Source: Collinsella sp. | GTDB lineage: Bacteria > Actinomycetota > Coriobacteriia > Coriobacteriales > Coriobacteriaceae | Direction of reading: 5' to 3' | DNA length: 64,000 nt | Assembly: GCA_019413925.1 (NCBI GenBank) | Contig: DXMY01000031.1 | Span: 5,427 to 69,426 of the forward strand | Shown here: positions 1 through 64,000 of the stretch, piece after piece | Position numbering within the stretch: the stretch's first letter is position 1 | How the letters are laid out: each line of letters starts with the position of its first letter | Notes under the pieces: generated by a model | Databases searched by the model: none | Told to the model about the DNA's origin: nothing | Seen by the model: only the letters and a program-made list of their open reading frames with translations | Translations under genes and position numbers: made by a program

Positions 1-1
1 G

Positions 2-1345
2 CAGCGCGCCTACTTTAAGACGCACGCTACGTTTGATGTCGATGCTCGCCGCCGCGCACTGGTGCGCCTGCGCGATGCGGTTCGTGCGCACGAGGGCGAT
101 ATCGCCCATGCGCTCAAGACCGATTTGGGAAAGTCGCATGACGAGGCATATATGTGCGAGATCGGCACGTCGCTTTCCGAGATTCGCCATCAGATTGCGC
201 ATGTGGCCCGATGGAGCCGCCCACGCCTGCGCCCCTGCGACCTCGCCAATGCCATTAGTGTGTGCAAGACGCAAGCCGTGCCCTATGGCGTCACGCTCAT
301 CATGGCTCCGTGGAACTACCCGTTTTTGCTGACGCTCGAGCCACTCGCCGGTGCCCTTGCCGCGGGCAATACTGTGGTCATCAAGCCGAGCGCCTATGCT
401 CCGGCATCGAGCGCGGTGCTCAGGCAGATTTGCGAAGAAGCATTTGATTCGCGCCTGGTGACGGTCGTCGAAGGCGGGCGTGCCGAGAATAAGGCGCTGC
501 TCGATGAATGTTGGGACAAAATCTTCTTTACCGGTAGTGTTCCGGTCGGCAAGCTCGTCATGGAGCGCGCGAGCAAAAACCTCACGCCCGTGACGCTTGA
601 GTTGGGCGGCAAGAGCCCCTGCATCGTGGATGCGACGGCAAACTTGAAGGTCGCGGCGCGGCGTATCGCCTTTGGTAAATGGCTCAACGTGGGGCAGACC
701 TGCGTGGCGCCCGACTACCTGCTGGTCGATGCGCGCGTGCACGACGAGCTGCTGGGCCTCATCAAGGAGGAGGTCCGCCGTATGTTTGGCGAGCATCCGC
801 TCGATAACGAGGACTACGGGCATATCGTCAACGCCAAGCATTTTGCGCGCGTGTGCGGGCTGATCGATCCCGATAAGGTCGTGCTTGGAGGTACCGCGCG
901 CGAGGCTTCGCTCAAGATCGAGCCGACGATTTTGGACGGCGTGTCCCCCGATGACGCCGTGATGCAGGAGGAAATCTTCGGCCCCATCTTGCCAGTGCTG
1001 ACGTTTGAGAGCCTTGACGAGGCCGAGACGTTTATTACGGATCGCCCGACGCCGCTGGCTCTGTATATCTTTAGCCAGGACCGTGCGGCTCAGCGGCGCT
1101 TTATGCGCTACGTGCCCTTTGGCGGAGGCTGCGTCAACGACACGATCATGCACTTGGCTACGAGCCATATGGGCTTTGGCGGCATGGGTGCGAGCGGTAT
1201 GGGGCAGTACCATGGCCGCGAGAGCTTCGATACGTTTAGCCACAAGAAGAGCATCGTGAACAAGGCAACCTGGCTGGACGTGCCGTTTCGGTATGCGCCC
1301 TACGCAAGCTGGAAGCACAAATTCGTGCGCATGTTTGTGCATTAG
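2..1345 (+). CDS. Aldehyde dehydrogenase, class-3 type (5' end outside window)
   Basis: The frame stays open back to nt 2 (QRAYFKTHATFDVDARRRALVRLRDAV...). ALDH hallmarks are LELGGKSP (catalytic Glu region) and GQTCVAPDY (catalytic Cys). GC3 is high. Confidence 0.9.
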   Translation, partial: QRAYFKTHATFDVDARRRALVRLRDAVRAHEGDIAHALKTDLGKSHDEAYMCEIGTSLSEIRHQIAHVARWSRPRLRPCDLANAISVCKTQAVPYGVTLIMAPWNYPFLLTLEPLAGALAAGNTVVIKPSAYAPASSAVLRQICEEAFDSRLVTVVEGGRAENKALLDECWDKIFFTGSVPVGKLVMERASKNLTPVTLELGGKSPCIVDATANLKVAARRIAFGKWLNVGQTCVAPDYLLVDARVHDELLGLIKEEVRRMFGEHPLDNEDYGHIVNAKHFARVCGLIDPDKVVLGGTAREASLKIEPTILDGVSPDDAVMQEEIFGPILPVLTFESLDEAETFITDRPTPLALYIFSQDRAAQRRFMRYVPFGGGCVNDTIMHLATSHMGFGGMGASGMGQYHGRESFDTFSHKKSIVNKATWLDVPFRYAPYASWKHKFVRMFVH

Positions 1346-1467
1346 AATCAGATGGCGTAGCGACAAACGGTCGAAAGGCGCAGGCGGGATGAATTTGTGT
1401 CCGCACGAGTTCGTAGACTTCTCAATAAGGTTAAGCGCCGGTTTATCTGGCCGTTAGGGGAGTTGCT

Positions 1468-1794
1468 ATGTACGAGCCTTCACGTGTTCTTCTGTCATTT
1501 CACATTGCAGGATTTCAGTATGCCGATGGCGCTTTGGTCCTAGGCGATCTTAAAGCGGGCGATAAACTGACGCTGTGTGCCGAGCGCGATAATCCCCATG
1601 ACCCCGAGGCAGTTGCGATCTACTATGGCAAGACCAAACTTGGCTACGTTCCGGGAAACGAGGTCGGCCCACTGTCCTTGATGATGTATTACGGCCACGA
1701 GGACGTATTTGAGGCCCGTGTGCAACAGGTTGCCCCCGAGCGCAGCCCGTGGCATCAGGTGCGCGTTGGGCTCTACGTGGTGGATGCTCGCTAG
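1468..1794 (+). CDS. Stand-alone HIRAN domain protein
   Basis: 108 aa. HIAGFQY..., ERDNPHDPEAVAIYY and KLGYVP blocks match the HIRAN fold signature. ATG follows GGGGAG. Confidence 0.7.
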   Translation: MYEPSRVLLSFHIAGFQYADGALVLGDLKAGDKLTLCAERDNPHDPEAVAIYYGKTKLGYVPGNEVGPLSLMMYYGHEDVFEARVQQVAPERSPWHQVRVGLYVVDAR

Positions 1795-1800
1795 TCGGCA

Positions 1801-1992
1801 ATGGAGGCTGCCATGTTTGATGACGATGACCTGTTTGATCTGGCAGATGATCCGTTTGAGTGGGATGTGCTACTCGATGACGATGAGCTGGAACAGGACC
1901 GTAAGATGCGGCAGGACAAGAAAACTCAGGGTGACGCTTCGAAAAAGCAAGACAAGCGCCGCCGCGGACTGTTCGGCGGGCTCTTTGGATAA
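1801..1992 (+). CDS. Small highly acidic protein with basic/GLFGGLFG tail (hypothetical)
   Basis: Starts 7 nt after the HIRAN stop. The internal ATG at 1813 has GGAGG 5 nt upstream. Sequence is MFDDDDLFDLADDPFEWDVLLDDDELE... then KKQDKRRRGLFGGLFG. No recognisable family. Confidence 0.4.
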   Translation: MEAAMFDDDDLFDLADDPFEWDVLLDDDELEQDRKMRQDKKTQGDASKKQDKRRRGLFGGLFG

Positions 1993-2058
1993 CCGCCGCA
2001 TCGCTACGTCTGTATACTTAGCACGAGTTGAACACGTTGCGAAATGAGGGCATAGACG

Positions 2059-2604
2059 ATGATGTGGTTTACCGCCGACCTGCACCTGGGCGATACGAAT
2101 ATCTTGCACGACATGGATCGACCGTTTGATTCAGTCGAGGAGATGAACCGTAAGGTCGTCGATGCCATCAATGAGTGCGTGGCGGCGGACGACCGCCTCT
2201 ATATCCTGGGAGACTTTACGTATCGCTTGCCCATGGCGGAGGCGGTGCGCCTGCGCGAGCGCATCGAATGCCAGAACGTGACACTCATCCGTGGCAACCA
2301 TGACGGCGACTGGGAAGATTCCGGCGCACCGCAGATTTGGGAAGACGTGCGCGATTACCTGGAGATTGCTCCCGGCTATGCCAAGGGCCATCGTCTGGTT
2401 ATGAGCCACTACCCCATGCTCAGTTGGAATGGCAAGGCGCGTGGCGCCATCATGCTGCACGGGCATATCCACAGCAGGGGAGACCGCACCAACGCGCGCA
2501 ACCGCGATCGCGAGCGCCCTATCTTTCGCTACGATGTCGGTCTCGATGCCAACGACTACAAGCCCGTAAGCCGAGACCAGATCTTGAGCTTCTTTGGACT
2601 GTAG
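2059..2604 (+). CDS. Metallophosphoesterase (calcineurin-like)
   Basis: FTADLHLGD, LGDFTYR, RGNHDG and HGHIH metal-ligand motifs appear in the canonical order. Confidence 0.85.
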   Translation: MMWFTADLHLGDTNILHDMDRPFDSVEEMNRKVVDAINECVAADDRLYILGDFTYRLPMAEAVRLRERIECQNVTLIRGNHDGDWEDSGAPQIWEDVRDYLEIAPGYAKGHRLVMSHYPMLSWNGKARGAIMLHGHIHSRGDRTNARNRDRERPIFRYDVGLDANDYKPVSRDQILSFFGL

Positions 2605-2627
2605 CTGCAAGTGCAGGTAGAATGAAC

Positions 2628-2659
2628 GCGCCGTGTGGATGGTCTGCACGGCGTGTTTT
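2628..2659 (+). terminator. Hairpin plus T-run after the phosphoesterase gene, just upstream of the antiterminator gene
   Basis: GCGCCGTG (2628-2635) pairs with CACGGCGT (2647-2654), 7/8 bp, followed by GTTTTA. Confidence 0.45.
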
Positions 2660-2677
2660 AGTAGGAGCGATGATTCC

Positions 2678-3514
2678 ATGAGGGCTGTCCAGCGCATTAA
2701 CCACAACGCTGCCATCTGCGAAGACGGCGCGGGGCGCCAGCTCATCGCGTTGGGTCGCGGTATCGGCTTTGGCGATATGCCGCACGATGTCGATTTGGAT
2801 GTCGTCACCCGCACCTTTTACGGTATCGATTCCAAGTACCTGGCGTTTATCGACGAAGTTGATCCCGAGGTGCTGGAGTTTTCCGCCCAGCTGGCCGATA
2901 TCGCAACTGGGCAACTTTCGTACGAATTGAGTCCCAATCTGCCCATTACGCTGGCAGATCATATCCAGTTTGCCATTAAGCGCGCCCGCGAACATATGGT
3001 GGTGTCGTTGCCGCTCAAGCGCGATCTGGAGCAGCTGCATCCTATTGAGTATCGATTGGGCGAGCTAGCCGTTCGCGGCATTAAGAAAACTTTTGCCATT
3101 CGCATGCCCCAGAGTGAGGCCGCGGGCATTGCCATGTCGATTATCAATGCGGCGATTAAGCCGAGTGAGCGGCGCGTGCTTGCCGAACAGCACGAGGAGC
3201 ATCTGCTCGACATGACGGTTGCAATTATTCAAGAAGAGTTGGGTGTGACGGTCGACCGCTCGTCGTTTGCCTTTACTCGCTTTGCCACCCATGTGCGCTA
3301 TCTGCTCGACCGCGTGGCAAAGAAAGAGCCGATTGATACCGAGAACTCAGGTCTCTACGACGTGCTCGTGGAGCAGTATCCGGCGGCATCGCGCTGTGCT
3401 CATCGTATCGACGATCTGATTCAAGAGGCCTTTGGCGAGCCATTGGCCCAAGAAGAGCTCGTCTATCTGATCATGCACGTGAATCGCGTGGCCCCCACCA
3501 GCCTGGATAGATAG
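2678..3514 (+). CDS. BglG/LicT/SacY-family PRD transcription antiterminator
   Basis: N-terminal CAT-like MRAVQRINHNAAICEDG...LIALGRGIGFG is followed by two PRD-like halves. AGGAG lies 10 nt upstream of the ATG at 2678. The track ORF starts earlier, at 2633. Confidence 0.88.
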   Translation: MRAVQRINHNAAICEDGAGRQLIALGRGIGFGDMPHDVDLDVVTRTFYGIDSKYLAFIDEVDPEVLEFSAQLADIATGQLSYELSPNLPITLADHIQFAIKRAREHMVVSLPLKRDLEQLHPIEYRLGELAVRGIKKTFAIRMPQSEAAGIAMSIINAAIKPSERRVLAEQHEEHLLDMTVAIIQEELGVTVDRSSFAFTRFATHVRYLLDRVAKKEPIDTENSGLYDVLVEQYPAASRCAHRIDDLIQEAFGEPLAQEELVYLIMHVNRVAPTSLDR

Positions 3515-3628
3515 GGGGTCTCTGGCGCCCCCTTTCCGTTATGGCGACCGTTTGCGGGCCGTTTGCTACCGTTCATCGGTAATCTGAGCCGCAGCGAACG
3601 CATCTGCCGCATATACTCGCCGTGTGTT

Positions 3629-3718
3629 GGGTGTTACTCACGGCGCAGCTCCGAGAGGCACTACCGATTCTGCCGAGGCCATTATTGGGTCTCTGTCGGT
3701 TGTGCGCGGGGCTTTTTT
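3629..3718 (+). promoter_or_regulatory. Candidate RAT element overlapping an intrinsic terminator in the PTS leader
   Basis: GGGTGTTACTCACGGCGCAGC resembles the RAT words GGATTGTTACTG...GCAGGC. Composite stem is GCTCCG(3648-3653)/CGGGGC(3707-3712) + GCAC/GTGC + ACCGA/TCGGT, followed by TTTTTT (3713-3718). The left arm overlaps the RAT-like word. Confidence 0.45.
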
Positions 3719-3857
3719 CATGTCGATCCACCCGGGAATCACATGCAATGAAATCTCTTGCCAACGGATATCGCGTGCTGCGCAGGCGCGAGCGGAATCG
3801 TGCGTCTTGATGCTGTGAAGGCCCACAGACCTTTAGTTGGAAGAGAATGGATTCGAC

Positions 3858-5306
3858 ATGGCTGTCGATAACAAGAAGATTGCCGAGGACGTGCTTGCTG
3901 CCGTCGGCGGCGCCTCCAATGTGACGAACGCGACGCACTGCATGACCCGTCTGCGTCTGAACCTTAAGGATCAGTCCATCCCCAATGACGATGAAGTTAA
4001 GAAGATCAAGGGTGTTCTGGGTGCCCAGTGGTCTGGCGGCCAGTATCAGGTCATCATCGGTCAGAACGTACCGAAGGTCTACGACGCCGCCATTGCGCTG
4101 GGAGTTAAGGGCGAAGGCTCCATTGACGAGAACCTCGATGGCGGCACCAAGGAGCCGCTGACGCTCAAGACTGCGGGCAACAAGATCCTCAACTATCTCT
4201 CCAAGACCATGGTCATGACGATCCCCATCATCATGGGTGCTGCCATGTTCCGTACCATCGCTGTGGTTTGCGGTGACGGCATGCTCGGTATTTGGTCTGC
4301 CGACTCCGACATCTACAACTTCTTCTACAGCTGGATTTATAACGCTGGCTATTATTTCCTTCCCGTTTATTTGGGTTGGGCTGCTGCGAAGCAGCTTGGC
4401 TGCAGCCAGCCACTCGGCATGATGCTCGGCGGTGTGCTCATTGCTCCTGAGTTCATGACGTTGGTCAACGCTGCGGCGGATTCGGGCGTAACGACCACCA
4501 TGGTCTACGGCGTGCTGCCGGCCCAGCTGAACAACTATTCCTCCACCGTGCTCCCCATGGTTCTGTCCATGCCGGTGCTTATGGTCGTCGAGAAGTTCAT
4601 GAAGAAGGTCGTTCCCGACATGCTCTCTACGGTGTTTGTACCCGTGGGCACCATGGCCGTTATGATCCCCGTTTCGTTGTGCGTGCTGGCTCCGATCGGC
4701 TCCATCCTGGGCAGCATGGTCGGCAACTTTATGTTCGGTCTCGGTAACGCCGGCGGCATCGTCACCATCCTCTCCCTCGTCGTCATTGCCGCACTTTGGG
4801 AGTTCCTGGTTATGACCGGTATGCACCAGGTCCTGCTTGCCCTTGGTATTGTGCAGCTGCTCACCCTGGGCTCCGACTCCTGCGTTATGGTCGCGGCCGG
4901 TATCTCTCAGTTCGCTACGTGGGGCATGGCCTTCGGTGCCTTCCTGCGCCTTAAGGAGACCGACGAGAAGGGCGCCATGCTCGGCTTCTCGCTCTCCGGT
5001 ATCGTGGGCGGCGTGACGGAGCCCGCATTGTATGGCTGTGGCTTTAAGTACACTCGCTGCCTGGGCGCCATGGTTGCCGGCGGTGCTATCGGCGGTTTGA
5101 TCGCAGCCCTCACCAATGTGACAACGTATGTTCTGGGCGCGACCAATATTCTGGGCGTCACCGGCTTTGTTGCCGGCGGAACGGCTAATCTCGTCTGGGG
5201 TTGCGTTGCATCGGGCGCTGCATTTGTTGCCGCCGCTGCCATCGCCTACCTCTTTGGCTTTAGCAAGGATCAGCTCGAGGAAGATGTTGATGCCGCTAAG
5301 GCTTAA
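3858..5306 (+). CDS. PTS EIIBC component, glucose/beta-glucoside (Glc) family, no EIIA domain
   Basis: EIIB phospho-Cys motif NATHCMTRLRLNLKD, then about 10 hydrophobic segments (EIIC). First in-frame ATG is at 3858. The track uses TTG at 3837. Confidence 0.9.
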   Translation: MAVDNKKIAEDVLAAVGGASNVTNATHCMTRLRLNLKDQSIPNDDEVKKIKGVLGAQWSGGQYQVIIGQNVPKVYDAAIALGVKGEGSIDENLDGGTKEPLTLKTAGNKILNYLSKTMVMTIPIIMGAAMFRTIAVVCGDGMLGIWSADSDIYNFFYSWIYNAGYYFLPVYLGWAAAKQLGCSQPLGMMLGGVLIAPEFMTLVNAAADSGVTTTMVYGVLPAQLNNYSSTVLPMVLSMPVLMVVEKFMKKVVPDMLSTVFVPVGTMAVMIPVSLCVLAPIGSILGSMVGNFMFGLGNAGGIVTILSLVVIAALWEFLVMTGMHQVLLALGIVQLLTLGSDSCVMVAAGISQFATWGMAFGAFLRLKETDEKGAMLGFSLSGIVGGVTEPALYGCGFKYTRCLGAMVAGGAIGGLIAALTNVTTYVLGATNILGVTGFVAGGTANLVWGCVASGAAFVAAAAIAYLFGFSKDQLEEDVDAAKA

Positions 5307-5335
5307 GACATCTGTTTAGGTAGGATAATTACCTG

Positions 5336-5362
5336 GGGCACTTGGCTACACTCCAAGTGCCC
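5336..5362 (+). terminator. Perfect 10-bp hairpin between EIIBC and chbG (weak terminator or processing site)
   Basis: GGGCACTTGG / CCAAGTGCCC with a 7-nt loop, followed by GTTTCC only (poor U-tract). Confidence 0.3.
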
Positions 5363-5384
5363 GTTTCCATAGATTGGAGTCGTT

Positions 5385-6149
5385 GTGAAGCAATTGCTTA
5401 TTCGTGCCGATGATCTTGGTTATTCGTACGCCGTTGACTTGGGGATCGCCCGTAGCGTCAACGAGGGCTTGGTGCGCTCAGCGGGCCTTATGCCAAATAT
5501 GCCCGAGGCCGAGCGTGGGTGGTCGCTCGTGGCGGATGCCGATATTGCAGTGGGCCAGCATACCAACGTGTGCCTGGGCAAGCCGTGTGCCGACCCGGCG
5601 CTCATCCCGAGCATGCTCAACGAGAACGGCGAGTTCCATAGCAGCCGTACCTTCCGCGAGCATTTTAAGCGCGGCGAGGAGCTGATAGACTTCGACGAGG
5701 CCTGCATCGAGATTCGTGCGCAGCACGACCGCCTTGTCGAGATTGTGGGCCGCGAGCCCGATTACTTTGAGGCCCATGCCGTCATGAGCAAAAATCTTAA
5801 CCGAGCGATCTCGACGGTTGCTCAGGAGCTGGGCCTTAAGGAGCAAAAGGCAAGCTTCGACCCGACGGCGGTGGTGCGTTGCGGAGATACCGACCTGCGC
5901 ATGGTGATGCGCTCGATGGAACCGGGCTACGAGCCCAAAGAGGCAATCATGCAGACAGTTCGCGAGATGTCCGACGGCGAGACGGTCGTCTTTGTGTGTC
6001 ACCCGGGCTATCTCGATCGTTTTGTCCTTGAGAACAGCTCGCTTACGGTCGATCGTGCCAAGGAAGTCGATGCGTTGACCGATCCTGAGCTGCGCGCTTG
6101 GCTCGAGTCTCAACCCGATCTTCGCCTGATCGACTACCGCGACCTGTAA
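5385..6149 (+). CDS. chbG: ChbG/YdjC-family carbohydrate deacetylase
   Basis: LLIRADDLGYS... N-terminus is typical of YdjC/ChbG, with HTN and CHPG blocks. GTG start. Confidence 0.8.
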   Translation: MKQLLIRADDLGYSYAVDLGIARSVNEGLVRSAGLMPNMPEAERGWSLVADADIAVGQHTNVCLGKPCADPALIPSMLNENGEFHSSRTFREHFKRGEELIDFDEACIEIRAQHDRLVEIVGREPDYFEAHAVMSKNLNRAISTVAQELGLKEQKASFDPTAVVRCGDTDLRMVMRSMEPGYEPKEAIMQTVREMSDGETVVFVCHPGYLDRFVLENSSLTVDRAKEVDALTDPELRAWLESQPDLRLIDYRDL

Positions 6150-6194
6150 AGACCCAAACCACTACAAGGGAACAGGCACCTTTGTGGTGGCTCT

Positions 6195-6229
6195 GGCGCC
6201 GTTGCCATTATGGCGGCGGCGCCTTTTTT
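6195..6229 (+). terminator. Intrinsic terminator after chbG
   Basis: GGCGCCGTTGCCA / TGGCGGCGGCGCC stem (11/13) followed by TTTTTT. Confidence 0.6.
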
Positions 6230-6287
6230 GTCCGCGCGGCGCGGTAGAGTGTAAGCGGTTGAAATTTGCGTCCATCGAGGAGCTGCT

Positions 6288-8045
6288 ATGAACGAGATCA
6301 AGTGCCCGCATTGTGGCGAAGTTTTTAAGGTCGATGCGTCTGGCTATGCGGACATCGTCAAGCAAGTGCGCAATGCCGAGTTTTCGCGCGACCTGGATGA
6401 GCGTGTGAAGGCAGTCCAGCGCGAGGGCGAGCAGGCGCTGGAGCTTGAGCGCTCGCGTTCGACGGCTGCCTTGCAAAAGGCAGATTCTCAGCGCAACGCT
6501 CAACTTGTCGAGCAGAAGAACGCCGCGGAGCAGAAGCTGGCACAAGAGGTTGCCAAGCGCGACGCTGAGCTTGCCGAGCTGCGCGCCAAGCTCGAGGGCG
6601 CTGCCACAGAGCGCGAGAGCGCAAGTCAGCGCGCGGCGGTTGAGGCCCGTGCCGATGCTCAAAAGGAAAACGCCGAGCTTCAGCGAGAAATCGACAATTT
6701 GCGTGCGCAGCTGGAGCGCAAAGATGACGAAGCCAAGCTCGTCGAGTCGGTGGCGCGCAATGCTGCTCAAAACGATTTGGCTGCACGTGATGCTCAGATT
6801 GCCGAGCTGCAGGCCAGGCTTGCCGCGGCGGACAAGGCCCAGGAGATGGCGCTTGCCGCTGCCGCGGCAGAGTCGCAGCGCGAGCTCGATGCTGCTCGCG
6901 GTGAAGCTGAGCGCGCGCTTGCTGACTACCGCGCGACGGTACAGGAGAAGTTTTCCGCCGCAAAGGCGCAATCTGAGCAAGAGGCCGAGGGTCTGCGTGC
7001 CCAGTTGCGCGAGCAGGAACTGATGGCAAAAATGAACCTGTCGGAGGCGGTCGCCGCGGTGGAGCGAGAGCGCGATGAGGCACGTGCCAAGCTGACGAGC
7101 GAGCTGGCGGTGCGCGATTCTCGCGAGGAACAGGCCAAGGCGGCACACGAGCTCGAGCTTGCGCAGGCCAAGCGCGCGAGCGATGACCTGATTCGCTACA
7201 AGGATGAAGAGATTGAGCGCCTTAAGGACATGAAGGTCCGCCTGTCCACCAAGATGGTGGGCGAGTCGCTCGAGCAGCACTGCGAGACCGAGTTTAACCG
7301 TCTGCGCATGACGGCGTTTCCTAACGCGTACTTCGAGAAAGACAACGATGCGTCCGAGGGTACCAAGGGCGACTTTATCTTCCGCGAGTGCGACGCGAGC
7401 GGCAACGAGGTCATTTCGATTATGTTCGAGATGAAAAACGAGAACGACGAGACTGCGACCAAGCACAAAAACGAGGACTTCTTTAAGAAGCTCGATCACG
7501 ATCGTCGCCAGAAAGGCTGTGAGTACGCGGTGCTCTGCACGCTACTCGAGCCCGAGAGCGAGCTCTATAACGCAGGGATAGTCGACGTGAGCTATCGCTA
7601 CGAGAAGATGTACGTGATTCGCCCACAGTTTTTCATTCCCATGATTACACTTCTTCGCAACGCCGCCATGGGTTCGCTGCGCTATAAGCAGGAGCTGGCG
7701 GAGTACAAGCAGCAGAATATCGACGTCACGAACTTCGAAGCCAAGATGGAAAAGTTCAAGAACGATTTCGGCCGCAACTGCGAGATCGCGAGTCGCAAGT
7801 TCCAAACGGCAATCGATGAGATCGACAAGACGATTGGCCATCTGCAGAAAACCAAGGAGGCGTTGCTGTCCTCCGAGAACAATCTGCGCCTTGCCAACAA
7901 GAAAGCCGACGATCTTACCATTCGCAAGCTCACATGGGGCAACAAGACCATGAAGGCGGCGTTTGACGAGGCACGCGGGGCTGCGACGGAGACAAACGAT
8001 GAGCCCGCCGAGGCGGATTCATATGAGGTCGAGGATGCCGAGTAA
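6288..8045 (+). CDS. DUF2130-type protein: Zn-ribbon + long coiled coil + PD-(D/E)xK-like C-terminal domain
   Basis: [13 protein letters not shown] start. About 300 aa of A/E/R/Q-rich heptad-like sequence. C-terminal GDFIFRE ... [10 protein letters not shown] fits a D...ExK nuclease motif. Confidence 0.8.
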
Positions 8046-8065
8046 GGCATAGCAGATAGCGCAAA

Positions 8066-8101
8066 AGCGGGGCCGCTGGCGATATTGCCAACGGCCCCGC
8101 T
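8066..8101. terminator. Bidirectional terminator between convergent genes
   Basis: Perfect 10-bp stem AGCGGGGCCG / CGGCCCCGCT, flanked by AAAA upstream and TTGTTT downstream. Confidence 0.6.
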
Positions 8102-8123
8102 TGTTTCGCTCCAGTATGTTCGG

Positions 8124-10805
8124 CTAGTCCTCGAGCAGGTCCTCGATAAAGCCGACGCGGTAGTTTTTGAAGATGACCTCGCCGCCGTCTTGCGTGGCGT
8201 CCAGATCGACATCGCCCATGATGCCAAAGTCGTGGTCGCCATCCTCGTCGGCAAAGATCTGGTGCACGTGCCATACGTGCGCGGTCTTCTCGTCGGACTC
8301 ATCGATGGAAAACATCGCGGCGCTGCGGGCATCTCCGTCGGTGAGGATTTCCTCGTGCTGCTCGTGGTAAGCGTCGAGTGCTTTTTGCCAGCGGATCTCG
8401 CTCATGCCCCAGTCGTCGTCGAGCTCGCCCAGGTCGCGAACGTGCTCGCGGGCGGCAAGGGTCACGCGGCGGAAGAGCGCGTTGCGCACCAACAGCGTGC
8501 AGCCGCGGCGGTCCGCCACGACCTCGTCGATGCCCTGCGGCGGCGTGGTGTCGAGGGCTGCCGGGTTGCCAGCGTTCTCCCACTCGTCCACCAGGCTCGA
8601 GTCGACCGAGCGCACCACAAAGCCCAGCCACGAGATAATGTCGCGCAGGCGCTCGTCGCGCTTCTCGATGGGTACGGTGCGGTCGAGCGAACGGTAGGCC
8701 TCTGCCAGGTAGCGCAGCAAAATACCCTCGGAGCGGGCGATGCCGAGCTTTTGAATGTAGCCCTTAAAATCGCTCGCGCTTTCCAGCATATCGCGCAGAA
8801 CGCTCTTGGGAGAGAGCTGATAGTCGTTTGCCCAGGGTACTTCCTGGCAGTACTTGTCAAAAGCGGCGTCGAGCAAATTCTCGAGCGGCTTTTCGTACGT
8901 GACGTCTTGAATGCGCTCCAGACGCTCCTCATATTCGATGCCGTCGGCCTTCATCTCGGCCATAGCGCGATCGCGTGCTGCGCGCTCCTGTGCGCGCAGC
9001 ACCTGCTTGGGATCCTCGAGCGTTGCCTCGACCATTGAGATTAAGTCCATGGTATAGGTCTCGCTCTCGGGATCGAGCAGCTCCAACGCGGCAAGCAAGA
9101 ACGGCGAGAGCGGCTGATCGAGCGCGAAGTCCTCGGGCAGATCGACCGTCAGCGCATAGTCGATGTCTGGTGCGGCGTCAGCCGGGGCATCGGGTGCGGG
9201 CGGCACCTCGGCGCGCACGACGACGCCGGAATCGATGAGCGTGGCGAAGATTTCGTCGGCGCGAACCTCGAGTTTTGCCTTTTCCTCTGGCGTTTGCAGG
9301 CTTGTCTCGATGAGGTCGTGCACGCGGGCGCGAGCATCGCCGCCCTGCTCGACCACGCTAATCACCATGGAGTGTGTGATGCGCAGGCGCGGCTTGAGCG
9401 TCTCGGGCTGCGTCTCGATCAGGCGCTCAAAGGTCTGCTTGTTCCAGGTGACAAAGCCCTCGGGGGCCTTTTTCTTTTTAATCTTACGGAGTTTTTTGGG
9501 GTCGTCGCCTGCTTTGGTCATAAGCTTGGCATTCTCGATCTCGTGCTCGGGTGCCTCGGCAATCACCATGCCCTCGGTATCGAAGCCCGAGCGGCCGGCA
9601 CGACCGGCAATCTGATGGAACTCACGGGCGCGCAGACGACGCATCTTGTAGCCATCGAACTTGGTGAGCGCGGTGAGGACCACGGTGTGGATGGGTACGT
9701 TGATGCCGACGCCGAGCGTATCAGTACCGCAGATGACGGGCAGCAGGCCCTGCTGTGCCAAGCGCTCGACCAGCAGGCGATAGCGCGGCAACATGCCAGC
9801 ATGGTGCACGCCGACGCCGCAGCCGAGCAAGCGCTTGAGGATCTTGCCGAAGGCCGTCGAGAAGCTCGTTCCCTTTGCCGCTTCTTTGATGGCTTCGCGC
9901 TGCTCCTTGCTGGCGATGCCAAAATTGGCGAGCGACTGCGCCGTCGCAAGGGCGGCATCCTGGCTAAAGTGCACGATATAGAGCGGGGCCTCGCCACGGC
10001 GCATGGCGAGCTCGACGGTGCCCTCGAGGGAGGTCGTCACATAGTCGTAGCTCAGCGGAACAGGACGCGGGGCGTCGACAACCAAGTCGCAAGCAGCGCC
10101 GGTGTGCTCCTCGAGTGAGGCGGCGATGGCAGTGACATCGCCGAGCGTGGCGCTCATGAGCATAAACTGCGTGTGGGGCAGGGTGAGCAACGGCACCTGC
10201 CAGGCCCAACCGCGATCGGGGTCGGCAAAGTAGTGGAACTCATCCATGGCCACGCAGCCCACATCGGCGTCCTCACCCTCGCGCAGCGCATCGTTAGCAA
10301 GGATTTCGGCCGTGCAGCAGATGACGGGTGCCTTGGTGTTGATATGCGTGTCGCCGGTGATCATGCCGACGTTATCGCGGCCGAGCACCTGCACAAGGTC
10401 GAAGAACTTTTCGCTGACCAGGGCCTTGATGGGGGCCGTGTAATAACAACGCTTACCCTGCGCCATGCCCATAAAGAGCATGCCCAGCGCGACGAGCGAT
10501 TTACCCGATCCGGTCGGTGTGCCTAAGATGACGTGATCGCCGGCAGCCAGGTCCATGAGGGCCTCTTCTTGGTGATCCCACAGTTCAATACCGCGATCGC
10601 TCGTCCATTCAAAGAAACGCTCGAAGGCCTGGTCGGGCGTGAGCCATGGCTCGGGCTCACTGCCATCCTCGGGCTCCCACCAGGTGGGGGAGAGCGCGCC
10701 GAGCGAGCCAAACTTGGCTTCGGTTCCCGTGCCGCCCGAGAATGAGCTGGCGGCGCCGGCGCCGGAGACGGTGCTGGCGGCGGTATCTGTCGTGGTCTGT
10801 GCCAT
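8124..10805 (-). CDS. Ski2-like DEAD/DEAH-box helicase with long C-terminal extension (DUF3516-type)
   Basis: GTPTGSGKSL (motif I), MDEFHYFADPDRGWAW (motif II), SATL, QIAGRAGRSG (motif VI). About 400-aa C-terminal region as in actinobacterial DUF3516 helicases. Confidence 0.88.
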   Translation of the reverse strand: MAQTTTDTAASTVSGAGAASSFSGGTGTEAKFGSLGALSPTWWEPEDGSEPEPWLTPDQAFERFFEWTSDRGIELWDHQEEALMDLAAGDHVILGTPTGSGKSLVALGMLFMGMAQGKRCYYTAPIKALVSEKFFDLVQVLGRDNVGMITGDTHINTKAPVICCTAEILANDALREGEDADVGCVAMDEFHYFADPDRGWAWQVPLLTLPHTQFMLMSATLGDVTAIAASLEEHTGAACDLVVDAPRPVPLSYDYVTTSLEGTVELAMRRGEAPLYIVHFSQDAALATAQSLANFGIASKEQREAIKEAAKGTSFSTAFGKILKRLLGCGVGVHHAGMLPRYRLLVERLAQQGLLPVICGTDTLGVGINVPIHTVVLTALTKFDGYKMRRLRAREFHQIAGRAGRSGFDTEGMVIAEAPEHEIENAKLMTKAGDDPKKLRKIKKKKAPEGFVTWNKQTFERLIETQPETLKPRLRITHSMVISVVEQGGDARARVHDLIETSLQTPEEKAKLEVRADEIFATLIDSGVVVRAEVPPAPDAPADAAPDIDYALTVDLPEDFALDQPLSPFLLAALELLDPESETYTMDLISMVEATLEDPKQVLRAQERAARDRAMAEMKADGIEYEERLERIQDVTYEKPLENLLDAAFDKYCQEVPWANDYQLSPKSVLRDMLESASDFKGYIQKLGIARSEGILLRYLAEAYRSLDRTVPIEKRDERLRDIISWLGFVVRSVDSSLVDEWENAGNPAALDTTPPQGIDEVVADRRGCTLLVRNALFRRVTLAAREHVRDLGELDDDWGMSEIRWQKALDAYHEQHEEILTDGDARSAAMFSIDESDEKTAHVWHVHQIFADEDGDHDFGIMGDVDLDATQDGGEVIFKNYRVGFIEDLLED

Positions 10806-10903
10806 GTGTTTGCTTTCTCTCGCGATTGTCCGCCAACTATTATGGCGTAGCGGCGGCGCGGGGCGGCAGCGCGCGAGAAAATGCAGGAAATGGGCGTGCG
10901 GTG

Positions 10904-11743
10904 CTAGCGTTCCTGAGGCAGGCGCTTCTTGCCTTTCCGGGCACGGTTTCTAAAGATCTCGACGGCCTCTTCCATGCCGAGAGGCACGTAGGTGAGTTCA
11001 TCGAGGTTATCGGGCAGGTAGCACGCAAGGCTTTGCTCCTGCATGCGGCCTACTGTGAGTTGTTCGTCGGTTGGCTGTGCTCCGGGTGTGGCGCATATGC
11101 CATAGACGGCGGCGCCCATTTCGCGCGTGCGGCGTTCATATTCGGTCTCGGGATGCTCGGGATGGTCGCGGCGGACGTCGTCACTTACCCAAAGCGTATC
11201 GTAGCCGGCCGCGGCAAACTGTCTCAGGGCGTAATCGCGCAATGGCTTGCTGTCGGTGCGCAGCGTGACGGTAGCGCTGGCTGCAAAGAGCGGGCGATAG
11301 AGCATTAGATGGTCGACATGGACGAGTCGTTTTTTGGCGTACTTGGCCTTGGGCTGCGGCGTGGGAAAGTTAATGGTGATGGCATCGAGCTCGCCTGCGG
11401 CAAACAGCTGCGGCAGCGATACGGCGCCTCGGGGCAGGACGAGTGCATTGGAAAGCTCCTGCTCGCAGATTTTCTGTGCGGCATAGGCGATGCAGATGGG
11501 TTCCTGGTCCATGCCGATAAAGAGGGTGTTTGGCTCGTGGGCCGCACGCTCTACAAGGTACGTTCCCTTGCCACAGCCAAGATCCAGGTGAAGGTGTTCG
11601 AAGGGCTTGCTGTCAACTGGCGCGCAAGCCTCGCGCCAATCTCCGGCATAGGCCTCGGGGTTCGTCTCAATCGCATCGGCGTAGCGCTCCAAGCGCTCCT
11701 CGAGCACAAAGTTTTTAGGCGTGCGAACATGGACGGCTCCCAT
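10904..11743 (-). CDS. trmB: tRNA (guanine46-N7)-methyltransferase TrmB-like
   Basis: LDLGCGKGTYL SAM motif and INFPTPQPKAKYAKKRL (compare FPDPWPK..H.KRR of TrmB). About 50-aa C-terminal extension. Confidence 0.75.
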   Translation of the reverse strand: MGAVHVRTPKNFVLEERLERYADAIETNPEAYAGDWREACAPVDSKPFEHLHLDLGCGKGTYLVERAAHEPNTLFIGMDQEPICIAYAAQKICEQELSNALVLPRGAVSLPQLFAAGELDAITINFPTPQPKAKYAKKRLVHVDHLMLYRPLFAASATVTLRTDSKPLRDYALRQFAAAGYDTLWVSDDVRRDHPEHPETEYERRTREMGAAVYGICATPGAQPTDEQLTVGRMQEQSLACYLPDNLDELTYVPLGMEEAVEIFRNRARKGKKRLPQER

Positions 11744-11860
11744 GGGGCTCCTTGGTCATAAGTATGGAACGTATAGCTGCACGTTCCGTCAATGGGTTGA
11801 AAAAAGTGGGCATAGTTTGCCCGAAAGGCGTGGTGCGGCTCGGCGGCGAGTCGTCGGTGC

Positions 11861-12733
11861 CTACAGACGCTTGAGAATCACATAGCGGTTGAGCTCGCCG
11901 CTGCGACCGTCGGCGTGGAAACGCTCGAGCTCGCGTACGGGAACCTCGCCGCTCTTGTAGAACGTACGGACGCCGCGCACCAGGTCGGTGATCTGCTGGT
12001 CGTCAAAGTGATGGCAATAGCGGTAGGCGTGGCGGTCGTTTTGCCAGCCAATGAGGTGGTCGCCGGCTTCGAACTGTGCGGAATCGTAACCCTCAAACGG
12101 CGGGGTGAGCTCGGCGCGGGCCTCGGCGCGAACGGCTTTGCGCGCCATGCGCTCGTCGTTCATAAACTCCCAAAAGCTGATGGCGATGATGCCGCCCGGG
12201 CGCGTCTGGCGCACCAGGGCGTCGAGCACGCGTACGCGGTACTCGCACGACGGCACGTGGTGCATAAAACCAAAGCAGACCGAGATGTCGGCGAGCGGGG
12301 CGTCGAAAAGCACGTCGGGTGTCTCGGCGGGGTTGAGCTTCATGAGGGCATCGAGCACGTCGAGTTCCTGGAAGTGCAGGTTGGGAATGCGCAGGGCGTG
12401 ACCGTGCGCATCGATAGCCAAATCCTGACACGAGTCAACACCATAGAACTCAAACGGGCAGCTGGCGTCTGCCGAGGGGTTTGCGCCATCGACGCCCTTG
12501 GCGGCAAGTGCGCCGCCGGCGGCAAAGTTCTCGAATCGCATATTGCCACAGGCAAGATCGAAGACGCGGACGGGATGCTCGATCGTGGCGACGTCGAGCT
12601 GTTCGAGCGCGATATCCATGGTGCGCACCCAGCCGGGCCACGGGGCCTGGCGCGTATCGGAAAAGGAGGCGGAGTGCTCGCGATAGAACGTGTTGTTGAG
12701 CTGGATGAGCGACGAGGCGAAATCGCGGTTCAC
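11861..12733 (-). CDS. Trm9/ALKBH8-like class I SAM methyltransferase
   Basis: FYREHSASFSDTRQAPWPGW matches the Trm9/ALKBH8 signature (V)Y..IA.HFS.TR..PWP. Also DLACGN motif I, YRYCHHFDDQQITDL (compare HRYYHVFREGEL) and C-terminal ELNRYVILKRL (compare GNWCVILQK). GTG at 12733 has GGAGGGAG 9 nt upstream. Alternative ATG at 12781. Confidence 0.7.
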   Translation of the reverse strand: MNRDFASSLIQLNNTFYREHSASFSDTRQAPWPGWVRTMDIALEQLDVATIEHPVRVFDLACGNMRFENFAAGGALAAKGVDGANPSADASCPFEFYGVDSCQDLAIDAHGHALRIPNLHFQELDVLDALMKLNPAETPDVLFDAPLADISVCFGFMHHVPSCEYRVRVLDALVRQTRPGGIIAISFWEFMNDERMARKAVRAEARAELTPPFEGYDSAQFEAGDHLIGWQNDRHAYRYCHHFDDQQITDLVRGVRTFYKSGEVPVRELERFHADGRSGELNRYVILKRL

Positions 12734-13000
12734 GGCGCGGAACTCCCTCCGTTGGCGGTGTGGAATAAACAGTACGACCATACTACCGTTAACGCCGCAA
12801 CGGGGACAACCGAGCTGAGGGTCATTGCTTTGTTTGGACACATTTCCGCAGCTCATATGCACCCGCAACCGACGGTTGTCAAAAATCTCACTAGAATAGG
12901 TGGCATGCTTTTGGCGGTGGCGGATAGATTTTTAACTGTGCAAGGCGCCTTAAGAACAAAAACGGTCCGGCGGCACGGCTGGCATCACATAGGAGGAACC

Positions 13001-13723
13001 ATGAATGTAGAAACTGCGCAGCGGCTCGCCGACCTTCGCCGAAGCAAAGGCTTTAGCCAAGAAGGGCTGGCACGAAAGCTGGGACTGTCGCGCCAAGCAG
13101 TCAGTAAATGGGAGCGCGCGGAGAGCTCGCCCGATACCGAGAACCTGATCTCGCTCGCCAAGCTCTATGGTGTGAGCTTGGACGAGCTGCTCAATCCGAG
13201 CGATGAGATTGAGGACGATATCGAGTTTGAGAACGAGGACCGTGCCCGTCAGCGCGAGGCCGAGGCGGCAGATCGCGCCCGTACCCATGAGGCGGCGGCA
13301 CGTGCAACCGAGGCGGCAACACAGGCGAGTGACGCCGCCGCCAAGGCGGCGCAAGCGGCAAGCTGGAGTGCGCAGGCCGCCAATGCCGCTACGGCGCAGG
13401 CGACGAGTGGCAGCGCAGTTGGCTCGACTCCGGTGAAGGGCCCGTTCCAGTCGTTCCCGTATTGGGCCGTGTGCTGGCTGCTGTTCTTTTTGCTGATGTT
13501 CCTGTTTGGTGCCGGCCCCTTTGCCGCACTGATCTTCTTTACGATTCCCATCTATCACTGGGTGGCGCGTGCGCTCGATGGCGATTGGGCGCGCGGGGAT
13601 ATTCAGGTTGGTTCGGCGTCGGTGGCGGTCAAGGCCCAGGGGAAGGATACTTCTGCGGAATCTGATGCTGACGTGGCTACCGCGACTACCGCTGAGCCGA
13701 TTGCCAAAGAGAGTAATGAATGA
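13001..13723 (+). CDS. XRE-family HTH regulator with Ala-rich linker and C-terminal transmembrane segments
   Basis: AGGAGG at 12991, ATG at 13001. LRRSKGFSQEGLARKLGLSRQAVSKWE HTH. C-terminal FPYWAVCWLLFFLLMFLFGAGPFAALIFFTIPIY. The upstream 362 codons of the 602-aa track ORF are antisense to the Trm9-like gene. Confidence 0.85.
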   Translation: MNVETAQRLADLRRSKGFSQEGLARKLGLSRQAVSKWERAESSPDTENLISLAKLYGVSLDELLNPSDEIEDDIEFENEDRARQREAEAADRARTHEAAARATEAATQASDAAAKAAQAASWSAQAANAATAQATSGSAVGSTPVKGPFQSFPYWAVCWLLFFLLMFLFGAGPFAALIFFTIPIYHWVARALDGDWARGDIQVGSASVAVKAQGKDTSAESDADVATATTAEPIAKESNE

Positions 13724-14619
13724 TGAAGCTTTCGCATGAATCCAAGGTACGCTTGGGCGTTGGCATCGGAGCGTTTGTGCTCATCATCGGGCTTGTCTTT
13801 GGCATTTCGCGGACTTTGATTTATTTTGATGGCCCGTGGGATCTCGACGATGTTGTATCCGGCTTCTCTGGTATGGACGATGCGGTTGACGAGGACGATC
13901 TTTTGGATGGCGGTAACTATTCCGCTCAGCCTCAGCAGCTTTCGAGCGAAACCTTTGATGCCGACGCGTTCACATCGCTTGACTTGGACGTGACGTCGGG
14001 CACGGTCGAGGTCAAACACGTCTCCAGCGGGCCAGTGCGCGTAATTGAAAGCGGTCGCGTGGCAACGGGGACCGTTGCCTTCGATGCGGCAACCCAGAAC
14101 CTGGCCGAAATCAAGGGCTCTACGCTCAAGATTCGCCAGTTCGATTGCGATGACGAGCGCGCCATTGACCGCACGGTTACCGTCGAACTGCCGCGCGAAG
14201 TTGCCGATAACATGGTGGGCATTACAGCGAATGTAGGATCGGGTGACCTGACGGTCGCGGGTATTGCGTGTCATGACCTTAACCTGACTTTGGACTCTGG
14301 AGACGTTGAGTTTACGGGCACCGTGACCGATACCCTGAATGCCGAGGTCGGTTCGGGCGATGTGACGTTCGAGCTCTACCAGGCCCCCGCGAAGTCGATG
14401 GACGTGAGTGTGGGCTCGGGCGATGTGGAGATGACGGTTCCGAACTCGACGGGCTTTAAGGCGAGCCTCACCTTGGGCAGCGGCGACTTTGAGAGCGATT
14501 TCCTTCCGCTTGGCTACGACGGCGAGACCATTTTGAATCTTGAATTCGATAACGGCGATAAGTCTGCTACGTATCGTTTTGAGGTCGGTTCGGGCGACAT
14601 GTCGTTTGATCCGGAGTGA
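13720..14619 (+). CDS. DUF4097-type beta-strand repeat protein with N-terminal membrane anchor
   Basis: ATGA overlap with the XRE gene. Six GSGD[LVFM]/DSGDV repeats about 20 residues apart, typical of DUF4097. Confidence 0.85.
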   Translation: MMKLSHESKVRLGVGIGAFVLIIGLVFGISRTLIYFDGPWDLDDVVSGFSGMDDAVDEDDLLDGGNYSAQPQQLSSETFDADAFTSLDLDVTSGTVEVKHVSSGPVRVIESGRVATGTVAFDAATQNLAEIKGSTLKIRQFDCDDERAIDRTVTVELPREVADNMVGITANVGSGDLTVAGIACHDLNLTLDSGDVEFTGTVTDTLNAEVGSGDVTFELYQAPAKSMDVSVGSGDVEMTVPNSTGFKASLTLGSGDFESDFLPLGYDGETILNLEFDNGDKSATYRFEVGSGDMSFDPE

Positions 14620-14666
14620 CATGCGGTTTTCGGAGATCGGTACATATAGGCATGCTCTTTGATGGA

Positions 14667-14705
14667 GGCGCCGGAGCCGTGACGGGCTTCGGCGCCTTTG
14701 CCTTT
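14667..14705 (+). terminator. Intrinsic terminator after the DUF4097 gene
   Basis: GGCGCCGGAGCC / GGCTTCGGCGCC (11 bp + G.U) followed by TTTGCCTTT. Confidence 0.55.
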
Positions 14706-14716
14706 ACAATGGGGAC

Positions 14717-16624
14717 ATGGAACAGATTATCTTGAACATACTCGAGGCTCTGCGTCGCGGCGAGACCGTGGACGACAAAGCGCTCGTCAAACTGATACAT
14801 GCCGAGGCGCGCCGTGAGGGTGCCGACAAACGCGATTTGGCCAAGCGCCGTCTGCTGCCGTTCTACCAGCGGGTTAAACGTGAGGAGCCGGTTCGGTGGG
14901 CTGCGTGGAATGTCGATTCCGATTTGGAGCGTCAACTGCTGCAGGTCCTGCGTATGAAGCCGCGCCGAACGGCCTCGGGCGTGGCGACCATTACCGTCAT
15001 TACCAAGCCCTGGCCATGCTCGGGCGATTGCCTGTTTTGCCCCAACGATCTGCGCATGCCCAAAAGCTATCTGCACGCCGAGCCGGCGTGCGCCCGTGCG
15101 GAGCAAAACTGCTTCGACCCGTATCTGCAGGTGAGCGCTCGTCTGACCGCGCTTTCGCAGATGGGACATGCGACCGACAAGATAGAGCTCATTGTGCTCG
15201 GCGGTACCTGGAGCGACTATCCGCAAGGGTATCAGACGTGGTTTATGTCGGAGCTTTTCCGTGCGCTCAATGACGATGCCGTCGCCGGTGTGGCGGCAAA
15301 CCCCATGTTGGCGCGTCCGGGCATCAGCCGTGCCGAGGCAGGGCGCCTGCTCGATGACGCTCCCGCCGATGCCCTGCCGCCGGTGGTAACAGAGCGCCGC
15401 GAGCGCTATCGGGCTGCCGGCATTGCGACCGACGAGGCCGAGCTTGCGAGCGGCGTTGCCGACGAGCAGGGGCGTGTGGATGCTGTCGTTGGTGGCTATA
15501 ACCGCGCAGTGCGTCGTCTGTACGGCCCCGGTACGCCATGGGGCGAGGCTGCCGAGTGGCAGACGGCAACGATGGAGGAGCTTGAGCGTCAGCAGCGCAT
15601 CAACGAGACGGCGAAGCATCGCGTGGTGGGGCTCGTTATCGAGACCCGCCCCGATGCCGTGACGCCACAGGCGCTCACGCTCATTCGTCGTCTGGGCTGC
15701 ACCAAGATTCAGATGGGTATCCAGAGTCTCGACCAGCACCTGCTCGATATCAACGAGCGTCGCATTTCGGTGGCTCAGATCGAGCAGGCGTTTTCGCTTG
15801 CGCGCCTCTTTGGCTTTAAGATCCATGCGCATTTTATGCTCAACTTATTGGGCGCCACACCCGAGGGGGACAAGCGCGACTACGAGCGCTTTATGACCGA
15901 AGGGGCCTTTATGCCCGACGAGGTCAAGGTCTACCCGTGCGCGCTCATCGAGGGCTCGCGTCTGGTGGGCTGTTACGAGCGCGGCGAGTGGCGTCCCTAT
16001 ACCGAGGAAGAACTGCTCGATGTGTTAGCCGACGACATCGTGGTGACGCCGCCGTTCTGCCGTATCAGCCGCATGATCCGCGATTTTAGCTCCGATGACA
16101 TCATGGTGGGCAACAAGAAGCCCAACCTGCGCCAGCTCGTTGAGAACCGCCTGGCTGCTCGGGGTGATGGTGCGACGGTGCGTGAGATTCGCTATCGCGA
16201 GATCAGCACGGCGGGTGCCGACTTGGATGAGCTATCTCTTGATGAGGAAGTGGCGTACGAGACGCCGGTGACGCACGAGCGCTTTTTGCAGTGGGTGACG
16301 CCGCAGGGCAAGATCGCGGGCTTTTTGCGTCTGTCTCTGCCCGATCGTGCTTTTGTTGCCGCGCATGCGGATGAGTTGCCGACGACACCGGACGAGGCGA
16401 TGATTCGCGAGGTGCACGTGTATGGCATGGCGGCGCGCGTGGGAGATCAAGGCCAGGCAGCCCAGCACCATGGATTGGGGCGTTTGCTCGTAGAGCGTGC
16501 GTGCGAGATTGCCCGGGATGCGGGTTATACGCGTATCAACGTGATTAGCGCAATCGGTACGCGCGAGTACTATCGCCATTTGGGTTTTTGCGACCATGGA
16601 CTCTATCTGCAAAAGGAGCTCTAG
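14717..16624 (+). CDS. elp3: Elp3-type radical-SAM/GNAT tRNA wobble-uridine modification enzyme
   Basis: CSGDCLFCP CxxxCxxC cluster, central radical-SAM barrel blocks and a C-terminal GNAT block QHHGLGRLLVERACEIARDAGY. 635 aa, the usual Elp3 size. Confidence 0.88.
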   Translation: MEQIILNILEALRRGETVDDKALVKLIHAEARREGADKRDLAKRRLLPFYQRVKREEPVRWAAWNVDSDLERQLLQVLRMKPRRTASGVATITVITKPWPCSGDCLFCPNDLRMPKSYLHAEPACARAEQNCFDPYLQVSARLTALSQMGHATDKIELIVLGGTWSDYPQGYQTWFMSELFRALNDDAVAGVAANPMLARPGISRAEAGRLLDDAPADALPPVVTERRERYRAAGIATDEAELASGVADEQGRVDAVVGGYNRAVRRLYGPGTPWGEAAEWQTATMEELERQQRINETAKHRVVGLVIETRPDAVTPQALTLIRRLGCTKIQMGIQSLDQHLLDINERRISVAQIEQAFSLARLFGFKIHAHFMLNLLGATPEGDKRDYERFMTEGAFMPDEVKVYPCALIEGSRLVGCYERGEWRPYTEEELLDVLADDIVVTPPFCRISRMIRDFSSDDIMVGNKKPNLRQLVENRLAARGDGATVREIRYREISTAGADLDELSLDEEVAYETPVTHERFLQWVTPQGKIAGFLRLSLPDRAFVAAHADELPTTPDEAMIREVHVYGMAARVGDQGQAAQHHGLGRLLVERACEIARDAGYTRINVISAIGTREYYRHLGFCDHGLYLQKEL

Positions 16625-17503
16625 ATGAACAAGCCGAGTGTTTCTGCCGGCGTCGTTGCCGGTGTTGCTCTGGGAGCCGCGGCGCTTGGTGCGGCCGCTG
16701 TCGCTGTTCGTGCTGCCTGTCTGCAGGTTGCGCGAACCCGCAATGGGTTGGCGCGTGTGAAACGCGTGCACGATGAGGGCGGCGACGAGATTCGCGTGTT
16801 GGTGCAAGGCAGCGTCTACCAAAGCGCAAGTTACGTTGGTGAGCGTTGGGCGGAGCCCGTCTTTGCGTACTATCGTGCGTTTGACGACGTGTTTGAGTCC
16901 GAGGATGCGATGCGTGATGCTTATGGTCACGATATCAACCGCATGCTTGTGCTGGGTGGCGGCGGGTTTGCCTATCCCAAGTTCGCGCTGATGTCGCACG
17001 AGGGCTTGCGCATGGACGTCATCGAGTATGACGGAGAGATTACGCGCCTGGCGCGCCGCTGGTTCTATCTGGACGAGCTGGAGTGCACGGCGGGCGATCG
17101 CCTGCGGGTGATAACCGCTGAGGCTCGCTCTTATCTGGGCGTGACGAGTGTTGGTCATCGTCACTACGACGTGGTCGTGAGCGATTGCTTTGGCGGTGCC
17201 GAGCCCGTACGCGAGCTGGCGACGGTTGAGGCGTTGCGTTTGGTGCGGGGCAGCCTAAATGTCGGTGGCGTCTACGTTGCCAATATCGTAAGCACAAACG
17301 AGGGGAGCGATGTGACGTTCCTGCGCGACTGCGCTGCCACGGCACTCGAGGTATTCGCCCATGTCTGGGTGGTCCCCTGTGGCGATGCGGAGTTCGGCGG
17401 CGAGGAGAACTACCTGCTCATCGCCAGCGACGGCGACTATGTCTTTGCCGAAGCCGTGCCCTTCGACGCCGACTTCCTCGGCACCGCCCTTCACGACAAG
17501 TAA
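16625..17503 (+). CDS. Membrane-anchored spermidine-synthase-fold (class I methyltransferase-like) protein
   Basis: ATG immediately follows the elp3 TAG. N-terminal hydrophobic helix. VLGGGGFAYP, DVIEYDGEI and DVVVSDCF blocks resemble spermidine synthase-like proteins. Confidence 0.75.
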   Translation: MNKPSVSAGVVAGVALGAAALGAAAVAVRAACLQVARTRNGLARVKRVHDEGGDEIRVLVQGSVYQSASYVGERWAEPVFAYYRAFDDVFESEDAMRDAYGHDINRMLVLGGGGFAYPKFALMSHEGLRMDVIEYDGEITRLARRWFYLDELECTAGDRLRVITAEARSYLGVTSVGHRHYDVVVSDCFGGAEPVRELATVEALRLVRGSLNVGGVYVANIVSTNEGSDVTFLRDCAATALEVFAHVWVVPCGDAEFGGEENYLLIASDGDYVFAEAVPFDADFLGTALHDK

Positions 17504-17529
17504 GTCTCTCCGTCCCAAAAAGACTGGTC

Positions 17530-19974
17530 TTAGGCGTGGTCGCGCCAGCTGAGGACGCGCTGCTTCATGCCCTCTATGTCGAGCACGCCTTCGGCAAAGC
17601 CCTTGCGCACGAGCTCTTCGGGAACAAACTCGTCGTAGCGGTCAAAGTAAGGCACCTCGCCGGGATAGACGAGCTCGATGGGATTGAAGTCCTTCTCGGC
17701 CTCGGCGGCGAGCACCTCAAAGAACGTCTCCTCGTCGGCCTTCATCTTAAACTGCATAAAGTACGGGCGCGATGGGTCGAGTCCGCGAAGGCCCAGCTCC
17801 GCGGCACACTTAATCTTGAGCATGCGCTCGAGTGCCAAAAAGGCGTAACTGCCCAGCCAGGGGAAGAGTACCCAGGTGTCGCCACCCAGGTTGATGAGTG
17901 GCTTGGTTCCCGCACCCGAAATCTCGGCCGTATGGCGAGCCTGCGCCAAGCGGGCCCGCGCGTTACCCATAAGGTACGGATACGCGGCATGTTCATTGAG
18001 CGCTTTGCGCATGCGTTCGAGCACATGTGTGTTGATGTCGCCGGGGCAGTCGCCAAAGTAGGCCGGCACCCGGCCTTTGACCTGCGTGGCAAAGACGGTG
18101 TGGCGCTTCCAGTCCACTTCCTCGACAATCCAGCAGTGTCCGGCGATGGCGATGCGCTCACCGGGCGGAGGGGGGTTGACGATCGTGCCCAACTCGGCCG
18201 ACTCGCTGCGAACGGTGAACTCCTCGTTTTCCTGGAACACGGCGTAGAACTTAAAGTTGTTGATGATGCGCTCGCCCGCGAGGCCCACGATGAGCCCATC
18301 GCCCTCGGTGACCTGGATGTGGTCGATCTTGATGAGGTGACGCAGCAGCACGCGATAGTCATCGGCCGAGACGCGATGGAAATAGCTGAGCGTGAGCACG
18401 CGCTGGGCAAGTTCCGCCGGCGTGAGCTCTCCGGTGCTGGCGAGGGTCGACATGGTCTGGTGATAGAGCAGACTGTAGGGGAGTCGATCGAGCTCAGGCG
18501 GCTCGACCCACTTTTCCTCGCGATAGAGTTGTACGAGCGCGATGCTCTGGAGGAGTTTCCAAGGTATCGTTTCAGGCATCATCGTGCGCGGCTCGGGCTC
18601 TTCCTCGCGCATGACAAACCACATCTCGGGCGGAAGATCGCGGCGCCCCGTGCGGCCCATTCGCTGCAAAAAGGAGCTGACGGTAAACGGCGCGTCAATC
18701 TGGAAGGCGCGCTCCAGGCGGCCGATATCGATACCGAGCTCCAGCGTAGAGGTGGTGACGGTTGTCTGTGCCTGCTCCTCATCGCGCATGAGCTCTTCTG
18801 CCGTCTCGCGCAGCGATGCTGAAAGATTGCCGTGGTGGATGAGAAAGCGGTCGGGCTCGTGCCGGCTCTCGCAGTAGCTGCGCAGCATGGAGCACACGGC
18901 CTCTGCCTCCTCGCGCGAGTTGGCAAAGACCAGGCACTTGCGGCCGCGTGTGTGCTCAAAGATATAGCCCATGCCGGGGTCGGCGTTGTCTGGCGCCGTG
19001 TCGGTGGGGTTGAGTAATGCCTGTTCGGGTGCTCGGGGGATGTCGACTTCGCCCTCGGGGGCCGACGAAGTGCGGCGATCCCTGGAGGTAGCCTTGTCCC
19101 GTGCCCGCTCACGACGTTGACGGCGCTCCTCTTGTGTGAGCTGTCCGCTGTGACGCATGTCTTGGGCGCCGGCGGGCAGTGCCGCGGGTGCCGCTGCCTC
19201 AATGCGCTCGCACGCAAGCACTTCGGCCTCTTGAGGACCCATGCTCTCGAATCCTCGCTGCTGTGCCTGGGGACCCGAGTTGTAGAAGTGCTCCATGGAG
19301 ATACGCCACACGCGGCGCGGCTCCTCAAAGCGGGGGATGATGCAATCGCGTCCTGTTCCCTGCGAGAGGAAGGCACCCGTACGCTCGGGGTCACCGATGG
19401 TGGCCGAAAGGCCGATGCGGCGGGGCTGCACGCCTGCCATGCGCGAGAGGCGCTCGATAAGGCAGAGCGTCTGACCGCCGCGGTCGCCGCGCATGAGCGA
19501 ATGGACCTCGTCGATGACCACGTAGCGCAGGTCGCAGAACATGCGCGGGATCGCCATGTGCTTATGGATTAAGAGCGCCTCGAGTGACTCGGGCGTAATC
19601 TGCAAGATGCCGCTCGGTTTTTTTATGAGCTTAGCCTTGTGCGACTGCGAGACATCGCCATGCCAGTGCCAGACAGGGATATCGGCCTCTTCGCAGAGGT
19701 CGTTGAGACGGACGAACTGATCATTGATGAGCGCTTTGAGGGGGCCGATGTAGAGGGCGCCTACGCTCGCGGGCGGGTTCTCCCAAAACTCGGTCAGGAT
19801 GGGAAAGAAGGCTGCCTCGGTTTTGCCGGAAGCCGTGGATGCCGTCAGGAGCACATTATCTTGCGTGTTAAAGATGGCGTCTGCCGCTGCAACCTGGATA
19901 GAGCGCAGACTCTCCCAATCGTGGGAGTAGATGAAGTCTTGGATAAACGGAGCATATCGGTCAAAGGCGTTCAC
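17530..19974 (-). CDS. Lhr-like DEVH-box superfamily-2 helicase (SngC-like)
   Basis: TASGKTEAA (I), VIDEVHS (II), SATIG (III), QRMGRTGRR (VI). GTG at 19974 has AGGAGG 4 nt upstream (track start is TTG at 19989). Long C-terminal domain. Confidence 0.85.
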   Translation of the reverse strand: MNAFDRYAPFIQDFIYSHDWESLRSIQVAAADAIFNTQDNVLLTASTASGKTEAAFFPILTEFWENPPASVGALYIGPLKALINDQFVRLNDLCEEADIPVWHWHGDVSQSHKAKLIKKPSGILQITPESLEALLIHKHMAIPRMFCDLRYVVIDEVHSLMRGDRGGQTLCLIERLSRMAGVQPRRIGLSATIGDPERTGAFLSQGTGRDCIIPRFEEPRRVWRISMEHFYNSGPQAQQRGFESMGPQEAEVLACERIEAAAPAALPAGAQDMRHSGQLTQEERRQRRERARDKATSRDRRTSSAPEGEVDIPRAPEQALLNPTDTAPDNADPGMGYIFEHTRGRKCLVFANSREEAEAVCSMLRSYCESRHEPDRFLIHHGNLSASLRETAEELMRDEEQAQTTVTTSTLELGIDIGRLERAFQIDAPFTVSSFLQRMGRTGRRDLPPEMWFVMREEEPEPRTMMPETIPWKLLQSIALVQLYREEKWVEPPELDRLPYSLLYHQTMSTLASTGELTPAELAQRVLTLSYFHRVSADDYRVLLRHLIKIDHIQVTEGDGLIVGLAGERIINNFKFYAVFQENEEFTVRSESAELGTIVNPPPPGERIAIAGHCWIVEEVDWKRHTVFATQVKGRVPAYFGDCPGDINTHVLERMRKALNEHAAYPYLMGNARARLAQARHTAEISGAGTKPLINLGGDTWVLFPWLGSYAFLALERMLKIKCAAELGLRGLDPSRPYFMQFKMKADEETFFEVLAAEAEKDFNPIELVYPGEVPYFDRYDEFVPEELVRKGFAEGVLDIEGMKQRVLSWRDHA

Positions 19975-20055
19975 GGGGCCTCCTCTCAAATACGAATCTC
20001 TTAACGCGGTGAGCAGTGGCTCGCTACATTACTGTCTCGACGTTTGCCCAGATAA

Positions 20056-20092
20056 AACCTGCCAAAATAAACCTGTCCCTTTTTGGCAGGTT
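20056..20092 (-). terminator. Terminator-like hairpin directly after the ATPase gene, upstream of the helicase gene
   Basis: Perfect 12-bp stem AACCTGCCAAAA / TTTTGGCAGGTT overlaps the TAA stop. On the minus strand it is followed by TTTTATCTGG. Confidence 0.5.
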
Positions 20093-21395
20093 AGATGGTG
20101 AACTCGGCGAAGTTGCGGTCTTCGCTTGCGGTGTCGGTGTTGTCCGTTACGGCTGCCGGCGCCAGCGCGTCGCCACCGACGCTTTGCAGCAACTCGGCCA
20201 CGTTAGCATCGGGGTTTTGGCATAGGATGTCGAGCAGCTCGATAAAGTCACGAATGACTTCACGCGGCGTTAAGTGCGTATCGGCTCCCACGCGGCCAAA
20301 CTCAATCTTGAGGAAGTCCACCAAGTCGTTTTCGGTAAGCGAGGGCGTCCAGCCAAAGTAGCCGGCATGGATCTGCATGAGTTTTTCGATCAGCACCAGC
20401 AGTTCCTCATAGGTGAGTGGCTGTAGGCGGATGATGGGCGCGAGCATGTCCTTAAGGTCCTCGCGCGCAAAGCGGCCCTGAGCGAGTCGGCTGCGCAGGG
20501 CTTCGTAGGAGAACACGCCGCGGCGGCGGTCTTCGATGGAGGTTGGCGTGCCGCCCATAATCATGCCCAGGTACTGCGCTTTGCCCTGAAGCGTGTCGTT
20601 GTACATGGTCAGGATTTTCTCGTAGTTGTACTGGCGCGTGATAGCGTTGGGAATCTTATACAGATTCACGAGCTCGTCGATGAGCACCAACATACCCTTG
20701 TAGCCGCCGCAGACCAAAAAACGCGCGATGAGCTTAACGTAGTCGTACCAGTCGTCATCGCTGATGATGGTCGAGGAGCCCAGCTCGGCGCGAGCCTCGC
20801 TCTTGGTACGGTATTCGCCGCGGATCCATTTGGTCACGCGGCTCATGGCTTCCTCGTCGCCCTCGGATACGGCCGTGCGATAGCGGCGAAGCATGCGGGT
20901 GAAGTCGAAGCCGTGGACCATCTCCTCGAGCGGGGCCAGTTGGGCATTGACGACCGACTCGTCGACGTCGGCACACGAGGCAACCCAGCGATCCAGAATA
21001 AGGTTGAGCGCACCGCCCTCGGGGCGCGTCTTGGTCGATATATTGCGTATGAGCTCGCGGTAGGTGGCAAGGCCCTGCCCCTGCCCGCCCTGCAGACGGC
21101 GCTCGGGGGATAAGTCTGCATCGGCGACGACGAATCCCTCGCCCATGGCATGCGTTCGGATGGTTTGGAGCAAAAAGCTCTTGCCGGCGCCGTAGCGACC
21201 GACCAGAAAGCGGAAGCTTGCGCCGCCGTCGGCGATGAGACTCAAATCGGTGAGCAGGGCGCGAATCTCGACCTCGCGTCCCACGGTGATATAGGGAAGG
21301 CCGATGCGCGGGACCACGCCGCCCTTGAGCGAGTTAAGGATAACGGCAGCGACGCGTTTGGGTACACGGGGCGCTGCGGATGCGGTATCACTCAT
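20091..21395 (-). CDS. P-loop ATPase, DUF2791/BrxD-like (SngB-like)
   Basis: Walker A GRYGAGKSF, Walker B MLVLIDELVNL. N-terminal LNSLKGGVVPRIGLPYITVGRE block as in DUF2791/BREX ATP-binding proteins. Confidence 0.8.
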   Translation of the reverse strand: MSDTASAAPRVPKRVAAVILNSLKGGVVPRIGLPYITVGREVEIRALLTDLSLIADGGASFRFLVGRYGAGKSFLLQTIRTHAMGEGFVVADADLSPERRLQGGQGQGLATYRELIRNISTKTRPEGGALNLILDRWVASCADVDESVVNAQLAPLEEMVHGFDFTRMLRRYRTAVSEGDEEAMSRVTKWIRGEYRTKSEARAELGSSTIISDDDWYDYVKLIARFLVCGGYKGMLVLIDELVNLYKIPNAITRQYNYEKILTMYNDTLQGKAQYLGMIMGGTPTSIEDRRRGVFSYEALRSRLAQGRFAREDLKDMLAPIIRLQPLTYEELLVLIEKLMQIHAGYFGWTPSLTENDLVDFLKIEFGRVGADTHLTPREVIRDFIELLDILCQNPDANVAELLQSVGGDALAPAAVTDNTDTASEDRNFAEFTI

Positions 21396-23148
21396 GGTCT
21401 AGGTATCCTCTCACGTCTGCTTCGTAGTCCTCGATAATCTGCGGCCCTGCCGCGCTAAATTCAATTACGGTGTCGCCCACCAGGTCAAAGAGCGCCTCGT
21501 TGATGCTGTCGACGAGCATGTCCTCGCTCTGCCCCGATTGCACTACCGCCGATTCCGCCTGTACTGCGTTGTGCTCGAGCAGCGCGCGGAGATAGGCGTC
21601 TGCGGCAGGCGTGAGTTCGTTCGTGGCGTCAGCGGGCGCAACAGCTGCGAACGCGGGCGTCGGCGCGAGAAGCGGTGCCACGACACCAAACTGTTCGGTG
21701 GATATGGTTGGCTCGTCGGTCTCGTCCTGCCGAATGGGTGCCGCGACCGCCTCGACAATCGCGTCGGCTACGGGCTCGGCTTCCGGTTGCCCTGAGTCCG
21801 CTGCCTCGGCTTCCACAGGTGCGCTGTCCTCGCGCTCTTCGTCGATTAAAAGTGCTTCGCGCGTTTGCGCAGCGGCGCTCCGAATGTGCCCCAGCTGAGT
21901 CAGGTCGATATCGATCTTGACGGGCTGGTGTGCGGCGTCCCACGAAAGCCATGCCACAATCTCGTCATCGATAATCTTGGCCAGATATTTGGGGACCTTT
22001 TCTTCCTTAAGGGGATGGGCGGGGTCCAGCGCCAGGCGCAGGCGTTGGTCGCAGGCGCGCATCATTTCACCGAGCTTGCTGCTCTTTTGCCTACTACCAT
22101 GGATACGCATACATTCCCAAAAGCCGTTTTGGCAACGGTAGATATGGATGGGATCCAGGCGGTATTCGCAGTTCTCGTGGCGCTCGGGCGCAAAGAATAC
22201 GGCCGAGGCAAACATGGTGTAGGGCATGGCCGTCTCCTCCCCAAACAAGCTCGCTACGATGCCGGTCTTTCGATGCGTGTCATAGTAGCGCGCCATGCGG
22301 ACATACGCGGCGCATGCCACGTGGCGCAGATCGCGGTGGTGGCTGCGGTCGAGCCGCGAGTTACTTAGGTTGTACGTGGAGAGGGCGTTGATGGCGGCCA
22401 TGAGTCGCTCCTCGCGCACCTCATCGGGCGGAAGGGGGAGCGTGGGCTCGGAGGTTTTGCGACGTTTGGGGGTCTGGTCGGACGGTGCCGGTGCTGGTAC
22501 AAGGTCTCGTGCCGCGCGCCGCAGCTCGATAAGGGCGTTATCGAACATGACGGTTTTAGAGTCGCGGAGCAGCTTGGGGTCGAGCCCATGGAATACGGCG
22601 TAATCCTGCAACCACACGCGTGCAAACCGATCAATGCCGGGCTCGAAGGCGCGATAGACATCCCAAAAGGCCTTGATCTTGTTAAAACCGTCGAGCGGGT
22701 CATCTACGCCAATGCCGCAAATCAGCTCATAGAGATACAGAAAGGCAAAGGACGTAGACGTTTCCTCGACGGTTCCGCGGCGCACTTGGGCACGCCAGGT
22801 AAAGTAGCCGCGCAGCTGCCGGTCGCTCATGGCGTTGTAGGTGGGAAAGTACGACTTAAAGGTGCCGTTGTAGGGACAGTCGTCCTCAAAGTCGGCCATC
22901 AGCAGGCCCTGGCGGTAAAAAAGCTCGGCTTCCGAAAGCCAGCGGCCCGCACCGCCCTTGGGGTCATCCTGCCAGCGCGATATCTCGCGCATTTTACGGT
23001 ACTGGTCGGGGAGGAAATTCTGCATCTGTCGGCCGGTTTTGAGAATCGGCTCGTCTGCGTAGATTTCGTTTGAGAAGCGGGTGGACTGATGGGTCCGGGC
23101 CTCGGCCATAATGCGCTCGATGAGCATCTTGATGTCCTGGTCGGCCAC
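21388..23148 (-). CDS. TerB-N plus TerB-C domain protein (SngA-like)
   Basis: N-terminal FPTYNAMSDRQLRGYFTWRAQVRRG / FAFLYLYELI blocks (TerB-N-like). C-terminal EDMLVDSINEALFDLVGDTVIEF (TerB-C-like). 8-nt overlap with the ATPase gene. GTG start after GGAGAGGAG. Confidence 0.72.
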   Translation of the reverse strand: MADQDIKMLIERIMAEARTHQSTRFSNEIYADEPILKTGRQMQNFLPDQYRKMREISRWQDDPKGGAGRWLSEAELFYRQGLLMADFEDDCPYNGTFKSYFPTYNAMSDRQLRGYFTWRAQVRRGTVEETSTSFAFLYLYELICGIGVDDPLDGFNKIKAFWDVYRAFEPGIDRFARVWLQDYAVFHGLDPKLLRDSKTVMFDNALIELRRAARDLVPAPAPSDQTPKRRKTSEPTLPLPPDEVREERLMAAINALSTYNLSNSRLDRSHHRDLRHVACAAYVRMARYYDTHRKTGIVASLFGEETAMPYTMFASAVFFAPERHENCEYRLDPIHIYRCQNGFWECMRIHGSRQKSSKLGEMMRACDQRLRLALDPAHPLKEEKVPKYLAKIIDDEIVAWLSWDAAHQPVKIDIDLTQLGHIRSAAAQTREALLIDEEREDSAPVEAEAADSGQPEAEPVADAIVEAVAAPIRQDETDEPTISTEQFGVVAPLLAPTPAFAAVAPADATNELTPAADAYLRALLEHNAVQAESAVVQSGQSEDMLVDSINEALFDLVGDTVIEFSAAGPQIIEDYEADVRGYLDHE

Positions 23149-23236
23149 CGCTTCTCCTCTCCTAACGCAGCTACGGTGACCTCATATCATAGCACAGCAT
23201 CAAACAGATGTTCGAGATACCGCTGCGTTGATAGAT

Positions 23237-23953
23237 TTAGAACAGGAGGGCGTAGATGACGGCGATGACGACGGAGGGGAGCATATTGGCCGTGCGGAAG
23301 GTCTGAGGACGGATGAGGTTGACGCCGACGCAGAAGATGAGCATGGAGCCTACGAGCGAAAGGCTGTCGAGGGCTGCCGTGGTCATGATGGGGGAGAGCG
23401 CGCCGGCAAACAACGTGATCGTCCCCTGGAACACGGCGACGGGCAGGGCGGAGAAAATGCAGCCGCGGCCAAGCGACGCCGTCATGGTGCAGACGATGAT
23501 GCAGTCCAATGCGCCTTTCAAGGCAAGCGTTGACCAGTCACCGAGCAGACCGTCCTGGATCGATCCCACGATAGCCATGGCACCGATGCAGACGGTCAGC
23601 GATGTCGAGACAAAAGCGTTGGTGAACTCGTTATCGCCCTCACTGCCAGTCTTGCGCTTGAGCCATTCGCCAAGGTTCTCGATGGCGGCCTCCAAGTTGA
23701 TGGCCTCGCCGATGAGCGAACCGAGCGCAAATGAGACGATGAGCATGGTGGTACCGGTGGTCGCTAGCGCCTTTCCATCGATGATGAGCATCTTTTGCAT
23801 GGTGCCGCCCAGGCCGATAAACAGGACGCACAGCCCCGATGCTTTCATGAGCGTGTCTTGGATGCGCGGTGTAATGAAGCGGCCGCCCGCTAATCCCAAA
23901 AGACCGCCCGCAACTAAAAGCACAACGTTGATGATTGTTCCCAAGCCCGGCAT
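23237..23953 (-). CDS. DUF554 family membrane protein
   Basis: MPGLGTIINVVLLVAGGLLGL... start is typical of YdfK/YqgA-like DUF554 proteins. Polytopic. Confidence 0.85.
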   Translation of the reverse strand: MPGLGTIINVVLLVAGGLLGLAGGRFITPRIQDTLMKASGLCVLFIGLGGTMQKMLIIDGKALATTGTTMLIVSFALGSLIGEAINLEAAIENLGEWLKRKTGSEGDNEFTNAFVSTSLTVCIGAMAIVGSIQDGLLGDWSTLALKGALDCIIVCTMTASLGRGCIFSALPVAVFQGTITLFAGALSPIMTTAALDSLSLVGSMLIFCVGVNLIRPQTFRTANMLPSVVIAVIYALLF

Positions 23954-24071
23954 GAGCCCTCCTGTATTGATGCCAACGTGGCAATCGTAGCAGAACGAAA
24001 TGCGAGGCACATCGCGACTCATCTAATACGTTATATAAGTGGTGTTAGGAATGATGCGCAGCATTTAAGCC

Positions 24072-25502
24072 TCAGGTGGTTGTCGGGACATAGGGATAGT
24101 ATTCAAAGCGCAGTGTCATAAGCCGCTGCGGGAATTCAATAGCCGCGGCGATGATATTGGCATCGCGGGCACGATCAAACCCTTCGAGTTCGATCTGATA
24201 CGAGACGTCTTGCATAATGTCCAGACGCCGCCAGGCTAGGAGTGTGTCGCCATCGAATTCCAAGGTCTTGCCTCCATCTGGAGCAACGGCGTATAGACGC
24301 AGCTTGGCGGTGGTTGCAGGGTCGACAACCGTGACCTTTTTAATTTCGTTTCGAGTATTCTTGGCGCCCAACAAGGTGAGCAGTGTTGGGGCCACGACCT
24401 CGCCCGATGGCAAAAAGACGACTTCGATGGATTCGGGAAATGCGATGATGGCCGACTTGCGGACGGGTTGATTGGCGGCGGCAACTTCGATGTTCGCAGC
24501 GTCGATGACCTCTGTGTGGTCGAGCGCGGCAAGCACGCAGCAGTTACCTTCATCGATCTCTTGAGGATCAGCAAGCCCCAGACTGTCCGCGAGTTCGGAA
24601 TCGTTTGGATCGGTAGCGGGTTCATTCGGTGCTTCGAGAGAAGCTGGGACGCTGTTTGTCGGCGACGGCGTGTCGCCCGCACCTGCTTCTTTGTCCGCGC
24701 TCTCTTCTTGTATGGTTGCGTTGATGGGTTCGTCGTTTGGGGGGAGCGTCTTGGCGTCAAACGCGGAGGGGAGAATTCCGATAGCTCCGGATCCGTTCCA
24801 CTCCATTTCGAGAAGCGCCGGGTCGGCAAGAATGCGTTGCCTGCTTTGCGCGTGGGAATCGATTTCAAAAGGACCTGCCTCTATCCCTCGTGTAAGGCTG
24901 AGTGATCCGGCTGGCTTCTCGAAATGAGCGTCTGTGTCTTTGGTACTGACGGCGTAGAACAGCAGGGACGCTTCTCCCGCCGCGATGGCATCGGTGCCGG
25001 CTTTGGTCAGCCGCAATGATGCCGTGAATGAGAGGGTGGGCTGCGCATCGTCTGCATTCGCGGCGGCGCAGCCCAGACATATACCGCCTCCTTTCTCAAA
25101 AAACGTACCGTCGAAGGCGACCTTCGCTCCGTTCGCCGAGTCATCGACCGAAGCGATGTCGATGCGCAGCTCTAAATTGCATGGATCGCCATCTGCATCG
25201 AGCACGGCCGAGCGCCACGTGCAGACGGCGCACCCCGCCCGGGAGCCGTTTGCCTTGTTCGAACGATCGATATCCACGACTATCGAGCCGTCCGTATTAC
25301 GACGAAGACATCCCGAGGTCGAGATTGCGGCCTGTGCGATCGAAAAACGCTTGCACGCAATGGCGCTCGATGGATTTGGTGCGGAACTTAGGGCTGCTGG
25401 TAAGGAGTCTGCCATGACGGGAGCCGCCCAAGCGGCGACAGACGTTCCGGTTGCGAGCGCGCCGCAGAGTGCGACGACGGGCAAAAGGTTCTTCGATGCC
25501 AT
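24072..25502 (-). CDS. Secreted Cys-containing protein of unknown function
   Basis: AAGGAG 5 nt before the ATG. Signal peptide MASKNLLPVVALCGALATGTSVAAWA. Acidic/Pro-rich central linker. No C-terminal anchor. Confidence 0.75.
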   Translation of the reverse strand: MASKNLLPVVALCGALATGTSVAAWAAPVMADSLPAALSSAPNPSSAIACKRFSIAQAAISTSGCLRRNTDGSIVVDIDRSNKANGSRAGCAVCTWRSAVLDADGDPCNLELRIDIASVDDSANGAKVAFDGTFFEKGGGICLGCAAANADDAQPTLSFTASLRLTKAGTDAIAAGEASLLFYAVSTKDTDAHFEKPAGSLSLTRGIEAGPFEIDSHAQSRQRILADPALLEMEWNGSGAIGILPSAFDAKTLPPNDEPINATIQEESADKEAGAGDTPSPTNSVPASLEAPNEPATDPNDSELADSLGLADPQEIDEGNCCVLAALDHTEVIDAANIEVAAANQPVRKSAIIAFPESIEVVFLPSGEVVAPTLLTLLGAKNTRNEIKKVTVVDPATTAKLRLYAVAPDGGKTLEFDGDTLLAWRRLDIMQDVSYQIELEGFDRARDANIIAAAIEFPQRLMTLRFEYYPYVPTTT

Positions 25503-25520
25503 GGGGTCTCCTTAGCTAAT

Positions 25521-25802
25521 TTAGTGCGGCCTGTCCGTGTTTTGTTTCTGGCTGCGTTTGATGTGCAGACCGAGGCCGGCGGTTCCCGCGCCTGCTGCTG
25601 TGGCGCCTGCTGCCAAGAGCCATCGTCTGTCGCCTGTCTGCGCCAACGGTTCCTCGCGGTCGCCGCGGTCGAGCTCCGAGAGGTCGACCGTCACTTGCGT
25701 GGCGGCCTGCGCCTGTTCTTGCTGGGCAAAGGCCATGGCTGGCCCAAACGCTAGGATGCTGACGGCGGCGGCCAGGGCGACGGCCTTATGCCGTGTGCGC
25801 AC
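25521..25802 (-). CDS. Very small LAXTG (sortase-E type) cell-wall-anchored protein
   Basis: GTG at 25802 gives MRTRHKAVALAAAVSILAFGPAMAFA signal peptide. About 30 mature residues, then LAQTG + hydrophobic stretch + KRSQKQ tail. The track ORF starts at TTG 25832. Confidence 0.62.
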   Translation of the reverse strand: MRTRHKAVALAAAVSILAFGPAMAFAQQEQAQAATQVTVDLSELDRGDREEPLAQTGDRRWLLAAGATAAGAGTAGLGLHIKRSQKQNTDRPH

Positions 25803-26385
25803 CGGGCTCGACCGTCCAGGTGATCGTTGCAACCTGATCGCCTTCGCCGGTTACGCGGAAGATGTCGCGCGTGACGCGGGCGACGTTTCCGCTTGTCTTG
25901 AGCTTAATTTTGTCCGTGCCGCCGGCAATGCCCTGGTAGCCCATGTCGAAGGCTGCGTTCTTGGAAAGATCGAGGCCCGTCTCCTGCATTGCGGCGCTGG
26001 CGTTTTGGAGTGCGCCGTCGGGGCCGACCTTAAAGTCGATGGAGTTTTGTGCGGTTCCGGCCTTGGCGTCGGCGGCAATGGTCCAGGTGTTCATGGCGTC
26101 GATCTTCATGTTGGTGACATGGATGCCGTAGGCCGAATGATTGTCGATGGTGGTCGCGTCTTCTGAGGGGCCCTGAAGCGTGCCGTCGGCCTTGGCGACG
26201 AAGGGAATAACCGTCGGAACTTTGAACTCAACGTTGTCGATCTCGGTCCTGACCATTACTTTCGTGGTTCCAACGCGCCCGGCTGCCATAGCTGGCGTCG
26301 GGGCGGCGCCCATTGCGAGCGCGAGCGCGAGCCCTGCGCCCACGACGAGCGCTCTGGCTCCGTTCATGTTCCTGGTGATGTCCAT
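25786..26385 (-). CDS. Secreted protein, possible WxL-like surface domain
   Basis: AAGGA ribosome-binding site. Signal peptide ...GAAPTPAMAAG. W-x-[IV] motifs NTWTIAAD and C-terminal ATITWTVEPG resemble the two WxL motifs. Confidence 0.75.
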   Translation of the reverse strand: MDITRNMNGARALVVGAGLALALAMGAAPTPAMAAGRVGTTKVMVRTEIDNVEFKVPTVIPFVAKADGTLQGPSEDATTIDNHSAYGIHVTNMKIDAMNTWTIAADAKAGTAQNSIDFKVGPDGALQNASAAMQETGLDLSKNAAFDMGYQGIAGGTDKIKLKTSGNVARVTRDIFRVTGEGDQVATITWTVEPGAHTA

Positions 26386-26475
26386 GGTCGTTCCTTTCTA
26401 TTCGCCGCGGGCCGTCCCCGCGATGATTGGACGAATGCTGGTGAATTGCGTGCGGTGTCGCGTCGACCGGAAAAG

Positions 26476-26985
26476 CTAGTTCTCGGTTTGCTCAACCCGC
26501 ACCTTGACACGTGTCGGATTGCCGTGGCTGTCGAGGGTCTTGGCATCGAGTGCCTGGATCTCGATGTACGCCTCGCCTTCTTTGATGTCGCCGGCGGGGC
26601 ACGTCTCGATTGTCTTGCCGGTCTCGACCACACCGGATTCGTACATGGTCTCGTCGTTTTGGATGACGCGGAATCGCTGGGGAAATTTATTGTCTTGGAC
26701 GTTTTGCACGTTGACGCGCAGCTTGCCGTCCTCCTGCAGCTGAGCGACCGGTGCGACCGAAATCGTCATCATGTTGTCGCGGACTATGGCGTCGAGCTCA
26801 TCTTGGATTTCCTGACGCGTTTTGCCCTCGGCCGTCGTAATCGAAGCGCCCGCCTCGGGTACGGGCTGCGACTGCCAAGCGTATAGTCCTACGGCGACAA
26901 GGGCACAGACGATGGCCAAGCAGGCAACGATGAGCTTCTTGCGACGACCCAGGCCTGCAAAGTGGGGTGGCTTCTTCGCGCTCAT
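26476..26985 (-). CDS. N-terminally membrane-anchored extracytoplasmic protein (hypothetical)
   Basis: ATG at 26985 (MSAKKPPHFAGLGRRKKLIVACLAIVCALVAVGLYAW). High GC3. The longer 372-aa track ORF is an unsupported N-terminal extension. Confidence 0.7.
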   Translation of the reverse strand: MSAKKPPHFAGLGRRKKLIVACLAIVCALVAVGLYAWQSQPVPEAGASITTAEGKTRQEIQDELDAIVRDNMMTISVAPVAQLQEDGKLRVNVQNVQDNKFPQRFRVIQNDETMYESGVVETGKTIETCPAGDIKEGEAYIEIQALDAKTLDSHGNPTRVKVRVEQTEN

Positions 26986-27278
26986 GCGGCATCCTTGGCG
27001 GTATAGATGCGCGCAAAGGTGGACGGGTTCGCTCCAAAGAGCATGTGAAGCATCAGGCGGCGTGAGTAGACAAGCTCGTCGAAGTCGGGAGGGAGCTCGA
27101 TGTCGTGGATATGCGCGATGCGGTGGGCGAGCGCCGAGAACGACTCGGGGTCGCAGATCACATCGGTGGTAACGTGGTAGACCGTCGTATCGGGGAATGC
27201 CTCTTCGTCGAAAGGCAGGAGATGGGGATCGTCGTCGACTTCGATGGCGATGCCGTACTGGGGCCAGTAATATGCCAT
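26982..27278 (-). CDS. Small DUF559/Vsr-like (restriction-endonuclease-fold) remnant-type protein
   Basis: YYWPQYGIAIEVDDDPH ... VYHVTTDVICDPE resembles DF.WP...l.vEvDG..H ... vlRft..dv..dP of DUF559. ATGA overlap with the next gene. High GC3. Confidence 0.5.
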   Translation of the reverse strand: MAYYWPQYGIAIEVDDDPHLLPFDEEAFPDTTVYHVTTDVICDPESFSALAHRIAHIHDIELPPDFDELVYSRRLMLHMLFGANPSTFARIYTAKDAA

Positions 27279-27624
27279 GGGAACCTCCCTGCTTCTGGGG
27301 CCAAAACTTCTGTCGGTTTTGGCTGTCGATGCCGACCGTATCAGCCGTTACTTGACCAATTGCTGACCAAATGCTTGACGGATTGGCGTCTCCGCAGGTA
27401 AAAGGCGGCAAAAAATACTCCAACTTTTTTCGAGCGGCAATCGCGCGGTCAGTGACGGCGGGGCCATATGTGTTAAAAGCATCGTCTGCCGAGGAAATCC
27501 AGCCGCTCGCCGAATTGCACGAACGTAAAAATCGCCAATTATGGAGACGGTCTCGAACACGTCGACGAAACGATGCGGTAACATCTCCCCGCAAACACTG
27601 TAGTTAGCTAAAGGGGGAGTTCGC

Positions 27625-29226
27625 GTGTCTGTAACCATCAAACCCTTCACCGACGAGTTCGAAGAGTATGGCCGCGATGAATCTCGCGCATCGGGCGAAG
27701 CATCGAGCATCTCGTTTCCGACAACGGAAGACGAGGTCCGTGCCATTTTGGAAAAGCTCCATGCCGAGCGTGTCCCGGTAACGGTTCAGGGCGCCCGAAC
27801 CGGCCTTGCCGCCGGTGCCGTGCCCCACGGCGGGCATATCCTCAATACTTCCCGTATGAATCGCTACTTGGGCCTTCGCCGCGATGAACAAGGCCAATTT
27901 TTGCTGCGCGTGGAGCCGGGCGTTGTGCTCTCGGAGCTGCGCAAGCAGCTGAGCAAGAAGGTGCTGCCGACCGCTGGTTGGGACCAGGCATCGCTTAAGG
28001 CCTACGATGAGTTTCAAGAGGCCCCCGAGCAGTTCTTTCCCACCGATCCCACCGAGGCGTCTGCCTGTCTGGGCGGCATGGCGGCATGTAACGCCTCCGG
28101 TGCCCGCAGCTACGCCTACGGCCCCATGCGCCCGCATATCACGGGACTCCACGTCGCGCTGGCTGATGGCGATTTGCTTGAGCTTCAGCGCGGCGAGGCT
28201 TTTGCCCAGGGCCGCCGCCTGTCGCTCGTGACGGCAGTGGGCCACACACTCGAGCTTGACCTTCCCGACTACACCATGCCCAAGACCAAAAATGCTTCGG
28301 GCTATTTCGTTGCTGACGATATGGATGCCATCGAATTGTTTATCGGTGCGTGTGGCACAATCGGCGTCATCACCGAGCTCGAGATTGCCCTGCAGGCGGC
28401 GCCTGCGGTCGTTTGGGGCGTGAGCTGTTTCTTTGACAGCGAAGACAAGGCCGTGTCCTTCACCGATTCCGTGCGTCCCGTCCTGTCCCATGCGGCTGCC
28501 ATCGAGTACTTCGACGCTGGCGCCCTGGATATTCTACGTCGCCAGCGCGAGCAGTCGACGGCGTTTGCCTCGCTGCCGGCGCTCGACAAAGAGGCCAAGG
28601 TCTGTGTCTACGTGGAGCTCGACTGCGACGACGAAGTTCAGGCGACTGAGGAGCTGTATCACTTGGGGTGGGTACTGGAGCTTGCGGGTGGCCGCGACGA
28701 CGCGACCTGGGTTGCGCGCACCGAGGTCGATCGCGAATGCCAGCGGTTCTTCCGCCATGCGGTGCCCGAGAGCGTCAACATGCTCATCGACGAGCGTCGC
28801 CGCACGGATCCCGCCATCACCAAACTGGGCTCGGACATGTCGGTGCCCAATGCACGCTTGGCCGATGTCATCGCCCTTTATCGCCGCACGTTGGCCGAAA
28901 GTGGGCTTGAATCTGCCGCCTGGGGGCACATCGGTAACAACCATCTGCATGTGAACATTCTGCCGCGCGATGCGCAGGAATACCGCCGCGGCGGAGAACT
29001 CTTTGCCCGGTGGGCTTCCGAGGTCACGGTCATGGGCGGCGCCGTCTCCGCCGAACACGGTGTCGGCAAGATCAAGGCGGGCTTCTTGGAGACGATGTAC
29101 GGTCACGAGGCCATGGTCGAGTCGGCACGGCTTAAGCTCCAGCTCGATCCTGCCGGGCAGCTGGGCCGCGGTAACCTGTTTTCGGAGAAGCTCTTGGATG
29201 AGCTCGTCCAGAAAGGGGGCGCGTGA
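27625..29226 (+). CDS. FAD-linked oxidase, GlcD/LctD-type (D-lactate dehydrogenase-like)
   Basis: AAGGGGGAG ribosome-binding site, GTG start. FAD-binding PCMH block VTVQGARTGLAAGAVP. C-terminal GGAVSAEHGVGK typical of GlcD/D-LDH. Confidence 0.88.
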   Translation: MSVTIKPFTDEFEEYGRDESRASGEASSISFPTTEDEVRAILEKLHAERVPVTVQGARTGLAAGAVPHGGHILNTSRMNRYLGLRRDEQGQFLLRVEPGVVLSELRKQLSKKVLPTAGWDQASLKAYDEFQEAPEQFFPTDPTEASACLGGMAACNASGARSYAYGPMRPHITGLHVALADGDLLELQRGEAFAQGRRLSLVTAVGHTLELDLPDYTMPKTKNASGYFVADDMDAIELFIGACGTIGVITELEIALQAAPAVVWGVSCFFDSEDKAVSFTDSVRPVLSHAAAIEYFDAGALDILRRQREQSTAFASLPALDKEAKVCVYVELDCDDEVQATEELYHLGWVLELAGGRDDATWVARTEVDRECQRFFRHAVPESVNMLIDERRRTDPAITKLGSDMSVPNARLADVIALYRRTLAESGLESAAWGHIGNNHLHVNILPRDAQEYRRGGELFARWASEVTVMGGAVSAEHGVGKIKAGFLETMYGHEAMVESARLKLQLDPAGQLGRGNLFSEKLLDELVQKGGA

Positions 29227-30044
29227 AGATGAGCGATTTCCATATGGTGGTGTGCGTCAAGGCCGTGCCGGGAAGCACCGAGGTCAAGATGGACCCCAAG
29301 ACCAATACCATCGTGCGCGATGGCAAACAGGCGGTCATTAATCCCTTTGACGCGAGCGCTTTGGAATGCGCGCTGGCGCTGAAGGACGACTTTATCGGCT
29401 TTGGCATGGATGTGCGCGTGACGGTGGTGTCGATGGGCATCCCCGCGACCGAGTCGCTGCTGCGCGACTGCATCGCCCGAGGCGCCGACGACGCGCTGCT
29501 GCTGACCGATCGCGCCTTTGCAGGTGCCGATACCCTGGCAACCACCTATGCCCTCAAGTGCGGCATCGAGGCGCTCGACGAGGACTTCGACCTGCTCATC
29601 TGCGGCAAGATGGCGGTGGATGGCGATACGGCCCAGATTGGTCCCGAGCTTGCCGGTGCCTTTGATATTCCCTGCGTGACCGACGTGAGCTGCGTGCAGA
29701 GCGCGGGCTTTACGACCTGTGGCTCGCTGGCGCTCGTTCACGGATGCGATGCCGGCGAGGAGACGGTGTACCTTGAGATGCCGTGCGCGATGACGACTGC
29801 CAAGGAGATTGGCCAGTTGCGTATGCCGAGTATTGCCGGTATCCGCGCGGCGGAGGAGGCGGACGTGCGCGTGGTCAGTGCCGCCGACGTGAACGCCGAC
29901 CCCGCGCGTTGCGGTCTTGCCGGGTCGCCGACACAGGTCGTGCGCTCGTTTGTGCCCGACCGTGACCAAACGTGCGAGGCCGTTGAGGGGACGGCGTCCG
30001 AGCAGGCGGCAAAACTTGCCAAGATCATCGAGGGGATGGCATAG
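29223..30044 (+). CDS. etfB: Electron transfer flavoprotein beta subunit (bifurcating-type motif)
   Basis: VVCVKAVP start region. Contains VDGDTAQIGPELA, the DGDTAQ(V/I)GP motif associated with beta-FAD binding in bifurcating Etfs. Start is ambiguous (GTG 29223 / ATG 29229). Confidence 0.9.
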   Translation: MKMSDFHMVVCVKAVPGSTEVKMDPKTNTIVRDGKQAVINPFDASALECALALKDDFIGFGMDVRVTVVSMGIPATESLLRDCIARGADDALLLTDRAFAGADTLATTYALKCGIEALDEDFDLLICGKMAVDGDTAQIGPELAGAFDIPCVTDVSCVQSAGFTTCGSLALVHGCDAGEETVYLEMPCAMTTAKEIGQLRMPSIAGIRAAEEADVRVVSAADVNADPARCGLAGSPTQVVRSFVPDRDQTCEAVEGTASEQAAKLAKIIEGMA

Positions 30045-31250
30045 ATGAGCGGACTGATTATCGATAGCGAAGCCTGTATCGGCTGCGGTCGCTGCGTTCG
30101 CGCCTGCGCCTCGGGCGGCATTGTGGTGGAGGGCGAGCGTCCCAACCGATGCGCCCGCGTAACCGACGGCTGTATCCTATGCGGTGGGTGCGTCGACGCC
30201 TGCCCTGTCAACGCTATCTCGATCGAGTGTGACGAGGCCGCTGGTGCGGTGGACCTTGATGCATATCGAGACATTTGGGTCTTCGTGCAGACCGACGAGC
30301 ACGATACGGTGACTCCCGTTGCCTATGAGCTTATGGGCAAGGGGCGCGAGCTTGCCGATGCTCGCGGCTGCCGTCTGGTGGCACTGGTCGGCATGAGCCC
30401 CGAGGGCTCGCTCGGGGACCTGGAGCATCTGGTTTGCGCGGGCGCCGACGAAGTCCTGGCCTGTCGCGACGAGCGCCTGCGCCAAAACGATGCGGAGGTC
30501 TACGCCCGCTTGATCTGCGATTTGGTAGCCGAACGCAAACCCGAGGCCATCCTATACGGTGCGACCGCTTTTGGTCGCGAACTGGCACCCGGCGTTGCCG
30601 TGCGTTTGCAGACGGGCCTTACGGCTGACTGCACCGTACTTTCGATGGATACAGAGACGGGACTGCTGCAACAGACGCGTCCGGCGTTTGGCGGCAACCT
30701 GATGGCCACCATCATTTGCCCCAACCACCGTCCGCAGATGGCAACGGTGCGCCCCGGTATCTTTAAGGCTCCCGACTTCGACTACGGCCGCTCTGGCACG
30801 ATCACCCAGATATCGCTTGCGGATGATGCTAAGGCTCGTGTCGAGATCTCGATTCCCGCCGAGGAGTGGGGACAGCAGCCCTCGATCGCCAATGCCGAGC
30901 GCCTGGTCGTGGTGGGTCGCGGCATTGGTTCCAAGAAAAACCTGCCGTTGATGCGAAGGCTCGCCGAGGCTCTGGGTGCCGAGCTTGGTTGCACGCGTCC
31001 CGTCGTGGAGGCGGGTTGGCTGGAGTATCGCCACCAGATTGGCCAGACGGGCGTATCGGTTTCGCCCAGGCTTCTCGTGAGTATCGGTGTTTCGGGCGCC
31101 ATCCAACATCTTGCCGGCATCGGTGGGGCGGAGTGCATCATCGCCATCAACGAGGACCCGGATGCCCCCATTTTCGGTGCTGCCCAGTACAAGGTTGTTG
31201 GGGATGCCGTCGAGGTCGTCGAGGAGCTGCTGGCCCAGCTTGAGCGCTAG
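30045..31250 (+). CDS. etfA: Electron transfer flavoprotein alpha subunit with N-terminal 2x CxxCxxCxxxC ferredoxin domain
   Basis: CIGCGRCVRAC and CILCGGCVDACP clusters, then Etf-alpha blocks (IGQTG, AGIGGAECIIAINEDPDAPIF). Confidence 0.9.
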   Translation: MSGLIIDSEACIGCGRCVRACASGGIVVEGERPNRCARVTDGCILCGGCVDACPVNAISIECDEAAGAVDLDAYRDIWVFVQTDEHDTVTPVAYELMGKGRELADARGCRLVALVGMSPEGSLGDLEHLVCAGADEVLACRDERLRQNDAEVYARLICDLVAERKPEAILYGATAFGRELAPGVAVRLQTGLTADCTVLSMDTETGLLQQTRPAFGGNLMATIICPNHRPQMATVRPGIFKAPDFDYGRSGTITQISLADDAKARVEISIPAEEWGQQPSIANAERLVVVGRGIGSKKNLPLMRRLAEALGAELGCTRPVVEAGWLEYRHQIGQTGVSVSPRLLVSIGVSGAIQHLAGIGGAECIIAINEDPDAPIFGAAQYKVVGDAVEVVEELLAQLER

Positions 31251-32059
31251 GCGCGCGCCAGCCAGTCGCGCATCTCGTCCTTTAGGCGGCTCCAAGTTGC
31301 CTGCGTGGCGGGGTCGGTAAAGGGCCGCGTAATGCCAAAGGGCGCGTCGAGCAGGCGGTGGATATCGCCCTGTTCGCGCGCCAGCGCGCGGCTTGCTGGA
31401 TAGACGAGCTCAAACATAAAGCAGATAAGCCCCACCAAGAAGTCGGCGGGCTCATCGCGCTCATCGCGTGCGACGCAGCGGTGCTCGTCAAAGGCGGCAA
31501 GTGTCGGCGACGAGAAACGGCTGCCGAGAAACGTCTTCTCGTCCACCTTGAGGATAGTGTCGACAGTGCTGTCGGCGATGGTGCGCATAATGTCGATCTT
31601 GTCGCCATCGCGCACGATATCGCAGAAGCTCCGCGTGCGCTCGTCGAGCTGCGCGGGTAGACGGAAATCGCTGTGATAGGCAATGCTCGCTCGGATGAGC
31701 TCATCTTCTGCCGGGTCATCGATAAAGTCGCGGATGCTCGTTACGGCGGGTGCATCGGCGGGATTCTCGCCAAAGAGGACCTCGATGCCCAGCGCCGCAT
31801 GGCTCATGCTCTCGGCGTCCTTAAAGGTGTCCCAGCGTCGCAGCTGCTCAAAGCGGCCCATATCGTGTAGCAGGCCGCAAAGCCATGCCAGGTCAATATC
31901 TTCTGACGACCAGCCCTGCTCGCGCGCTACGGCATCGCATGCCTCGGCCACGTGGTACGTATGCTCGATTTTGAGCGCGATGCGTGGGTTGGTGGCGTCG
32001 TAGGCATCGGTGTAGCTTTTGAAGGCCGCGCGCGCCCGGTCTCGATCGATAGCTGTCAT
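31247..32059 (-). CDS. HD-domain phosphohydrolase
   Basis: LLHDMGRFEQ HD motif plus upstream H...H. Confidence 0.8.
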   Translation of the reverse strand: MTAIDRDRARAAFKSYTDAYDATNPRIALKIEHTYHVAEACDAVAREQGWSSEDIDLAWLCGLLHDMGRFEQLRRWDTFKDAESMSHAALGIEVLFGENPADAPAVTSIRDFIDDPAEDELIRASIAYHSDFRLPAQLDERTRSFCDIVRDGDKIDIMRTIADSTVDTILKVDEKTFLGSRFSSPTLAAFDEHRCVARDERDEPADFLVGLICFMFELVYPASRALAREQGDIHRLLDAPFGITRPFTDPATQATWSRLKDEMRDWLARA

Positions 32060-32185
32060 AATGACTTCCTAAAAAGTTGTGTCTTTCGATCCGGTGGCAA
32101 TTGTAGGTGAACTCGGTTGCTGCCGGATGATGATTCTGCCGTGTCGCTACATGCGGCTCGGAGACCTTGTCAGGATGAGAAACGT

Positions 32186-32878
32186 ATGGTGCTCAAAATC
32201 GTTAGAACCGTCTGGCCAGTGATGCTTACCTATGTTGCAATAGGCGCGCCGTGCGGAATGATCATGGGGCAGACGGGAATGGAGCCCTGGATGGTCTTTG
32301 CTCTAAGCAGTACGTTTGTGACGGGCAGCGGCCAGTTTATGATCTGCAACCTGTGGCTGGCGGGTGTGCCTGCAGCATCGATCGTCGCGAGCGTCGCCGC
32401 AATCTCCTCGCGCTTTGCGCTTTACTCGGCATCGATCGCACCGCATCTGAGGGGTGCCTCGAAGCGTCAGACGCTGGCTGTTGCCGCGACACTTACCGAG
32501 GAGGCATATGGCATCTCGCTTGCCAAGTTGGTTGAAGGGGAGGATTGGGGCCCGCGCGAGTCCTTTGTGCTCAACGTAATCCTCATCGCAACATGGGGCG
32601 TTTCGTGTACGATGGGCGCCATCGTCGGCGCCGTTGTCGATGTTCCCACCGCCATTGCAGCCTTTGTCTGCACCTCGCTCTTTATCTGCCTGCTCTTTTC
32701 GCAGCGGCTGTCGCGCGGTAACGTTGTCGCGGCGGTTTCGGGCGCGGTGTCCGTCGCCGTATGCAAGTTCTTGGGCCTCGCGAATATTGCCGTGCCGGCA
32801 AGCGTCGTGGTCGGCATTGCCATTGCGCTGGCGTGCGATGCTGTATTTGACGGAAGAGGTGCCCGCGATGCCCGCTAA
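32186..32878 (+). CDS. azlC: AzlC-family branched-chain amino acid exporter subunit
   Basis: Polytopic. N-terminal ...PVMLTYVAIGAPCGMIMGQTG... and paired with a downstream AzlD-like gene. Confidence 0.8.
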   Translation: MVLKIVRTVWPVMLTYVAIGAPCGMIMGQTGMEPWMVFALSSTFVTGSGQFMICNLWLAGVPAASIVASVAAISSRFALYSASIAPHLRGASKRQTLAVAATLTEEAYGISLAKLVEGEDWGPRESFVLNVILIATWGVSCTMGAIVGAVVDVPTAIAAFVCTSLFICLLFSQRLSRGNVVAAVSGAVSVAVCKFLGLANIAVPASVVVGIAIALACDAVFDGRGARDAR

Positions 32879-33191
32879 CGAGTTCTTGGTTCTGTGGCTG
32901 TCGTCGTGGGCTGCTATCGCGTTCTTTCGCATCGCGCCGGCGTTCGCCTTGCGCGGGCGGACCCTGTCGTCCCGCATTACCGAGGCCCTGGGCTATATCC
33001 CGCCCGCTGCCTTTGCCGCGCTGGTCGCCAACGACTTGGTGAACCCCGGTGCGTTCGACGCGGGACTCTGGCCTGCCTTGGTTCCCTGGATTGCGGCCAC
33101 CGGCGTCGTGGCGGTGGCAATCAAGACAAAGTCGATGTTGTGGTGCTGCGTTTCGGGCATCGTGTTCTATATCGTTTTGAGCCTCGTATAG
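32868..33191 (+). CDS. azlD: AzlD-family small membrane protein
   Basis: 107 aa, overlaps the azlC end by 11 nt. AFFRIAPAF ... IPPAAFAALV pattern typical of AzlD. Confidence 0.78.
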   Translation: MPANEFLVLWLSSWAAIAFFRIAPAFALRGRTLSSRITEALGYIPPAAFAALVANDLVNPGAFDAGLWPALVPWIAATGVVAVAIKTKSMLWCCVSGIVFYIVLSLV

Positions 33192-33332
33192 GAGCAGGAC
33201 GCGTTATCGTCCCGGCCTAACGAATCGAATTTCTCACCGAGGCGGTCTGCTTCTTCTGGTACCATGGTCAAACTTTACTGTAGCAAAGCGTGACGTGGGC
33301 TTTTGTTCTGCGTCAGCGGAAATGGGGGTTTC

Positions 33333-34355
33333 ATGGCACAGGAAGCGACCGCCAGCGAGCAAAAGAAATTCAAGGTACCGCGCATCCCGGGCGACATCAT
33401 GATCTATCCGATGATCGTCGGCCTTTTGCTCAATACCTTCTGCCCGCAGGTCTTTGAGGTCGGCGGCTTCTTTACGGCTGCCTGCCGCGGCGGCTCCAAC
33501 ACCATCGTTGCCGCGATCTTGCTGTTCGTGGGCGCCGGCATCAGCTTTAAGTCCACGCCGGGCGCCATCAAGACCGGCATCGTCGTGCTGATTCCTAAGC
33601 TTGTAGTGGCAGCCGCGCTGGGTCTGGGCGTCGCGTACTTCTTTAACGATAACTTTTTAGGCCTGAGCTCGGTTTCCATCATCGGCGGCATTACGTTTTG
33701 CAACATGGCGCTCTATACGGGCATCATGGGCGAGTTCGGCGATGAGTCCGAGCAGGGCGCTGTCGGTATCCTGTTCTTTACGGCCGGCCCCGCCGTCACG
33801 ATGATCATCCTTGGTGTTTCGGGTCTCGCCAACATCCCCGTCGGCACCATCATCGGATCCATCCTGCCGCTTGTTATCGGCATGGTCCTGGGCAACTTGT
33901 TCCCGTTTATCAAGAACCTGTTGGTTCCCGGCGCCAATCCCGCGATCGCTGTAATTGGTTTTCAGCTCGGTGCGTCCATGAGCCTTTCGAGCTTCATCGC
34001 CGGTGGCATTTCGGGCATCCTGCTGGGCCTCATCACGCTCTTTATCGTCGGTCCCATTACCTTTGCCTTCGAGCGCCTGTGTGGCGGCAATGGTAAGGCG
34101 GCTGTGGCATGTTCCACCATTGCCGGCACGGCCATGACCACGCCGGTCGCCCTCGCCGAGGTCGCTCCGCGCTATGCCGAGCTTGCGCCCACCGCGTATG
34201 CGCAGATCGCCACTGCCGTCATCATCACGGCAATCATGGCCCCGATTCTGACCGGCTGGGTCGATAAGAAGTTCTGCCAGGGCAAGGAAGACCTGTCGCC
34301 TGCCGGTGTCGAGGCCATCGAAGAGGCTGTCGCGACCGACATCGATGGCGAGTAG
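33333..34355 (+). CDS. kdgT: 2-keto-3-deoxygluconate permease KdgT family
   Basis: KVPRIPGDIMIYPMIVGLLLNTFCPQVFEVGGFFTA closely follows the KdgT N-terminus. Confidence 0.82.
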   Translation: MAQEATASEQKKFKVPRIPGDIMIYPMIVGLLLNTFCPQVFEVGGFFTAACRGGSNTIVAAILLFVGAGISFKSTPGAIKTGIVVLIPKLVVAAALGLGVAYFFNDNFLGLSSVSIIGGITFCNMALYTGIMGEFGDESEQGAVGILFFTAGPAVTMIILGVSGLANIPVGTIIGSILPLVIGMVLGNLFPFIKNLLVPGANPAIAVIGFQLGASMSLSSFIAGGISGILLGLITLFIVGPITFAFERLCGGNGKAAVACSTIAGTAMTTPVALAEVAPRYAELAPTAYAQIATAVIITAIMAPILTGWVDKKFCQGKEDLSPAGVEAIEEAVATDIDGE

Positions 34356-34400
34356 CAATCGATACCCATCAATGATTCCGGCGTGCAACTCGCGCCGTTT

Positions 34401-34444
34401 GAGCGCCCGAACGAGAGCTGTCTTGCAGTGACGTTCGGGCGCTC
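34401..34444 (+). terminator. Intrinsic terminator after kdgT
   Basis: Perfect 13-bp stem GAGCGCCCGAACG / CGTTCGGGCGCTC followed by TGCTATTATT. Confidence 0.6.
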
Positions 34445-34543
34445 TGCTATTATTCCCCTTACCCCTGCGGAGAAAGGGGCGTTTATTGCCCAGACACGAA
34501 TCGGGCGATTCTGACCACTTGGATATTGAAGGGAGGGCGTCTA

Positions 34544-35686
34544 GTGGTTAAGGCACTCAAGATTGAGATATTCCTGCTATGCATGATTGTTCTTATCGGG
34601 CTTGCCGTACGAAGCCGTCGCTCCCTGTTCTCGAGCACCCAGCAGCTTTTGTTTAGCATGCTGGGCTACACGTCTGCTGCCTACATTTTCTTCGATATGA
34701 TCTGGACGCTTTCGGATGGTGTGGACGGCACGTTGGGCATTGCAGCCAACTGGATTTCCAACGCGGTTTCGTTTTCGCTCTTCGCCATCGCGTGTCTCAT
34801 TTGGTTTATCTATTCCGAGACGATGCAAGGCTCTCACCTTGTGACCTCGCGCTATAGGGTGGTGCTTGTAACGTTGCCTACGGCTCTGGTGGTCGTGCTG
34901 GCTTTTACCAGTTACTGGACGCACGCCCTGTTCTATATCGATTCGCAGGGCGTGTATCGTCGCGGCTTTGCCTATATGATCCAGCCCATTGTCAGCTACT
35001 GTTACGTTATACATACGTCCCTGCATGCGTTTGTGCAATCTCGCAGGGTCGAGAGCCTGCAGACGAAGGCTATCTATCGAACCTTGGCATTTTTCGCCAT
35101 TCCGGCCCTGGTGGGCGGTACCTTTCAGATCGTATACTCGGTGCCTGGCCTTTGTGTCGGCATAATGATTAGCATGTTGCTGCTCTATATCATCTGCCAG
35201 GAGCAGCTCATCTCGACCGACCCGTTGACTGGCCTCAACAATCGCAACCGTTTTGAGACCTATATGCTGTCGCTCTTCTCAAATGTGGATCAGGCCGAAG
35301 ATGTGTATCTGCTCATGATGGACGCCGACGGCTTTAAGCAGATTAACGATCAGTATGGACATGTGGAGGGCGACCATGCTCTTCAGGTTGTTTCCGCAGT
35401 ACTCAAGGACGTCTGTTCGCCGTCCGGCGGCTTTATTGCGCGCTATGGCGGTGATGAGTTCGTCGTACTGCAGAAGGGGGTGACGGAGCACGACATTATC
35501 CGCCTGTGTTCGGCGATCAATAACGAGCTCTCGCGCGCCGAGACACCCTACTCGCTTCGAATGTCTATCGGCTACGCGCGCTACGGCGATGGGATCAACA
35601 CGTGGCAAGAGCTTCTGCGCGCTGCCGATGCGGAGTTCTATCGCATCAAGGATGCCAAAAAGAAATCCGGCATCAAGGTTCGCTAG
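34544..35686 (+). CDS. Membrane-bound GGDEF diguanylate cyclase
   Basis: GGGAGGG 6 nt before the GTG at 34544. About 6 TM helices. GLNNRNRFE and RYGGDEFVV active-site motif. Confidence 0.88.
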   Translation: MVKALKIEIFLLCMIVLIGLAVRSRRSLFSSTQQLLFSMLGYTSAAYIFFDMIWTLSDGVDGTLGIAANWISNAVSFSLFAIACLIWFIYSETMQGSHLVTSRYRVVLVTLPTALVVVLAFTSYWTHALFYIDSQGVYRRGFAYMIQPIVSYCYVIHTSLHAFVQSRRVESLQTKAIYRTLAFFAIPALVGGTFQIVYSVPGLCVGIMISMLLLYIICQEQLISTDPLTGLNNRNRFETYMLSLFSNVDQAEDVYLLMMDADGFKQINDQYGHVEGDHALQVVSAVLKDVCSPSGGFIARYGGDEFVVLQKGVTEHDIIRLCSAINNELSRAETPYSLRMSIGYARYGDGINTWQELLRAADAEFYRIKDAKKKSGIKVR

Positions 35687-35690
35687 AAAA

Positions 35691-35730
35691 AGGGGCGCAC
35701 GACCGTTGCGATGGTCGTGCGCCCCTTTTT
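35691..35730. terminator. Bidirectional terminator
   Basis: AAAA-GGGGCGCACGACC / GGTCGTGCGCCCC-TTTTT, perfect 13-bp stem. Confidence 0.7.
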
Positions 35731-35877
35731 GCGTTTGTGGGGGCCACCGGCCATAATGCCCAGGCGCGGTGCGGCAAGACGGGCGTCTGCAGCCGCGACT
35801 CGGTACGAAATCAACGAGAACCAGTGTGCTCCATTAAGCTAAAGTTTGCGAACATCCTCTCTAAAAAGGTGAACTCG

Positions 35878-36813
35878 CTAGGCTTTTTTGGGTTTGTTGA
35901 CGATGATGATGCCGCCGCAGACCAACAGCAGGGCAACGATGACGGTAACGGGGCTCGTGCCAGCGCCCTCGCCGAGCAGCAGCGCGCTCAGCACCACACC
36001 AAAGACGGGGTTCATAAACCCAAAGACCGAGACGCGGCTGACGGGGTTGACGGCAAGCAGGCGCGACCACAGCGAGTACGCGACGGCGGAAATGAGTGCC
36101 ATATAAATGATGAGCGCGATGGCGGGGGCGATTTCGGTGGGGGACAACGTGCCGCCCATCAAAAACCCGATGGCGGTGAGGACCAGGCCGCCGACCAAGA
36201 ACTGCCACCCGGCAAGCAAGACACCGTCGTGCTCGCGCGAGAAGATGCCGATCAGGCAGGTCGACAGGGCACCCGCGACGGTGGAGGCCAGGATAAAGCC
36301 CTCGCCGTCGAGCGTAAAGCCAAAGGTGCCGTCCGCGCCCGAAAGGTTGACGAGCGCGACGCCGGCAAAGCCCAGTACACAGCCGAGCACCTTGGCCGCA
36401 TCGAGCTTATCGGTGCGAAACGCCAGGGCGGCAAAGAGGATTGCGAGGAAGTTGGCGCTGGCCTCGATGATGGAGCTCGACATGGCGCTGGCGCGCGAGA
36501 GGCCCAGATAGAAAAAGAAGTACTGCCCGATAGTCTGGAAGAGCGACAAGACAAAGATGGGCTTGATGTCGCGAGCCTGCGGAATGAGGGGGCGGCGTTG
36601 GGCCGCACTCATCCCAACGATAACCAGGGCGCCGGCAAGCGTGAAGCGCAAGCCCGCAAAGAGTAGCTGCGAGGCGCTATCGTGCGCCGGGATCCCAAAG
36701 AGTGCGTAGCCGATCTTGATGCAGGGAAAGGCCGATCCCCAGAGTGCACAGCAAACAAGACAGCCCAGGATGAGTCCGGGCAGGGTGGCGAGATACGGCT
36801 TGCGGCTTTCCAT
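35878..36813 (-). CDS. DMT/EamA-family transporter
   Basis: 10 TM-like segments. WGSAFPCIK EamA-like start. AGGAAGGA ribosome-binding site before the ATG at 36813. Confidence 0.82.
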   Translation of the reverse strand: MESRKPYLATLPGLILGCLVCCALWGSAFPCIKIGYALFGIPAHDSASQLLFAGLRFTLAGALVIVGMSAAQRRPLIPQARDIKPIFVLSLFQTIGQYFFFYLGLSRASAMSSSIIEASANFLAILFAALAFRTDKLDAAKVLGCVLGFAGVALVNLSGADGTFGFTLDGEGFILASTVAGALSTCLIGIFSREHDGVLLAGWQFLVGGLVLTAIGFLMGGTLSPTEIAPAIALIIYMALISAVAYSLWSRLLAVNPVSRVSVFGFMNPVFGVVLSALLLGEGAGTSPVTVIVALLLVCGGIIIVNKPKKA

Positions 36814-36912
36814 GATGTCCTTCCTACATGCGCGAAGCAAAAAAGAACCCGCCACCGGATGTGTCGGTGGCGGGTGTTGTTACCCGAGGGGATTGTACCC
36901 GATGGGAAAGGC

Positions 36913-39900
36913 TTAGGCGAAGTAGGCTACGCCGCTCTCAAAGATCGGCATGAACTTGTCGCCGGGGACATGCTCGGGCACGTTGCGGTACAGGTTGTCG
37001 CCGCGACGCTCGGCATGGCCCATCTTGCCCAGGACGCGGCCGTCGGGGCTCGTGATGCCCTCGATGGCGAGTGCGGAGCCGTTGGGGTTGACGGAAAGGT
37101 CCATGCTGGGCTTGCCGTCCTCGCCCACGTACTGCGTGGCGACCTGGCCGTTGGCGATCAGCTGGGCGAGCACCTCGTCGTTGGCGACAAAGCGGCCCTC
37201 GCCGTGGCTGATGGCGACGGTGTAGGGGTCGTCGAGGCTGCACTGCGACAGCCACGGGGACAGGTTGGACGAGATGCGGGTGCGCACCAGGCGGCTCTGA
37301 TGGCGACCGATGGTGTTGAACGTCAGCGTGGGCGCATCGGGCGTGGCGTCGACGATGTCGCCGTAGGGTACCAGGCCGAGCTTGATCAGGGCCTGGAAGC
37401 CGTTGCAGATGCCCAGCATCAGGCCGTCGCGGGCCTTGAGCAGGTCGCGAACTGCCTCGGTGACCTCGGGAGCGCGGAAGAACGCCGTGATGAACTTGGC
37501 GGAGCCGTCGGGCTCGTCACCGCCCGAGAAGCCGCCGGGGATCATGACGATCTGGCTTTGGCGGATGCGACGGGCAAGCTCGTGGGTGCTTTCGGCAACA
37601 GCCTCGGGCGTGAGGTTGTTGATCACGAAGGTGTCGGCCTCGGCGCCGGCGGCGCGGAAGGCGCGGGCGCTGTCGTACTCGCAGTTGTTGCCGGGGAACA
37701 CCGGGATAATCACGCGCGGGCGGGCGATTTTGGCGCCGCCGTACACGTGGATATCCTTGGTGCGATAGTCGATGGTCTCGACCTCGGGCTGCTCGCCGGT
37801 GCTGCGGTAGGCAAAGACACCTTCGATGCCGCTCTCCCAGGCCTCTTGGAGCTCGGAGAGCTCGATGACCTCGGAGCCGGTGTCGATGACATAGCCCTCG
37901 ACGGTGGTGCCCAGGGGCTCGACGACAACGCCGTCGGCGACCTCGGGCAGCTCGGCGTCATCGGCGAGCTCGACGATAAAGCTGCCGTAGAGCGGGGTGA
38001 AGAAGCTCTCCACGTCCACATCCTCGGCAAGCTCGATACCGATCTGGTTGCCGACGCACATCTTAAAGAGGCTCTCGGCGCCGCAGCCGTAGCCGGGCGT
38101 GGAGATGGCCAGGGCGTTGCCGGTAGCAGTGAGCGCCTCGACGGCGTCAAATGCGGCGAGCAGCTGCTGGGCATCGGGACGGTAGTCCTCGCCGTAGGTG
38201 GCGGGGGCGATGCGGACGACGCGGTGCGTCAGACCCTTGAACTCAGGGGAGACAGCGCGCGCCGCGCGGCCCACGGCCACAGCGAAGCTGATCAGGGTCG
38301 GCGGAACGTTGAGCTCGCCGGCCTCGTCCTCAAAGGAGCCGCTCATGGAGTCCTTGCCGCCGATGGCGCCGGCACCCAGATCGACCTGGGCCATAAGGGC
38401 ACCCAGGACGGCTGCCATGGGCTTGCCCCAACGCTCGGCCTCGGTGCGCAGGCGCTCGAAGTACTCCTGGAAGGAGAGGTAGGCGCGCTTGTGCTCAAAG
38501 CCGGCGGCAACGAGCTTGGCGATGGACTCGACTACGGACAGGTAGGCGCCCGCAAACTGGTCGGCCTCCATCAGGTAGGGGTTGAAGCCCCATGCCATAG
38601 CGCTCGCCGTGGTGGTCTCGCCGTCCACGGGGAACTTGGCGACCATGGCAGAGCTCGGAGTGAGCTGCGTCTTGCCGCCAAAGGGCATGAGCACGGTCGC
38701 GGCGCCGATGGTGGAGTCGAAGCGCTCGGAAAGGCCCTTGTTGGAGGCGACGTTGAGGTCGGTGACAAGCGAGGTCATGCGCTCGGCAAGCGTGGTGCCG
38801 GCCCAGCTGGGCTGCCACACGCTACGGGCGCAGACGTGGGCGACCTGGTGCTTGGGCGCACCGTTGGAGTTGAGGAACTCGCGGGACAGGTCGACGATGG
38901 CGACGCCGTTCCAGGCCATGCGCATGCGCGGCTCGGCGGTAACCTCGGCGATGACGGTCGCCTCCAGGTTCTCCTCGGCGGCGTAGCCCATGAACTCATC
39001 GACGTCACCATCGGCGACGGCGCAGGCCATGCGCTCCTGGGACTCGGAGATGGCGAGCTCAGTGCCGTCAAGACCGTCGTACTTCTTGGTCACGGTGTCC
39101 AGGTCCACGTACAGGCCGTCGGCAAGCTCGCCCACGGCGACCGAGACGCCGCCAGCGCCAAAGTCATTGCAGCGCTTGATCAGACGGCAGGCGTCGCCGC
39201 GGCGGAACAGGCGCTGCAGCTTGCGCTCGACCGGGGCGTTGCCCTTCTGGACCTCGGCACCCGAGGTCTCGATGGACTCGGTGTTCTGGGTCTTGGAAGA
39301 GCCGGTAGCGCCACCGATGCCATCACGGCCAGTGCGGCCGCCCAGCAGGATGATCTTGTCGGTGGGGGCGGGGCACTCGCGACGCACGTGGTTTGCCGGG
39401 GTGGCGCCCACGACGGCGCCGACCTCCATACGCTTGGCGACGTAGCCGGGGTGATAGAGTTCGTTGACCTGACCGGTGGCAAGGCCGATCTGGTTGCCGT
39501 AGCTGGAGTAGCCGGCGGCAGCAGTGGTCACGAGCTTACGCTGCGGCAGCTTGCCCTCGAGCGTCTCGGACACGGGGACGGTGGGGTCGCCGGCGCCGGT
39601 GACACGCATGGCCTGGTACACGTAGCTGCGGCCCGACAGCGGGTCGCGGATGGCACCGCCCACGCAGGTGGCGGCACCACCGAAGGGCTCGATCTCGGTC
39701 GGGTGGTTGTGGGTCTCGTTCTTAAAGAGGAACAGCCAGTCCTGGTCCTCGCCGTCGACATCGACCTTCACCTTGACGGTGCAGGCGTTGATCTCCTCGG
39801 ACTCGTCGACATCGGTCATGACGCCGGTCTTCTTGAGGTACTTGGCGCCGATGGTGCCCATGTCCATGAGGCAGACGGGCTTGGTGTCGCGACCGAGTTC

Positions 39901-40659
39901 GTGGCGCATCTCCATGTAGCGGTCGAAGGCCTGCTGCACCACGGCGTCGTCGATCGTCACGTCGTCCAGGACGGTGCCGAAGGTGGTGTGGCGGCAGTGA
40001 TCAGACCAGTAGGTGTCGATCACGCGGATCTCGGTGATGGTGGGGTCGCGATCCTCATCGCGGAAGTACTGCTGGCAGAAGGCGATGTCCGCCTCGTCCA
40101 TGGCAAGGCCGCGCTCGGAAATAAAGGCGGCAAGGCCGGCTTCGTCGAGCTCGCGGAAACCGTCGAGCACCTCGACGGGCTGGGGCTCGGGGGTCTCCAT
40201 GTACAGCGTCTCGGGCAGGTCGAGCGAGGCGATGCGCGCCTCGACGGGGTTCACCACGTAGTGCTTGATGGCATCGATGGCGGCCTCGTCCAGAGCGCCC
40301 GAGATCATATAGACCTTGGCGGAGCGCACGGCGGGGCGCTCGCCCTGGCTGATGAGCTGCACGCACTCGCTGGCGGAGTCGGCGCGCTGGTCAAACTGGC
40401 CAGGCAGGAATTCGACGGCAAAGACGGCGCCATCGCTTGCGGGGAGCTCGTCGTAGGTCACATCGACCTGGGGCTCGCTAAAGACGGTCGGCACGCAGGA
40501 CCGGAAAAGCTCCTTGTCGATGCCCTCGACGTCGTAGCGGTTGATAATCCTCAGGGCCTCGATGCCCTTGATGCCGAGAATTTCGGTCAGCTCGCCCTTG
40601 AGCTGCTGAGCCTCGACGTCGAACCCGGGTTTCTTCTCCACGTAGATACGAGAGACCAT
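36913..40659 (-). CDS. purL: Phosphoribosylformylglycinamidine synthase, large single-chain form
   Basis: 1248 aa. N-terminal PurS-like MVSRIYVEKKPGFDVEAQ, central FGAM synthetase blocks (NHPTEIEPFGGAATCVGGAIRD), C-terminal glutaminase (GICNGFQAL). Confidence 0.95.
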   Translation of the reverse strand: MVSRIYVEKKPGFDVEAQQLKGELTEILGIKGIEALRIINRYDVEGIDKELFRSCVPTVFSEPQVDVTYDELPASDGAVFAVEFLPGQFDQRADSASECVQLISQGERPAVRSAKVYMISGALDEAAIDAIKHYVVNPVEARIASLDLPETLYMETPEPQPVEVLDGFRELDEAGLAAFISERGLAMDEADIAFCQQYFRDEDRDPTITEIRVIDTYWSDHCRHTTFGTVLDDVTIDDAVVQQAFDRYMEMRHELGRDTKPVCLMDMGTIGAKYLKKTGVMTDVDESEEINACTVKVKVDVDGEDQDWLFLFKNETHNHPTEIEPFGGAATCVGGAIRDPLSGRSYVYQAMRVTGAGDPTVPVSETLEGKLPQRKLVTTAAAGYSSYGNQIGLATGQVNELYHPGYVAKRMEVGAVVGATPANHVRRECPAPTDKIILLGGRTGRDGIGGATGSSKTQNTESIETSGAEVQKGNAPVERKLQRLFRRGDACRLIKRCNDFGAGGVSVAVGELADGLYVDLDTVTKKYDGLDGTELAISESQERMACAVADGDVDEFMGYAAEENLEATVIAEVTAEPRMRMAWNGVAIVDLSREFLNSNGAPKHQVAHVCARSVWQPSWAGTTLAERMTSLVTDLNVASNKGLSERFDSTIGAATVLMPFGGKTQLTPSSAMVAKFPVDGETTTASAMAWGFNPYLMEADQFAGAYLSVVESIAKLVAAGFEHKRAYLSFQEYFERLRTEAERWGKPMAAVLGALMAQVDLGAGAIGGKDSMSGSFEDEAGELNVPPTLISFAVAVGRAARAVSPEFKGLTHRVVRIAPATYGEDYRPDAQQLLAAFDAVEALTATGNALAISTPGYGCGAESLFKMCVGNQIGIELAEDVDVESFFTPLYGSFIVELADDAELPEVADGVVVEPLGTTVEGYVIDTGSEVIELSELQEAWESGIEGVFAYRSTGEQPEVETIDYRTKDIHVYGGAKIARPRVIIPVFPGNNCEYDSARAFRAAGAEADTFVINNLTPEAVAESTHELARRIRQSQIVMIPGGFSGGDEPDGSAKFITAFFRAPEVTEAVRDLLKARDGLMLGICNGFQALIKLGLVPYGDIVDATPDAPTLTFNTIGRHQSRLVRTRISSNLSPWLSQCSLDDPYTVAISHGEGRFVANDEVLAQLIANGQVATQYVGEDGKPSMDLSVNPNGSALAIEGITSPDGRVLGKMGHAERRGDNLYRNVPEHVPGDKFMPIFESGVAYFA

Positions 40660-40843
40660 TGGTTCCTGCCTTCCTGATCGGTTGGGCGTACGGTACGGTA
40701 TGCGGCAGCGGTCGGTTTGCGGGGTCTGCCCTGCGGTCGCCTTGAGCCACATGTTTGTAAACCTCACTATGATACGACAGCTCTCGGCGCGTTGAGGACG
40801 GCGAGGGTGCTACAGTGAAGCGCAAACAAGAGAAAGGCATCAC

Positions 40844-42406
40844 ATGGCATTCGTTTCGCTCGCCATCATCGCACTCGTGGCCTTTGCGAGTCCTTTTATC
40901 GCCTCGGCGATTCCCGGAAAACCCGTTCCCGAGACGGTCTTTTTGCTCGTGCTCGGCGCGGTACTGGGACCCCATATGCTCGGCGTCATCCATGTAGATG
41001 CTGAGGTCTCGCTGGTGTCCGAGCTGGGCCTGGCCTTTTTGTTCCTGCTTGCCGGCTTTGAGATCGACCCCAAGAGCATCACGGGCGTCGAGGGGCGCTA
41101 CGGCTTGGCGACGTGGGTCGTCACGTTTGGTATCGCCTGGCTTGCCGTGCGCTTTACCCCGTGGTTCTCAGTCAGTCATTTCGACGGTATCGCCGTGACG
41201 CTTGCCCTCACTTCGACGGCGCTCGGTACGCTTGTGCCCATCATGCGTGAGCGCTCGCTCACCGGCACGCGCGTGGGCGACTCGATTCTCGCGTATGGCA
41301 CTTGGGGCGAGCTCGGTCCCGTGCTCGCCATGTCGGTGCTGTTGTCTGCCCGCACTGGCATCCAAACGCTCGTTATCCTTGGCTTGTTTGCGGTGGTTTG
41401 CGTGTTGCTGGCCGTGGTCCCGAGCCGCTCCAAGCGCGTCGGCAGCCGCTTCTTTGCATTTGTTGAGGAGCGCGCCGATACCACGTCGCAGACCTTCGTG
41501 CGCCTGACGGTGCTCATTCTGGTCACGCTCGTGGCATTCTCGGCTGTCTTTGATCTCGACATCGTGTTGGGTTCTTTTGCCGCCGGCTTTGTCCTGCGCT
41601 ATATCATCCCCGAGGGCAACCATACGCTCGAGACCAAGCTCGACGGTCTGGCCTACGGTTTTTTGATTCCGGTGTTCTTTACCGTATCGGGCGCAAAGAT
41701 CGATCTGACGGCCGTGGCGTCGCGCCCGGGTCTGCTCGTGGGCTTTATCGTGGCGTTGTTGATTATTCGTGCCGTGCCCATTCTTATTTCCATGAGCATT
41801 TGTCCTGCGACGCGCGATGTGTCGGCGTATGGTCGCATTACCGTGGCCCTGTACTGCACCACGGCGCTGCCGATCATCGTTGCCGTTACGAGCGTTGCCG
41901 TCAACGCGGGCGCGCTGTCGCAAGATATTGCGTCGGTCATGGTTGCCGCCGGTGCCATCACGGTGTTCTTGATGCCATTGCTCGCGCAGCTCTTCTACCG
42001 CGTGGTGGATGCCGCACCGGTCGCCGCCGTGGCAGAGGTTGCCGAGCATCCATCCGATGCGCTCGACATCTTGCGCGCCCACCACGACCTAGCGAGCTTG
42101 CTCGCGCGCGAGCACGAGCTGCTGACCTCGCATGGCCATGGTCGCGTATTCGAGGGCCTGCCTACGCTCGATACGATTGCCGAGCGTCTTTCCGCCGAGG
42201 CAGCGAGCGGCCACATCGATGCCCGCATCGTGGACGCGGCGCACCTGCTTGCCGATAAGACCTATGGAGACGAGGTCGACCCGTCCGAGCTGACTCCGCG
42301 TGAGCGCCGCCGCCTGGAGCGCGCCAAGCTCGCTGTGCGCGAATACCGCCGCCGCATGCTGGAGCTCTATGCGCGCGAAGAAGCCGAAGACGACGACGGT
42401 AAGTAG
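40844..42406 (+). CDS. Cation:proton antiporter (CPA-type) with acidic cytosolic tail
   Basis: About 12 TM segments, Na+/H+-exchanger-like. About 130-aa soluble C-terminus. Confidence 0.82.
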   Translation: MAFVSLAIIALVAFASPFIASAIPGKPVPETVFLLVLGAVLGPHMLGVIHVDAEVSLVSELGLAFLFLLAGFEIDPKSITGVEGRYGLATWVVTFGIAWLAVRFTPWFSVSHFDGIAVTLALTSTALGTLVPIMRERSLTGTRVGDSILAYGTWGELGPVLAMSVLLSARTGIQTLVILGLFAVVCVLLAVVPSRSKRVGSRFFAFVEERADTTSQTFVRLTVLILVTLVAFSAVFDLDIVLGSFAAGFVLRYIIPEGNHTLETKLDGLAYGFLIPVFFTVSGAKIDLTAVASRPGLLVGFIVALLIIRAVPILISMSICPATRDVSAYGRITVALYCTTALPIIVAVTSVAVNAGALSQDIASVMVAAGAITVFLMPLLAQLFYRVVDAAPVAAVAEVAEHPSDALDILRAHHDLASLLAREHELLTSHGHGRVFEGLPTLDTIAERLSAEAASGHIDARIVDAAHLLADKTYGDEVDPSELTPRERRRLERAKLAVREYRRRMLELYAREEAEDDDGK

Positions 42407-42420
42407 TCGATACTTTCTCG

Positions 42421-42592
42421 GGGAAGCCGCGTCCCGCTTTGAAGGCTCGGAACGGGATGTGGTTTCCGAAACGGGGGCCGTTGGGAAGCTGTGTCCCGGA
42501 ATGGGCGCTCAGAGTGGGATGCAGTTTCCGCAAGGAGGTCCTGGGGGAAACCGTGCCCCGTTCTGATCCGAAATACTGGGACATAGCTTCCC
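42421..42592. repeat. Degenerate ~62-nt tandem repeat (about 3 copies) built from GGGAAGCYGYGTCCC / GGGATGYRGTTTCCG words
   Basis: Words at 42421, 42453, 42483, 42516, 42544 and 42578 (spacing 28-34 nt). The last word, GGGACATAGCTTCCC, is the near-perfect reverse complement of the word at 42483. Confidence 0.6.
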
Positions 42593-42606
42593 TTTCATAA
42601 CAGGAG

Positions 42607-42648
42607 AAGGCGCGCTGTCTGTAGTTGATTCAGACGGCGCGCCTTTTT
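42607..42648. terminator. Terminator between the convergent antiporter and SDR genes
   Basis: AAGGCGCGCTGTCTG / CAGACGGCGCGCCTT (14 bp + 1 G.U) followed by TTTTT. Confidence 0.6.
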
Positions 42649-42690
42649 GGTTGAGCTATGTTGAAACTTGAAGCCAAAGCTTGTGGCTCC

Positions 42691-43440
42691 TTAGGAGCGG
42701 GCGGCTCCGTCGACGGGGAGCACGGCGCCCGTGACATAGGAGGACATGTCGCTCGCCAGGAAAACAAAGGCGTTGGCGACATCCTCGGGCTCGCCCATAC
42801 GACCCAGCGGAATGGTGGCGATGATGGGCTTGATGACCTCTTCGGGCAGGTTGGCGACCATGTCGGTCTTAGTCACGCCGGGGGCGACGGCGTTGACGCG
42901 GATGCCCATGGGAGCGAGCTCGCGCGAGAGCGACTGGACCATACCGTTGACGGCAAACTTGGACGTGGGGTAACCGACGCCGGAGGGCTGGCCGTACTTG
43001 GCGACCATCGAGCTTGTGGTAGTGATGGTGCCGCCGTGGCCGGCCTCGGTCATGATCTTGGCGGCAGCCTGGTGGCCATTAAAGACGGCGACGACGTTAA
43101 GGTCCATGACCTTTGCGAACTCCTCGGCCGTATAGTTAAGGAGCGGCGAGCGCTGGGAGATGCCGGCATTGTTGACGACCGTGTCCAAGCCGCCCATGTC
43201 AGCGGCAGCCTGGGTAAAGGCCTCGGTCACGGCTTCGAGCGAGGTGAGATCGCAGGAGCGACCCCAGACCTTGGCGTCGGGATAGGCGGCTGTCAGCTTC
43301 TCAACGGCCGTGTCGGCAGTCTCCTGGCGCGAGCCAAAGACGGTGACGGCAGCGCCTTCCTCGATAAAACGGCAGGCGATGGCATAGCCGATACCGCGTG
43401 TGCCTCCGGTGATGATTGCTTTCTTGCCCTCGAGCAACAT
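42691..43440 (-). CDS. SDR-family oxidoreductase (FabG-like)
   Basis: TGGTRGIGYAIA cofactor motif, YPTSK catalytic YxxxK. ATG at 43440. Confidence 0.9.
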   Translation of the reverse strand: MLLEGKKAIITGGTRGIGYAIACRFIEEGAAVTVFGSRQETADTAVEKLTAAYPDAKVWGRSCDLTSLEAVTEAFTQAAADMGGLDTVVNNAGISQRSPLLNYTAEEFAKVMDLNVVAVFNGHQAAAKIMTEAGHGGTITTTSSMVAKYGQPSGVGYPTSKFAVNGMVQSLSRELAPMGIRVNAVAPGVTKTDMVANLPEEVIKPIIATIPLGRMGEPEDVANAFVFLASDMSSYVTGAVLPVDGAARS

Positions 43441-43587
43441 GGTGCTTCCTCTCATCGCGGGCGGACATTCGCAGCACAGCGTAGCGGTAGTCGGAATCGG
43501 CCGCGTTTGCATATCGGTGAACGGTAGCCCGCGTTACCGATGAGCGGCTCGCGCAAATGTGCTTTGCCGTTGTGCTTAGGGCAGGTG

Positions 43588-43623
43588 ACAAAAGGGCTCC
43601 CGTCCCACATCGGACGGGAGCCC
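43588..43623 (-). terminator. Intrinsic terminator after hom
   Basis: Perfect 12-bp stem GGGCTCCCGTCC / GGACGGGAGCCC. The minus strand continues TTTTGT. Confidence 0.65.
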
Positions 43624-43654
43624 TCAAGGCGCGTATTGCTAGGCGAGCGTTGGG

Positions 43655-44998
43655 CTAGTTCGCCATGACGCCTTCGGTCCAAGCCTCAACGTCCTCGATG
43701 CGCAGGACGTTGGCGACCTCGGCCACGCAGCCGACGCTGGCAAGCTCGGCGGCGGCAGCCTGGACGTCCTTCTCGAGCGCGCGGTGCGTCAGGAAGATGA
43801 CCGAGCAGGCATCGCTGACGCCCGACTTGCCGTCCTCGACCTGGTTGATGAGCGAGATCGAGATGTTATGCTTGGCAAAGATGTCGACCGTCTCGGACAG
43901 GGCGCCCACGCGGTCGGCGACCTTCAGGCGCACATAGTACTTGGTCTGGAGCTCGTCCATGGGCTTAAAGGCGAGGTTGTGGCCATAGGGCTCAATCTCG
44001 GGCAGCGGAGCCACGCCGCGGCTGATCTGCTCGGAGAGCGACAGGATATCGCCCACGACGGCGCTCGCGGTGGGGAAGGAGCCTGCGCCCGCGCCGTAGA
44101 ACATGGTCTCGCCCACGGCGTCGCCTACCACGTAGACGGCGTTCATGGCGCCGTTGACCTTGGCGAGCATATGGTCTGCGGGGATCAGCGTGGGATGCAC
44201 GCGAACGTCGACGCCAGCGTCGGTGTTGCGGGCGATGCCGAGCAGTTTGATGGTGTAGCCGAGCTCGCGGGCCTGGGCGATGTCCTCGGCGCCGATGGTG
44301 CGGATACCCTGCTGGTACACATCATCGGTGGTAACGCGGGTGCCAAAGCCGATGGAGGCGAGGATGGCCGTCTTGCTGGCGGCATCGAAGCCGTCGACGT
44401 CGGCGGACGGGTCGGCCTCGGCATAGCCCTTAGCCTGTGCGTCGGCGAGCACGTCAGCGTAATCGGCGCCCTCGGCGTCCATGCGCGACAGGATGTAGTT
44501 GGTGGTGCCGTTGAGGATGCCGGCGATGGTCAGGATCTTGTTACCCACCAGGTCGTGCTCGAGTGTGCTGACAATGGGGATGCCGCCACCGCAGCTGGCC
44601 TCGCACTTAATCTGCACGCCGCACGCACGCGCCTTCTCGGCAAGCGTCTCGACGTGACGGCCCAGCAGGGCCTTGTTGGCAGAGACGACGTGCTTGCCGT
44701 GCTCAAAGGCGGTGGTGAAGATCTCGGTCGCGGGGTGCTCGCCGCCGATGAGTTCGACGACGATATCGACGGCGGGGTCGGTGACGACGTCGTGCCAGTC
44801 ACTCGTGAAGGCCTCGCGCTCAATGCCTGCCGCCTCGGCCTGCTCCCAGGCAAGCGCGCAGGCGCGGGTCAGCTTAAGGTCGATGCCGTAGGCTGCCAGG
44901 TACTCATCGTGGTGGCTCTTGATCAGACGGGCCACGCCGCCGCCGACGGTTCCCAGGCCGATCAGACCGACGTTCACGGTGCGCAGGGGTTCGCTCAT
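43655..44998 (-). CDS. hom: Homoserine dehydrogenase with C-terminal ACT domain
   Basis: VGLIGLGTVGGGV NAD motif, catalytic-domain blocks (NGTTNYILS), ACT-like C-terminus. Confidence 0.93.
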   Translation of the reverse strand: MSEPLRTVNVGLIGLGTVGGGVARLIKSHHDEYLAAYGIDLKLTRACALAWEQAEAAGIEREAFTSDWHDVVTDPAVDIVVELIGGEHPATEIFTTAFEHGKHVVSANKALLGRHVETLAEKARACGVQIKCEASCGGGIPIVSTLEHDLVGNKILTIAGILNGTTNYILSRMDAEGADYADVLADAQAKGYAEADPSADVDGFDAASKTAILASIGFGTRVTTDDVYQQGIRTIGAEDIAQARELGYTIKLLGIARNTDAGVDVRVHPTLIPADHMLAKVNGAMNAVYVVGDAVGETMFYGAGAGSFPTASAVVGDILSLSEQISRGVAPLPEIEPYGHNLAFKPMDELQTKYYVRLKVADRVGALSETVDIFAKHNISISLINQVEDGKSGVSDACSVIFLTHRALEKDVQAAAAELASVGCVAEVANVLRIEDVEAWTEGVMAN

Positions 44999-45248
44999 AG
45001 ATAGCTCCTTCGTGCATCTTATGGATGGATTAACCGCTTAAAGGTTGAGTGCATTCTAGCGTGAACAGAGGGCGCGTGCTCGCCAGGCAACAGGAGTCGC
45101 ACAAAACGGCACCCCCGAAACGCTGCGGAAACATTGGAAACATGCTCGCTACAAACGGAACTCCGTAACAAACTGTCAACGTTTGCACCATAAGGTTTGC
45201 CCTGTACCGCAAGACGGCCGCATCGCGGCTAGCGAAAAGGGGGACACC

Positions 45249-45359
45249 ATGTTTATTAAGAGCGGGAACGCTTGTAACAGAATGGAAACATTACTTTTAC
45301 ACAATAAAGTGGCATTACTGCATAAAAAAATAGAAATACGCAGAAATATGGATAAATGA
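45249..45359 (+). CDS. Candidate 36-codon small ORF / leader peptide (MFIKSGNACNRMETLLLHNKVALLHKKIEIRRNMDK)
   Basis: AAAGGGGGA sits 5 nt before the ATG. The ORF lies in a roughly 27-32% GC island and is full of codons rare for this genome (TTA x3, ATA x2, AGA x2). It is 134 nt upstream of the liv-type operon. Confidence 0.3.
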   Translation: MFIKSGNACNRMETLLLHNKVALLHKKIEIRRNMDK

Positions 45360-45492
45360 ACAAATCCAAAGAAAAGTTGAAATAATCGCCACTTTTCCTA
45401 ACTAAAGCGTCTACTATTTTGCGAACGCCGAACACGGCGAAGGATGGCCTGTCGGGTAACCAAAACCCGACGAGATTTGAGAGGAGAGCCGC

Positions 45493-46680
45493 ATGTCGAG
45501 CCTCACCGGTAAGTCATTGAACCCTGTTATGAATCGCAGGAGTGTTATCGCGAGCGCAGCAGGTCTGGGGGCGATGTCCATTCTAGCTGGCTGCTCCTCC
45601 AACGGCGGCGACAGCGGTTCCGCTTCGGGCGACGCTTCGTTTAAGATCGGCACCATCGGCCCGCTGACCGGCGCCAACGCGTCCTACGGCAAGTCCGTTA
45701 CCCAGGGTGTCGAGCTTGGCTGCAAGGATTTCTCGACCAAGGAGCTGCCGCTTGCCAGCAAGGCCGAGGATGACCAGGCCGATGGCGAGAAGGCCGTCAA
45801 CGCCTTCAACACCCTGCTCGACTGGGGCATGCAGGCCCTCGTCGGCCCGACCACCACGGGTGCGTCGGTTGCCGTTGCCGCAGAGTGTGGTAACGACCCC
45901 AAGACGTTCATGATCACCCCGTCCGCGTCCTCCGAGGACGTCACCGACGGCAAGGATTGCGTCTTCCAGGTTTGCTTCACCGACCCCAACCAGGGTGTCA
46001 ACGCTGCCAAGTTCCTGGCGCAGAAGTATGCGGACGAGAAGTTTGTGCTGTTCTATAACTCCGGCGACGCCTATTCTTCGGGTATCGCAGATTCCTTTAA
46101 GGCCCAGGCCGCTGAGTCCAAGCTCGAGGTTGTTGACGAGGAGACCTTTAAGGACGACTCCGCCACGAGCTTTACCAACCAGCTGACCAAGGCCAAGCAG
46201 GCCGGCGCCACCATGATCTTTGCGCCGATCTACTACACGCCGGCGTCCGTCCTGCTCAAGAATGCCAAGGACATGGGCTACAACGTCAAGATGATGGGCT
46301 GCGACGGCATGGACGGCATCCTGGGCGTTGAGGGCTTCGACACCTCTCTTGCCGAGGGTCTGCTGCTCATGACCCCGTTCTCCGCCGACGACGAGAAGAA
46401 CGCCGACTTCGTCAACGCTTACAAGGATAAGTACGGCGATACTCCCGACCAGTTTGCCGCCGACGCCTACGACGGCGTGCACGCGGTGGCCGAGGCCCTC
46501 AAGGAGGCCGGTCTTGGTGTCGACGCCGACCCGACCGAGGTCGCCGAGAAGCTGCCCAAGGCTATGCTCAAGATTACCGTTGACGGTCTGACCGGCAAGC
46601 TCACCTGGAACGATAAGGGCCAGGTCCAGAAGGACCCCACGGCGTACGTCATCACCGATGGCAAGTACGTACAGGCCTAA
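45493..46680 (+). CDS. Branched-chain amino acid ABC transporter substrate-binding lipoprotein (LivJ/K-like)
   Basis: GAGGAGAG ribosome-binding site. Lipobox ILAGCSS. Type-I periplasmic binding-protein blocks. Confidence 0.88.
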   Translation: MSSLTGKSLNPVMNRRSVIASAAGLGAMSILAGCSSNGGDSGSASGDASFKIGTIGPLTGANASYGKSVTQGVELGCKDFSTKELPLASKAEDDQADGEKAVNAFNTLLDWGMQALVGPTTTGASVAVAAECGNDPKTFMITPSASSEDVTDGKDCVFQVCFTDPNQGVNAAKFLAQKYADEKFVLFYNSGDAYSSGIADSFKAQAAESKLEVVDEETFKDDSATSFTNQLTKAKQAGATMIFAPIYYTPASVLLKNAKDMGYNVKMMGCDGMDGILGVEGFDTSLAEGLLLMTPFSADDEKNADFVNAYKDKYGDTPDQFAADAYDGVHAVAEALKEAGLGVDADPTEVAEKLPKAMLKITVDGLTGKLTWNDKGQVQKDPTAYVITDGKYVQA

Positions 46681-46819
46681 TAGACCGCCTTACATAGAGC
46701 GGTTTTGATCCCAAGCAGGGGAGGTTTTGGCCTTCCCTGCTTGCTTGGTATCTAGGGACAGTGTAACGTCCCTGTTTCATACATTAACTGGAAACCTATT
46801 CGAAAGGGGGATGTGGAAC

Positions 46820-47701
46820 ATGACGGTCTTTATCCAATACCTGGTCAACGGCCTGTCCATGGGCAGCGTCTACGCCATCATCGCGTTGGGCTACACCATG
46901 GTCTATGGCATCGCCAAGATGCTGAACTTCGCTCACGGCGACGTCATCATGGTCGGTGCCTATGTCTCGTTCTGTGCCACGTCGTATCTCGGCCTCCCGG
47001 GCTGGGCATCTGTAATTCTCTCTTGTGTGGTCTGTACCGTTCTCGGTGTTCTCATCGAGGGCCTGGCATACAAGCCGCTGCGTCAGGCGGGCCCGCTGGC
47101 CGTTCTGATCACGGCCATCGGCGTGTCTTACTTCCTGCAGAACGCCGCACAGCTTCTGTGGGGCGCCACGCCCAAGAACTTCACTTCGCTCGTCACCTTC
47201 CAGGTGCCGGAGTTCTTGGCCAAGTTCAATGTAAGCGCCGTCTCGCTCGTCACCATCGTCGCCTGCCTGGTTATCATGGCCGGCCTGATGTTCTTTACAG
47301 GTAAGACCAAGATGGGTAAAGCCATGCGCGCCGTGTCCGAGGACAAGGCTGCCGCTCAGCTCATGGGCATCAACGTCAACCGTACCATCTCGATGACGTT
47401 TGCCATCGGCTCTGCCCTTGCTGCCATCGCCGGCGTGCTGCTGTGCTCCTACTCGCCGGTGCTGCAGCCCACGACGGGTGCCATGCCTGGCATCAAGGCC
47501 TTCGACGCCGCCGTCTTCGGCGGTATCGGCTCCATCCCCGGCGCCTTTGTCGGTGGCATTCTCATCGGCATCATCGAAGCGATGGCGCAGGCCTATATTT
47601 CCACGAGCCTTGCCAACTCCATCGTCTTTGGTGTTCTGATCATTGTCCTGCTCGTCAAGCCTGCCGGCCTCTTGGGCAAGTACGTCCCCGAGAAGGTGTA
47701 G
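46820..47701 (+). CDS. livH: Branched-chain amino acid ABC transporter permease LivH
   Basis: MTVFIQYLVNGLSMGSVYAIIALGYTMVYG is the canonical LivH start. Confidence 0.9.
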   Translation: MTVFIQYLVNGLSMGSVYAIIALGYTMVYGIAKMLNFAHGDVIMVGAYVSFCATSYLGLPGWASVILSCVVCTVLGVLIEGLAYKPLRQAGPLAVLITAIGVSYFLQNAAQLLWGATPKNFTSLVTFQVPEFLAKFNVSAVSLVTIVACLVIMAGLMFFTGKTKMGKAMRAVSEDKAAAQLMGINVNRTISMTFAIGSALAAIAGVLLCSYSPVLQPTTGAMPGIKAFDAAVFGGIGSIPGAFVGGILIGIIEAMAQAYISTSLANSIVFGVLIIVLLVKPAGLLGKYVPEKV

Positions 47702-48790
47702 GTGAGCGTTATGAAGTTTCTTAAAGACAAGCAGACGCGTCACGACTTTGTCACGTACGCCATGTGCATCGTGGCATTTGCCATCGTGTTCTTTATGCAG
47801 TCCAACCATATGATCCCGCGCATGATTGCCGGCCAGTTGGTTCCCATTACGGCCTACATCGTCATGGCCATTTCCCTCAACCTCGTCGTCGGCATCGCGG
47901 GCGACCTGTCGCTGGGCCATGCGGGCTTTATGAGTGTCGGTGCCTACACGGGCATCGTCACCGCGGTCGCCCTCGAGAGCGCCGTTCCCTCCGATCCAGT
48001 GCGCCTGATCATCAGCATTGTGGTCGGCGCTATCGCCGCTGCCATCTTGGGCTTCTTGATCGGTATCCCGGTCCTGCGCCTGAGCGGCGACTATCTGGCC
48101 ATCGTGACCCTGGCTTTTGGCGAGATCATCAAAGAGATCGTCACCTGTCTCATTGTGGGCGTCGACTCCCGCGGCCTGCATGTGATCTTTAACATCACGG
48201 GTAACTCCACGATCGACGACCTGCACCTGCTCGAGGACGGCACCGCCATCATCAAGGGCGCCCAGGGCGCCTCGGGCGTGTCGACGTACTCGACCTTCCT
48301 CGCCGGTGCCATCCTGGTCATGGTCGCACTCGTGATCGTGCTCAACCTGGTTCGCAGCCGTACCGGCCGTGCCATTATGGCCGTGCGTGACAACAAGATC
48401 GCTGCCGAGTCCGTGGGTATCTCCGTCACCCAGTACCGCATGATCGCCTTCGTGGTTTCCGCTGCCCTCGCCGGCGCTGCCGGAGCCCTCTTCGGCGGTA
48501 ACTTCTCGCAGCTCTCCGCCACCAAGTTCGACTTCAACACGTCCATCCTCATTCTGGTGTTCGTGGTCCTGGGCGGTCTGGGCAACATGCGCGGCTCCGT
48601 CATCGCGGCGGCGTTGCTTACGGTGCTTCCCGAGCTGCTCCGTCAGTTCTCGGACTACCGCATGCTCATCTACGCCATCGTGCTGATCCTGGTCATGATC
48701 TTTACCAACAACCCGCAGCTCAAGTCGTTCTTCGCACGCATTAAGGACCGCTTTGCTTCCAAGAAGGAGGTGGCAGCCGATGCCCAGTAA
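47702..48790 (+). CDS. livM: Branched-chain amino acid ABC transporter permease LivM
   Basis: Polytopic. GDLSLGHAGFMSVGAY block. Alternative ATG at 47711. Confidence 0.9.
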   Translation: MSVMKFLKDKQTRHDFVTYAMCIVAFAIVFFMQSNHMIPRMIAGQLVPITAYIVMAISLNLVVGIAGDLSLGHAGFMSVGAYTGIVTAVALESAVPSDPVRLIISIVVGAIAAAILGFLIGIPVLRLSGDYLAIVTLAFGEIIKEIVTCLIVGVDSRGLHVIFNITGNSTIDDLHLLEDGTAIIKGAQGASGVSTYSTFLAGAILVMVALVIVLNLVRSRTGRAIMAVRDNKIAAESVGISVTQYRMIAFVVSAALAGAAGALFGGNFSQLSATKFDFNTSILILVFVVLGGLGNMRGSVIAAALLTVLPELLRQFSDYRMLIYAIVLILVMIFTNNPQLKSFFARIKDRFASKKEVAADAQ

Positions 48791-49640
48791 GTTTGAGTTC
48801 AACAAGGGCAAGATGGTCCCGTATCCTTCTGGCGCCATCGTTCCCGACCGCGACCTGGGCCAGCGCCCGGCGCTCGAGTGCATCCACTTGGGCATTGAAT
48901 TTGGCGGCCTTAAGGCAGTCGACGACTTTAGCCTGACCATCGGTAAGACCGAGATCGCCGGTCTGATCGGTCCCAACGGTGCCGGTAAGACCACGGTCTT
49001 CAACCTGCTCACCAAGGTGTACCAGCCCACGCACGGTACCATCCTGCTCGACGGTGAGGACACCTCGGGCAAGTCGGTCTATCAGGTCAACCGCATGGGT
49101 ATTGCCCGTACCTTCCAGAACATTCGCCTGTTCAACACCATGACGGTGGAGGACAACGTCAAGGTCGGTCTGCACAACCAGGAGCGCTACTCCGGCTTTG
49201 AGGGCGTGCTGCGCCTGCCGACGTATTGGAAGCACGAGAAGGCCGCCCACGAGCGCGCCATGGAGCTGCTGTCCATTTTTGATATGGAGCACCTGGCAAA
49301 CGAGCAGGCCGGCTCGCTGCCTTACGGCGCCCAGCGTCGTCTGGAGATCGTCCGCGCGCTTGCCACCAACCCCAAACTGCTGCTGCTCGACGAGCCTGCC
49401 GCCGGCATGAACCCGTCCGAGACCGCGGAGCTCATGGAGAACATCGTCAAGATCCGCGACACCTTTGGCATCGCCATTATGCTTATCGAGCATGATATGT
49501 CGCTCGTCATGAACATCTGCGAGGGCATCTGCGTGCTCAACTTTGGTAAGGTCATCGCCAAGGGCACGGCCGAGGAGATCCAGAACAACGATGCCGTAAT
49601 TGAGGCATATCTGGGCAAGCAGGATAAGGGGGAGAACTAA
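48780..49640 (+). CDS. livG: ABC transporter ATP-binding protein LivG
   Basis: AAGGAGG 9 nt upstream. GPNGAGKTT Walker A, LPYGAQRRLEI signature, LLLDEPAAG Walker B. Confidence 0.9.
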   Translation: MPSKFEFNKGKMVPYPSGAIVPDRDLGQRPALECIHLGIEFGGLKAVDDFSLTIGKTEIAGLIGPNGAGKTTVFNLLTKVYQPTHGTILLDGEDTSGKSVYQVNRMGIARTFQNIRLFNTMTVEDNVKVGLHNQERYSGFEGVLRLPTYWKHEKAAHERAMELLSIFDMEHLANEQAGSLPYGAQRRLEIVRALATNPKLLLLDEPAAGMNPSETAELMENIVKIRDTFGIAIMLIEHDMSLVMNICEGICVLNFGKVIAKGTAEEIQNNDAVIEAYLGKQDKGEN

Positions 49641-50354
49641 ATGGCAGAGCCGATGCTTTCCGTCTACAACATCAACGTCTGGTACGGCGCTATCCACGCC
49701 ATCAAGGACATCTCCTTTAACGTCAACGAGGGCGAGATCGTGGCCCTGATCGGCGCGAACGGCGCCGGTAAGTCCACGACGCTTAAAACCATCTCGGGCC
49801 TGCTGCGTTCCAAGACCGGCTCCATCAAGTTTATGGGCGAGGACATTACCCATACGCCTGCCGATAAACTGGTGGGCAAGGGCCTGGCCCAGGTTCCCGA
49901 GGGCCGTCGCGCCTTTTTGCAGATGACGGTCGAGGAGAACCTGGAGATGGGCGCCTACACGCAGCCCAAGTCCACGGTGGCTCCGGGCCTTGAGCGCGTC
50001 TACGAGCAGTTCCCGCGCCTTAAGGAGCGCCGTCACCAGGTCGCCGGCACCCTTTCGGGCGGCGAACAGCAGATGCTCGTTATGGGGCGCGCCCTTATGA
50101 GCAACCCCAAGCTGCTCATGCTCGATGAGCCTTCCATGGGTCTGGCGCCGATTCTGATTGAGCAGATCTTCCAGATTGTCGAGGACCTGCACAAGGCCGG
50201 TACCACGGTGCTTCTGGTCGAGCAGAACGCCCAGATGGCGCTTTCAATCGCCACGCGCGGCTACGTGCTCGAGACCGGCAAGATCACCATGACCGGCACC
50301 GGCCAAGAGCTCCTGCACGACGACAACGTCCGCAAGGCTTACCTGGGCGGCTAG
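49641..50354 (+). CDS. livF: ABC transporter ATP-binding protein LivF
   Basis: GANGAGKST, LSGGEQQML, LMLDEPSMGL. Confidence 0.9.
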   Translation: MAEPMLSVYNINVWYGAIHAIKDISFNVNEGEIVALIGANGAGKSTTLKTISGLLRSKTGSIKFMGEDITHTPADKLVGKGLAQVPEGRRAFLQMTVEENLEMGAYTQPKSTVAPGLERVYEQFPRLKERRHQVAGTLSGGEQQMLVMGRALMSNPKLLMLDEPSMGLAPILIEQIFQIVEDLHKAGTTVLLVEQNAQMALSIATRGYVLETGKITMTGTGQELLHDDNVRKAYLGG

Positions 50355-50606
50355 GGACTTCCGCCGTTCTGCCGAACGGCGGACCGGCCGACGCTGCGCG
50401 GGCGCCCTGATCGACGTGCCGAAGCTCCTCACCCTTGGGGCTATGCCGCGGTACGAGGCCAGGTGGTCATGGTCCGGGAACCTCGCGATGTCGAATGACA
50501 CCGCGAGGTTCGCCGCCGTCCTCGGCGGCCTCGACCCCCGAGTGGGCGATCCCCACGCGCTAACGCCTGCAAACAAGGGGATTGCCAAGACGCCGCCGGG
50601 CACCTC
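50355..50606 (-). pseudogene. Relic of an IS110-family transposase C-terminal region
   Basis: FDIARFPDHDHLASYRGIAPRVRSFGTSIR...RRPVRRS resembles the GDIsRF.s...LaaYaGlaP....SG...r..isk.Gn..lR core. There is no N-terminal DEDD part and no intact ORF. Confidence 0.5.
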
Positions 50607-50863
50607 CGTCATAGACGTGGAAGTGCGGCCGCGCTGAAGCACTGCGCGGTGTCTGCTCGCTTATGTGCGCATCACGAAGGAAGACCAGATCGGTGAGCGG
50701 GATTGGCCCGAAGTCGAGAGATTCCCATCAGCCTCTCGTCGGTCGATGACCGGTTCACCACGCAGGAAGAGCGTGACGGAAGGTCTCGCAAAAAGGCTCC
50801 GAGCGCGGCGTGCTCATGCCCGTCGTGGTGCGCCCGAAGGGGGGACGGCTGCTACGAGCTCGA

Positions 50864-51127
50864 TCATTTGCGAGGAGAAGACGAACCAGTCGTTGCAGAT
50901 CCAATATGGATCTCGCCGACCTCGGCAAGCTGCTCGATGAGTGGAAGCCCTGTCGGGTCGTCTATTTCAACACCACCCAGAATGATGGTGTCATCGCGCA
51001 GGTCGATCTGCGTGTTGAGCACAGCGAGGTTAAAGCCGGAGGCCACAAATCCGATAGCAGCCAGGACGAGCCCCGTGGCAACAAGCCCACCCGCTACGGC
51101 AAGGTAAATCCTTTTTACGCTGGACAT
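50864..51127 (-). pseudogene. Truncated DUF4097-type gene (N-terminal membrane-anchor fragment only)
   Basis: 87 codons in the usual position after PadR-DUF1700. The TM helix is IYLAVAGGLVATGLVLAAIGFVA. It lacks all GSGD repeat units, and the IS110 relic lies downstream. Confidence 0.5.
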
Positions 51128-51141
51128 GTTTGCACTCCTTC

Positions 51142-51774
51142 CTATGCCGTGAGCGGCGCCGCTTCGGCGCCCATGCGGCTCTTATTGCCTCGATCTTTCC
51201 AGAAGGGCGAAACGGCTTTCTTCGCCCAAAGGGCAGAGAGGCGCGCGATCTGCTTGGACGCCGTCCAGGCGCCGGCTCCCGTGAGGAGCGCCACACCGAT
51301 GGAAGCGAATCCCATTCCCATCGAGGCCAAAACGTACGGAACATGCCCGATAATGATGCCGTCCACGGCGAACAGGAGCCCTACCAGGCCCGCGCCCCCG
51401 AATGCCGCGGCCACGATCCACACGCAGAGCGCAAGAACCCAAATACAGATGTAGACTGCAGCGGCAACGGCGACGAACGCGAGCAGCAGCGGAATCCATA
51501 CCGGAGAGCCCACGATGGCGAGCGCCCATAGAAGTGCCGTGCTCTTGCGCTTGGTCCTCGCGATCGCGCGCGGCACGGCGGGCAGTTCGTCGAGCGTTGC
51601 CTCGGCGACCTCACCGGGCGTGCCCATGGCGGCCACAGCCCCGGCCTCCGTCATGCCGTCCTCCATACGGTCGGCGATGGCCTCCGCGTAGAACTCCTGC
51701 GTTTCCTTTACCTGATCTGCCGGCAGGCAGGCCAGAAGCTCGCCCAGCCGGTTCAAGAACTCATCGCGCGTCAT
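51142..51774 (-). CDS. DUF1700 (PadR-associated HAAS-type) membrane protein
   Basis: MTRDEFLNRLGELLACLPADQVKETQEFYAEAI is the typical DUF1700 N-terminus. C-terminal TM helices. Overlaps the padR stop. Confidence 0.85.
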   Translation of the reverse strand: MTRDEFLNRLGELLACLPADQVKETQEFYAEAIADRMEDGMTEAGAVAAMGTPGEVAEATLDELPAVPRAIARTKRKSTALLWALAIVGSPVWIPLLLAFVAVAAAVYICIWVLALCVWIVAAAFGGAGLVGLLFAVDGIIIGHVPYVLASMGMGFASIGVALLTGAGAWTASKQIARLSALWAKKAVSPFWKDRGNKSRMGAEAAPLTA

Positions 51775-52081
51775 GGTGCGCCCCCTCCACGTAACGGTAG
51801 ATCTCCTGCACGGATGGCCATTCGGCGAGGAACTCGGCGATACGCTCGCGCCCGGCGTCCGTGATGCGGTAGTACCTCCGCAGCCGCCCGTTGTGCTCGG
51901 CGGAGCGCGCTGTGATGCAGCCCGCCTTCTCCAGGCGCTTGAGCAACGGATAGAGCGTGGATTCCGTGAGCCCCATACTCGCGGGCACGTCCTTCACGAT
52001 CTGATAGCCGTAGGATTCCTCGCCCGAGACGGCCGCGAGCACGCAGGCCTCGAGGAAGCCGCGCTTCATCTGTGCCTCCAT
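51761..52081 (-). CDS. PadR-family transcriptional regulator
   Basis: AGGAGG before the ATG at 52081. GYQIVKDV...STLYPLLKRLEKAG winged-helix signature. Confidence 0.9.
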   Translation of the reverse strand: MEAQMKRGFLEACVLAAVSGEESYGYQIVKDVPASMGLTESTLYPLLKRLEKAGCITARSAEHNGRLRRYYRITDAGRERIAEFLAEWPSVQEIYRYVEGAHHDAR

Positions 52082-52101
52082 CCGCACACCTCCTTTCGTA
52101 G

Positions 52102-52138
52102 TATACTGTGTAACACCTACTATATGACACATAGTATA
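52102..52138. promoter_or_regulatory. Imperfect inverted repeat upstream of padR (candidate operator)
   Basis: TATACTGTGT (52102-52111) against ACACATAGTATA (52127-52138). AT-rich and 20 nt from the padR start. Confidence 0.4.
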
Positions 52139-52186
52139 TGATGTCAACAGTTGTCGTATAGGGAGTCCGGTCTGTCTGTCCCCTGC

Positions 52187-52221
52187 GGGTACTCATTGGG
52201 GACGTACTTAAATGAGTACCC
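52187..52221. repeat. Perfect 11-bp inverted repeat in the padR/cutC intergenic region
   Basis: GGGTACTCATT / AATGAGTACCC with a 13-nt loop that contains the GGGGACGT word. That word recurs at 52241, and as GGGACACT at 52269. Confidence 0.6.
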
Positions 52222-52365
52222 ATCGCTCAAGGTGGCACCTGGGGACGTTCCTTATGTGTCGGCACTTTGGGACACTCCTTGTCAAGGTTTTGTTCCATCG
52301 TGCGGGTTGCTATTTAACGTGCGACAATGCCGTGTGGAAATCGAAATGTCTCCTGGGGGCTATCT

Positions 52366-53043
52366 ATGCTGTACGAGTTTTGTGCCGAGAACTTTGAGCG
52401 TGTGCCGGCGGCTATCGATGCCGGTGCTAAGCGCATCGAGTTGTGCGACAACCTTGCCGTCGGTGGTACCACGCCCTCGGCCGGCGTTATCAGCACTACG
52501 GTCAGCTATGCTCACGAGCATGACGCGCGAGTGATGTGCATGATTCGCCCGCGTGGCGGTGACTTTCACTACAACCAGGACGAGCTGCGCATGATGGAGA
52601 TGGACTTGGGTCTTGCCGTGAGCGCCGGCGTTGACGGCCTGGTCTTTGGCTGCTGCAAGCCCTGTGCCGGCGGCTGGGCGCTCGACGAGCTCACCCTCGG
52701 CGCCCTCGTGATGGCTACGGGCTGCGCGACCGAGGAGTGCAAGCGCGGGGCCATCGATATCACCTTCCACATGGCCTTTGACCAGCTCTCGCCCGAGGCT
52801 CAGCTGGACGCCATTGACACACTCGCCGACTGCGGCATCACGCGCATCCTGACGCATGGTGGTGCTGCCGGAACGCCGATCGAGGACAACCTGGAGCACC
52901 TGTCGCGTCTTGTCGAGTATGCGGGCGACCGCCTGACCATCCTTCCCGGCGGCGGCATTTCTACGGCCAACCGCGATACCGTGGCGGCGGCATTGAGCGT
53001 CTCCGAGCTCCATGGCACCAAGATCGTGCCGCTGGAGGCGTAA
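52366..53043 (+). CDS. cutC: CutC-family protein
   Basis: MLYEFCAENFERVPAAIDAGAKRIELCDNLAVGGTTPS matches the CutC N-terminus. Confidence 0.85.
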   Translation: MLYEFCAENFERVPAAIDAGAKRIELCDNLAVGGTTPSAGVISTTVSYAHEHDARVMCMIRPRGGDFHYNQDELRMMEMDLGLAVSAGVDGLVFGCCKPCAGGWALDELTLGALVMATGCATEECKRGAIDITFHMAFDQLSPEAQLDAIDTLADCGITRILTHGGAAGTPIEDNLEHLSRLVEYAGDRLTILPGGGISTANRDTVAAALSVSELHGTKIVPLEA

Positions 53044-53046
53044 CCC

Positions 53047-53844
53047 GTGGCGCTGGTATTTGACGTTCAGCAGGCGAACGGTAAGCCCGACGACAACCGG
53101 CGCCCTGGCACCGCGTGTCCCTTTTGCGATACCGAGGAACTTGCCGATATCATCCGGCGCGATGGTGACTGCATCTGGCTCGAGAATAAGTTCAAGACCC
53201 TGCGCGCCACCCGTCAAACCGTGCTGATCGAGTCGGCCGATCACGATGCCGACCTGGTGATCTATGAGCCGGATGAACTCCACCATGTGATGCGGTTTGC
53301 CCTGGGTTGCTGGCAGCAGATGATCGATTCACAGCAGTATCGCAGCGTTCTCATGTACAAGAACAAGGGTCCGCTCTCGGGCGGTAGTCTCGTTCATCCG
53401 CACATGCAGATTGTAGGTTTGGAGCAGGAAGACGGCTATGCTTCGCTGACTTCCGCCAATTTCGAAGGAATCAATGTCTGGCAACAGGGGAGAATCTTGG
53501 TCAATATCTCAACCGAACCGATCATGGGATTCTTTGAGGTCAACGTTTCAGCCCCGCAGGGAATCGCCGCCAGCGATGACGCGCGAGACCAAGCCGAGGC
53601 GGATCTCTTTGCCGATGCGATCCAGGTAGCTCTGCGCTATATCCTAAACGGGCACCACGGTGGTCGCGCAGAGTCGTACAACTTGTTCTTCTATCACCTG
53701 GGCGGTCGGACCATTGCCAAGGCGCTGCCGCGTTGGGTGGTTTCGCCCTACTTTGTCGGCTATCGTTTGGCCCAAGTCAATGCCGAGACGACGCTCGATA
53801 TCGATGCTGAGCGTCTGCGTGCGCATCTGGAAACGCTCGTATAG
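53047..53844 (+). CDS. GalT-like HIT-superfamily protein (DUF4931-type)
   Basis: CPFCDTEE zinc-knuckle-like start and the GGSLVHPHMQIVG HxHxQ nucleotidyl-transferase motif. GTG start 4 nt after the cutC stop. Confidence 0.72.
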   Translation: MALVFDVQQANGKPDDNRRPGTACPFCDTEELADIIRRDGDCIWLENKFKTLRATRQTVLIESADHDADLVIYEPDELHHVMRFALGCWQQMIDSQQYRSVLMYKNKGPLSGGSLVHPHMQIVGLEQEDGYASLTSANFEGINVWQQGRILVNISTEPIMGFFEVNVSAPQGIAASDDARDQAEADLFADAIQVALRYILNGHHGGRAESYNLFFYHLGGRTIAKALPRWVVSPYFVGYRLAQVNAETTLDIDAERLRAHLETLV

Positions 53845-53874
53845 CAAGACTAACACCCGCGTAATGCGGACAGC

Positions 53875-54873
53875 CTAGCGCGCCATGGCGTCGCGGCCAG
53901 CCTCGGCCCGCTTGCGCTGGGCGGCGCGCTCCTTGCCGGTCAGGCGCTCAAAGAGGTGTCCGATAATTGAGGCCAACACCTGCTGAAACAGCGTGCCGCA
54001 CATGACGGGGAATACCACTTCGCCGGGAAAATACTGCGTGGCGATGACGGCACCCGAAGAGATGTTGCGCATGCCGCAGGTAAAGCACATGGTGGTCGTC
54101 TCGCTATACGGCAGGTGCAGGGCCCGGGCGATCAGGACGCCGATGATAAAGCCGCTGATGGCGAACACCAGGATAAAGAGCGCGACTTCTAAGCGCTCAA
54201 CATTCATGTGTAGCACGTACTCGCTCATAGCGGTGGAGTTGGACGCGATGACGCCCATCATCATGAACTTGCAGGCGGGCGAGAGCGCGGGGGAGAGTTT
54301 CTCGTGGCCCCAGCCGCGCGTGAGTTCATTGATGACAATACCGAGCACAGCGGGGATGGCGATCATAAAGGCCATGTTCTGCATCATGTTCGGCACGTCG
54401 ATTGCAACGGTGGCACCCAGCAGGAGCTTAAGCGTGAGCGGAATCGTGACGGGCGAGATGACCGAGGACGTCAGGATGATGGTGAGCGCGAGCGGGCCGT
54501 TGCCGCCGAACATGCTAATCCACATAAAGGCGGTGACTGCCACGGGTACGCTGTACTCGAGCACGATGCCGCAGACAAGGTTTGGGTTGGAGCCAAAGAA
54601 CAACGATCCTGCGGCATAGGCTGCAAGGGGGATGAGTGCCGCCGAGACGAGCAATGCCGCAATCAGATGCAGCGGACGGCGGAACACCTCAGTAACCTGA
54701 TGGAAAGTGTTGCTGAGCGCGCCTTGGAATGTCATAAAGGCAAACAGGGCGGGAACGATGGGCTTGAGTACGCCAATCTGTTGGGGAAAGAGCACGCCGA
54801 GTGCCACGCAAATCGGAACGATGACCTGCATGTGCCCCGCGAGAAACTTGCCCAGTCCAACCCATTGCTTCAT
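53875..54873 (-). CDS. Bile acid:sodium symporter (BASS) family transporter
   Basis: About 10 TM segments with BASS-like blocks (FMTFQGAL, GMRNISSGAVIA). Confidence 0.8.
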   Translation of the reverse strand: MKQWVGLGKFLAGHMQVIVPICVALGVLFPQQIGVLKPIVPALFAFMTFQGALSNTFHQVTEVFRRPLHLIAALLVSAALIPLAAYAAGSLFFGSNPNLVCGIVLEYSVPVAVTAFMWISMFGGNGPLALTIILTSSVISPVTIPLTLKLLLGATVAIDVPNMMQNMAFMIAIPAVLGIVINELTRGWGHEKLSPALSPACKFMMMGVIASNSTAMSEYVLHMNVERLEVALFILVFAISGFIIGVLIARALHLPYSETTTMCFTCGMRNISSGAVIATQYFPGEVVFPVMCGTLFQQVLASIIGHLFERLTGKERAAQRKRAEAGRDAMAR

Positions 54874-55150
54874 ATGCGCTTGTGACTCCCTTTGCCCGTG
54901 AACCCGTTTTTGAATGGATATGCTAGACGCTCGCATGCGTCCGTGCGTCAGAAACGCTCGAATATTTCGAGGCTATTACCGGCATCGTTTACCGAAACCG
55001 CGGCGTGCTGCGGCGATTTGCGTCTGCTCTGCACGGTATAATAAATCCGTTCAACAGATCTGCCTGCCGAAGCGGGCATACACAGAGGACTCATCGCTAT
55101 GAACCGTGAGAGGTATCGCGGCGACCTGCCCCTATCGGGGGTGGGCGCCT

Positions 55151-58100
55151 ATGTCATCGCTTAAGACGACGCATCGCTGGGCGGTCGCTCAGCAAAACCC
55201 CGAGCTCGAAAAGGAGCTTTCGGCTGGCCTGGGCATTACCGGGCTGGTGGCGCGTATTATGGTTGCGCACGGCATTACATCCATCGAAGAAGGTCAGCTG
55301 TTTTTGACGCCTTCGCTCGATCGCGACTGGGCCGACCCACTCATTATCCCGGGCATGTCGGTCGTTGCCGACCGCGTCGAGCGTGCTATTTGCAACCACG
55401 AGCACATTGCGGTCTTTGGCGATTTTGACGTTGACGGTATTACGTCGACCTGTCTGTTGACCGAGGCACTACGCACGTTTGGCGCCGATGTCACGCCGTT
55501 TATTCCGCATCGCTTTGACGAGGGTTACGGTCTTTCGCGCGCGGCGCTCGACCGCGTTAACGAGCTCGCTCGCCCCCAGCTGATCGTGACCGTCGATAAC
55601 GGCATTGCCGCCAAGGAAGAGGTTTCCTATCTGGAGAGCCTGGGGATCGATTTGGTGGTCACGGACCATCACGAGCCCTCCGACCAGGTGCCGCAGGGTG
55701 TGCCCCTGACCGACCCCAAGCTCGAGGATGAGGGGCCCTCGCGTGAACTTGCCGGTGCTGGTGTGGCGCTCAAGCTGGTGCAAGTCCTGGGTGAGCGCCT
55801 GGGCAAGCCGTCGTATTGGCGTTCGCTAATCGAGGTCGCGGCGCTGGGCACCGTGTCCGACATGATGCCGCTCACGCCCGAGAACCGCGCGTTGGTCGCC
55901 GAGGGCATCCAGCAGATGCGCGTGACGGCTCGTCCCGGCTACATCGCGCTGGCAGCGCTCGCCAAGGCCGACCTCTCTAGCATTACGGCCGATGGCCTGT
56001 CGTTTTCGCTCATTCCCCGCTTGAACGCCGCCGGTCGCATGGCCGATCCCAAGCTGGCGCTCGACCTGCTGCTTGCCCGCGATCCTATCGAGGCAAGCGC
56101 GCTGGCGGCCGAGCTCGAGGAGATCAACCGTCAGCGCCGCGAGATCGAAGCGGAGCTCACACGCGACGCCATGGCAAAGGTCGAGGAGACTTATGATGGC
56201 GGTCGCGCAATCGTCGTGGGTGGCGAGGGCTGGCACGAGGGCGTCAAGGGTATCGTAGCGAGCCGTCTGACCAACCGTTATCACGTGCCGGCGCTGCTCT
56301 TTTCGATCGAGGACGGCGTTGCACGCGGATCGGGCCGCTCGGTGGGCAAGGTCAACCTGTTCGATGCCGTAGAGCGCTGCTCGGATCTGCTGATTCGCCG
56401 CGGCGGGCATGCGGGTGCGGTGGGCGTGACCATCGAGGCGTCCAAGCTCGACGAGTTCCGTCGTCGCCTTTCGGCCGTGCTATCGGAGCTTCCCGCCGAT
56501 GACTTTGAGGACACTGACGAGGTTGCCGCCACCGTTGACCTCTCCGAGCTAAATATCGAGACTATCGAGCAGATTTCTCGTCTTGAGCCGTTTGGCCAGG
56601 GCAATAAGGTGCCGCTGTTGGCGGCCGAGGGCGTGACGATGTGCGATCGCGCCGTGGTGGGCAAAACCGGCGAGCACATGCGCTTTGTGGCGACTGATGG
56701 CGCCGCGAGTGTGCCGGCCATCATGTTCCGCGTGCCGCAGATCGATAGGCTCATCAATTGCGACAGCGCCGTCGACTTGGTATTCGAGGCCGTGGCCGAG
56801 CATTGGCAGGGACGCGTGAAGCCCAAGCTCATGATCAAGGATGTCTTGGTGCGTGATACCACGGCGCCCAATATCGACGATCCGGCGTGCGAGCTTCGTC
56901 GCGGCGTGCAACCGGCGGACTTAGGCCCGCGCCTGGAGTCGCGTAAACGCGAGACGCTCGCCCAGCTTTCTTATACCGAGCTCACGCGCTCGCTTATCCA
57001 TAGCTTTATCGGCTCGAACCAGCCACATCGCGCGCAGGTCGAGGCACTCGACGCGCTCGCCGACCACCAGAGCGTTTTGGCCGTTATGGGGACGGGACGT
57101 GGTAAGTCTCTGATTTTCCACGTGCACGCCGCACGCGAGGCGGTCCTTCGCGGTCGCGCGAGCATCTTTGTCTATCCGCTGCGCGCGCTCGTTGCCGACC
57201 AGGCCTATCATCTTTCATCGACGATGGCTGCGCTCGGCATTGGCGTGGGCGTGTTGACCGGCGAGACCGTGGAGGCAGCGCGCGATGACGTGTTTGCCGG
57301 CCTGGCTTCGGGCCGCACCGGCATCGTTCTCACGACGCCGGAGTTCCTGTCTATCCATCGCGATCGCTTTGCACGTTCTGGACGTATTGGCTTTGTCGTT
57401 ATCGATGAGGCACACCATGCCGGTCTTGCCAAAGGCGGCGACCGGAGCGCCTACCTCGACATGCCCGATATTCTCAAAGCCCTGGGCGACCCCGTTGTCA
57501 TGGCGGCAACGGCTACCGCGACGGCCCCGGTCGTGGCGGAGCTTGCTCGTGTATTGCCGATTACCAGGACGGTGGTCGACGAGACCGTTCGCGAGAACCT
57601 GCAACTCGAGGACGACCGTGACCTTGCGAGCCGCGAAAATCGCCTGGTGTCAATCGTGGCGACGGGGGAGAAGACCGTCATCTACGTCAACTCGCGCGAC
57701 CAGTCCGTGGCGCTTGCCAAGACGTTGCGCAAACGCGTGCCCGACTGCGCGACCCATATTGCGTTCTATAACGCCGGGCTTGCGCGCTCCGATCGCCGCC
57801 GTGTCGAGGAAGCGTTTCGCGACGGAAGCCTCAGTTGCATCGTTTCGACCTCTGCCTTCGGTGAGGGCGTCAACCTGCCCGATATCCGTCATGTCGTGCT
57901 CTACCACATGCCGTTTGGTGCGATTGAGTTTAACCAGATGAGTGGCCGTGCCGGCCGCGATGGACAGCCCGCCGTGATTCACCTGCTCTATTCGTCGCGT
58001 GACGCTCGTATTAATGAGCGCCTGCTCGATTGTTACGCGCCCGAGCGCGATGAGCTTGTCACTCTCTATCGAGCGCTGCAGACCATGTGGCGCTCCAACC

Positions 58101-58438
58101 GTGGCAAGACGGGGGGCGATTCATTCTGCGCGAGCGATATCGACATTGCGCAGATGTGTCTTGCCATCGATGCCCGCACGCCGGTCGACGAGCGCTCGGT
58201 GGAAAGCGGCCTGGGAATCTTCGAAGAACTCGGTTTCTGCCGCGTTTCGGGGTTTGACGATACGCGTCGCATCGCGATGGCGGAAAACCCCGGTCGCGTG
58301 CAATTAAGCAGGTCAATTCGCTATTTGGAGGGCTTGCGCTCGCGCATGGAGTTCACGGCTTTTCGGAGCTGGGCACTCGATTCGTGCGCTTCTGATATGC
58401 TAGCCAAAGTTAACCGCCCGATCGTACCGCGGGCCTAG
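55151..58438 (+). CDS. recJ: RecJ single-strand exonuclease fused to a RecQ-like SF2 helicase
   Basis: RecJ motifs are FGDFDVDGITS, VTVDNGI, VVTDHHEP and GGHAGAVG. After about residue 690 (numbering of the 1110-aa track ORF that starts at 55106) come MGTGRGKSLIF (I), VVIDEAHH (II), AATATAT (III), FGEGVNLPDIRHVV (V) and QMSGRAGRDGQPA (VI). It is one uninterrupted ORF. Confidence 0.85.
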   Translation: MSSLKTTHRWAVAQQNPELEKELSAGLGITGLVARIMVAHGITSIEEGQLFLTPSLDRDWADPLIIPGMSVVADRVERAICNHEHIAVFGDFDVDGITSTCLLTEALRTFGADVTPFIPHRFDEGYGLSRAALDRVNELARPQLIVTVDNGIAAKEEVSYLESLGIDLVVTDHHEPSDQVPQGVPLTDPKLEDEGPSRELAGAGVALKLVQVLGERLGKPSYWRSLIEVAALGTVSDMMPLTPENRALVAEGIQQMRVTARPGYIALAALAKADLSSITADGLSFSLIPRLNAAGRMADPKLALDLLLARDPIEASALAAELEEINRQRREIEAELTRDAMAKVEETYDGGRAIVVGGEGWHEGVKGIVASRLTNRYHVPALLFSIEDGVARGSGRSVGKVNLFDAVERCSDLLIRRGGHAGAVGVTIEASKLDEFRRRLSAVLSELPADDFEDTDEVAATVDLSELNIETIEQISRLEPFGQGNKVPLLAAEGVTMCDRAVVGKTGEHMRFVATDGAASVPAIMFRVPQIDRLINCDSAVDLVFEAVAEHWQGRVKPKLMIKDVLVRDTTAPNIDDPACELRRGVQPADLGPRLESRKRETLAQLSYTELTRSLIHSFIGSNQPHRAQVEALDALADHQSVLAVMGTGRGKSLIFHVHAAREAVLRGRASIFVYPLRALVADQAYHLSSTMAALGIGVGVLTGETVEAARDDVFAGLASGRTGIVLTTPEFLSIHRDRFARSGRIGFVVIDEAHHAGLAKGGDRSAYLDMPDILKALGDPVVMAATATATAPVVAELARVLPITRTVVDETVRENLQLEDDRDLASRENRLVSIVATGEKTVIYVNSRDQSVALAKTLRKRVPDCATHIAFYNAGLARSDRRRVEEAFRDGSLSCIVSTSAFGEGVNLPDIRHVVLYHMPFGAIEFNQMSGRAGRDGQPAVIHLLYSSRDARINERLLDCYAPERDELVTLYRALQTMWRSNRGKTGGDSFCASDIDIAQMCLAIDARTPVDERSVESGLGIFEELGFCRVSGFDDTRRIAMAENPGRVQLSRSIRYLEGLRSRMEFTAFRSWALDSCASDMLAKVNRPIVPRA

Positions 58439-58453
58439 GGGAAGGGGACCTCG

Positions 58454-60814
58454 ATGGACGCCGCAGCCCGTACCGCCCATGATTCCACCCTCCAGCCGTT
58501 TTCGGAGATGGAGCACTATAAACATGCCGATGAGCTGCCGCCCGAGATTATGGCGGACAGCTACGACAAGCTGGAGCGTCTGTGCCTAAAATATATGAAC
58601 GAGGACGACTTCTCCAATGTGGAGCAGGCCTACTGCTTTGCTGCCGAGAAGCACTGCAACCAAAAGCGGCGCTCGGGTGAGATGTACATTAACCATCCCG
58701 TCGAGGTAGCTATCATTCTGGCTGACCTCAAGATGGACTGCGATGTGGTGTGCGCCGCGTTGCTGCACGATACCGTCGAGGACACCGAGACCTCGCTTGC
58801 CGATGTTTCGGGTCTGTTTGGCGAAACCGTGGCAGGGCTCGTCGACGGCGTGACCAAGCTCACCAACATTGAAGTCGACAGCATGGACGAGAAGCAGGCG
58901 CTTACGCTGCGCAAGATGTTCCTCGCCATGTCCAAGGACATCCGCGTCATCATCGTCAAGCTCGCCGACCGCCTGCATAACATGCGCACGCTTGCCGCTC
59001 TGCGCGAGGACCGCCGCCTGTTTAAGGCACGCGAGACCATGGACGTGTACGCGCCTTTGGCCGACCGCCTGGGCATGAGTTCAATCAAGTGGGAGCTCGA
59101 GGACCTGTCCTTTTTCTACTTGGAGCCCGATGCCTACCAGCGCATCGCGCGCATGGTATCCGAGTCGCGCGAGGTTCGCGAGCGTTATCTGGCCGAGACC
59201 ATCAAGACGCTCACCGATGAGCTCAATCGCATTGGTCTTGAGGGCTTTCAGATCAACGGTCGTTCCAAGCACTATTGGTCCATCTATCAAAAGATGAAGC
59301 GCAAGGGCAAGGAGTTCTCCGAGATTTACGACCTGGTGGCGCTGCGCGTCATCACTCATTCGGTGCGCGATTGCTATTCCACGCTTGGTGCCGTGCATAC
59401 CCTGTGGCATCCCATGCCCGGTCGTTTTAAAGACTATATCGCCATGCCCAAGGTCAATAACTACCAATCGCTTCACACGACGGTTATCGGCCCCACGGCC
59501 CGTCCGCTCGAGATTCAGATTCGAACCTACGAAATGCACGAGCAGGCCGAGTATGGCATCGCTGCCCACTGGCTGTATAAGAAGTCGGGCGGATCGTCTG
59601 CCTCCAAGACTAACGATGCGCAGCGTCTGGACGACCAGATCAACTGGCTCAAGCACTCACTCGACTGGGCGGCGTCTGACGAGATCACCGATGCCAAGGA
59701 ATACCTGCATTCGCTGAAGGTCGACTTGTTCGACCAGGAAATTTTTGTCTTTACGCCCAAGGGCGAGGTCATGGCGCTTCGTGCCGGCTCTACACCGCTC
59801 GACTTTGCCTACGCCGTTCATACCGAGGTCGGTAACCACTGTGTCGGCGCCAAAATCAACGGTGCGGTGGCGCCGCTCACGCACGAGATCAAGACGGGTG
59901 ACCGTGTCGAGATTCTGACTAACAAGAGCTCTAAGCCGTCGCGCGATTGGCTCAAGATCGTCAAGACACCTTCGGCCAAGTCAAAGATTCGCCGTTATTT
60001 CACCGCCGCGACCAAGGATGACGACGCTGCCGCCGGCCGCGATATACTGGCCAAGGACCTGCGTAAGCGCGGGTATGGCATCTCTACGCCACGATCCACG
60101 CGTGCGCTCAACGCCGTGGCGGAGCAGTTTAACTTCAAGCAGCTCGAGGACCTTTTTGCAGCCGTTGGCGCGGGCAAGGTCGCCCCGCGCGCTGTGGGCA
60201 ATAAGGTCGAGCAAATCTTGGACCCCAAGCCCGAGGAACAGCTCACCAAGGCCGAGGCTATCGCCGAGGTCGTAAAGCAGCCCGCTCGCGGCTCCAACCG
60301 CAAGCCGCAAAAGCGCGGTAAGAGCGCCAGTAACGGCATTATCGTCAAGGGCGAGAGCAACAGCGGCCTGCTGGTCCGTCTGGCTCATTGCTGCAACCCC
60401 GTGACGGGCGACGACATCGTCGGCTTCATCACGCGCGGTCGTGGCGTTTCGGTGCATCGCGCCAACTGCCCCAACGTCAAGGGCCTTATGGAACATCCCG
60501 AGCGCATGATTGACGTAGAGTGGGATGGTGCTGCCGATACGCTTTTCCAGGTCGAGATTGTGGTCGAGTGCCTGGACCGCATGGGCCTGCTCAAGGACGT
60601 CACCATCGCCATTGGCGATGCAGGCGGCAATATTCTTTCCGCCGCCACGTCGACCAACCGCGAGGGTATTGCAACCTTGCGCTTTATGGTCGAGATCTCG
60701 GACGCGAGTGGTCTGGATCCGCTGCTGGCCTCTATCAGCAGCGTCGACTCGGTCTACGACGCGCGCCGCCTGATGCCCGGCGAGGGTGGAGCCCAGCTTA
60801 AGCGCCGCGTTTAG
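58454..60814 (+). CDS. relA: Bifunctional (p)ppGpp synthetase/hydrolase Rel (RSH long form)
   Basis: HD hydrolase HDTVEDT, synthetase blocks (YQSLHTTV, EIQIRT), TGS and ACT-like C-terminus. Confidence 0.95.
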   Translation: MDAAARTAHDSTLQPFSEMEHYKHADELPPEIMADSYDKLERLCLKYMNEDDFSNVEQAYCFAAEKHCNQKRRSGEMYINHPVEVAIILADLKMDCDVVCAALLHDTVEDTETSLADVSGLFGETVAGLVDGVTKLTNIEVDSMDEKQALTLRKMFLAMSKDIRVIIVKLADRLHNMRTLAALREDRRLFKARETMDVYAPLADRLGMSSIKWELEDLSFFYLEPDAYQRIARMVSESREVRERYLAETIKTLTDELNRIGLEGFQINGRSKHYWSIYQKMKRKGKEFSEIYDLVALRVITHSVRDCYSTLGAVHTLWHPMPGRFKDYIAMPKVNNYQSLHTTVIGPTARPLEIQIRTYEMHEQAEYGIAAHWLYKKSGGSSASKTNDAQRLDDQINWLKHSLDWAASDEITDAKEYLHSLKVDLFDQEIFVFTPKGEVMALRAGSTPLDFAYAVHTEVGNHCVGAKINGAVAPLTHEIKTGDRVEILTNKSSKPSRDWLKIVKTPSAKSKIRRYFTAATKDDDAAAGRDILAKDLRKRGYGISTPRSTRALNAVAEQFNFKQLEDLFAAVGAGKVAPRAVGNKVEQILDPKPEEQLTKAEAIAEVVKQPARGSNRKPQKRGKSASNGIIVKGESNSGLLVRLAHCCNPVTGDDIVGFITRGRGVSVHRANCPNVKGLMEHPERMIDVEWDGAADTLFQVEIVVECLDRMGLLKDVTIAIGDAGGNILSAATSTNREGIATLRFMVEISDASGLDPLLASISSVDSVYDARRLMPGEGGAQLKRRV

Positions 60815-60851
60815 TCGCGACGAACGTGTCACATTATCGATATTCGCTACA

Positions 60852-60883
60852 CTCGAGGCATCGTTTGATGCCTCGAGTTCTAT
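60852..60883 (+). terminator. Terminator after rel
   Basis: Perfect 10-bp stem CTCGAGGCAT / ATGCCTCGAG followed by TTCTAT. Confidence 0.5.
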
Positions 60884-60898
60884 AGAGAGGAGAGGGAC

Positions 60899-61582
60899 AT
60901 GAGTGCTGTGTCCTTGGATTTAACTCCCAAGGGATCGGTCGAGATTGAGACGCTCGTAAACGGTCCCATTCAGACCAATAGCTATGCTGTTATTTCGGAC
61001 AATGAGTGCGTGATTATCGACCCCGCATGGGAAGGCGAGCGTTTGGTGGAGCATATTCGAGCCGAACATGCCGGTGTACGCGTGCTTGGCGCCGTATGCA
61101 CTCATGGCCATGCCGATCATGTTGGTGGTGTTGCCGGCGTGCGAACCACCGTTGGCGAGGGCTGCCAGTATGAGCTGTGTGCCAAGGATGTGGCGGTGCC
61201 GCATGCGAACATCGAGGAACAGCGAGCTATGTGGGGCATTGAGACGCCTGACCCCGGGGAGCCGACGCGCCTGCTCGCCGAAGGCGATGCTATCGAGGTG
61301 GGCGATATCTGCCTGCAGGTGATCGAGACGCCAGGGCATACGCCGGGCGGGATCGTCTTGTTTGCTGCCACCGAGCAGGGGAACATTGCCTTTGTGGGCG
61401 ACACACTATTCCCGGGCAGCCACGGCCGCACCGATCTTTCTGGAGGAGACGAGGCGGCGATTCTGCGCTCGCTCTCCAAGCTCGCCCGGCTTCTCCCGCC
61501 CGATACCGTTTGCCTAACCGGCCATGGCGATTCGACCACCATGGCACGCGAGCTCATGCAGAACCCTTTCATGCAGGTGTAG
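60899..61582 (+). CDS. MBL-fold metallo-hydrolase (glyoxalase II-like)
   Basis: CTHGHADHVGG metal motif, later TPGHTPG and a D...H. Confidence 0.85.
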   Translation: MSAVSLDLTPKGSVEIETLVNGPIQTNSYAVISDNECVIIDPAWEGERLVEHIRAEHAGVRVLGAVCTHGHADHVGGVAGVRTTVGEGCQYELCAKDVAVPHANIEEQRAMWGIETPDPGEPTRLLAEGDAIEVGDICLQVIETPGHTPGGIVLFAATEQGNIAFVGDTLFPGSHGRTDLSGGDEAAILRSLSKLARLLPPDTVCLTGHGDSTTMARELMQNPFMQV

Positions 61583-61777
61583 CTTTATAGTCAGCTCCTG
61601 AAGCACGAGAAGCGTCCAAACGTCAAGCTATTTTTCCCCAACGGGTCGATTCCGTAGGGCAAACGGTCAAAAAAAGTCTGTTTGGACGATATTCGTGAAC
61701 AAACGAACGTTTATGCTCGGGTACGCCGTGGTAAAATCTCAGGCGTTATCGGAGCAACCTTACAGGAGGTTTCTTTT

Positions 61778-62644
61778 ATGCTCGTCAACGCAGCAGACAT
61801 GCTCAAGAAGGCCGAGGCCGGCAAGTACGCTCTCGGTGCCTTCAACACCAACAACCTCGAGTGGACCCTGGCTATTCTCCAGGCCGCCGAGGAGGCCAAG
61901 TCTCCGCTGATCCTTCAGTGCACCGCTGGTGCCGCTAAGTGGATGGGCGGTTTCAAGGTCTGCGCCGACATGGTCAAGGCTGCCGTCGAGGCCACGGGCG
62001 TTACCGTTCCCGTCGCCCTTCACCTCGATCACGGTTCTTACGAGGACTGCTTCAAGTGCATCGAGGCCGGCTTCACGTCCATCATGTATGACGGCTCTCA
62101 CGAGGAGACCTTCCAGCTTAACCTCGACCGCACCAAGGAGCTCGTTGAGCTTGCCCACTCCAAGGGCATGTCCATCGAGGCCGAGGTCGGCGGCATCGGC
62201 GGCACCGAGGACGGCGTGACCTCCAACGGCGAGCTCGCTGACCCTGCTGAGTGCAAGCAGATTGCTGACCTGGGCGTCGACTTCCTCGCCTGCGGCATCG
62301 GCAACATCCACGGCGTGTATCCCGCCGACTGGGCTGGCCTTTCCTTCGAGCGTCTGGGCGAGATCAAGGCTCAGACCGGCGACCTGCCCCTCGTTCTGCA
62401 CGGTGGTACCGGCATCCCCGAGGATCAGATCAAGAAGGCCATCTCCCTGGGCATCTCCAAGATCAACGTCAACACCGACCTGCAGCTCGTCTTCGCCAAG
62501 GGCGTCCGCGAGTACATCGAGGCTGGCAAGGATCAGCAGGGCAAGGGCTTTGATCCCCGCAAGCTCCTCAAGCCTGGTCGCGACAACATCGTTGCCCGCA
62601 CCAAGGAGCTCATGGAGGAGTTTGGCTCCGTCAACAAGGCGTAA
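61778..62644 (+). CDS. fba: Class II fructose-1,6-bisphosphate aldolase
   Basis: AGGAGG before the ATG at 61778. GAFNTNNLE, HLDHGS, GNIHG, LVLHGGTG. Confidence 0.95.
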   Translation: MLVNAADMLKKAEAGKYALGAFNTNNLEWTLAILQAAEEAKSPLILQCTAGAAKWMGGFKVCADMVKAAVEATGVTVPVALHLDHGSYEDCFKCIEAGFTSIMYDGSHEETFQLNLDRTKELVELAHSKGMSIEAEVGGIGGTEDGVTSNGELADPAECKQIADLGVDFLACGIGNIHGVYPADWAGLSFERLGEIKAQTGDLPLVLHGGTGIPEDQIKKAISLGISKINVNTDLQLVFAKGVREYIEAGKDQQGKGFDPRKLLKPGRDNIVARTKELMEEFGSVNKA

Positions 62645-62650
62645 GTAGCG

Positions 62651-62770
62651 GTTTAACTTTCCCGCCGGAGGCCCCGTTTCCCCTACGCTGTTTCCCTCGC
62701 GCTCACCTGGCTTCGCCAGAAGTCGCGCGACGGAATCAGCTCCGGGGAAACGGGGCCTCCTTCGTTTAAC
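62651..62770. repeat. MITE/REP-like palindromic element
   Basis: Perfect 17-bp terminal inverted repeat GGAGGCCCCGTTTCCCC (62667-62683) / GGGGAAACGGGGCCTCC (62744-62760). A 7-bp direct repeat GTTTAAC flanks it at 62651 and 62764. The core resembles words in the 42421-42592 repeat. Confidence 0.55.
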
Positions 62771-62902
62771 GCCGCAGGGTTACTGGGCTGAATTCATTTT
62801 TTATAGGCACCGTTTATCAGTGTTGGGGGCTCCTTAATTGGGGCTTTCTTTTTTATCTCGCTACAATGGGCTTCAAGCGTTCTAGTGACTTGGAGTTTTG
62901 GT

Positions 62903-64000
62903 ATGGCTGTTATTAATGTGCTGCCTTCGGATGGGAAGGTTATTGACGAGGGGCCTGTTGGTTGCTCTGTTGATGTTTGCTGTGATGATTTTCGCCATCT
63001 CGATATTGGGCTACCGCCTGAGATTCTTCGTCTTAAGGATGCCGGGTATTTGACGCAGGCTGTTGCCGCCTGCGATCGCCTTTTGGAGCAGAACCCTGAG
63101 CCTTCGCTGGCTGCCTGCGTTCGCGCCGAGCGGTATCGCATGATCGAGACGCCGCTTCATTTTTCGGTGTCGCGTGATCGGGCTATCGAGATGATCCGCG
63201 AGGAGTGGCCTGAGTTTACCGAAGAGCAGTTTGACGACCTGATTGACCGCAAGCGTATCGATTGGCGCTTTATCGATGGCGAGCTGTTCGTTCTTGACAA
63301 CTTCCTTGATTCTTTGCGCGTGTATCCCAAGGAGGTTCCGGGTCTGCGTCCCGATTCTGCGGATGGAATTGCGCTGCGCAACCAGATGCTCGAGGAGATG
63401 GAGTCGCAGGGCGGGCTGTCTCGCACCATTACGCTTAAGGCATGCGTGTCTGTCCCCGGTGCTTTGGAGGGGGAGACCGTTCGCGCGTGGCTTCCCGTTG
63501 CCGCCGCCTGCCGCCAGCAGTCCCAGGTCGAGATACTTGATATGACGCCGGAGGGGGCCATTGCTCCTGCGAGCGCCTCGGCGCGTACTGCCTCGTGGGT
63601 CTCCTCGACCGATCGCACATTCTCGGTGACCTATCGCTATCAAATCGATGCCGCTTATCGCGATATCTATGGGGGTGCACTTCCAGCGCATCCCTGTATG
63701 GACGCGCCGTTGCCCGAAGATATTTCCGAGGACCGTCCGCACATTGCATTCACGCCGTATCTGCAGCAGCTGACGGCCGGTGTTGTTGACGGACTCGAGG
63801 ATCCGCTCGATCGCGCCCGTGCTATCTATGATTACCTGACGCAGCATATCGACTATCGCTATCAGCCGCCGTACCTGCTTTTGGGATCTATTGCCGATGA
63901 CTGCGCGCATTCGCTCCGTGGCGATTGCGGCGTTATGGCGCTCACGTTCATCACCATGTGCCGTATCGCGGGCGTGCCTGCCCGTTGGCAGAGCGGCCTG
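62903..64000 (+). CDS. Transglutaminase-like cysteine protease domain protein (3' end outside window)
   Basis: Open frame from ATG 62903 to the window end (not in the ORF track because there is no stop). It ends with LRGDCGVMALTFITMCRIAGVPARWQSG, the transglutaminase-core Cys motif. Confidence 0.8.
   Translation, partial: MAVINVLPSDGKVIDEGPVGCSVDVCCDDFRHLDIGLPPEILRLKDAGYLTQAVAACDRLLEQNPEPSLAACVRAERYRMIETPLHFSVSRDRAIEMIREEWPEFTEEQFDDLIDRKRIDWRFIDGELFVLDNFLDSLRVYPKEVPGLRPDSADGIALRNQMLEEMESQGGLSRTITLKACVSVPGALEGETVRAWLPVAAACRQQSQVEILDMTPEGAIAPASASARTASWVSSTDRTFSVTYRYQIDAAYRDIYGGALPAHPCMDAPLPEDISEDRPHIAFTPYLQQLTAGVVDGLEDPLDRARAIYDYLTQHIDYRYQPPYLLLGSIADDCAHSLRGDCGVMALTFITMCRIAGVPARWQSGL

Follow-up and report, generated by a model that had tools for sequence, protein, structure and literature searches.

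A divergent relative of Trm9, the methyltransferase that acts downstream of Elp3 in eukaryotes, is encoded beside Elp3 in a gut Collinsella (Coriobacteriia), and the same pairing recurs across the class and, in parallel, in Dehalococcoidia-type loci. We consider it likely, with a probability of roughly 0.7 as judged from sequence and gene context, that the conserved gene pair constitutes, in a bacterium, a pathway of archaeal/eukaryotic type for modifying the wobble uridine, in which the methyltransferase appears to be a new member of the known Elp3/Trm9 pathway.

Gene organization of the locus

The DNA analysed (the window) is 64 kb long, and the interval followed up here, at positions 8124–17503, contains seven genes:

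8124–10805, minus strand: DUF3516 helicase with a DEAD/DEAH, Ski2/Hel308-like core (DUF3516, 611.8 bits)
10904–11743, minus strand: TrmB-like tRNA (m7G46) methyltransferase (Pfam Methyltransf_4, 95.9 bits; cutoff 24)
11861–12733, minus strand: divergent Trm9-family class I SAM methyltransferase of 290 aa, predicted cm5U34 carboxyl methyltransferase
13001–13723, plus strand: HTH-XRE membrane protein (from its translation), between the methyltransferase and Elp3
13720–14619, plus strand: DUF4097 (toastrack)/LiaG-like protein (Pfam DUF4097, 60.2 bits)
14717–16624, plus strand: Elp3 of 635 aa, radical-SAM plus GNAT/KAT, predicted tRNA U34 cm5U synthase
16625–17503, plus strand: spermidine-synthase-like protein (NF037959, 71.2 bits; cutoff 40)

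The four genes named in the initial annotation (Elp3, the methyltransferase, trmB, and the DUF3516 helicase) were all recovered at the same positions. The distance of about 2 kb given there between the methyltransferase and Elp3 corresponds to 1983 nt from start to start, and the methyltransferase, trmB, and helicase genes, described as co-directional with gaps of about 100 nt, all lie on the minus strand with gaps of 117 nt (methyltransferase/trmB) and 98 nt (trmB/helicase). The helicase, whose DUF3516 domain is C-terminal, also carries DEAD and Helicase_C domains in Pfam, along with a sub-threshold similarity to Hel308, and the TrmB-like protein scored 116.9 bits against the NCBIfam TrmB equivalog NF001080, under its cutoff of 132.

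The remaining three genes of the interval, encoding the HTH-XRE, DUF4097/LiaG-like, and spermidine-synthase-like proteins, had been left out of that annotation. The last of these proteins has a hydrophobic segment at its N-terminus, and its ATG directly abuts the TAG of Elp3 (junction GAGCTC TAG ATG).

The Elp3 protein

The Elp3 gene product scored 403.7 bits against TIGR01211, above the curated cutoff of 350, and contains the Pfam domains Radical_SAM, Radical_SAM_C, and Acetyltransf_1. Its top PDB matches were the Elp3 proteins of M. infernus (MinElp3, 6iad, 9e-83) and D. mccartyi (DmcElp3, 5l7j, 1e-76). Three features were located in the sequence:

15017–15040, plus strand: radical-SAM iron-sulfur cluster motif CSGDCLFC (Cx3Cx2C), Elp3 residues 101–108
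15275–15574, plus strand: insertion of ~100 aa in the radical-SAM domain, Elp3 residues ~187–286, from alignment
16463–16483, plus strand: acetyl-CoA binding motif QHHGLGR of the KAT domain, Elp3 residues 583–589

CSGDCLFC aligns with CPGKCIYC of DmcElp3, and QHHGLGR with QHMGYGR of MinElp3 and QHRGLGR of DmcElp3; neither the cysteines of the cluster nor QHxGxG vary when Collinsella Elp3 is aligned with these two enzymes. The previous description of a full-length Elp3 with a CxxxCxxC cluster and a GNAT domain thus holds. In addition, Coriobacteriia Elp3 proteins are atypical in having a basic N-terminal extension, in lacking the CxCxxC zinc motif, and in carrying the radical-SAM insertion, which interrupts the PDB alignments between residues 186 and 287, is missing from archaeal and Dehalococcoides Elp3, and has a version of 65–100 aa in other Coriobacteriia Elp3.

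Placement of the 290-aa methyltransferase

The methyltransferase gene has a GTG start that agrees with the N-termini of its homologues. No curated family in NCBIfam or Pfam recognises the protein: NCBIfam gave no match, and Pfam only the generic Methyltransf_11/12/31, all sub-threshold. Its relatives are labelled by NCBI simply as class I SAM-dependent methyltransferase, and a phmmer search of the single sequence against the PDB gave no match. The family profile, run against 177,635 PDB sequences, found as its best match Trm9 of Y. lipolytica (5cm2_Z, E 4.2e-5), the runner-up being 26-fold weaker. Likewise, hhalign of the family against fungal Trm9 gave a probability of 97.7 and an E-value of 1.6e-12 over a region that includes the FSxTRxxPWP block, and the C-terminal part aligned through the RY(C/Y)H and N-x-aromatic strands. 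With the family HMM, S. cerevisiae Trm9 (ScTrm9) scored 30 bits, E. coli CmoM 3, and the TrmB-like and spermidine-synthase-like proteins of the window below 0, so that the comparison with other class I methyltransferases favours Trm9. An AF2 model (pLDDT 87) retrieved 5cm2_Z as the second Foldseek match, but many generic class I and natural-product methyltransferases scored similarly, so it is the profiles, the motifs, and the context that carry the assignment. From these data, the protein appears to be a remote but specific relative of Trm9, belonging to a distinct, unannotated subfamily with 70–90 residues that are not in fungal Trm9 cores. The former designation as Trm9/ALKBH8-like stands for Trm9, whereas the AlkB or RRM domains of the ALKBH8 type are lacking.

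Residue conservation was analysed in 131 family representatives, taking as reference the mutagenesis of yeast Trm9 (PMC4678810). The blocks FSDTRQAPWP, YRYCHHF, and NRYVILKRL previously read as Trm9 signatures are present, together with two others:

12635–12664, minus strand: FSDTRQAPWP, N-terminal Trm9 signature, residues 24–33
12251–12265, minus strand: MHHVP block, with His158 and His159 equivalent to ScTrm9 His115 and His116 in the alignments
12164–12178, minus strand: SFWEF block, with Trp188 equivalent to ScTrm9 Trp145 in the alignments
12005–12052, minus strand: IGWQ...YRYCHHF, from the C-terminal hhalign and HMM alignments, with YRYCHHF at residues 237–243
11864–11890, minus strand: C-terminal strand NRYVILKRL, residues 282–290, with Asn282 equivalent to ScTrm9 Asn271

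Seven of the eight yeast Trm9 residues essential by mutagenesis are kept, the exception being Tyr243, which is a cysteine here. R29, D72, H116, W145, W168, R241, and N271 of ScTrm9 have invariant or near-invariant counterparts in the family, as do Y18 and H115. At the N-terminus, hhalign pairs FSxTRQxPWPGW with FSQTRYKPWP; Arg28 corresponds to Arg29, essential in yeast (PMC4678810), and Tyr17, slightly upstream of the block, to Tyr18, with R28 and W32 invariant and T27 conserved in 95% of the representatives. His158, His159 (the equivalent of H116, also essential in yeast; PMC4678810), and Trp188 are invariant, and so are Trp230, Arg238, and His241, the equivalents of Trp168, Arg241, and His244. 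Close to the C-terminus, LNrY pairs with DNWW, and N282 (99% conserved) matches Asn271, the proposed reader of U34 O2/N3 (PMC4678810). Cys240, present in 98% of the representatives, takes the place of Tyr243, a change that may imply different chemistry or substrate positioning.

Conservation of the gene pair

The methyltransferase family was found in at least 576 species-level genomes, from which 80 species-level loci, every one of Coriobacteriia type, were kept for neighbourhood counts. Elp3 lies within the flank of the methyltransferase in 73 of them, upstream and divergent in 71, usually within ~100 bp and at no more than 310 bp in 50 of the 80, while two loci showed a tandem order. Such recurrence across Coriobacteriia far exceeds chance, and Elp3 and the methyltransferase are the only widely shared ORF families in these neighbourhoods. 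One locus with full flanks (L050) contained the methyltransferase and no Elp3 within 10 kb.

Other neighbours are less widespread. The HTH-XRE and DUF4097/LiaG-like pair, present in 13 of the 80 loci, is a lineage-specific insert, its HTH-XRE gene being restricted to the C. aerofaciens type, and a spermidine-synthase-like neighbour appeared in 22. The clustering with trmB and a Ski2-like helicase pointed out in the initial annotation was confirmed for Collinsella-type loci but is lineage-specific, since trmB (23/80) and the helicase (24/80) were detected only there and were missing from the Atopobiaceae and Eggerthellaceae neighbourhoods; this linkage is probably incidental and outside the conserved unit. 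Eukaryotic and archaeal Trm9 need Trm112, and no Trm112-like gene was conserved in the neighbourhoods of the pair.

Dehalococcoidia-type loci have an Elp3/Trm9-like pair of their own. In 41 of these metagenome loci the sequence extends 900 bp or more upstream of Elp3, and 36 of the 41 encode a divergent Trm9 homologue beside it, with E-values between 1e-15 and 1e-25 for the HMM of fungal Trm9; the set includes a locus whose Elp3 is 92% identical to DmcElp3. These neighbours occupy the same divergent position as the Coriobacteriia methyltransferase, are more canonical Trm9 homologues that keep RYYH, and, as a family, bridge fungal Trm9 (E 4e-30) and the Coriobacteriia family (hhalign E 1.4e-16).

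Comparison with known systems

The eukaryotic Trm9-Trm112 enzymes (S. cerevisiae, Y. lipolytica 5cm2, the methyltransferase domain of human ALKBH8) are class I SAM methyltransferases like the Collinsella protein, and share with it Y...FSxTRxxPWP, the HH pair, two Trp, the RYxH strand, and the C-terminal Asn, residues needed for mcm5U formation by mutagenesis of Trm9; the same role downstream of Elp3 is predicted here. In contrast, the Collinsella family is bacterial, encoded beside Elp3, only ~17% identical to eukaryotic Trm9, and enlarged by extra segments, one of ~25 and one of ~35 residues. Archaeal sets, likened from published descriptions (S. solfataricus; H. volcanii with HVO_2888 Elp3, HVO_1032 Trm9, and Trm112), combine a stand-alone Elp3, without Elp1, 2, 4, 5, or 6, with a Trm9-family methyltransferase, as in Collinsella, but archaeal Elp3 has the zinc motif. 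In H. volcanii, mcm5U has been reported (PMC6367351) and the partnership of Trm9 with Trm112 has been validated (PMC6144793).

The characterised DmcElp3 is also bacterial, stand-alone, and of Cx3Cx2C type, with a divergent Trm9-like neighbour in its locus type (for instance, L081, 9280–9960). However, it is 37–40% identical to Coriobacteriia Elp3, its N-terminus is short, and it retains the zinc motif but lacks the insertion; the neighbouring methyltransferase is compact (about 220 aa). MnmE/MnmG, with MnmC, target the same C5 of U34 and would likewise serve the decoding of split codon boxes, but are an unrelated GTPase and FAD/folate enzyme with cmnm5/mnm5 chemistry. Finally, E. coli CmoM (SmtA), which converts cmo5U to mcmo5U, is likewise a bacterial class I methyltransferase esterifying a U34 side-chain carboxyl, although it acts downstream of CmoA/CmoB and lacks specific similarity to the family.

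The literature searched yielded no account of a Trm9 partner in bacteria. A 2017 review stated that bacterial homologues of Trm112-dependent methyltransferases were not detectable (PMC5372719), and a 2020 review that xcm5U34 in bacteria was without direct evidence (PMC7663514). Within the literature covered, the claim that a paired Elp3 and Trm9-like set is undescribed stands for bacteria; nevertheless, clustering of Elp3 and Trm9 genes had been noted in the archaeon Sulfolobus (PMC2584109), which gives this type of arrangement a precedent.

Proposed pathway and alternative interpretations

In the first step of the proposed pathway, predicted from strong homology, Elp3 would carboxymethylate U34 at C5 in some of the tRNAs by means of its radical-SAM cluster and acetyl-CoA, so that cm5U is formed. 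The 290-aa methyltransferase would then methyl-esterify the cm5U carboxyl with SAM, giving mcm5U, as suggested by its remote homology to Trm9, the conservation of active-site residues, and the persistent linkage of the two genes; further 2-thiolation, encoded elsewhere in the genome, is possible. Ancestrally, both genes would have been divergent from a short common intergenic region, the HTH/DUF4097 pair being inserted between them in the C. aerofaciens lineage.

It is rather unlikely that the methyltransferase belongs to the Elp3 pathway but forms something other than plain mcm5U, by using another Elp3-derived intermediate or other tRNAs, yielding another end product, or acting only in a complex with Elp3. 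The enzyme could be redirected in this way by the replacement of Tyr243 with Cys and by its inserted segments, and the family-wide Cys240, where Dehalococcoidia neighbours keep RYYH, the 70–90 extra residues, and the atypical Coriobacteriia Elp3 would fit. However, the equivalents of the proposed holders of the cm5U carboxylate (R29, R241), of the uracil readers (N271, H115), and of the stacking W145 are invariant, and the Tyr243 position is not strictly catalytic, because yeast Y243A retains about 10% activity (PMC4678810).

A single functional tRNA-processing module comprising Elp3, the methyltransferase, trmB, and the DUF3516 helicase is improbable. The same-strand order with short gaps, its recurrence in 23–24 Collinsella-type loci, and the functions concerned (TrmB being a tRNA enzyme and Ski2-like helicases acting on RNA) speak for it, but the Elp3-methyltransferase pair persists in the 56 of 80 loci (Atopobiaceae, Eggerthellaceae) where trmB and the helicase are missing. 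A hairpin followed by a T-run also lies between the methyltransferase and trmB (11822–11808, minus strand), although terminator-like sites occur at chance frequency in the region. Still more doubtful, and disfavoured, is a pair unrelated to tRNA, with an unrelated small-molecule or protein methyltransferase, or with Elp3 as a protein or other acetyltransferase. The generic Pfam matches, NCBI names, and Foldseek scores are compatible with it; against it, the pair is kept in two distant bacterial lineages and three gene orders, the Trm9-specific similarity reaches beyond the SAM-binding core and was set against negative controls, and published work shows that tRNA, not peptides, makes Elp3 from bacteria, archaea, and eukaryotes hydrolyse acetyl-CoA (PMC6367351).

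Under the preferred reading, a two-gene Elp3/Trm9-type pathway, Coriobacteriia and Dehalococcoidia with the pair probably make mcm5U-type tRNA modifications. MnmE and MnmG have been reported absent from Actinobacteria at the phylum level, and neither was found in the window, whose 64 kb are too little sequence to judge the genome. Given that reported absence, the pair may supply an xm5U34-type modification otherwise missing in these bacteria, a prediction that is testable in culturable gut bacteria.

Gene organization around Elp3 and the methyltransferase

The window has a GC content of about 60%, and the genome is C. aerofaciens-like. Compared with public C. aerofaciens loci, the proteins of the interval showed 88–98% identity, with the exception of the product of the DUF4097 gene, which was more variable (73–92%). 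The genes in and next to the interval are as follows:

8124–10805, minus strand: DEAD/DEAH helicase with a complete DUF3516 domain (611.8 bits, positions 1–464 of 464)
10904–11743, minus strand: TrmB-like methyltransferase (Pfam Methyltransf_4, 95.9 bits against a cutoff of 24)
11861–12733, minus strand: 290-aa class I methyltransferase, with a GTG start that agrees with the N-termini of its homologues
13001–13723, plus strand: HTH-XRE membrane protein
13720–14619, plus strand: DUF4097 (toastrack)/LiaG-like protein
14717–16624, plus strand: Elp3, 635 aa (TIGR01211)
16625–17503, plus strand: spermidine-synthase-like protein with a hydrophobic segment at its N-terminus (NF037959, 71 bits)
17530–19989, minus strand: Lhr/ligase-associated DEXH-like helicase (TIGR04121, 194 bits, below the cutoff)

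All the genes named in the initial annotation were found where it had placed them, together with the three peptide blocks that it had quoted and the gaps of 117 and 98 nt that separate the methyltransferase, trmB, and helicase genes, as well as the 1983 nt between the start codons of the methyltransferase and Elp3. The first gene of the list also contains the helicase core domains (Pfam DEAD, 61.2 bits; Helicase_C, 28.4 bits), which identifies it as a DUF3516 helicase of the Ski2/Hel308-like superfamily 2. The TrmB-like protein fell under both NCBIfam TrmB equivalog cutoffs (116.9 against 132 bits and 98.2 against 112.65 bits), and it carries a C-terminal extension of around 60 aa past the Methyltransf_4 domain.

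The HTH-XRE and DUF4097 genes overlap by 4 nt and run in the same direction as Elp3. The ATG of the spermidine-synthase-like gene follows immediately after the TAG of Elp3, a junction that suggests translational coupling, and the Lhr-like helicase gene is convergent to this Elp3 operon. Promoter and terminator scans of the region gave results at chance level. Between the stop codon of the methyltransferase and the start of trmB there is a short GC hairpin and, after it, a T-run (11808–11822, minus strand), which hints that these two genes are separate transcription units. Terminator-like sites were no commoner in the region than in shuffled sequence. No tRNA genes were found in the 64-kb window.

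Elp3 of the Coriobacteriia

The initial annotation described a full-length Elp3 with a radical-SAM cluster and a GNAT domain, a description that was sustained in every part. The protein matched TIGR01211 with 403.7 bits (cutoff 350) over model positions 45–522 of 522, and its best matches among solved structures were the Elp3 proteins of Methanocaldococcus infernus (MinElp3, 9e-83) and Dehalococcoides mccartyi (DmcElp3, 1e-76), followed by eukaryotic Elp3 (around 1e-62). Residues 101–108 (CSGDCLFC) form the three-cysteine radical-SAM [4Fe-4S] motif (Cx3Cx2C), spaced as in DmcElp3; its cysteines were invariant in the alignment of the window protein with DmcElp3 and MinElp3. The acetyl-CoA motif QHxGxG is also conserved (QHHGLGR, residues 583–589), within a GNAT/KAT domain (Acetyltransf_1, 27.8 bits).

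The CxCxxC zinc motif of the inter-domain linker is absent from the window Elp3, which reads VREIRYRE where DmcElp3 and MinElp3 have CRCIRCRE, and it was likewise lost in the four other Coriobacteriia proteins aligned. This motif has been described as conserved in bacterial and archaeal Elp3 but missing in eukaryotes (PMC6367351); as it is not universal to Elp3, its loss does not exclude the Coriobacteriia proteins from the family. In these five proteins, the N-terminus is also extended by a basic stretch of about 85 residues that has no counterpart in DmcElp3, and they share, as a feature of the clade, an insertion of 65–100 residues within the radical-SAM domain.

Linkage of Elp3 and the methyltransferase in Coriobacteriia

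Each GTDB species was represented by one genome in a scan that took the alignment of the methyltransferase family as its query, and the family was detected in at least 576 species. The best 80 loci corresponded to Coriobacteriia, including Atopobium/Lancefieldella, Senegalimassilia, Ellagibacter, Raoultibacter, Gordonibacter, Adlercreutzia, Slackia, Eggerthella, and Collinsella. Three contigs from metagenome-assembled genomes labelled as Butyrivibrio (L029), Bacteroidaceae (L033), and Oscillibacter (L035) carried the Coriobacteriia-type methyltransferase, which was accompanied by Elp3 in L033 and L035; these labels probably reflect binning contamination and not a true occurrence in those taxa.

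The two genes proved to be coupled across Coriobacteriia: tblastn searches with the window proteins found Elp3 adjoining the methyltransferase in 73 of the best 80 loci. It was located upstream and divergent in 71 of them, and in 50 of the 80 the two genes were at most 310 bp apart, typically around 105 bp. A tandem arrangement on one strand was found in two loci (L055 and L076). Of the seven loci in which Elp3 was missing, five stop too early to include it, one has only 1.2 kb of upstream sequence, and one is a clear negative (L050, Senegalimassilia sp.), in which the methyltransferase is present with no Elp3 within the full 10-kb flanks.

All-against-all clustering of the ORFs within 6 kb on either side of the 80 loci revealed that only the methyltransferase and Elp3 were widely common, the other frequent clusters being shadow frames of these same two genes. 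No third conserved partner (Trm112, thiolase, or reductant) was found within those limits. Trm112 is the obligate partner of eukaryotic and archaeal Trm9. Trm112-dependent methyltransferases have been described as having no detectable bacterial homologues (PMC5372719).

The remaining genes of the interval showed a much narrower distribution. The trmB and DUF3516 helicase genes followed the methyltransferase in 23–24 of the 80 loci, all of Collinsella type, and the HTH/DUF4097 pair separated the methyltransferase from Elp3 only in 13 C. aerofaciens-type loci. The spermidine-synthase-like gene was present in 22 loci, nearly all of them of Collinsella type, after Elp3 in most and elsewhere in L038, and the Lhr-like helicase gene adjoined the Elp3 operon in 19 of the 80 loci, all of Collinsella type. 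Consequently, the conserved unit is the divergent Elp3-methyltransferase pair, and the rest is lineage-specific. The initial annotation had proposed a set formed by Elp3, a Trm9/ALKBH8-like methyltransferase, trmB, and the helicase; from this proposal, the pairing of Elp3 with a Trm9-like enzyme stands, while trmB and the helicase should not have been included and the likeness to ALKBH8 does not hold. Gene context is the strongest evidence that ties the methyltransferase to Elp3.

Assignment of the methyltransferase to the Trm9 family

The 290-aa protein had no relevant match in NCBIfam and only sub-threshold generic domains in Pfam (Methyltransf_11, 17.7 against 21.2 bits), and a phmmer search of the PDB with the single sequence returned noise only. 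Neither NCBIfam nor Pfam holds a Trm9-specific model, and yeast Trm9 itself matches only generic domains. It nevertheless belongs to a large and well conserved family: a word-indexed search collected 475 hits, and when cluster representatives were searched exhaustively with a profile, 3339 were found at E ≤ 1e-3 and 1370 at E ≤ 1e-30. NCBI labels its relatives only as “class I SAM-dependent methyltransferase”, and cluster look-ups yielded hardly any names for the distant members.

The resemblance to Trm9 pointed out initially was upheld by profile comparisons. When the family profile was run against all PDB sequences, the top match was 5cm2_Z, the Trm9 chain of the Yarrowia lipolytica Trm9-Trm112 structure, with an E-value of 0.006 for a profile of 18 sequences and 4.2e-5 for one of 32, the runner-up being 26-fold weaker. 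An hhalign comparison with 17 named fungal Trm9 proteins gave a probability of 97.7 and an E-value of 1.6e-12 over 154 columns, pairing FSxTRQxPWPGW with FSQTRYKPWP, ACGN with GCGN, HH with HH, and the Trp that follows strand 4 with Trp145. A separate alignment of the C-terminal thirds, weak when taken alone (P 0.0035), paired RYCH with RYYH and LNrY with DNWW. The AlphaFold (AF2) model (pLDDT 87) showed the alternating strands and helices of a class I fold, and among more than 770 Foldseek matches, the 50 listed were methyltransferases, with 5cm2_Z ranked second; as many generic class I methyltransferases score alike in this comparison, we gave it little weight and do not regard it as decisive.

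Two other identities were considered. A CmoM-like enzyme would methylate cmo5U, and it is also a class I methyltransferase of wobble uridine; the family HMM, for which the control proteins scored at most 3 bits, gave 3 bits for E. coli CmoM against 30 for yeast Trm9, with negative scores for the TrmB-like and spermidine-synthase-like proteins of the window, and the gene linkage is with Elp3. This function was therefore rejected. An ALKBH8-like architecture was also discarded, since the protein has no AlkB or RRM domain. Taking context and profiles together, it is very likely that the methyltransferase belongs to the Trm9 family and has a functional link to Elp3.

Conservation of the Trm9 active site

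In yeast Trm9, the substitutions R29A, D72A, H116A, W145A, W168A, R241A, Y243A, and N271A lead to loss of function (Létoquart et al., PMC4678810). In the same work, R29, R241, and Y18 were proposed to hold the cm5U carboxylate, H115 and N271 to read the uracil, and W145 to stack on it, and the Y243A mutant had around 10% activity and was zymocin-resistant (PMC4678810). The counterparts of these residues in the window protein (Y17, R28, D100, H158, H159, W188, W230, R238, and N282) were each at least 99% conserved among 131 family representatives. Y17 and R28, equivalent to Tyr18 and Arg29, are invariant, and the Y...FSxTRxxPWP block was aligned directly by both hhalign and HMMER. The SAM motif I DLACGN pairs with DVGCGN, and the acidic D100 (GVDSC) with D72 of yeast Trm9 (GSDRS), both being invariant. 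H158, H159, W188, and W230 (His115, His116, Trp145, and Trp168) and R238 (Arg241) are invariant too, and N282 (Asn271) is 99% conserved. The sole exception among the mapped essential residues was the position of Tyr243, occupied by Cys240 in 98% of the 131 representatives, so that seven of the eight essential Trm9 residues are kept and one shows a family-specific substitution.

Trm9-like neighbours of Dehalococcoidia-type Elp3

A metagenome scan anchored on DmcElp3, with the sequence taken from the PDB alignment, recovered 80 loci, of which 58 encode an Elp3 at least 59% identical to DmcElp3 (92% in one case) and were classed as Dehalococcoidia-type. Among the 41 whose upstream sequence extends for at least 900 bp, 36 had an ORF of around 220 aa, directly upstream of and divergent from Elp3, that was recognized by the fungal-Trm9 HMM (E 1e-15 to 1e-25). 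These neighbours, named by Pfam and NCBIfam only as generic methyltransferases, retain the YHH, VWN, VPW, YRYYH, and RNI motifs. Their hhalign alignment to fungal Trm9 spanned the full length (probability 99.8, E 4e-30) and that to the Coriobacteriia family 191 columns (probability 98.8, E 1.4e-16), and so they bridge the two groups. Whereas the Coriobacteriia proteins have Cys240, the Dehalococcoidia proteins mostly retain the Tyr.

As a side observation, the Trm9-homologous neighbour is carried by locus L081 (9280–9960, minus strand) and by 37 related Dehalococcoidia-type loci within the range L082–L135. Loci in which Elp3 was 45–51% identical to DmcElp3 may be archaeal or belong to other lineages, and most of them had no Trm9-like neighbour, with the exceptions of L145 and L160.

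Discussion

Modification of U34 in bacteria is usually ascribed to MnmE/MnmG, and the chemistry of Elp3 and Trm9 is regarded as archaeal and eukaryotic. To our knowledge, bacterial Elp3 has been discussed almost solely for Dehalococcoides. The biochemistry of the archaeal and D. mccartyi enzymes has been published (PMC6367351, PMC7663514), and clustering of the Elp3 and Trm9 genes was reported in Sulfolobus in 2008 (PMC2584109; also PMC6144793). The range of Elp3 is given in the literature as “some bacterial clades” or “numerous bacteria”, and elsewhere as Dehalococcoides only (PMC7663514), and a 2020 review noted that direct evidence for bacterial xcm5U34 is lacking, Dehalococcoides being hard to grow (PMC7663514). 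We found no description of a bacterial Trm9 partner in the literature searched, and the original DmcElp3 paper may mention one. Bacterial Elp3, which is annotated automatically, and the Elp3-to-Trm9 pathway were already known, and what is new is an unrecognized, divergent Trm9 subfamily in bacteria.

In the mechanism that we propose, Elp3 would carboxymethylate C5 of U34, a step predicted from strong homology, and the Trm9-family enzyme would then methyl-esterify the product to mcm5U, as remote homology, the active-site residues, and the conserved linkage suggest. That the complete route operates and ends in an mcm5U-type nucleoside seems probable to us. MnmE/MnmG have been reported as absent from Actinobacteria, the phylum to which Coriobacteriia belong, and the pair could therefore provide these bacteria with a modification of the xm5U34 type. 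The broadest reading, to which we assign a probability of roughly one half, is that two unrelated bacterial lineages, the Coriobacteriia (with the abundant gut genera Collinsella, Eggerthella, and Lancefieldella) and the Dehalococcoidia, make mcm5U-class wobble modifications by means of an Elp3 and Trm9-type pair, and that the pair of the Coriobacteriia replaces the lost MnmE/MnmG with a Trm112-independent Trm9 subfamily bearing Cys in place of the active-site Tyr.

The result is a comparative-genomics prediction that spans hundreds of gut species and not a new principle. The finding that Elp3 is accompanied by a dedicated partner of the Trm9 family in no fewer than 576 species-level genomes of Coriobacteriia, as well as in Dehalococcoidia-type loci, makes a predicted pathway of two steps out of what was an isolated homologue, and it gives a predicted function to a large family of proteins that carry only a generic label at present. 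It also offers a candidate answer to the question of what replaces MnmEG in part of the Actinobacteria, and it opens the matter of xcm5U in bacteria to direct testing in gut commensals that can be grown in culture, such as C. aerofaciens and E. lenta. In tRNA sequencing or mass spectrometry of the gut microbiome, mcm5U-type nucleosides might no longer imply host or fungal RNA alone. If the prediction is true, it would represent the first mcm5U pathway in bacteria, and the Coriobacteriia would serve as a bacterial model of stand-alone Elp3 chemistry that is both culturable and genetically tractable.

Follow-up and report, generated by a model that had tools for sequence, protein, structure and literature searches.

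Three open reading frames on the minus strand, identified by an ORF scan at positions 17530-23148 of the 64-kb stretch of Collinsella DNA that we analyzed (the window), are all co-directional and are arranged in the order sngA-sngB-sngC (Table 1), forming the compact block described in the original prediction. The start of sngB lies within the end of sngA, and the two genes share the 8 nt (21388-21395) that had been predicted. The longest ORF of the helicase gene (17530..19989) encodes 819 aa from the first TTG; a Shine-Dalgarno sequence, GAGAGGAGG, is positioned 4 nt upstream of the GTG at 19974, and the gene callers used on identical contigs also start sngC at this codon. Because both signals point to 19974, the 814 aa given previously for the helicase is right, and this GTG is, judged from the sequence, the true start. 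The flanking genes were likewise as described. No integrase, transposase or tRNA gene was found in the window neighborhood of the cassette, and no mobile-element gene or further PADLOC hit flanks it within the window. The cassette is not located among other recognizable defense genes.

Table 1. Features of the sngABC locus and its flanks (window coordinates).
Feature	Position	Strand	Description
Elp3-like gene and 292-aa gene	14717-17503	+	radical-SAM/GNAT Elp3-like gene plus 292-aa gene; flank of sngC
sngC	17530..19974	-	814 aa, GTG start; SF2 DEVH helicase
Hairpin and T-tract	20052..20092	-	resembles an intrinsic terminator/attenuator between sngAB and sngC
sngB	20091..21395	-	434 aa, ATG start; BrxD-like PF10923/DUF2791 P-loop ATPase
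sngA	21388..23148	-	586 aa, GTG start; TerB_N/TerB_C protein
DUF554-sngA intergenic region	23149..23236	-	88 nt; probable cassette promoter and ribosome-binding site
DUF554 gene	23237-23953	-	flank of sngA

The intergenic region between DUF554 and sngA contains an extended −10-like element (TGCTATGAT, 23194-23186) and, ahead of sngA, a Shine-Dalgarno sequence (AGGAGAGGAG, 23163-23154). In 63 related loci, conservation of the block carrying TGCTATGAT is 95% or higher. A generic two-hexamer scan called no promoter in this region, and thus we infer the probable promoter from sequence alone. Directly 3′ of the sngB stop codon is a hairpin followed by a T-tract (AACCTGCCAAAA...TTTTGGCAGGTT TTTAT), the predicted 12-bp stem of which is present in both the minimum-free-energy and the centroid folds. 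The hairpin is highly conserved in 70 related loci; the changes in its stem are mostly single-sided (G-U or mismatches) and hence give no clear covariation signal. Where other Coriobacteriia have extra genes inserted, they lie at the sngB-sngC junction.

The TerB-N-like and TerB-C-like blocks that had been proposed for SngA were both recovered by Pfam above the gathering scores (TerB_N, 5.9e-32, 111 bits against 25; TerB_C, 4.5e-17, 63 bits against 26.3), and the same search did not detect the central TerB domain (PF05099). Residues 110-119 read RQLRGYFTWR, and residues 543-558 read MLVDSINEALFDLVGD. In an AlphaFold2 model computed from 105 sequences (pLDDT 83.3), SngA is predicted to have three folded modules, namely an N-domain that is all-alpha (aa ~40-216), a central alpha/beta domain (aa 243-435) and, beyond a disordered linker that is acidic and rich in Ala and Pro (aa 436-513), a C-terminal module with the order H-H-H-beta-beta-H (aa 514-586). 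No transmembrane segment was found in SngA (maximum KD19 = 1.53), SngB or SngC, and SngA is predicted to be soluble. Foldseek returned weak local matches of the SngA model to the winged-helix DNA-binding domains of ModE and LysR (probability 0.8-0.93 over ~70 columns, with E about 0.75 and none at or below 1e-3; the tool does not report the aligned SngA residues). From these matches and the order of the secondary-structure elements, the C-terminal module may be winged-helix-like.

SngB, predicted to be a P-loop ATPase resembling BrxD/DUF2791, matched the Pfam family BrxC_BrxD (PF10923) at 1e-148. Its Walker A motif is GRYGAGKS at aa 66 (K72) and its Walker B motif is LVLIDE at aa 236 (D240/E241). 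SngB is 59-89% identical across the Coriobacteriia and one Clostridium plasmid. SngC matched DEAD (1.8e-26) and Helicase_C (4.9e-18), as expected for the predicted DEVH helicase, and its motifs I, II, III and VI are all intact (ASTASGKT, aa 45; DEVH, aa 155; SAT, aa 190; QRMGRTGR, aa 437). Its two RecA lobes flank a variable, low-complexity insert (aa ~230-330), and the C-terminal 360 aa share homology with the corresponding region of BrxHI. Among solved structures, Lhr (5v9x, 7lhl) and MrfA/YprA (6znp) come closest in sequence, with E-values of 5e-25 to 6e-23 confined to the helicase core; the C-terminal 376 aa had no sequence match in the PDB. NCBIfam Lhr-type models scored far below their cut-offs (194 versus 850). 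Thus, every domain named in the original prediction was found by profile search at scores far beyond chance, all of the motifs it quoted were located, and the likeness to BrxD, BrxHI and Lhr is real, as judged from PADLOC and NCBIfam profiles and from matches to solved structures.

The top PADLOC match of each protein was the corresponding Sng model, which covered nearly the full length: E = 1.2e-76 and 257 bits for SngA (aa 29-581), 1.1e-169 and 563 bits for SngB, and 3.3e-275 and 913 bits for SngC. The BrxD model scored 132 bits on SngB (9.8e-39), and the NCBIfam BrxD model also gave 132 bits, far under its cut-off of 350; the BrxHI model covered aa 343-809 of SngC with 408 bits (1.5e-122). 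Because the Sng scores are far higher than the BrxD and BrxHI scores, the Shango assignment holds. By these sequence criteria, all three proteins are members of the Sng families and retain intact catalytic motifs, and the trio is almost certainly a chromosomal Shango locus of a Collinsella aerofaciens-complex bacterium, in agreement with the earlier identification.

Shango has been described in Pseudomonas aeruginosa PA14 (PA14_RS11735-45; Johnson et al. 2023, PMC10250203) and in E. coli (Millman et al. 2022, bioRxiv 10.1101/2022.05.11.491447), and in P. aeruginosa cDHS1, Shango and BREX together make up ~12% of systems. The Collinsella locus has the same three families in the same order (TerB-like, ATPase, DEAD/DEAH helicase), and all lack a nuclease or toxin gene. 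Phage protection was measured for the validated systems, which reside in variable defense hotspots or islands, whereas the Collinsella locus, known from sequence only, occupies a fixed place in the core chromosome throughout the species complex and is syntenic across genera. Its host is a Gram-positive anaerobe of about 60% GC, its SngC carries an extra disordered insert of ~60-100 aa between the RecA lobes, and its sngB and sngC genes have a terminator-like hairpin between them. With BrxD-BrxHI of type 2 BREX/Pgl (PMC12839542) the locus shares a homologous ORC/Cdc6-type AAA+ ATPase (PF10923), a helicase homologous also in its C-terminal region, and the tight linkage of the two, for which a loader-helicase relation is proposed; it differs in having a TerB_N/TerB_C partner in place of the PglX methyltransferase, PglZ, PglW and BrxC. 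The SF2 DExH core of SngC is closest to Lhr-core and MrfA/YprA among solved structures, but the similarity is restricted to the RecA lobes, and those helicases have no linked TerB-N/C protein or DUF2791 ATPase. The C-terminal domains of BrxHI-type helicases reportedly resemble that of Lhr (PMC12839542). Bunzi (BnzA) and Dionysus (DinB) also possess a Ter-family domain protein for which a sensing role is proposed. However, in those systems TerB goes together with effectors that are membrane-bound or form pores, and their proteins have transmembrane helices, whereas SngA, which combines TerB_N and TerB_C without a detectable central TerB domain or a transmembrane segment, is paired with DNA motor proteins.

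Of 76 informative loci, each from a different GTDB species representative of the Collinsella aerofaciens complex, 75 have the cassette at one and the same site; in 74 of these sngC directly follows the 292-aa gene, and in one a 2-kb insert precedes sngC. All three genes are full length in 63 of the 64 loci with enough sequence, and, counted one gene at a time, 69/70, 66/66 and 63/63 loci have an intact ORF. The dN/dS values are 0.036-0.044 for SngB and SngC and 0.13 for SngA, compared with 0.052 for Elp3 and 0.024 for an 893-aa helicase in the flanks; by this measure, purifying selection on the cassette is as strong as on neighboring housekeeping genes. The dS of the cassette genes (0.2-0.32) equals that of the flanks, and the GC content (0.58-0.63) is like that of the surroundings.

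The order FAD-oxidase/ETF - DUF554 - SngABC recurs in distant Coriobacteriaceae, including the Enorma massiliensis and E. phocaeensis clusters, where the FAD oxidase is 63-77%, DUF554 64-87%, SngC 76-88%, SngB 70-88% and SngA 45-66% identical. Enorma retains the DUF554-SngABC linkage beside metabolic genes that are only 59-66% identical. In the Atopobiaceae Olsenella profusa and Thermophilibacter provencensis, the order is HtpG - 292-aa-gene homologue - YaaA - SngABC. SngC is about equally similar to the copy on the Clostridium plasmid (64-67%) and to the Atopobiaceae copies (67%), and percentages of identity, therefore, do not suffice to prove vertical descent for the order; it is synteny that carries this argument. 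The conserved chromosomal neighborhood establishes, at the level of sequence comparison, that the locus is ancestral in the Coriobacteriaceae and vertically inherited, and it is very probably a core locus in Collinsella and Enorma. The fixed synteny that the original prediction associated with a core function was found to a large extent: one site in the C. aerofaciens complex, the DUF554 neighbor kept in Enorma and other distant Coriobacteriaceae, and the trio present in the sampled Atopobiaceae; the distant genomes were gathered by a SngA search, and the sample represents SngA carriers, not the whole order.

One possible hypothesis for how the three proteins act is a sensor-loader-helicase scheme. 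SngA would be a soluble sensor or adaptor, the conserved TerB_N and central domains of which might recognize as the trigger either a phage protein or an abnormal DNA or replication structure. The winged-helix-like module of SngA, held on the flexible acidic linker of ~80 residues, might contact DNA or dock onto the motor proteins, and translational coupling would keep SngB and SngA at a fixed ratio. SngB, an ORC/Cdc6-type AAA+ ATPase, might load or activate SngC on DNA, a role put forward for the homologous BrxD: this protein is described as an ORC-Cdc6 AAA+ ATPase and as a possible loader of BrxHI, a helicase with wHTH, beta-barrel and Lhr-like C-terminal domains (PMC12839542). The homology of SngB and SngC to this dyad in the PADLOC models counts for the scheme, as do the kinship of the SngC core with Lhr and MrfA, the modular SngA model with its linker and weak winged-helix matches, and the lack of transmembrane segments in all three proteins. 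SngC, an Lhr/BrxHI-like translocase that presumably moves 3′ to 5′, would then unwind or strip invading or replicating DNA and block phage replication. The cassette encodes no nuclease, toxin or membrane effector, and hence the interference is expected to be direct and non-abortive, with substrates possibly passed to host nucleases. TerB proteins have been suggested in the literature to function in membrane surveillance, a role of which the scheme makes no use. In line with the original prediction, no published mechanism for Shango was found in the literature searched. We offer the specific scheme tentatively, as a possible but somewhat doubtful account.

One could envision other origins for the trio. 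It might be a remnant or satellite of a type 2 BREX (Pgl) system, in which SngB and SngC are the BrxD and BrxHI left after loss of PglX, PglZ, PglW and BrxC; both proteins do match the Brx models significantly, and the Pfam family of the ATPase bears the name BrxC_BrxD. This is extremely improbable given the higher Sng scores, the SngB score under the NCBIfam BrxD cut-off, the TerB_N/TerB_C partner, as in Shango, and the lack of any PglZ-, PglX- or PglW-like ORF in the 64-kb window, where all ORFs of at least 450 aa belong to another family or have no Pfam match. Hardly more credible is the inserted accessory module originally envisaged, that is, a recently and horizontally acquired defense island between DUF554 and the Elp3 operon, variably present among strains. 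Shango is mobile elsewhere, being found on plasmids; in Clostridium estertheticum pCF002-344 its neighbors are a relaxase and IS110. Moreover, in one MAG contig of low coverage (L078) window position 16868 is followed immediately by 26062 and the cassette is missing, one assembly (L013) breaks at 16870, and both cassette borders are points of recombination or insertion in a few genomes, with a 2-kb insert (48% GC) at 17497/17510 in 5 loci and the upstream flank replaced in another (L059). The single site in 75 of 76 species representatives, dS equal to that of the flanks, the lack of a GC anomaly, the DUF554-SngA junction kept beside diverged metabolic genes, the absence of integrase, transposase and tRNA genes from the neighborhood, and the failure to find relatives in phage records or IMG/VR bring the recent-insertion reading close to refutation.

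A weightier alternative is that the cassette is a housekeeping or stress module of Coriobacteriales that serves cellular DNA transactions, such as the repair of R-loops or of replication intermediates that are damaged or have stalled, any anti-phage effect being secondary. It would equate the cassette with a Ter-linked DNA-processing complex that Anantharaman, Iyer and Aravind reportedly predicted in 2012. Fixation, slow evolution and a position away from any defense island are atypical of a defense system and leave room for a non-defense cellular role. The near-universal presence at one chromosomal site, the low dN/dS of SngB and SngC, their better conservation between genera than that of the adjacent FAD-oxidase/ETF genes, and the lack of mobile-element genes or other PADLOC hits beside the cassette in the window all favor this explanation, as does the similarity of SngC to Lhr and MrfA, which are repair helicases. 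Within the species complex, SngA varies only in its disordered linkers, and its folded domains thus bear no arms-race signature. The Atopobiaceae locus adjoins YaaA, of a peroxide-stress protein family, and HtpG, although these neighbors may reflect mere ancestral synteny. Against a housekeeping role, the same family protects measurably against phage in P. aeruginosa and E. coli (PMC10250203; bioRxiv 10.1101/2022.05.11.491447), its homologues are found on 695 plasmids (542 conjugative) and in a P. aeruginosa defense hotspot, both typical of defense or competition cargo, and SngA diverges between genera much faster than SngB and SngC, as expected for a sensor of changing targets. We consider the housekeeping role unlikely, though not negligible.

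An anti-phage role in the Collinsella host is, in our view, the probable one, and a core Shango locus that serves in defense is on balance the likely overall explanation. Independently, a 2025 preprint states that Shango is present in the core genomes of gut Actinobacteriota (bioRxiv 10.1101/2024.12.11.627901).

An ORF scan with translations placed three co-directional minus-strand genes at 17530-23148, in agreement with the original prediction of a 586-aa protein, an ATPase gene overlapping it by 8 nt and an 814-aa helicase, and every sequence motif that had been quoted for the three proteins was located. The gap between sngB and sngC is 116 nt. The GTG listed in the table is the most likely start of sngC; it is closely preceded by a GAGAGGAGG ribosome-binding site, and gene calls on identical metagenomic contigs begin there too. 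The cassette is flanked on one side by the gene for a DUF554 membrane protein and on the other by a convergent Elp3-like gene (radical-SAM/GNAT), followed by one for a 292-aa spermidine-synthase-like protein. The neighbourhood of the cassette lacks tRNA, integrase and transposase genes, its flanks contain no other PADLOC-recognisable system, and its GC content shows no anomaly relative to the surroundings.

Coordinates of the Shango genes and of other features discussed in the text
Feature	Position	Strand	Description
sngA	21388-23148	-	586 aa (ORF scan)
sngB	20091-21395	-	434 aa; 8-nt overlap with sngA (ORF scan)
sngC	17530-19989 (longest ORF)	-	814 aa from the most likely start, GTG at 19974 (ORF scan)
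Hairpin and T-tract	20052-20092		directly 3' of the sngB stop
Insertion spacer	17497-17510		convergent, between the 292-aa gene and the sngC stop
Five-gene block	24072-27278	-	98, 169, 199, 93 and 476 aa, co-directional; between FAD-oxidase/ETF operon and DUF554 gene
Indel region	10806-10903		between genes for 893-aa Suv3-like helicase and 279-aa methyltransferase
HTH and toastrack genes	13001-14619	+	XRE-type HTH protein, then DUF4097 'toastrack' protein
RecJ-helicase fusion	55106-58438	+	1110-aa ORF, directly upstream of RelA/SpoT gene

Pfam and PADLOC profile searches bore out the proposal that a TerB-N/TerB-C protein, a DUF2791-type ATPase and a DEVH helicase form a Shango-type cassette, and we regard membership of the Shango family as very nearly certain. 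SngA contains Pfam TerB_N (5.9e-32, 111.5 bits; gathering score 25) and TerB_C (4.5e-17, 63.1 bits; gathering score 26.3), and its best PADLOC model is SngA (E = 1.2e-76), with aa 29-581 aligned to model positions 53-525 of 528. SngB matches Pfam BrxC_BrxD/PF10923 at 1e-148 and has the PADLOC SngB model as its best match (1.1e-169, 563 bits, as compared with 132 bits for the BrxD model); its Walker A (GRYGAGKS) and Walker B (LVLIDE) motifs are intact and are invariant in the relatives compared. SngC carries Pfam DEAD and Helicase_C domains, with helicase motifs I, II (DEVH), III and VI all in place, and is best matched by the PADLOC SngC model (3.3e-275, 913 bits; aa 7-810 aligned to model positions 4-715 of 720). 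Because these best matches are near full length and the content, order and adjacency of the genes also agree, the locus possesses what defines Shango, namely SngA, SngB and SngC encoded side by side in one direction.

The predicted resemblance of the ATPase to BrxD and of the helicase to Lhr/BrxHI was also upheld, given the BrxD score of SngB, a BrxHI-model score of 408 bits for SngC (aa 343-809, 1.5e-122) and a SngC core whose nearest solved structures are Lhr and MrfA. In a helicase phylogeny, SngC falls together with BrxHI, DruE and DpdJ. None of the cassette proteins reached an NCBIfam equivalog cut-off. SngB scored 132 bits against NCBIfam BrxD (cut-off 350), and SngC scored 194 bits against TIGR04121 (cut-off 850) and 165 against PRK13767 (cut-off 849), in each case through the helicase lobes only. 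SngC was therefore rejected as an Lhr/ligase-associated DExH helicase, since a full-length equivalog match is missing and the scores lie far below the cut-offs. SngA was likewise rejected as a TerB protein of the Ter-operon type, the central TerB domain (PF05099) being absent from a Pfam scan at E up to 0.01 that returned TerB_N and TerB_C only. A remnant of type 2 BREX (Pgl) was rejected in view of the missing PglX/PglZ/BrxC core genes and the weaker Brx scores: the 64-kb window holds no candidate for PglX, PglZ, PglW or BrxC, each ORF of at least 450 aa being assigned to another family or having no Pfam match.

One genome per GTDB species was scanned with the neighbouring Elp3-like protein, which yielded 80 loci, nearly all labelled Collinsella or Coriobacteriaceae and with Elp3 97-99% identical. 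When the window proteins were searched against these loci with tblastn, the cassette was found at the same place in every locus with a long enough contig, one locus (L078) being the sole candidate absence. It occupies the same site in 75 of 76 informative species representatives, counting one locus (L058) that has an insertion, and sngC directly follows the 292-aa gene in 74 of the 76. All three genes are full length in 63 of the 64 loci with enough sequence, and intact ORFs were recovered in 69/70, 66/66 and 63/63 extractions for the three cassette genes. Thus, the variable presence between the DUF554 gene and the Elp3 operon for which a synteny check had been proposed was not observed; the cassette is fixed in 75/76 representatives.

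The insertion in L058, which lies between the 292-aa gene and sngC, is a 2-kb segment of 48% GC encoding a 399-aa multi-pass membrane protein, and it is common to five species representatives (L018, at 12785-14797, L061, L058, L065 and L038). The convergent spacer at this point is a recurrent insertion site, and two other loci (L021 and L079) carry a 73-nt insert in it. L078 is a MAG contig of 3.6x coverage, in which positions 7929-7936 join window 16868 to 26062. The junction is a possible 9.2-kb deletion that would take out Shango entirely, together with the DUF554 gene, the 476-aa gene and the greater part of the 292-aa gene, and an independent assembly (L013) ends at window 16870 and 'breaks at the same base'. 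The L078 junction may reflect true variation among strains, or it may be a chimeric join.

At an E of 1e-3 or better, an exhaustive search among 50%-identity representatives returned 2503 SngA-family clusters, and the whole C. aerofaciens complex constitutes one of them. Another Collinsella species has exactly the gene order of the window, with identities of 84% for Elp3, 77% for the FAD-oxidase, 87% for DUF554, 88% for SngC, 88% for SngB and 66% for SngA. In the Enorma massiliensis cluster and E. phocaeensis, the order FAD-oxidase/ETF - DUF554 - SngA - SngB - SngC is kept (FAD-oxidase 65-66%, SngC 77%, SngB 70-71%, SngA 45-52%), and two more lineages share the upstream context. In the C. tanakaei cluster and a relative, sngAB adjoins rplJ/rplL, and sngC is three genes away or not adjacent; in the Atopobiaceae (Olsenella profusa and Thermophilibacter provencensis), the trio follows genes for HtpG, a homologue of the 292-aa protein (46-47%) and YaaA. 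SngB is 59-89% identical across all homologues compared. Because SngB and SngC have diverged no more than their metabolic neighbours and synteny extends across genera, these results indicate that the cassette has been inherited vertically at least from the common ancestor of Collinsella and Enorma onwards, and probably for longer.

The cassette has also evolved at the pace of its surroundings. Median dN/dS against the window sequence is 0.036 for sngC, 0.044 for sngB and 0.13 for sngA, with dS of 0.21-0.32, and the flanking genes are indistinguishable (Elp3, dN/dS 0.052 and dS 0.26; the 893-aa helicase, 0.024 and 0.29). Amino-acid variation clusters in predicted disordered parts, at aa 201-280 and 441-540 of SngA and aa 241-320 of SngC. 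The suggestion in the original prediction of an inserted accessory module does not hold, in view of the site shared by 75/76 representatives, the deep synteny, the lack of a GC anomaly and the absence of a flanking PADLOC system. A recent accessory island was rejected on much the same grounds, with a dS like that of the flanks in addition. That the cassette is a core, vertically inherited component of Collinsella and Enorma is a conclusion in which we have high confidence.

Validated Shango is typically accessory, being variably present and located in defence islands or on mobile elements, whereas the Collinsella locus is not. Outside the Coriobacteriia, the family is plainly a mobile one. In all, 695 plasmids carry SngB homologues, and 542 of these plasmids are predicted to be conjugative; phage records and IMG/VR yielded no SngB relative. 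Enterobacterial plasmid copies show 41% identity to SngB, and the closest plasmid homologue (59%) is encoded on the Clostridium estertheticum megaplasmid pCF002-344, with a relaxase gene upstream and IS110 downstream. On that plasmid (locus L089, 10551-13097), a gene for an 848-aa 'ATP-binding cassette domain-containing protein' directly follows sngC in the same orientation, and its product may be a fourth component of this Shango variant.

Both in Coriobacteriaceae and on the Clostridium plasmid, sngA and sngB overlap by 8 or 4 nt, which suggests that translation of the two genes is coupled. A hairpin with a T-tract after sngB is conserved without convincing compensatory changes in relatives, and we therefore do not claim it as a structured regulatory RNA. 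In other Coriobacteriia, sngA and sngB always stay together and the sngB-sngC junction is plastic (L090/L091, L092, L095, L098): four genes intervene in L092, three, including genes for an Fe-hydrogenase and an ABC ATPase, in the C. tanakaei-type L095, and one opposite-strand gene in L098 (Thermophilibacter), while in L090 sngB is directly followed by PurL, with no sngC beside it. Given the hairpin and the acquisition of genes at this junction elsewhere, transcription of sngC may be partly uncoupled from that of sngAB. In the 88 nt upstream of sngA, a TGCTATGAT element is conserved, and the Shine-Dalgarno sequence is strong. A generic promoter scan of this region returned no sigma-70 site, and the putative extended -10 element there is our own reading of the sequence.

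No transmembrane segment was detected in any of the three proteins. The SngA structure modelled confidently by AlphaFold2 with 105 Coriobacteriia homologues (pLDDT 83.3, folded parts mostly >90) comprises an all-alpha N-terminal domain in which the motifs PTY...LRGYFTWR...YELxxGxG are invariant, an alpha/beta domain in the centre (aa 243-435), a disordered, acidic, Ala/Pro-rich linker of ~80 residues and a C-terminal helix-helix-helix-hairpin-helix module. Foldseek gave no PDB match at E 1e-3 or better and nothing meaningful among BFVD viral structures, and no structural relative of the two larger domains was detected in either. The best local matches, which are weak, are to ModE/LysR-type winged-helix DNA-binding domains (probability 0.8-0.93 over about 70 columns), and we attribute them, on the topology of the model, to the C-terminal module. 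A PDB sequence search returned no match for SngA, SngB or the SngC C-terminal region; a SngB match to 7rdr was disregarded, as it covers 29 residues of a designed repeat protein.

Several other features of the window vary among related genomes. The five-gene block beyond DUF554 is missing from Enorma and other distant relatives and matches no Pfam or PADLOC family except for weak N-terminal DUF4148/Wzz-like matches; its 476-aa protein is 56-100% identical among C. aerofaciens-complex species, the neighbours being 95-100%. The DUF4097 protein is unusually variable (71-100%) among genomes with Elp3 97-99% identical. An indel of ~210 nt distinguishes related genomes in the spacer between the 893-aa helicase and methyltransferase genes, and ~10 assemblies end inside it, roughly 180-200 nt past that gene, which suggests that the longer allele holds a small repeated element. 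Elsewhere in the window, the 1110-aa ORF is a fusion of RecJ-type DHH/DHHA1/OB domains with a DEAD/Helicase_C helicase.

Shango is known from the work of Millman et al. 2022 and Johnson et al. 2023, and phage resistance has been reported for the P. aeruginosa PA14 and E. coli homologues only. In P. aeruginosa, plating efficiency was cut 10-100-fold with strong protection in liquid culture (Johnson et al. 2023), and the protection by PA14 Shango is non-abortive-looking. In line with the original prediction, no paper resolving the mechanism was found in the literature searched, and in a preprint of 2025 TerB proteins are still described as having an unclear role. An anti-phage role in the Collinsella host seems somewhat probable. 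According to PMC12839542, BrxD is a stand-alone ORC/Cdc6-type AAA+ ATPase tightly paired with BrxHI, which it is proposed to load or activate, and BrxHI combines an SF2 core with a wHTH, a beta-barrel and a C-terminal domain like that of Lhr. In the scheme that we consider most likely, SngA would be the sensor and adaptor, SngB would serve as a loader or switch that depends on ATP, and SngC would be the effector, translocating on DNA that is invading or replicating. The lack of an encoded nuclease or toxin agrees with the non-abortive-looking protection in PA14; we put this scheme forward tentatively.

As the main alternative, the Coriobacteriales trio might have been domesticated as a constitutive, order-wide chromosomal module for DNA surveillance, repair or stress, with a mainly cellular role. 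A tethered winged-helix-like adaptor, an ORC/Cdc6-like loader and an Lhr-like helicase would then act primarily on aberrant DNA or replication intermediates of the cell itself, and phage defence would be derived or parallel. The housekeeping-like evolution of the cassette fits such a role, and the phage resistance conferred by the PA14 and E. coli homologues speaks for defence; we consider domestication rather unlikely.

Taken alone, the locus is an ordinary member of a known family, and it adds an uncharacterised Gram-positive gut example to a validated anti-phage system; its notable feature is core-genome status. The behaviour of a core cluster is documented here in detail for Collinsella and Enorma (fixed position, deep synteny, dN/dS about 0.04, no island context) and probably extends across the Coriobacteriales. 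Such behaviour is unusual for defence systems, and the HRGM2 catalogue preprint of 2025 (10.1101/2024.12.11.627901) had flagged it in one sentence, stating that Shango is exceptional among them in residing in Actinobacteriota core genomes. The loci provide a large natural variant set for mapping constrained surfaces of the Sng proteins, and the SngA model suggests a testable architecture of two conserved folded domains with a flexibly tethered winged-helix-like C-terminal module. If domestication is true, this would be a rare case in which a defence-type system evolves as housekeeping genes do, and Collinsella and Enorma would offer a natural system for finding what Shango senses.

What the first reader, a model, noticed from the sequence alone, without database searches (positions are those of the whole stretch)
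55151..58438. Single polypeptide combining RecJ 5'-3' exonuclease and a RecQ-like helicase core
One uninterrupted 1095-codon ORF carries all the RecJ DHH/DHHA1 motifs (DVDGITS, DNGI, DHH, GGH) in its first ~640 residues. These are followed by a complete SF2 helicase core with RecQ-type motifs (GTGRGKS, DEAH, FGEGVNLPDIRHV, QMSGRAGRDG). RecQ and RecJ act together in RecFOR-pathway end resection. A covalent fusion would therefore be a self-contained resection machine and a Rosetta-stone confirmation of that partnership. The position upstream of rel matches the usual recJ locus.
Basis: seen in the sequence. Interest (0 to 1): 0.7.

Follow-up and report, generated by a model that had tools for sequence, protein, structure and literature searches.

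The report
RecJ exonuclease with built-in RecQ-like helicase
This gut Collinsella bacterium's only visible recJ gene encodes one 1095-residue protein that joins the RecJ DNA-end-chewing nuclease to an intact RecQ-like unwinding motor; the fusion is real and strongly conserved, databases label it only "RecJ", and no study of it turned up.

Summary
Window 55151-58438 (+) is one uninterrupted 1095-codon ORF. Residues 32-565 pass NCBI's RecJ equivalog model. Residues 616-965 are a complete SF2 motor whose nearest relatives by sequence and by fold are RecQ, WRN and BLM.

It is not an assembly artefact. All 80 Collinsella species-representative genomes carry it gap-free. dN/dS is 0.03 for the RecJ part, 0.01 for the helicase and 0.02 for the C-terminus. 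The catalytic residues of both halves are invariant in 52 relatives down to 28% identity.

The helicase is RecQ-like but not a RecQ. It scores below the RecQ family cut-off and has no Zn-binding cysteines, no aromatic-loop aromatics and no HRDC domain.

- This is the standard RecJ of Coriobacteriia, and it also occurs in Ca. Aquicultoria and in a Bacillota MAG, always at the canonical recJ-rel locus.
- Most members also carry a HIRAN (3'-end-binding) domain between nuclease and helicase. Collinsella has lost it.
- The winged-helix tail, and by profile comparison helicase lobe 2, are homologous to the C-terminal domain of Firmicutes RecJ, which looks like a helicase relic.

The likely function is coupled 3'-5' unwinding and 5'-3' degradation. 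This is inferred, not shown.

The parts
55151..58438 (+). Complete gene for the 1095-aa RecJ / RecQ-like helicase fusion protein (includes the TAG stop).
   Evidence: Searches show the uninterrupted ORF. One search shows it intact in 80 genomes. The AlphaFold2 full-length model has pLDDT 89.2 and pTM 0.79.
55403..55852 (+). RecJ DHH catalytic domain (residues 85-234; motifs DVDG, DNG, DHH).
   Evidence: Pfam PF01368 at 80.7 bits. D91, D93, D95, D149, D172, H173 and H174 are invariant in 52 relatives.
56207..56485 (+). RecJ DHHA1 domain (residues 353-445; GGH motif).
   Evidence: Pfam PF02272 at 51.1 bits. G418, G419 and H420 are invariant.
56528..56842 (+). RecJ OB-fold domain (residues 460-564).
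   Evidence: Pfam PF17768 at 80.3 bits. The TIGR00644 recJ equivalog covers residues 32-565 at 472.9 bits, above its 396.9 cut-off. Top Foldseek hits are RecJ structures 8y30, 5f55 and 2zxo.
56846..56995 (+). Short linker (residues 566-615; 572-592 predicted disordered). This is where most family members carry a HIRAN domain of about 100-145 aa, which is deleted here.
   Evidence: pLDDT is below 50 for 572-592. The alignment shows a clean gap against HIRAN-bearing relatives. HIRAN PF08797 is found in P0143, P0146, P0174 and P0254. dN/dS is 0.106.
56996..57529 (+). Helicase lobe 1 (RecA1; residues 616-793): Q motif/motif 0 (Q629), Walker A GTGRGKS, Walker B DEAH, motif III ATAT.
   Evidence: Pfam DEAD at 63.1 bits. 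Q629, G651, K652, D752 and E753 are invariant. Best PDB sequence matches are RecQ 4tmu (2e-28), WRN and 1oyw.
57644..57964 (+). Helicase lobe 2 (RecA2; Pfam Helicase_C residues 832-938): motifs IV-VI, including QMSGRAGRDG.
   Evidence: Pfam PF00271 at 77.4 bits. R936 is invariant and R933 nearly so. Foldseek aligns 1oyw at rmsd 3.2 over 363 columns. dN/dS is 0.012.
57995..58435 (+). C-terminal module (residues 949-1095): helical hairpin, winged helix, two helices and a conserved NRPIxP tail. It is homologous to the C-terminal domain of Firmicutes RecJ (PF10141).
   Evidence: The AF2 domain model has pLDDT 88.5. Foldseek returns only weak, generic winged-helix hits. No cysteine is conserved. 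PF10141 is hit by 16 of 30 family tails. hhalign to Firmicutes RecJ tails gives Prob 99-100, E 4.6e-18 and 1.4e-41.
58454..60814 (+). Downstream rel/spoT (786 aa), 15 nt after the stop with no terminator-like site between. It is probably co-transcribed and marks the canonical recJ locus.
   Evidence: TIGR00691 at 776.5 bits. No terminator lies between the genes. The sequence is shown.

Best explanation
The gene encodes the organism's housekeeping RecJ. Between its OB-fold domain and its C-terminal winged-helix domain sits an intact, ATP-hydrolysing, RecQ-like SF2 DNA helicase.

Proposed mechanism (inferred):
1. The helicase binds the 3'-ended or template strand at a DNA end, gap or stalled fork and translocates 3'->5'. 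This unwinds the duplex.
2. The displaced 5'-ended strand is threaded into the covalently attached RecJ ring and degraded 5'->3'.
3. Both activities therefore move in the same direction along the duplex. They leave 3' single-stranded DNA for RecA loading.

One polypeptide would thus do what separate RecQ (or RecS) and RecJ do together in E. coli and B. subtilis. In most relatives a HIRAN domain, a module that binds the 3'-OH end, sits between the two enzymes. The Collinsella lineage has lost it, so this protein is the minimal two-enzyme version.

Shown here: the architecture, its conservation, intact catalytic motifs in both halves, purifying selection, fold assignments and locus orthology. 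Inferred: polarity, coupling and substrates.
For: Architecture and family assignment:
- The ORF is uninterrupted.
- The RecJ equivalog model is passed: 472.9 bits against a 396.9 cut-off, residues 32-565.
- The helicase half matches RecQ-family models best (TIGR00614, 163 bits). Its best PDB sequence matches are RecQ, WRN and RECQ4, ahead of Hel308. Its best fold matches after RecJ are RecQ, WRN, BLM and RECQL5 cores.

Conservation and selection:
- Across 52 fused relatives at 28-71% identity, the RecJ metal ligands (D91, D93, D95, D149, D172, H173, H174, H420) are invariant. So are the helicase residues Q629, K652, D752, E753 and R936.
- dN/dS over 81 Collinsella alleles is 0.027, 0.012 and 0.021 for RecJ, helicase and C-terminus.
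- The full-length AF2 model is confident, with only a 21-residue disordered linker (pLDDT 89.2, pTM 0.79). This suggests a defined inter-domain arrangement.

Locus and distribution:
- The gene sits directly upstream of rel. Relatives at 38-42% identity in a Bacillota MAG and in Ca. Oleimmundimicrobium sit in tgt-yajC-secD-secF-...-recJ-relA. So this is the orthologous recJ, not an accessory gene.
- No stand-alone version of this helicase clade was found. The two 'stand-alone' representatives examined are contig-edge fragments. Helicase-only representatives scatter as sisters of fused ones in the tree.

Pathway knowledge: RecJ 5'->3' exonuclease acts in concert with RecQ-like 3'->5' helicases in end resection and possibly in nascent-strand processing (PMC10804225, read; PMC3378886).
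Against: - There are no biochemical data. Helicase polarity and nuclease-helicase coupling are extrapolated from RecQ and RecJ.
- Several RecQ hallmarks are missing: the aromatic-rich loop aromatics (DEAHHAGLAKGGDRSAY against DEAHCISQWGHDFRPEY), the Zn-binding cysteines and an RQC-specific wedge. In RecQ these couple ATPase activity to unwinding (from my own knowledge). The motor could therefore be a translocase or a weak helicase.
- Whether Collinsella also has a separate recQ or addAB could not be tested. None lies in the 64-kb window, but the window does hold Hel308-like and Lhr-like helicases.
Confidence: 0.6

Rival explanations
1. The chemistry is the same but the main job differs. The protein processes stalled or reversed replication forks and daughter-strand gaps rather than two-ended breaks: it unwinds and degrades the nascent lagging strand and enlarges gaps for RecFOR. 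In the HIRAN-bearing ancestors, HIRAN would capture the nascent 3' end.
For: Most family members carry a HIRAN domain. HIRAN is a 3'-OH-end binding module used for fork remodelling in HLTF (from my own knowledge). [quoted passage not shown]
Against: The Collinsella protein has lost HIRAN entirely yet remains under very strong constraint. The HIRAN-dependent step is therefore dispensable in this lineage. Nothing in the sequence discriminates between substrates, and this reading is not exclusive of end resection.
Confidence: 0.25
2. The helicase half is not an unwinding enzyme. It is an ATP-driven ssDNA translocase that clears SSB or secondary structure and feeds the same strand to RecJ, acting as a processivity factor.
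For: The RecQ aromatic-loop aromatics, the Zn domain and a recognisable strand-separation wedge are absent.
Against: An SF2 RecQ-like motor moves 3'->5' while RecJ moves 5'->3'. On a single strand they would converge rather than travel together. The R765/Y768 positions of the loop, the hairpin and the winged-helix modules are all retained and conserved.
Confidence: 0.07
3. The helicase half is a catalytically dead structural or regulatory appendage, as the Firmicutes RecJ C-terminal domain appears to be.
For: Profile comparison shows that Firmicutes RecJ tails are homologous to helicase lobe 2 plus the winged helix. They lack lobe 1 and motifs V and VI (Pfam Helicase_C remnants in P0425 and P0450). 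Decay of this module has therefore happened elsewhere.
Against: In this protein and in 51 relatives, the Walker A lysine, the DE of DEAH, the Q motif and the motif VI arginines are invariant or nearly so. The helicase has the lowest dN/dS of the whole protein, 0.012.
Confidence: 0.04
4. It is an artefact: two adjacent genes (recJ and a helicase) joined by a sequencing or assembly frameshift. Alternatively, it is a mobile or defence helicase (DpdF- or PsyrT-like) inserted next to recJ.
For: PADLOC DpdF and PsyrT models score 193 and 160 bits on the helicase half. Both of those are themselves RecQ-like helicases.
Against: The reading frame is gap-free in 80 independent genomes and in more than 100 protein clusters. 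The fusion persists down to 28% identity across two phyla at the housekeeping recJ locus. No dpd or other defence genes are adjacent. The RecJ-type C-terminal domain follows the helicase, which an adjacent-gene artefact would not produce.
Confidence: 0.02

Closest known systems
Bacterial RecJ (TIGR00644; structures 5f55 D. radiodurans, 2zxo T. thermophilus, 8y30 S. aureus)
   Same: DHH-DHHA1-OB architecture with all catalytic motifs. It scores above the equivalog cut-off, gives the top fold matches and sits at the conserved locus upstream of rel. Its C-terminal winged-helix tail is homologous to PF10141 of Firmicutes RecJ.
   Different: About 480 residues of active-looking SF2 helicase lie between the OB fold and the C-terminal domain. 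No characterised RecJ has a motor domain.
RecQ-family helicases (E. coli/C. sakazakii RecQ 1oyw/4tmu; B. subtilis RecQ and RecS; M. smegmatis RqlH)
   Same: Two RecA lobes with motifs 0-VI. These are the best sequence, profile and fold matches. The loop between motifs II and III has the same length, with the R...Y retained. A helical hairpin and a winged helix follow lobe 2, as in the RecQ-C region.
   Different: It scores below the RecQ family cut-off. It has no Zn-binding tetracysteine (RecQ and RqlH both have one), no aromatic residues in the 'aromatic-rich loop', no HRDC and no ComF-like domain. Its winged helix has no specific RQC similarity. In this survey it occurs only fused to RecJ.
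E. coli RecQ + RecJ and B. subtilis RecQ/RecS + RecJ two-protein resection (RecF pathway)
   Same: The same two enzyme classes whose combined action resects 5' strands. The fusion is the covalent counterpart.
   Different: In the model organisms the partners are separate proteins brought together on SSB-coated DNA. Here they are one chain, and the helicase is a distinct RecQ-like clade.
Helicase-nuclease resection machines (RecBCD, AddAB, AdnAB) and eukaryotic Sgs1/BLM-Dna2 and WRN
   Same: The logic is the same: a motor and a nuclease are physically coupled so that unwinding feeds a strand to the nuclease. WRN is a RecQ helicase fused to an exonuclease. Sgs1-Dna2 pairs a 3'-5' RecQ helicase with degradation of the 5' strand.
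   Different: RecBCD, AddAB and AdnAB use SF1 motors and PD-(D/E)XK nucleases. The WRN exonuclease is a DEDD 3'-5' enzyme. Dna2 is an endonuclease with an SF1 motor. None uses a DHH/RecJ nuclease.
RecJ-HIRAN-helicase proteins of Atopobiaceae, other Coriobacteriia, Ca. Aquicultoria and a Bacillota MAG (annotated 'single-stranded-DNA-specific exonuclease RecJ')
   Same: They are direct homologues over the whole length (38-66% identity), sit at the same locus and share the conserved NRPIxP tail.
   Different: They carry a HIRAN domain of about 100-145 aa between the OB fold and the helicase. The window protein and its close Collinsella relatives have a linker of about 50 residues instead.

Membership tests
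Bacterial RecJ (TIGR00644 equivalog) | DHH motifs I-III (DxD, D, DHH) and the DHHA1 GGH motif | tested here: met
   All are present, and they are invariant in 52 and 90 relatives. Pfam finds DHH at 80.7 bits and DHHA1 at 51.1 bits.
Bacterial RecJ (TIGR00644 equivalog) | RecJ-specific OB-fold domain after DHHA1 | tested here: met
   PF17768 at 80.3 bits, residues 460-564. The AF2 model shows a beta-barrel at 490-567.
Bacterial RecJ (TIGR00644 equivalog) | Whole-protein score above NCBIfam's curated cut-off | tested here: met
   472.9 bits against a 396.9 cut-off, covering profile positions 4-546 of 546.
Bacterial RecJ (TIGR00644 equivalog) | Fold match to solved RecJ structures | tested here: met
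   Foldseek gives 8y30 at E 5.9e-46, 5f55 at 1.4e-44 and 2zxo at 3e-36 with TMt 0.74.
Bacterial RecJ (TIGR00644 equivalog) | 5'->3' ssDNA-specific exonuclease activity | not testable with these tools
   This needs a biochemical assay.
RecQ family helicase (TIGR00614 / TIGR01389) | SF2 motor with motifs 0, I, Ia, II (DEAH), III, IV, V, VI | tested here: met
   Pfam finds DEAD and Helicase_C. The residue-level alignment to RecQ 4tmu runs over 357 residues. Q629, K652, D752, E753 and R936 are invariant.
RecQ family helicase (TIGR00614 / TIGR01389) | Score above the curated family cut-off | tested here: not met
   TIGR00614 scores 163.2 against 219.8. TIGR01389 scores 158.9 against 640.2. PRK11057 scores 116 against 1015.
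RecQ family helicase (TIGR00614 / TIGR01389) | Aromatic-rich loop between motifs II and III | tested here: not met
   The loop has the same length and retains R765 and Y768, but W, H and F are replaced: DEAHHAGLAKGGDRSAY against RecQ DEAHCISQWGHDFRPEY. The family consensus is DEAHHxxxxxxxxRxAY.
RecQ family helicase (TIGR00614 / TIGR01389) | Zn-binding subdomain with four conserved cysteines after lobe 2 | tested here: not met
   No column after residue 940 has more than 47% Cys in 90 relatives. Matches to RecQ end at about residue 965-980.
RecQ family helicase (TIGR00614 / TIGR01389) | RQC winged-helix domain | tested here: inconclusive
   A winged helix is predicted in the equivalent position. 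Foldseek finds only weak, generic winged-helix hits (best E 0.014, KAT6A; no RecQ RQC in the top 50). Pfam finds no RQC hit even at E<=10.
RecQ family helicase (TIGR00614 / TIGR01389) | HRDC domain (present in classical bacterial RecQ, not in all members) | tested here: not met
   No Pfam HRDC hit. The protein ends 50 residues after the winged helix.
RecQ family helicase (TIGR00614 / TIGR01389) | ATP-dependent 3'->5' unwinding | not testable with these tools
   This needs a biochemical assay.
RecJ-HIRAN-helicase family (uncharacterised; defined here) | RecJ core + RecQ-like helicase + PF10141-like winged-helix tail ending in NRPIxP, at the recJ locus | tested here: met
.
RecJ-HIRAN-helicase family (uncharacterised; defined here) | HIRAN domain between the OB fold and the helicase | tested here: not met
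   The window protein has no PF08797 hit and shows a clean alignment gap. The domain is present in 39 of the 54 complete fused sequences, the window protein included, and in all 120 top profile hits.
SF1 helicase-nuclease machines (RecBCD/AddAB/AdnAB) | UvrD-like SF1 motor(s) plus a PD-(D/E)XK nuclease | tested here: not met
   The motor is SF2 and RecQ-like, and the nuclease is DHH. The resemblance is functional only.
Dpd / PsyrTA defence helicases (DpdF, PsyrT) | Located in a dpd or toxin-antitoxin gene cluster | tested here: not met
   PADLOC HMMs hit the motor (193 and 160 bits). The neighbours, however, are a BASS transporter, cutC, rel, an MBL hydrolase and fba. The locus is the conserved recJ locus.

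The most novel reading that the evidence does not exclude
The RecJ-(HIRAN)-RecQ-like-helicase polypeptide is the ancestral, complete form of the 'long' RecJ of Gram-positive bacteria. It would be an autonomous single-chain end-resection and fork-processing machine that survives intact in Coriobacteriia and a few other lineages. The C-terminal domain of Bacillus, Staphylococcus and Clostridia RecJ (PF10141), for which I know of no assigned function, would be its fossil: helicase lobe 2 plus winged helix, stripped of lobe 1 and the ATPase motifs. In Collinsella the fused enzyme would replace a separate RecQ.
Probability: 0.4. Interest if true: 0.72.

Novelty: new variant of a known kind. Interest (0 to 1): 0.6.

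Why it matters
RecQ-type helicases and RecJ are the textbook two-protein alternative to RecBCD/AddAB for making recombinogenic 3' tails. How the two are coupled is known mainly from reconstitution and from shared binding to SSB.

A natural single-chain version has several uses:
- It lets the coupling be studied by structure and single-molecule methods without a complex that falls apart.
- It provides gene-fusion (Rosetta-stone-type) evidence for the partnership, although with a RecQ-like clade rather than RecQ itself.
- It adds a DHH-nuclease/SF2-motor design to the short list of helicase-nuclease architectures.

It occurs in Collinsella, whose genomes and metagenome contigs were plentiful in the collections searched, and across Coriobacteriia, whose DNA-repair repertoire has, as far as I know, not been studied.

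The HIRAN domain in most members links bacterial RecJ to recognition of 3' ends. The profile-level homology between the helicase's second lobe plus winged helix and the C-terminal domain of Firmicutes RecJ gives a testable origin for that domain in B. subtilis and S. aureus RecJ.

Tried and rejected
- **Assembly or frameshift artefact:** rejected. There are 80 gap-free genomes, more than 100 clusters, and low dN/dS in every structured segment.
- **A second recQ- or recJ-like gene in the window:** tblastn found none. It found only a Hel308-like and an Lhr-like helicase.
- **Stand-alone HIRAN-helicase or helicase-only relatives as the donor family:** the two I could inspect are truncated. P0188 starts at base 1 of its contig. 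P0162 has an open frame running to the contig edge. In the NJ tree such sequences scatter next to fused ones. I therefore found no evidence for an independent family.
- **RecQ Zn-finger, RQC or HRDC in the C-terminus:** not found by Pfam at E<=10, by cysteine conservation or by Foldseek.
- **Defence-system reading (DpdF/PsyrT):** rejected on gene context.
- **Literature:** nine full-text searches found no paper describing this fusion. The terms combined RecJ with RecQ and 'fusion', Coriobacteriia, Collinsella, HIRAN, Rosetta/'domain fusion', 'helicase-like C-terminal domain' and S. aureus RecJ. The RqlH paper (PMC3378886) describes a different RecQ-like clade that is not fused to RecJ. The library lacks most subscription journals, so absence there is not proof.
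- **Promoter and terminator scan:** uninformative, with counts at shuffle level.
- **The 34,235-member cluster of P0001:** it turned out to mix in 786-aa Rel proteins. Its size is therefore not a measure of this protein's abundance.

Full report
**1. The observation**

Window 55151-58438 (+) is a single open reading frame of 1095 codons plus a TAG stop. The longest ORF could start at GTG 55106. ATG 55151, however, is preceded by a GGGGGTGGG Shine-Dalgarno-like run, and gene callers give orthologues 1095 residues.

Pfam places the domains as follows, each far above its gathering score:
- DHH, residues 85-234
- DHHA1, residues 353-445
- RecJ_OB, residues 460-564
- DEAD, residues 628-793
- Helicase_C, residues 832-938

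The one correction is that the RecJ part ends near residue 565, not near 640.

**2. Real or artefact**

- A search of 5.8 billion proteins returned more than 100 clusters at 72-98% identity. All are 1095-1126 aa and all have the same domain set.
- A scan of one genome per GTDB species returned 80 loci, essentially all Collinsella or Coriobacteriaceae. Each gives a gap-free tblastn alignment over residues 1-1095.
- Nei-Gojobori dN/dS over 400 random pairs of 81 alleles is 0.027 for RecJ, 0.106 for the linker, 0.012 for the helicase and 0.021 for the C-terminus. The helicase is the most constrained segment.

A frameshift or an assembly join is excluded.

**3. What each half is**

*RecJ half.* Residues 32-565 score 472.9 bits on NCBIfam's RecJ equivalog TIGR00644, whose cut-off is 396.9. 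An AlphaFold2 model of the whole protein (90-sequence alignment, pLDDT 89.2, pTM 0.79, only residues 572-592 disordered) has RecJ crystal structures as its best PDB matches. These are S. aureus 8y30, D. radiodurans 5f55 and T. thermophilus 2zxo.

*Helicase half.* It matches RecQ-family models best:
- NCBIfam TIGR00614 gives 163 bits.
- Sequence matches to solved structures are RecQ 4tmu at 2e-28, WRN at 6e-27 and E. coli RecQ 1oyw at 5e-26, ahead of Hel308 at 7e-23.
- Fold matches are 4tmu, 1oyw (rmsd 3.2 A over 363 columns), WRN, BLM and RECQL5.

*It is not a RecQ by the family's own criteria:*
- It falls below both curated cut-offs: 163 against 219.8, and 159 against 640.
- The loop between motifs II and III keeps RecQ's length and its R...Y, but has lost the aromatic residues: DEAHHAGLAKGGDRSAY against DEAHCISQWGHDFRPEY.
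- No cysteine is conserved after lobe 2, so there is no Zn-binding module.
- There is no HRDC domain.

*C-terminal module.* After lobe 2 the model shows a helical hairpin, a winged helix and two further helices. Foldseek finds only weak, generic winged-helix matches for this module.

**4. Both enzymes look active**

I aligned 52 complete fused proteins drawn from 50%-identity cluster representatives. They are 28-71% identical to the window protein. The following residues are invariant or nearly so:
- RecJ: D91, D93, D95, D149, D172, H173, H174, G418, G419, H420.
- Helicase: Q629 (Q motif), G651, K652 (Walker A), D752, E753 (Walker B), R936, and R933 (nearly invariant).

**5. The family and its third domain**

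An exhaustive HMMER search with residues 566-1095 against 1.84 billion representatives found 393 proteins with E<=1e-30. Among the best 150, 51 are complete RecJ+helicase proteins of 1046-1276 aa.

In 39 of the 54 complete fused sequences (the window protein included), an extra 100-145 residues between the OB fold and the helicase form a Pfam HIRAN domain. The Collinsella protein and its nearest representative P0142 have a clean deletion there. P0147 has a decayed HIRAN. In a rough NJ tree, the HIRAN-less forms nest among HIRAN-bearing ones. HIRAN was therefore probably lost secondarily.

A profile search returned 120 further full-length members, all with HIRAN. Where named, they are all annotated 'single-stranded-DNA-specific exonuclease RecJ'. 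Their sources are Atopobiaceae, Parafannyhessea umbonata, Coriobacteriia, Actinomycetota, Ca. Oleimmundimicrobium (class Ca. Aquicultoria) and a Bacillota MAG.

The two 'stand-alone' helicase representatives I could inspect are contig-edge fragments. I found no evidence that this helicase clade exists outside RecJ.

**6. Locus**

In the window the gene lies 15 nt upstream of rel/spoT, with no terminator-like site between them. The relatives at 38-42% identity in the Bacillota MAG and in Ca. Oleimmundimicrobium lie in tgt-yajC-secD-secF-...-[fused recJ]-relA. This is the classical Gram-positive recJ neighbourhood. The fused gene is therefore the orthologous housekeeping recJ.

**7. The helicase sits inside RecJ, and Firmicutes RecJ appears to keep its remains**

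- Scanning 30 C-terminal tails (residues 955 to the end) against Pfam at a permissive threshold gave one recurrent family. It is PF10141, 'single-strand DNA-specific exonuclease C-terminal domain', hit by 16 of 30 tails with a best E of 3e-4.
- I compared profiles of the region after the OB fold with hhalign.
  - Tails of Bacillales-type RecJ (780-815 aa, 21 sequences) align to window residues about 816-1067, that is helicase lobe 2, the hairpin and the winged helix. Probability is 99.0% and E is 4.6e-18 over 203 columns.
  - Tails of Clostridia-type RecJ (870-950 aa, 23 sequences; Syntrophomonadaceae, Peptococcaceae, Desulfotomaculaceae) align at 100% probability and E 1.4e-41 over 263 columns.
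  - The two Firmicutes groups match each other over the same span.
  - The Firmicutes forms lack lobe 1, and motifs V and VI are not conserved in them.
- Some Clostridia-type RecJ proteins still trigger Pfam Helicase_C.
- S. aureus RecJ 8y30 aligns to the model over 1090 columns, that is across the helicase to the C-terminus. This is consistent with the profile result.

My inference is that the C-terminal domain of long Gram-positive RecJ is a degenerate relic of this helicase module, and that the fused protein is the intact form. The direction of change is inferred, not shown.

**8. Mechanism**

Established knowledge: RecJ degrades ssDNA 5'->3'. RecQ-like helicases move 3'->5'. Together they carry out AddAB/RecBCD-independent end resection, and they are proposed to process nascent lagging strands at stalled forks (PMC10804225; PMC3378886).

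The two polarities are complementary. A motor tracking one strand 3'->5' into a duplex displaces the 5'-ended partner strand in the direction RecJ needs. I therefore propose that the protein couples unwinding to degradation of the displaced 5' strand within one chain. In the ancestors, HIRAN would hold or sense the 3' end.

Shown: architecture, conservation, intact motifs, selection, folds and locus. Inferred: polarity, coupling and substrate.

Caveats:
- The RecQ features that couple ATPase activity to unwinding are missing (the loop aromatics, the Zn domain and a recognisable wedge).
- I could not inspect inter-domain geometry, because no coordinates were accessible.
- I could not test whether Collinsella also has a separate recQ. 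None lies in the window, which does encode Hel308-like and Lhr-like helicases.

**9. Rivals**

- Fork or gap processing rather than break resection is compatible and not exclusive.
- A same-strand 'feeder' translocase conflicts with the opposite polarities.
- A dead appendage conflicts with the invariant ATPase motifs and a dN/dS of 0.012.
- The artefact and defence-helicase readings are contradicted by conservation and context.

**10. Novelty and verdict**

The architecture is visible in databases: the precomputed Pfam strings show it, but the only name given is 'RecJ'. Nine full-text literature searches found no description of it. The library is incomplete, so prior mention elsewhere cannot be excluded.

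It is a new variant of a known kind: a helicase-nuclease built from a DHH nuclease and an SF2 RecQ-like motor. The 'RecQ' label must be softened to 'RecQ-like', and the resection-machine reading remains a well-motivated hypothesis.

I score interest at 0.6. A recombination specialist would find the fusion, the HIRAN link and the apparent helicase relic in Firmicutes RecJ worth bench work. It is, however, a conserved and already annotated gene rather than a categorically new system.

Noticed in passing
window 8124-10805 (-): An 892-aa SF2 helicase most similar to Hel308/Ski2-type DNA helicases. Its best NCBIfam score is 117 bits, far below any cut-off.
   Followed up: partly
window 17530-19989 (-): An 818-aa Lhr-like / ligase-associated DEXH-box-like helicase. 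It scores 194 bits on TIGR04121, below the cut-off. The 64-kb window therefore holds three SF2 DNA helicases.
   Followed up: partly
window 58412-58429 (residues N1088-P1093): The extreme C-terminal motif NRPIxP is nearly invariant across fused proteins down to 28% identity, although the model confidence there is low. It looks like a short docking motif for an unknown partner.
   Followed up: no
Firmicutes RecJ proteins P0417-P0523 (not in the window): The C-terminal domain of Bacillales- and Clostridia-type RecJ (PF10141) aligns by hhalign to helicase lobe 2 plus the winged helix of the fused family (Prob 99-100, E 4.6e-18 and 1.4e-41). It appears to be a helicase relic lacking lobe 1 and the ATPase motifs.
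   Followed up: partly
P0147 (1215 aa, 56% identical to the window protein): The HIRAN region is present in length but degenerate: the conserved GVTFEGRQ and NPxDxNAI motifs are lost. This looks like an intermediate on the way to the complete HIRAN deletion seen in Collinsella.
   Followed up: no
L082 12506-18178 (Ca. Oleimmundimicrobium contig JAUSCH010000129.1): About 7 kb of small ORFs lie between the fused recJ and relA. They include an AbiEii-family protein and a PhdYeFM/ParE toxin-antitoxin pair. This is an island interrupting the otherwise conserved recJ-relA adjacency.
   Followed up: no
protein cluster of P0001 (database, not the window): The 90%-identity cluster reported with 34,235 members also contains 786-aa Rel/SpoT proteins (P0123, P0124). 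This is a chimeric cluster, presumably bridged by a read-through or mis-called sequence, so the member count does not measure this protein's abundance.
   Followed up: partly
P0412 (1855 aa), P0415 (1203 aa), P0416 (1180 aa): Three further odd RecJ architectures appeared among metagenomic hits. One combines RecJ with PF10876 in an 1855-aa protein. One has RecJ with only Helicase_C detectable. One has RecJ with HIRAN but no detectable helicase domains.
   Followed up: no
window 55037-55042 and 58439-58453: A perfect TATAAT lies about 110 nt upstream of the start codon, with no good -35 element. Only 15 nt, carrying a GGGGAAGGGGA ribosome-binding-like run, separate the stop codon from the rel start. 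This suggests a recJ-rel operon.
   Followed up: no
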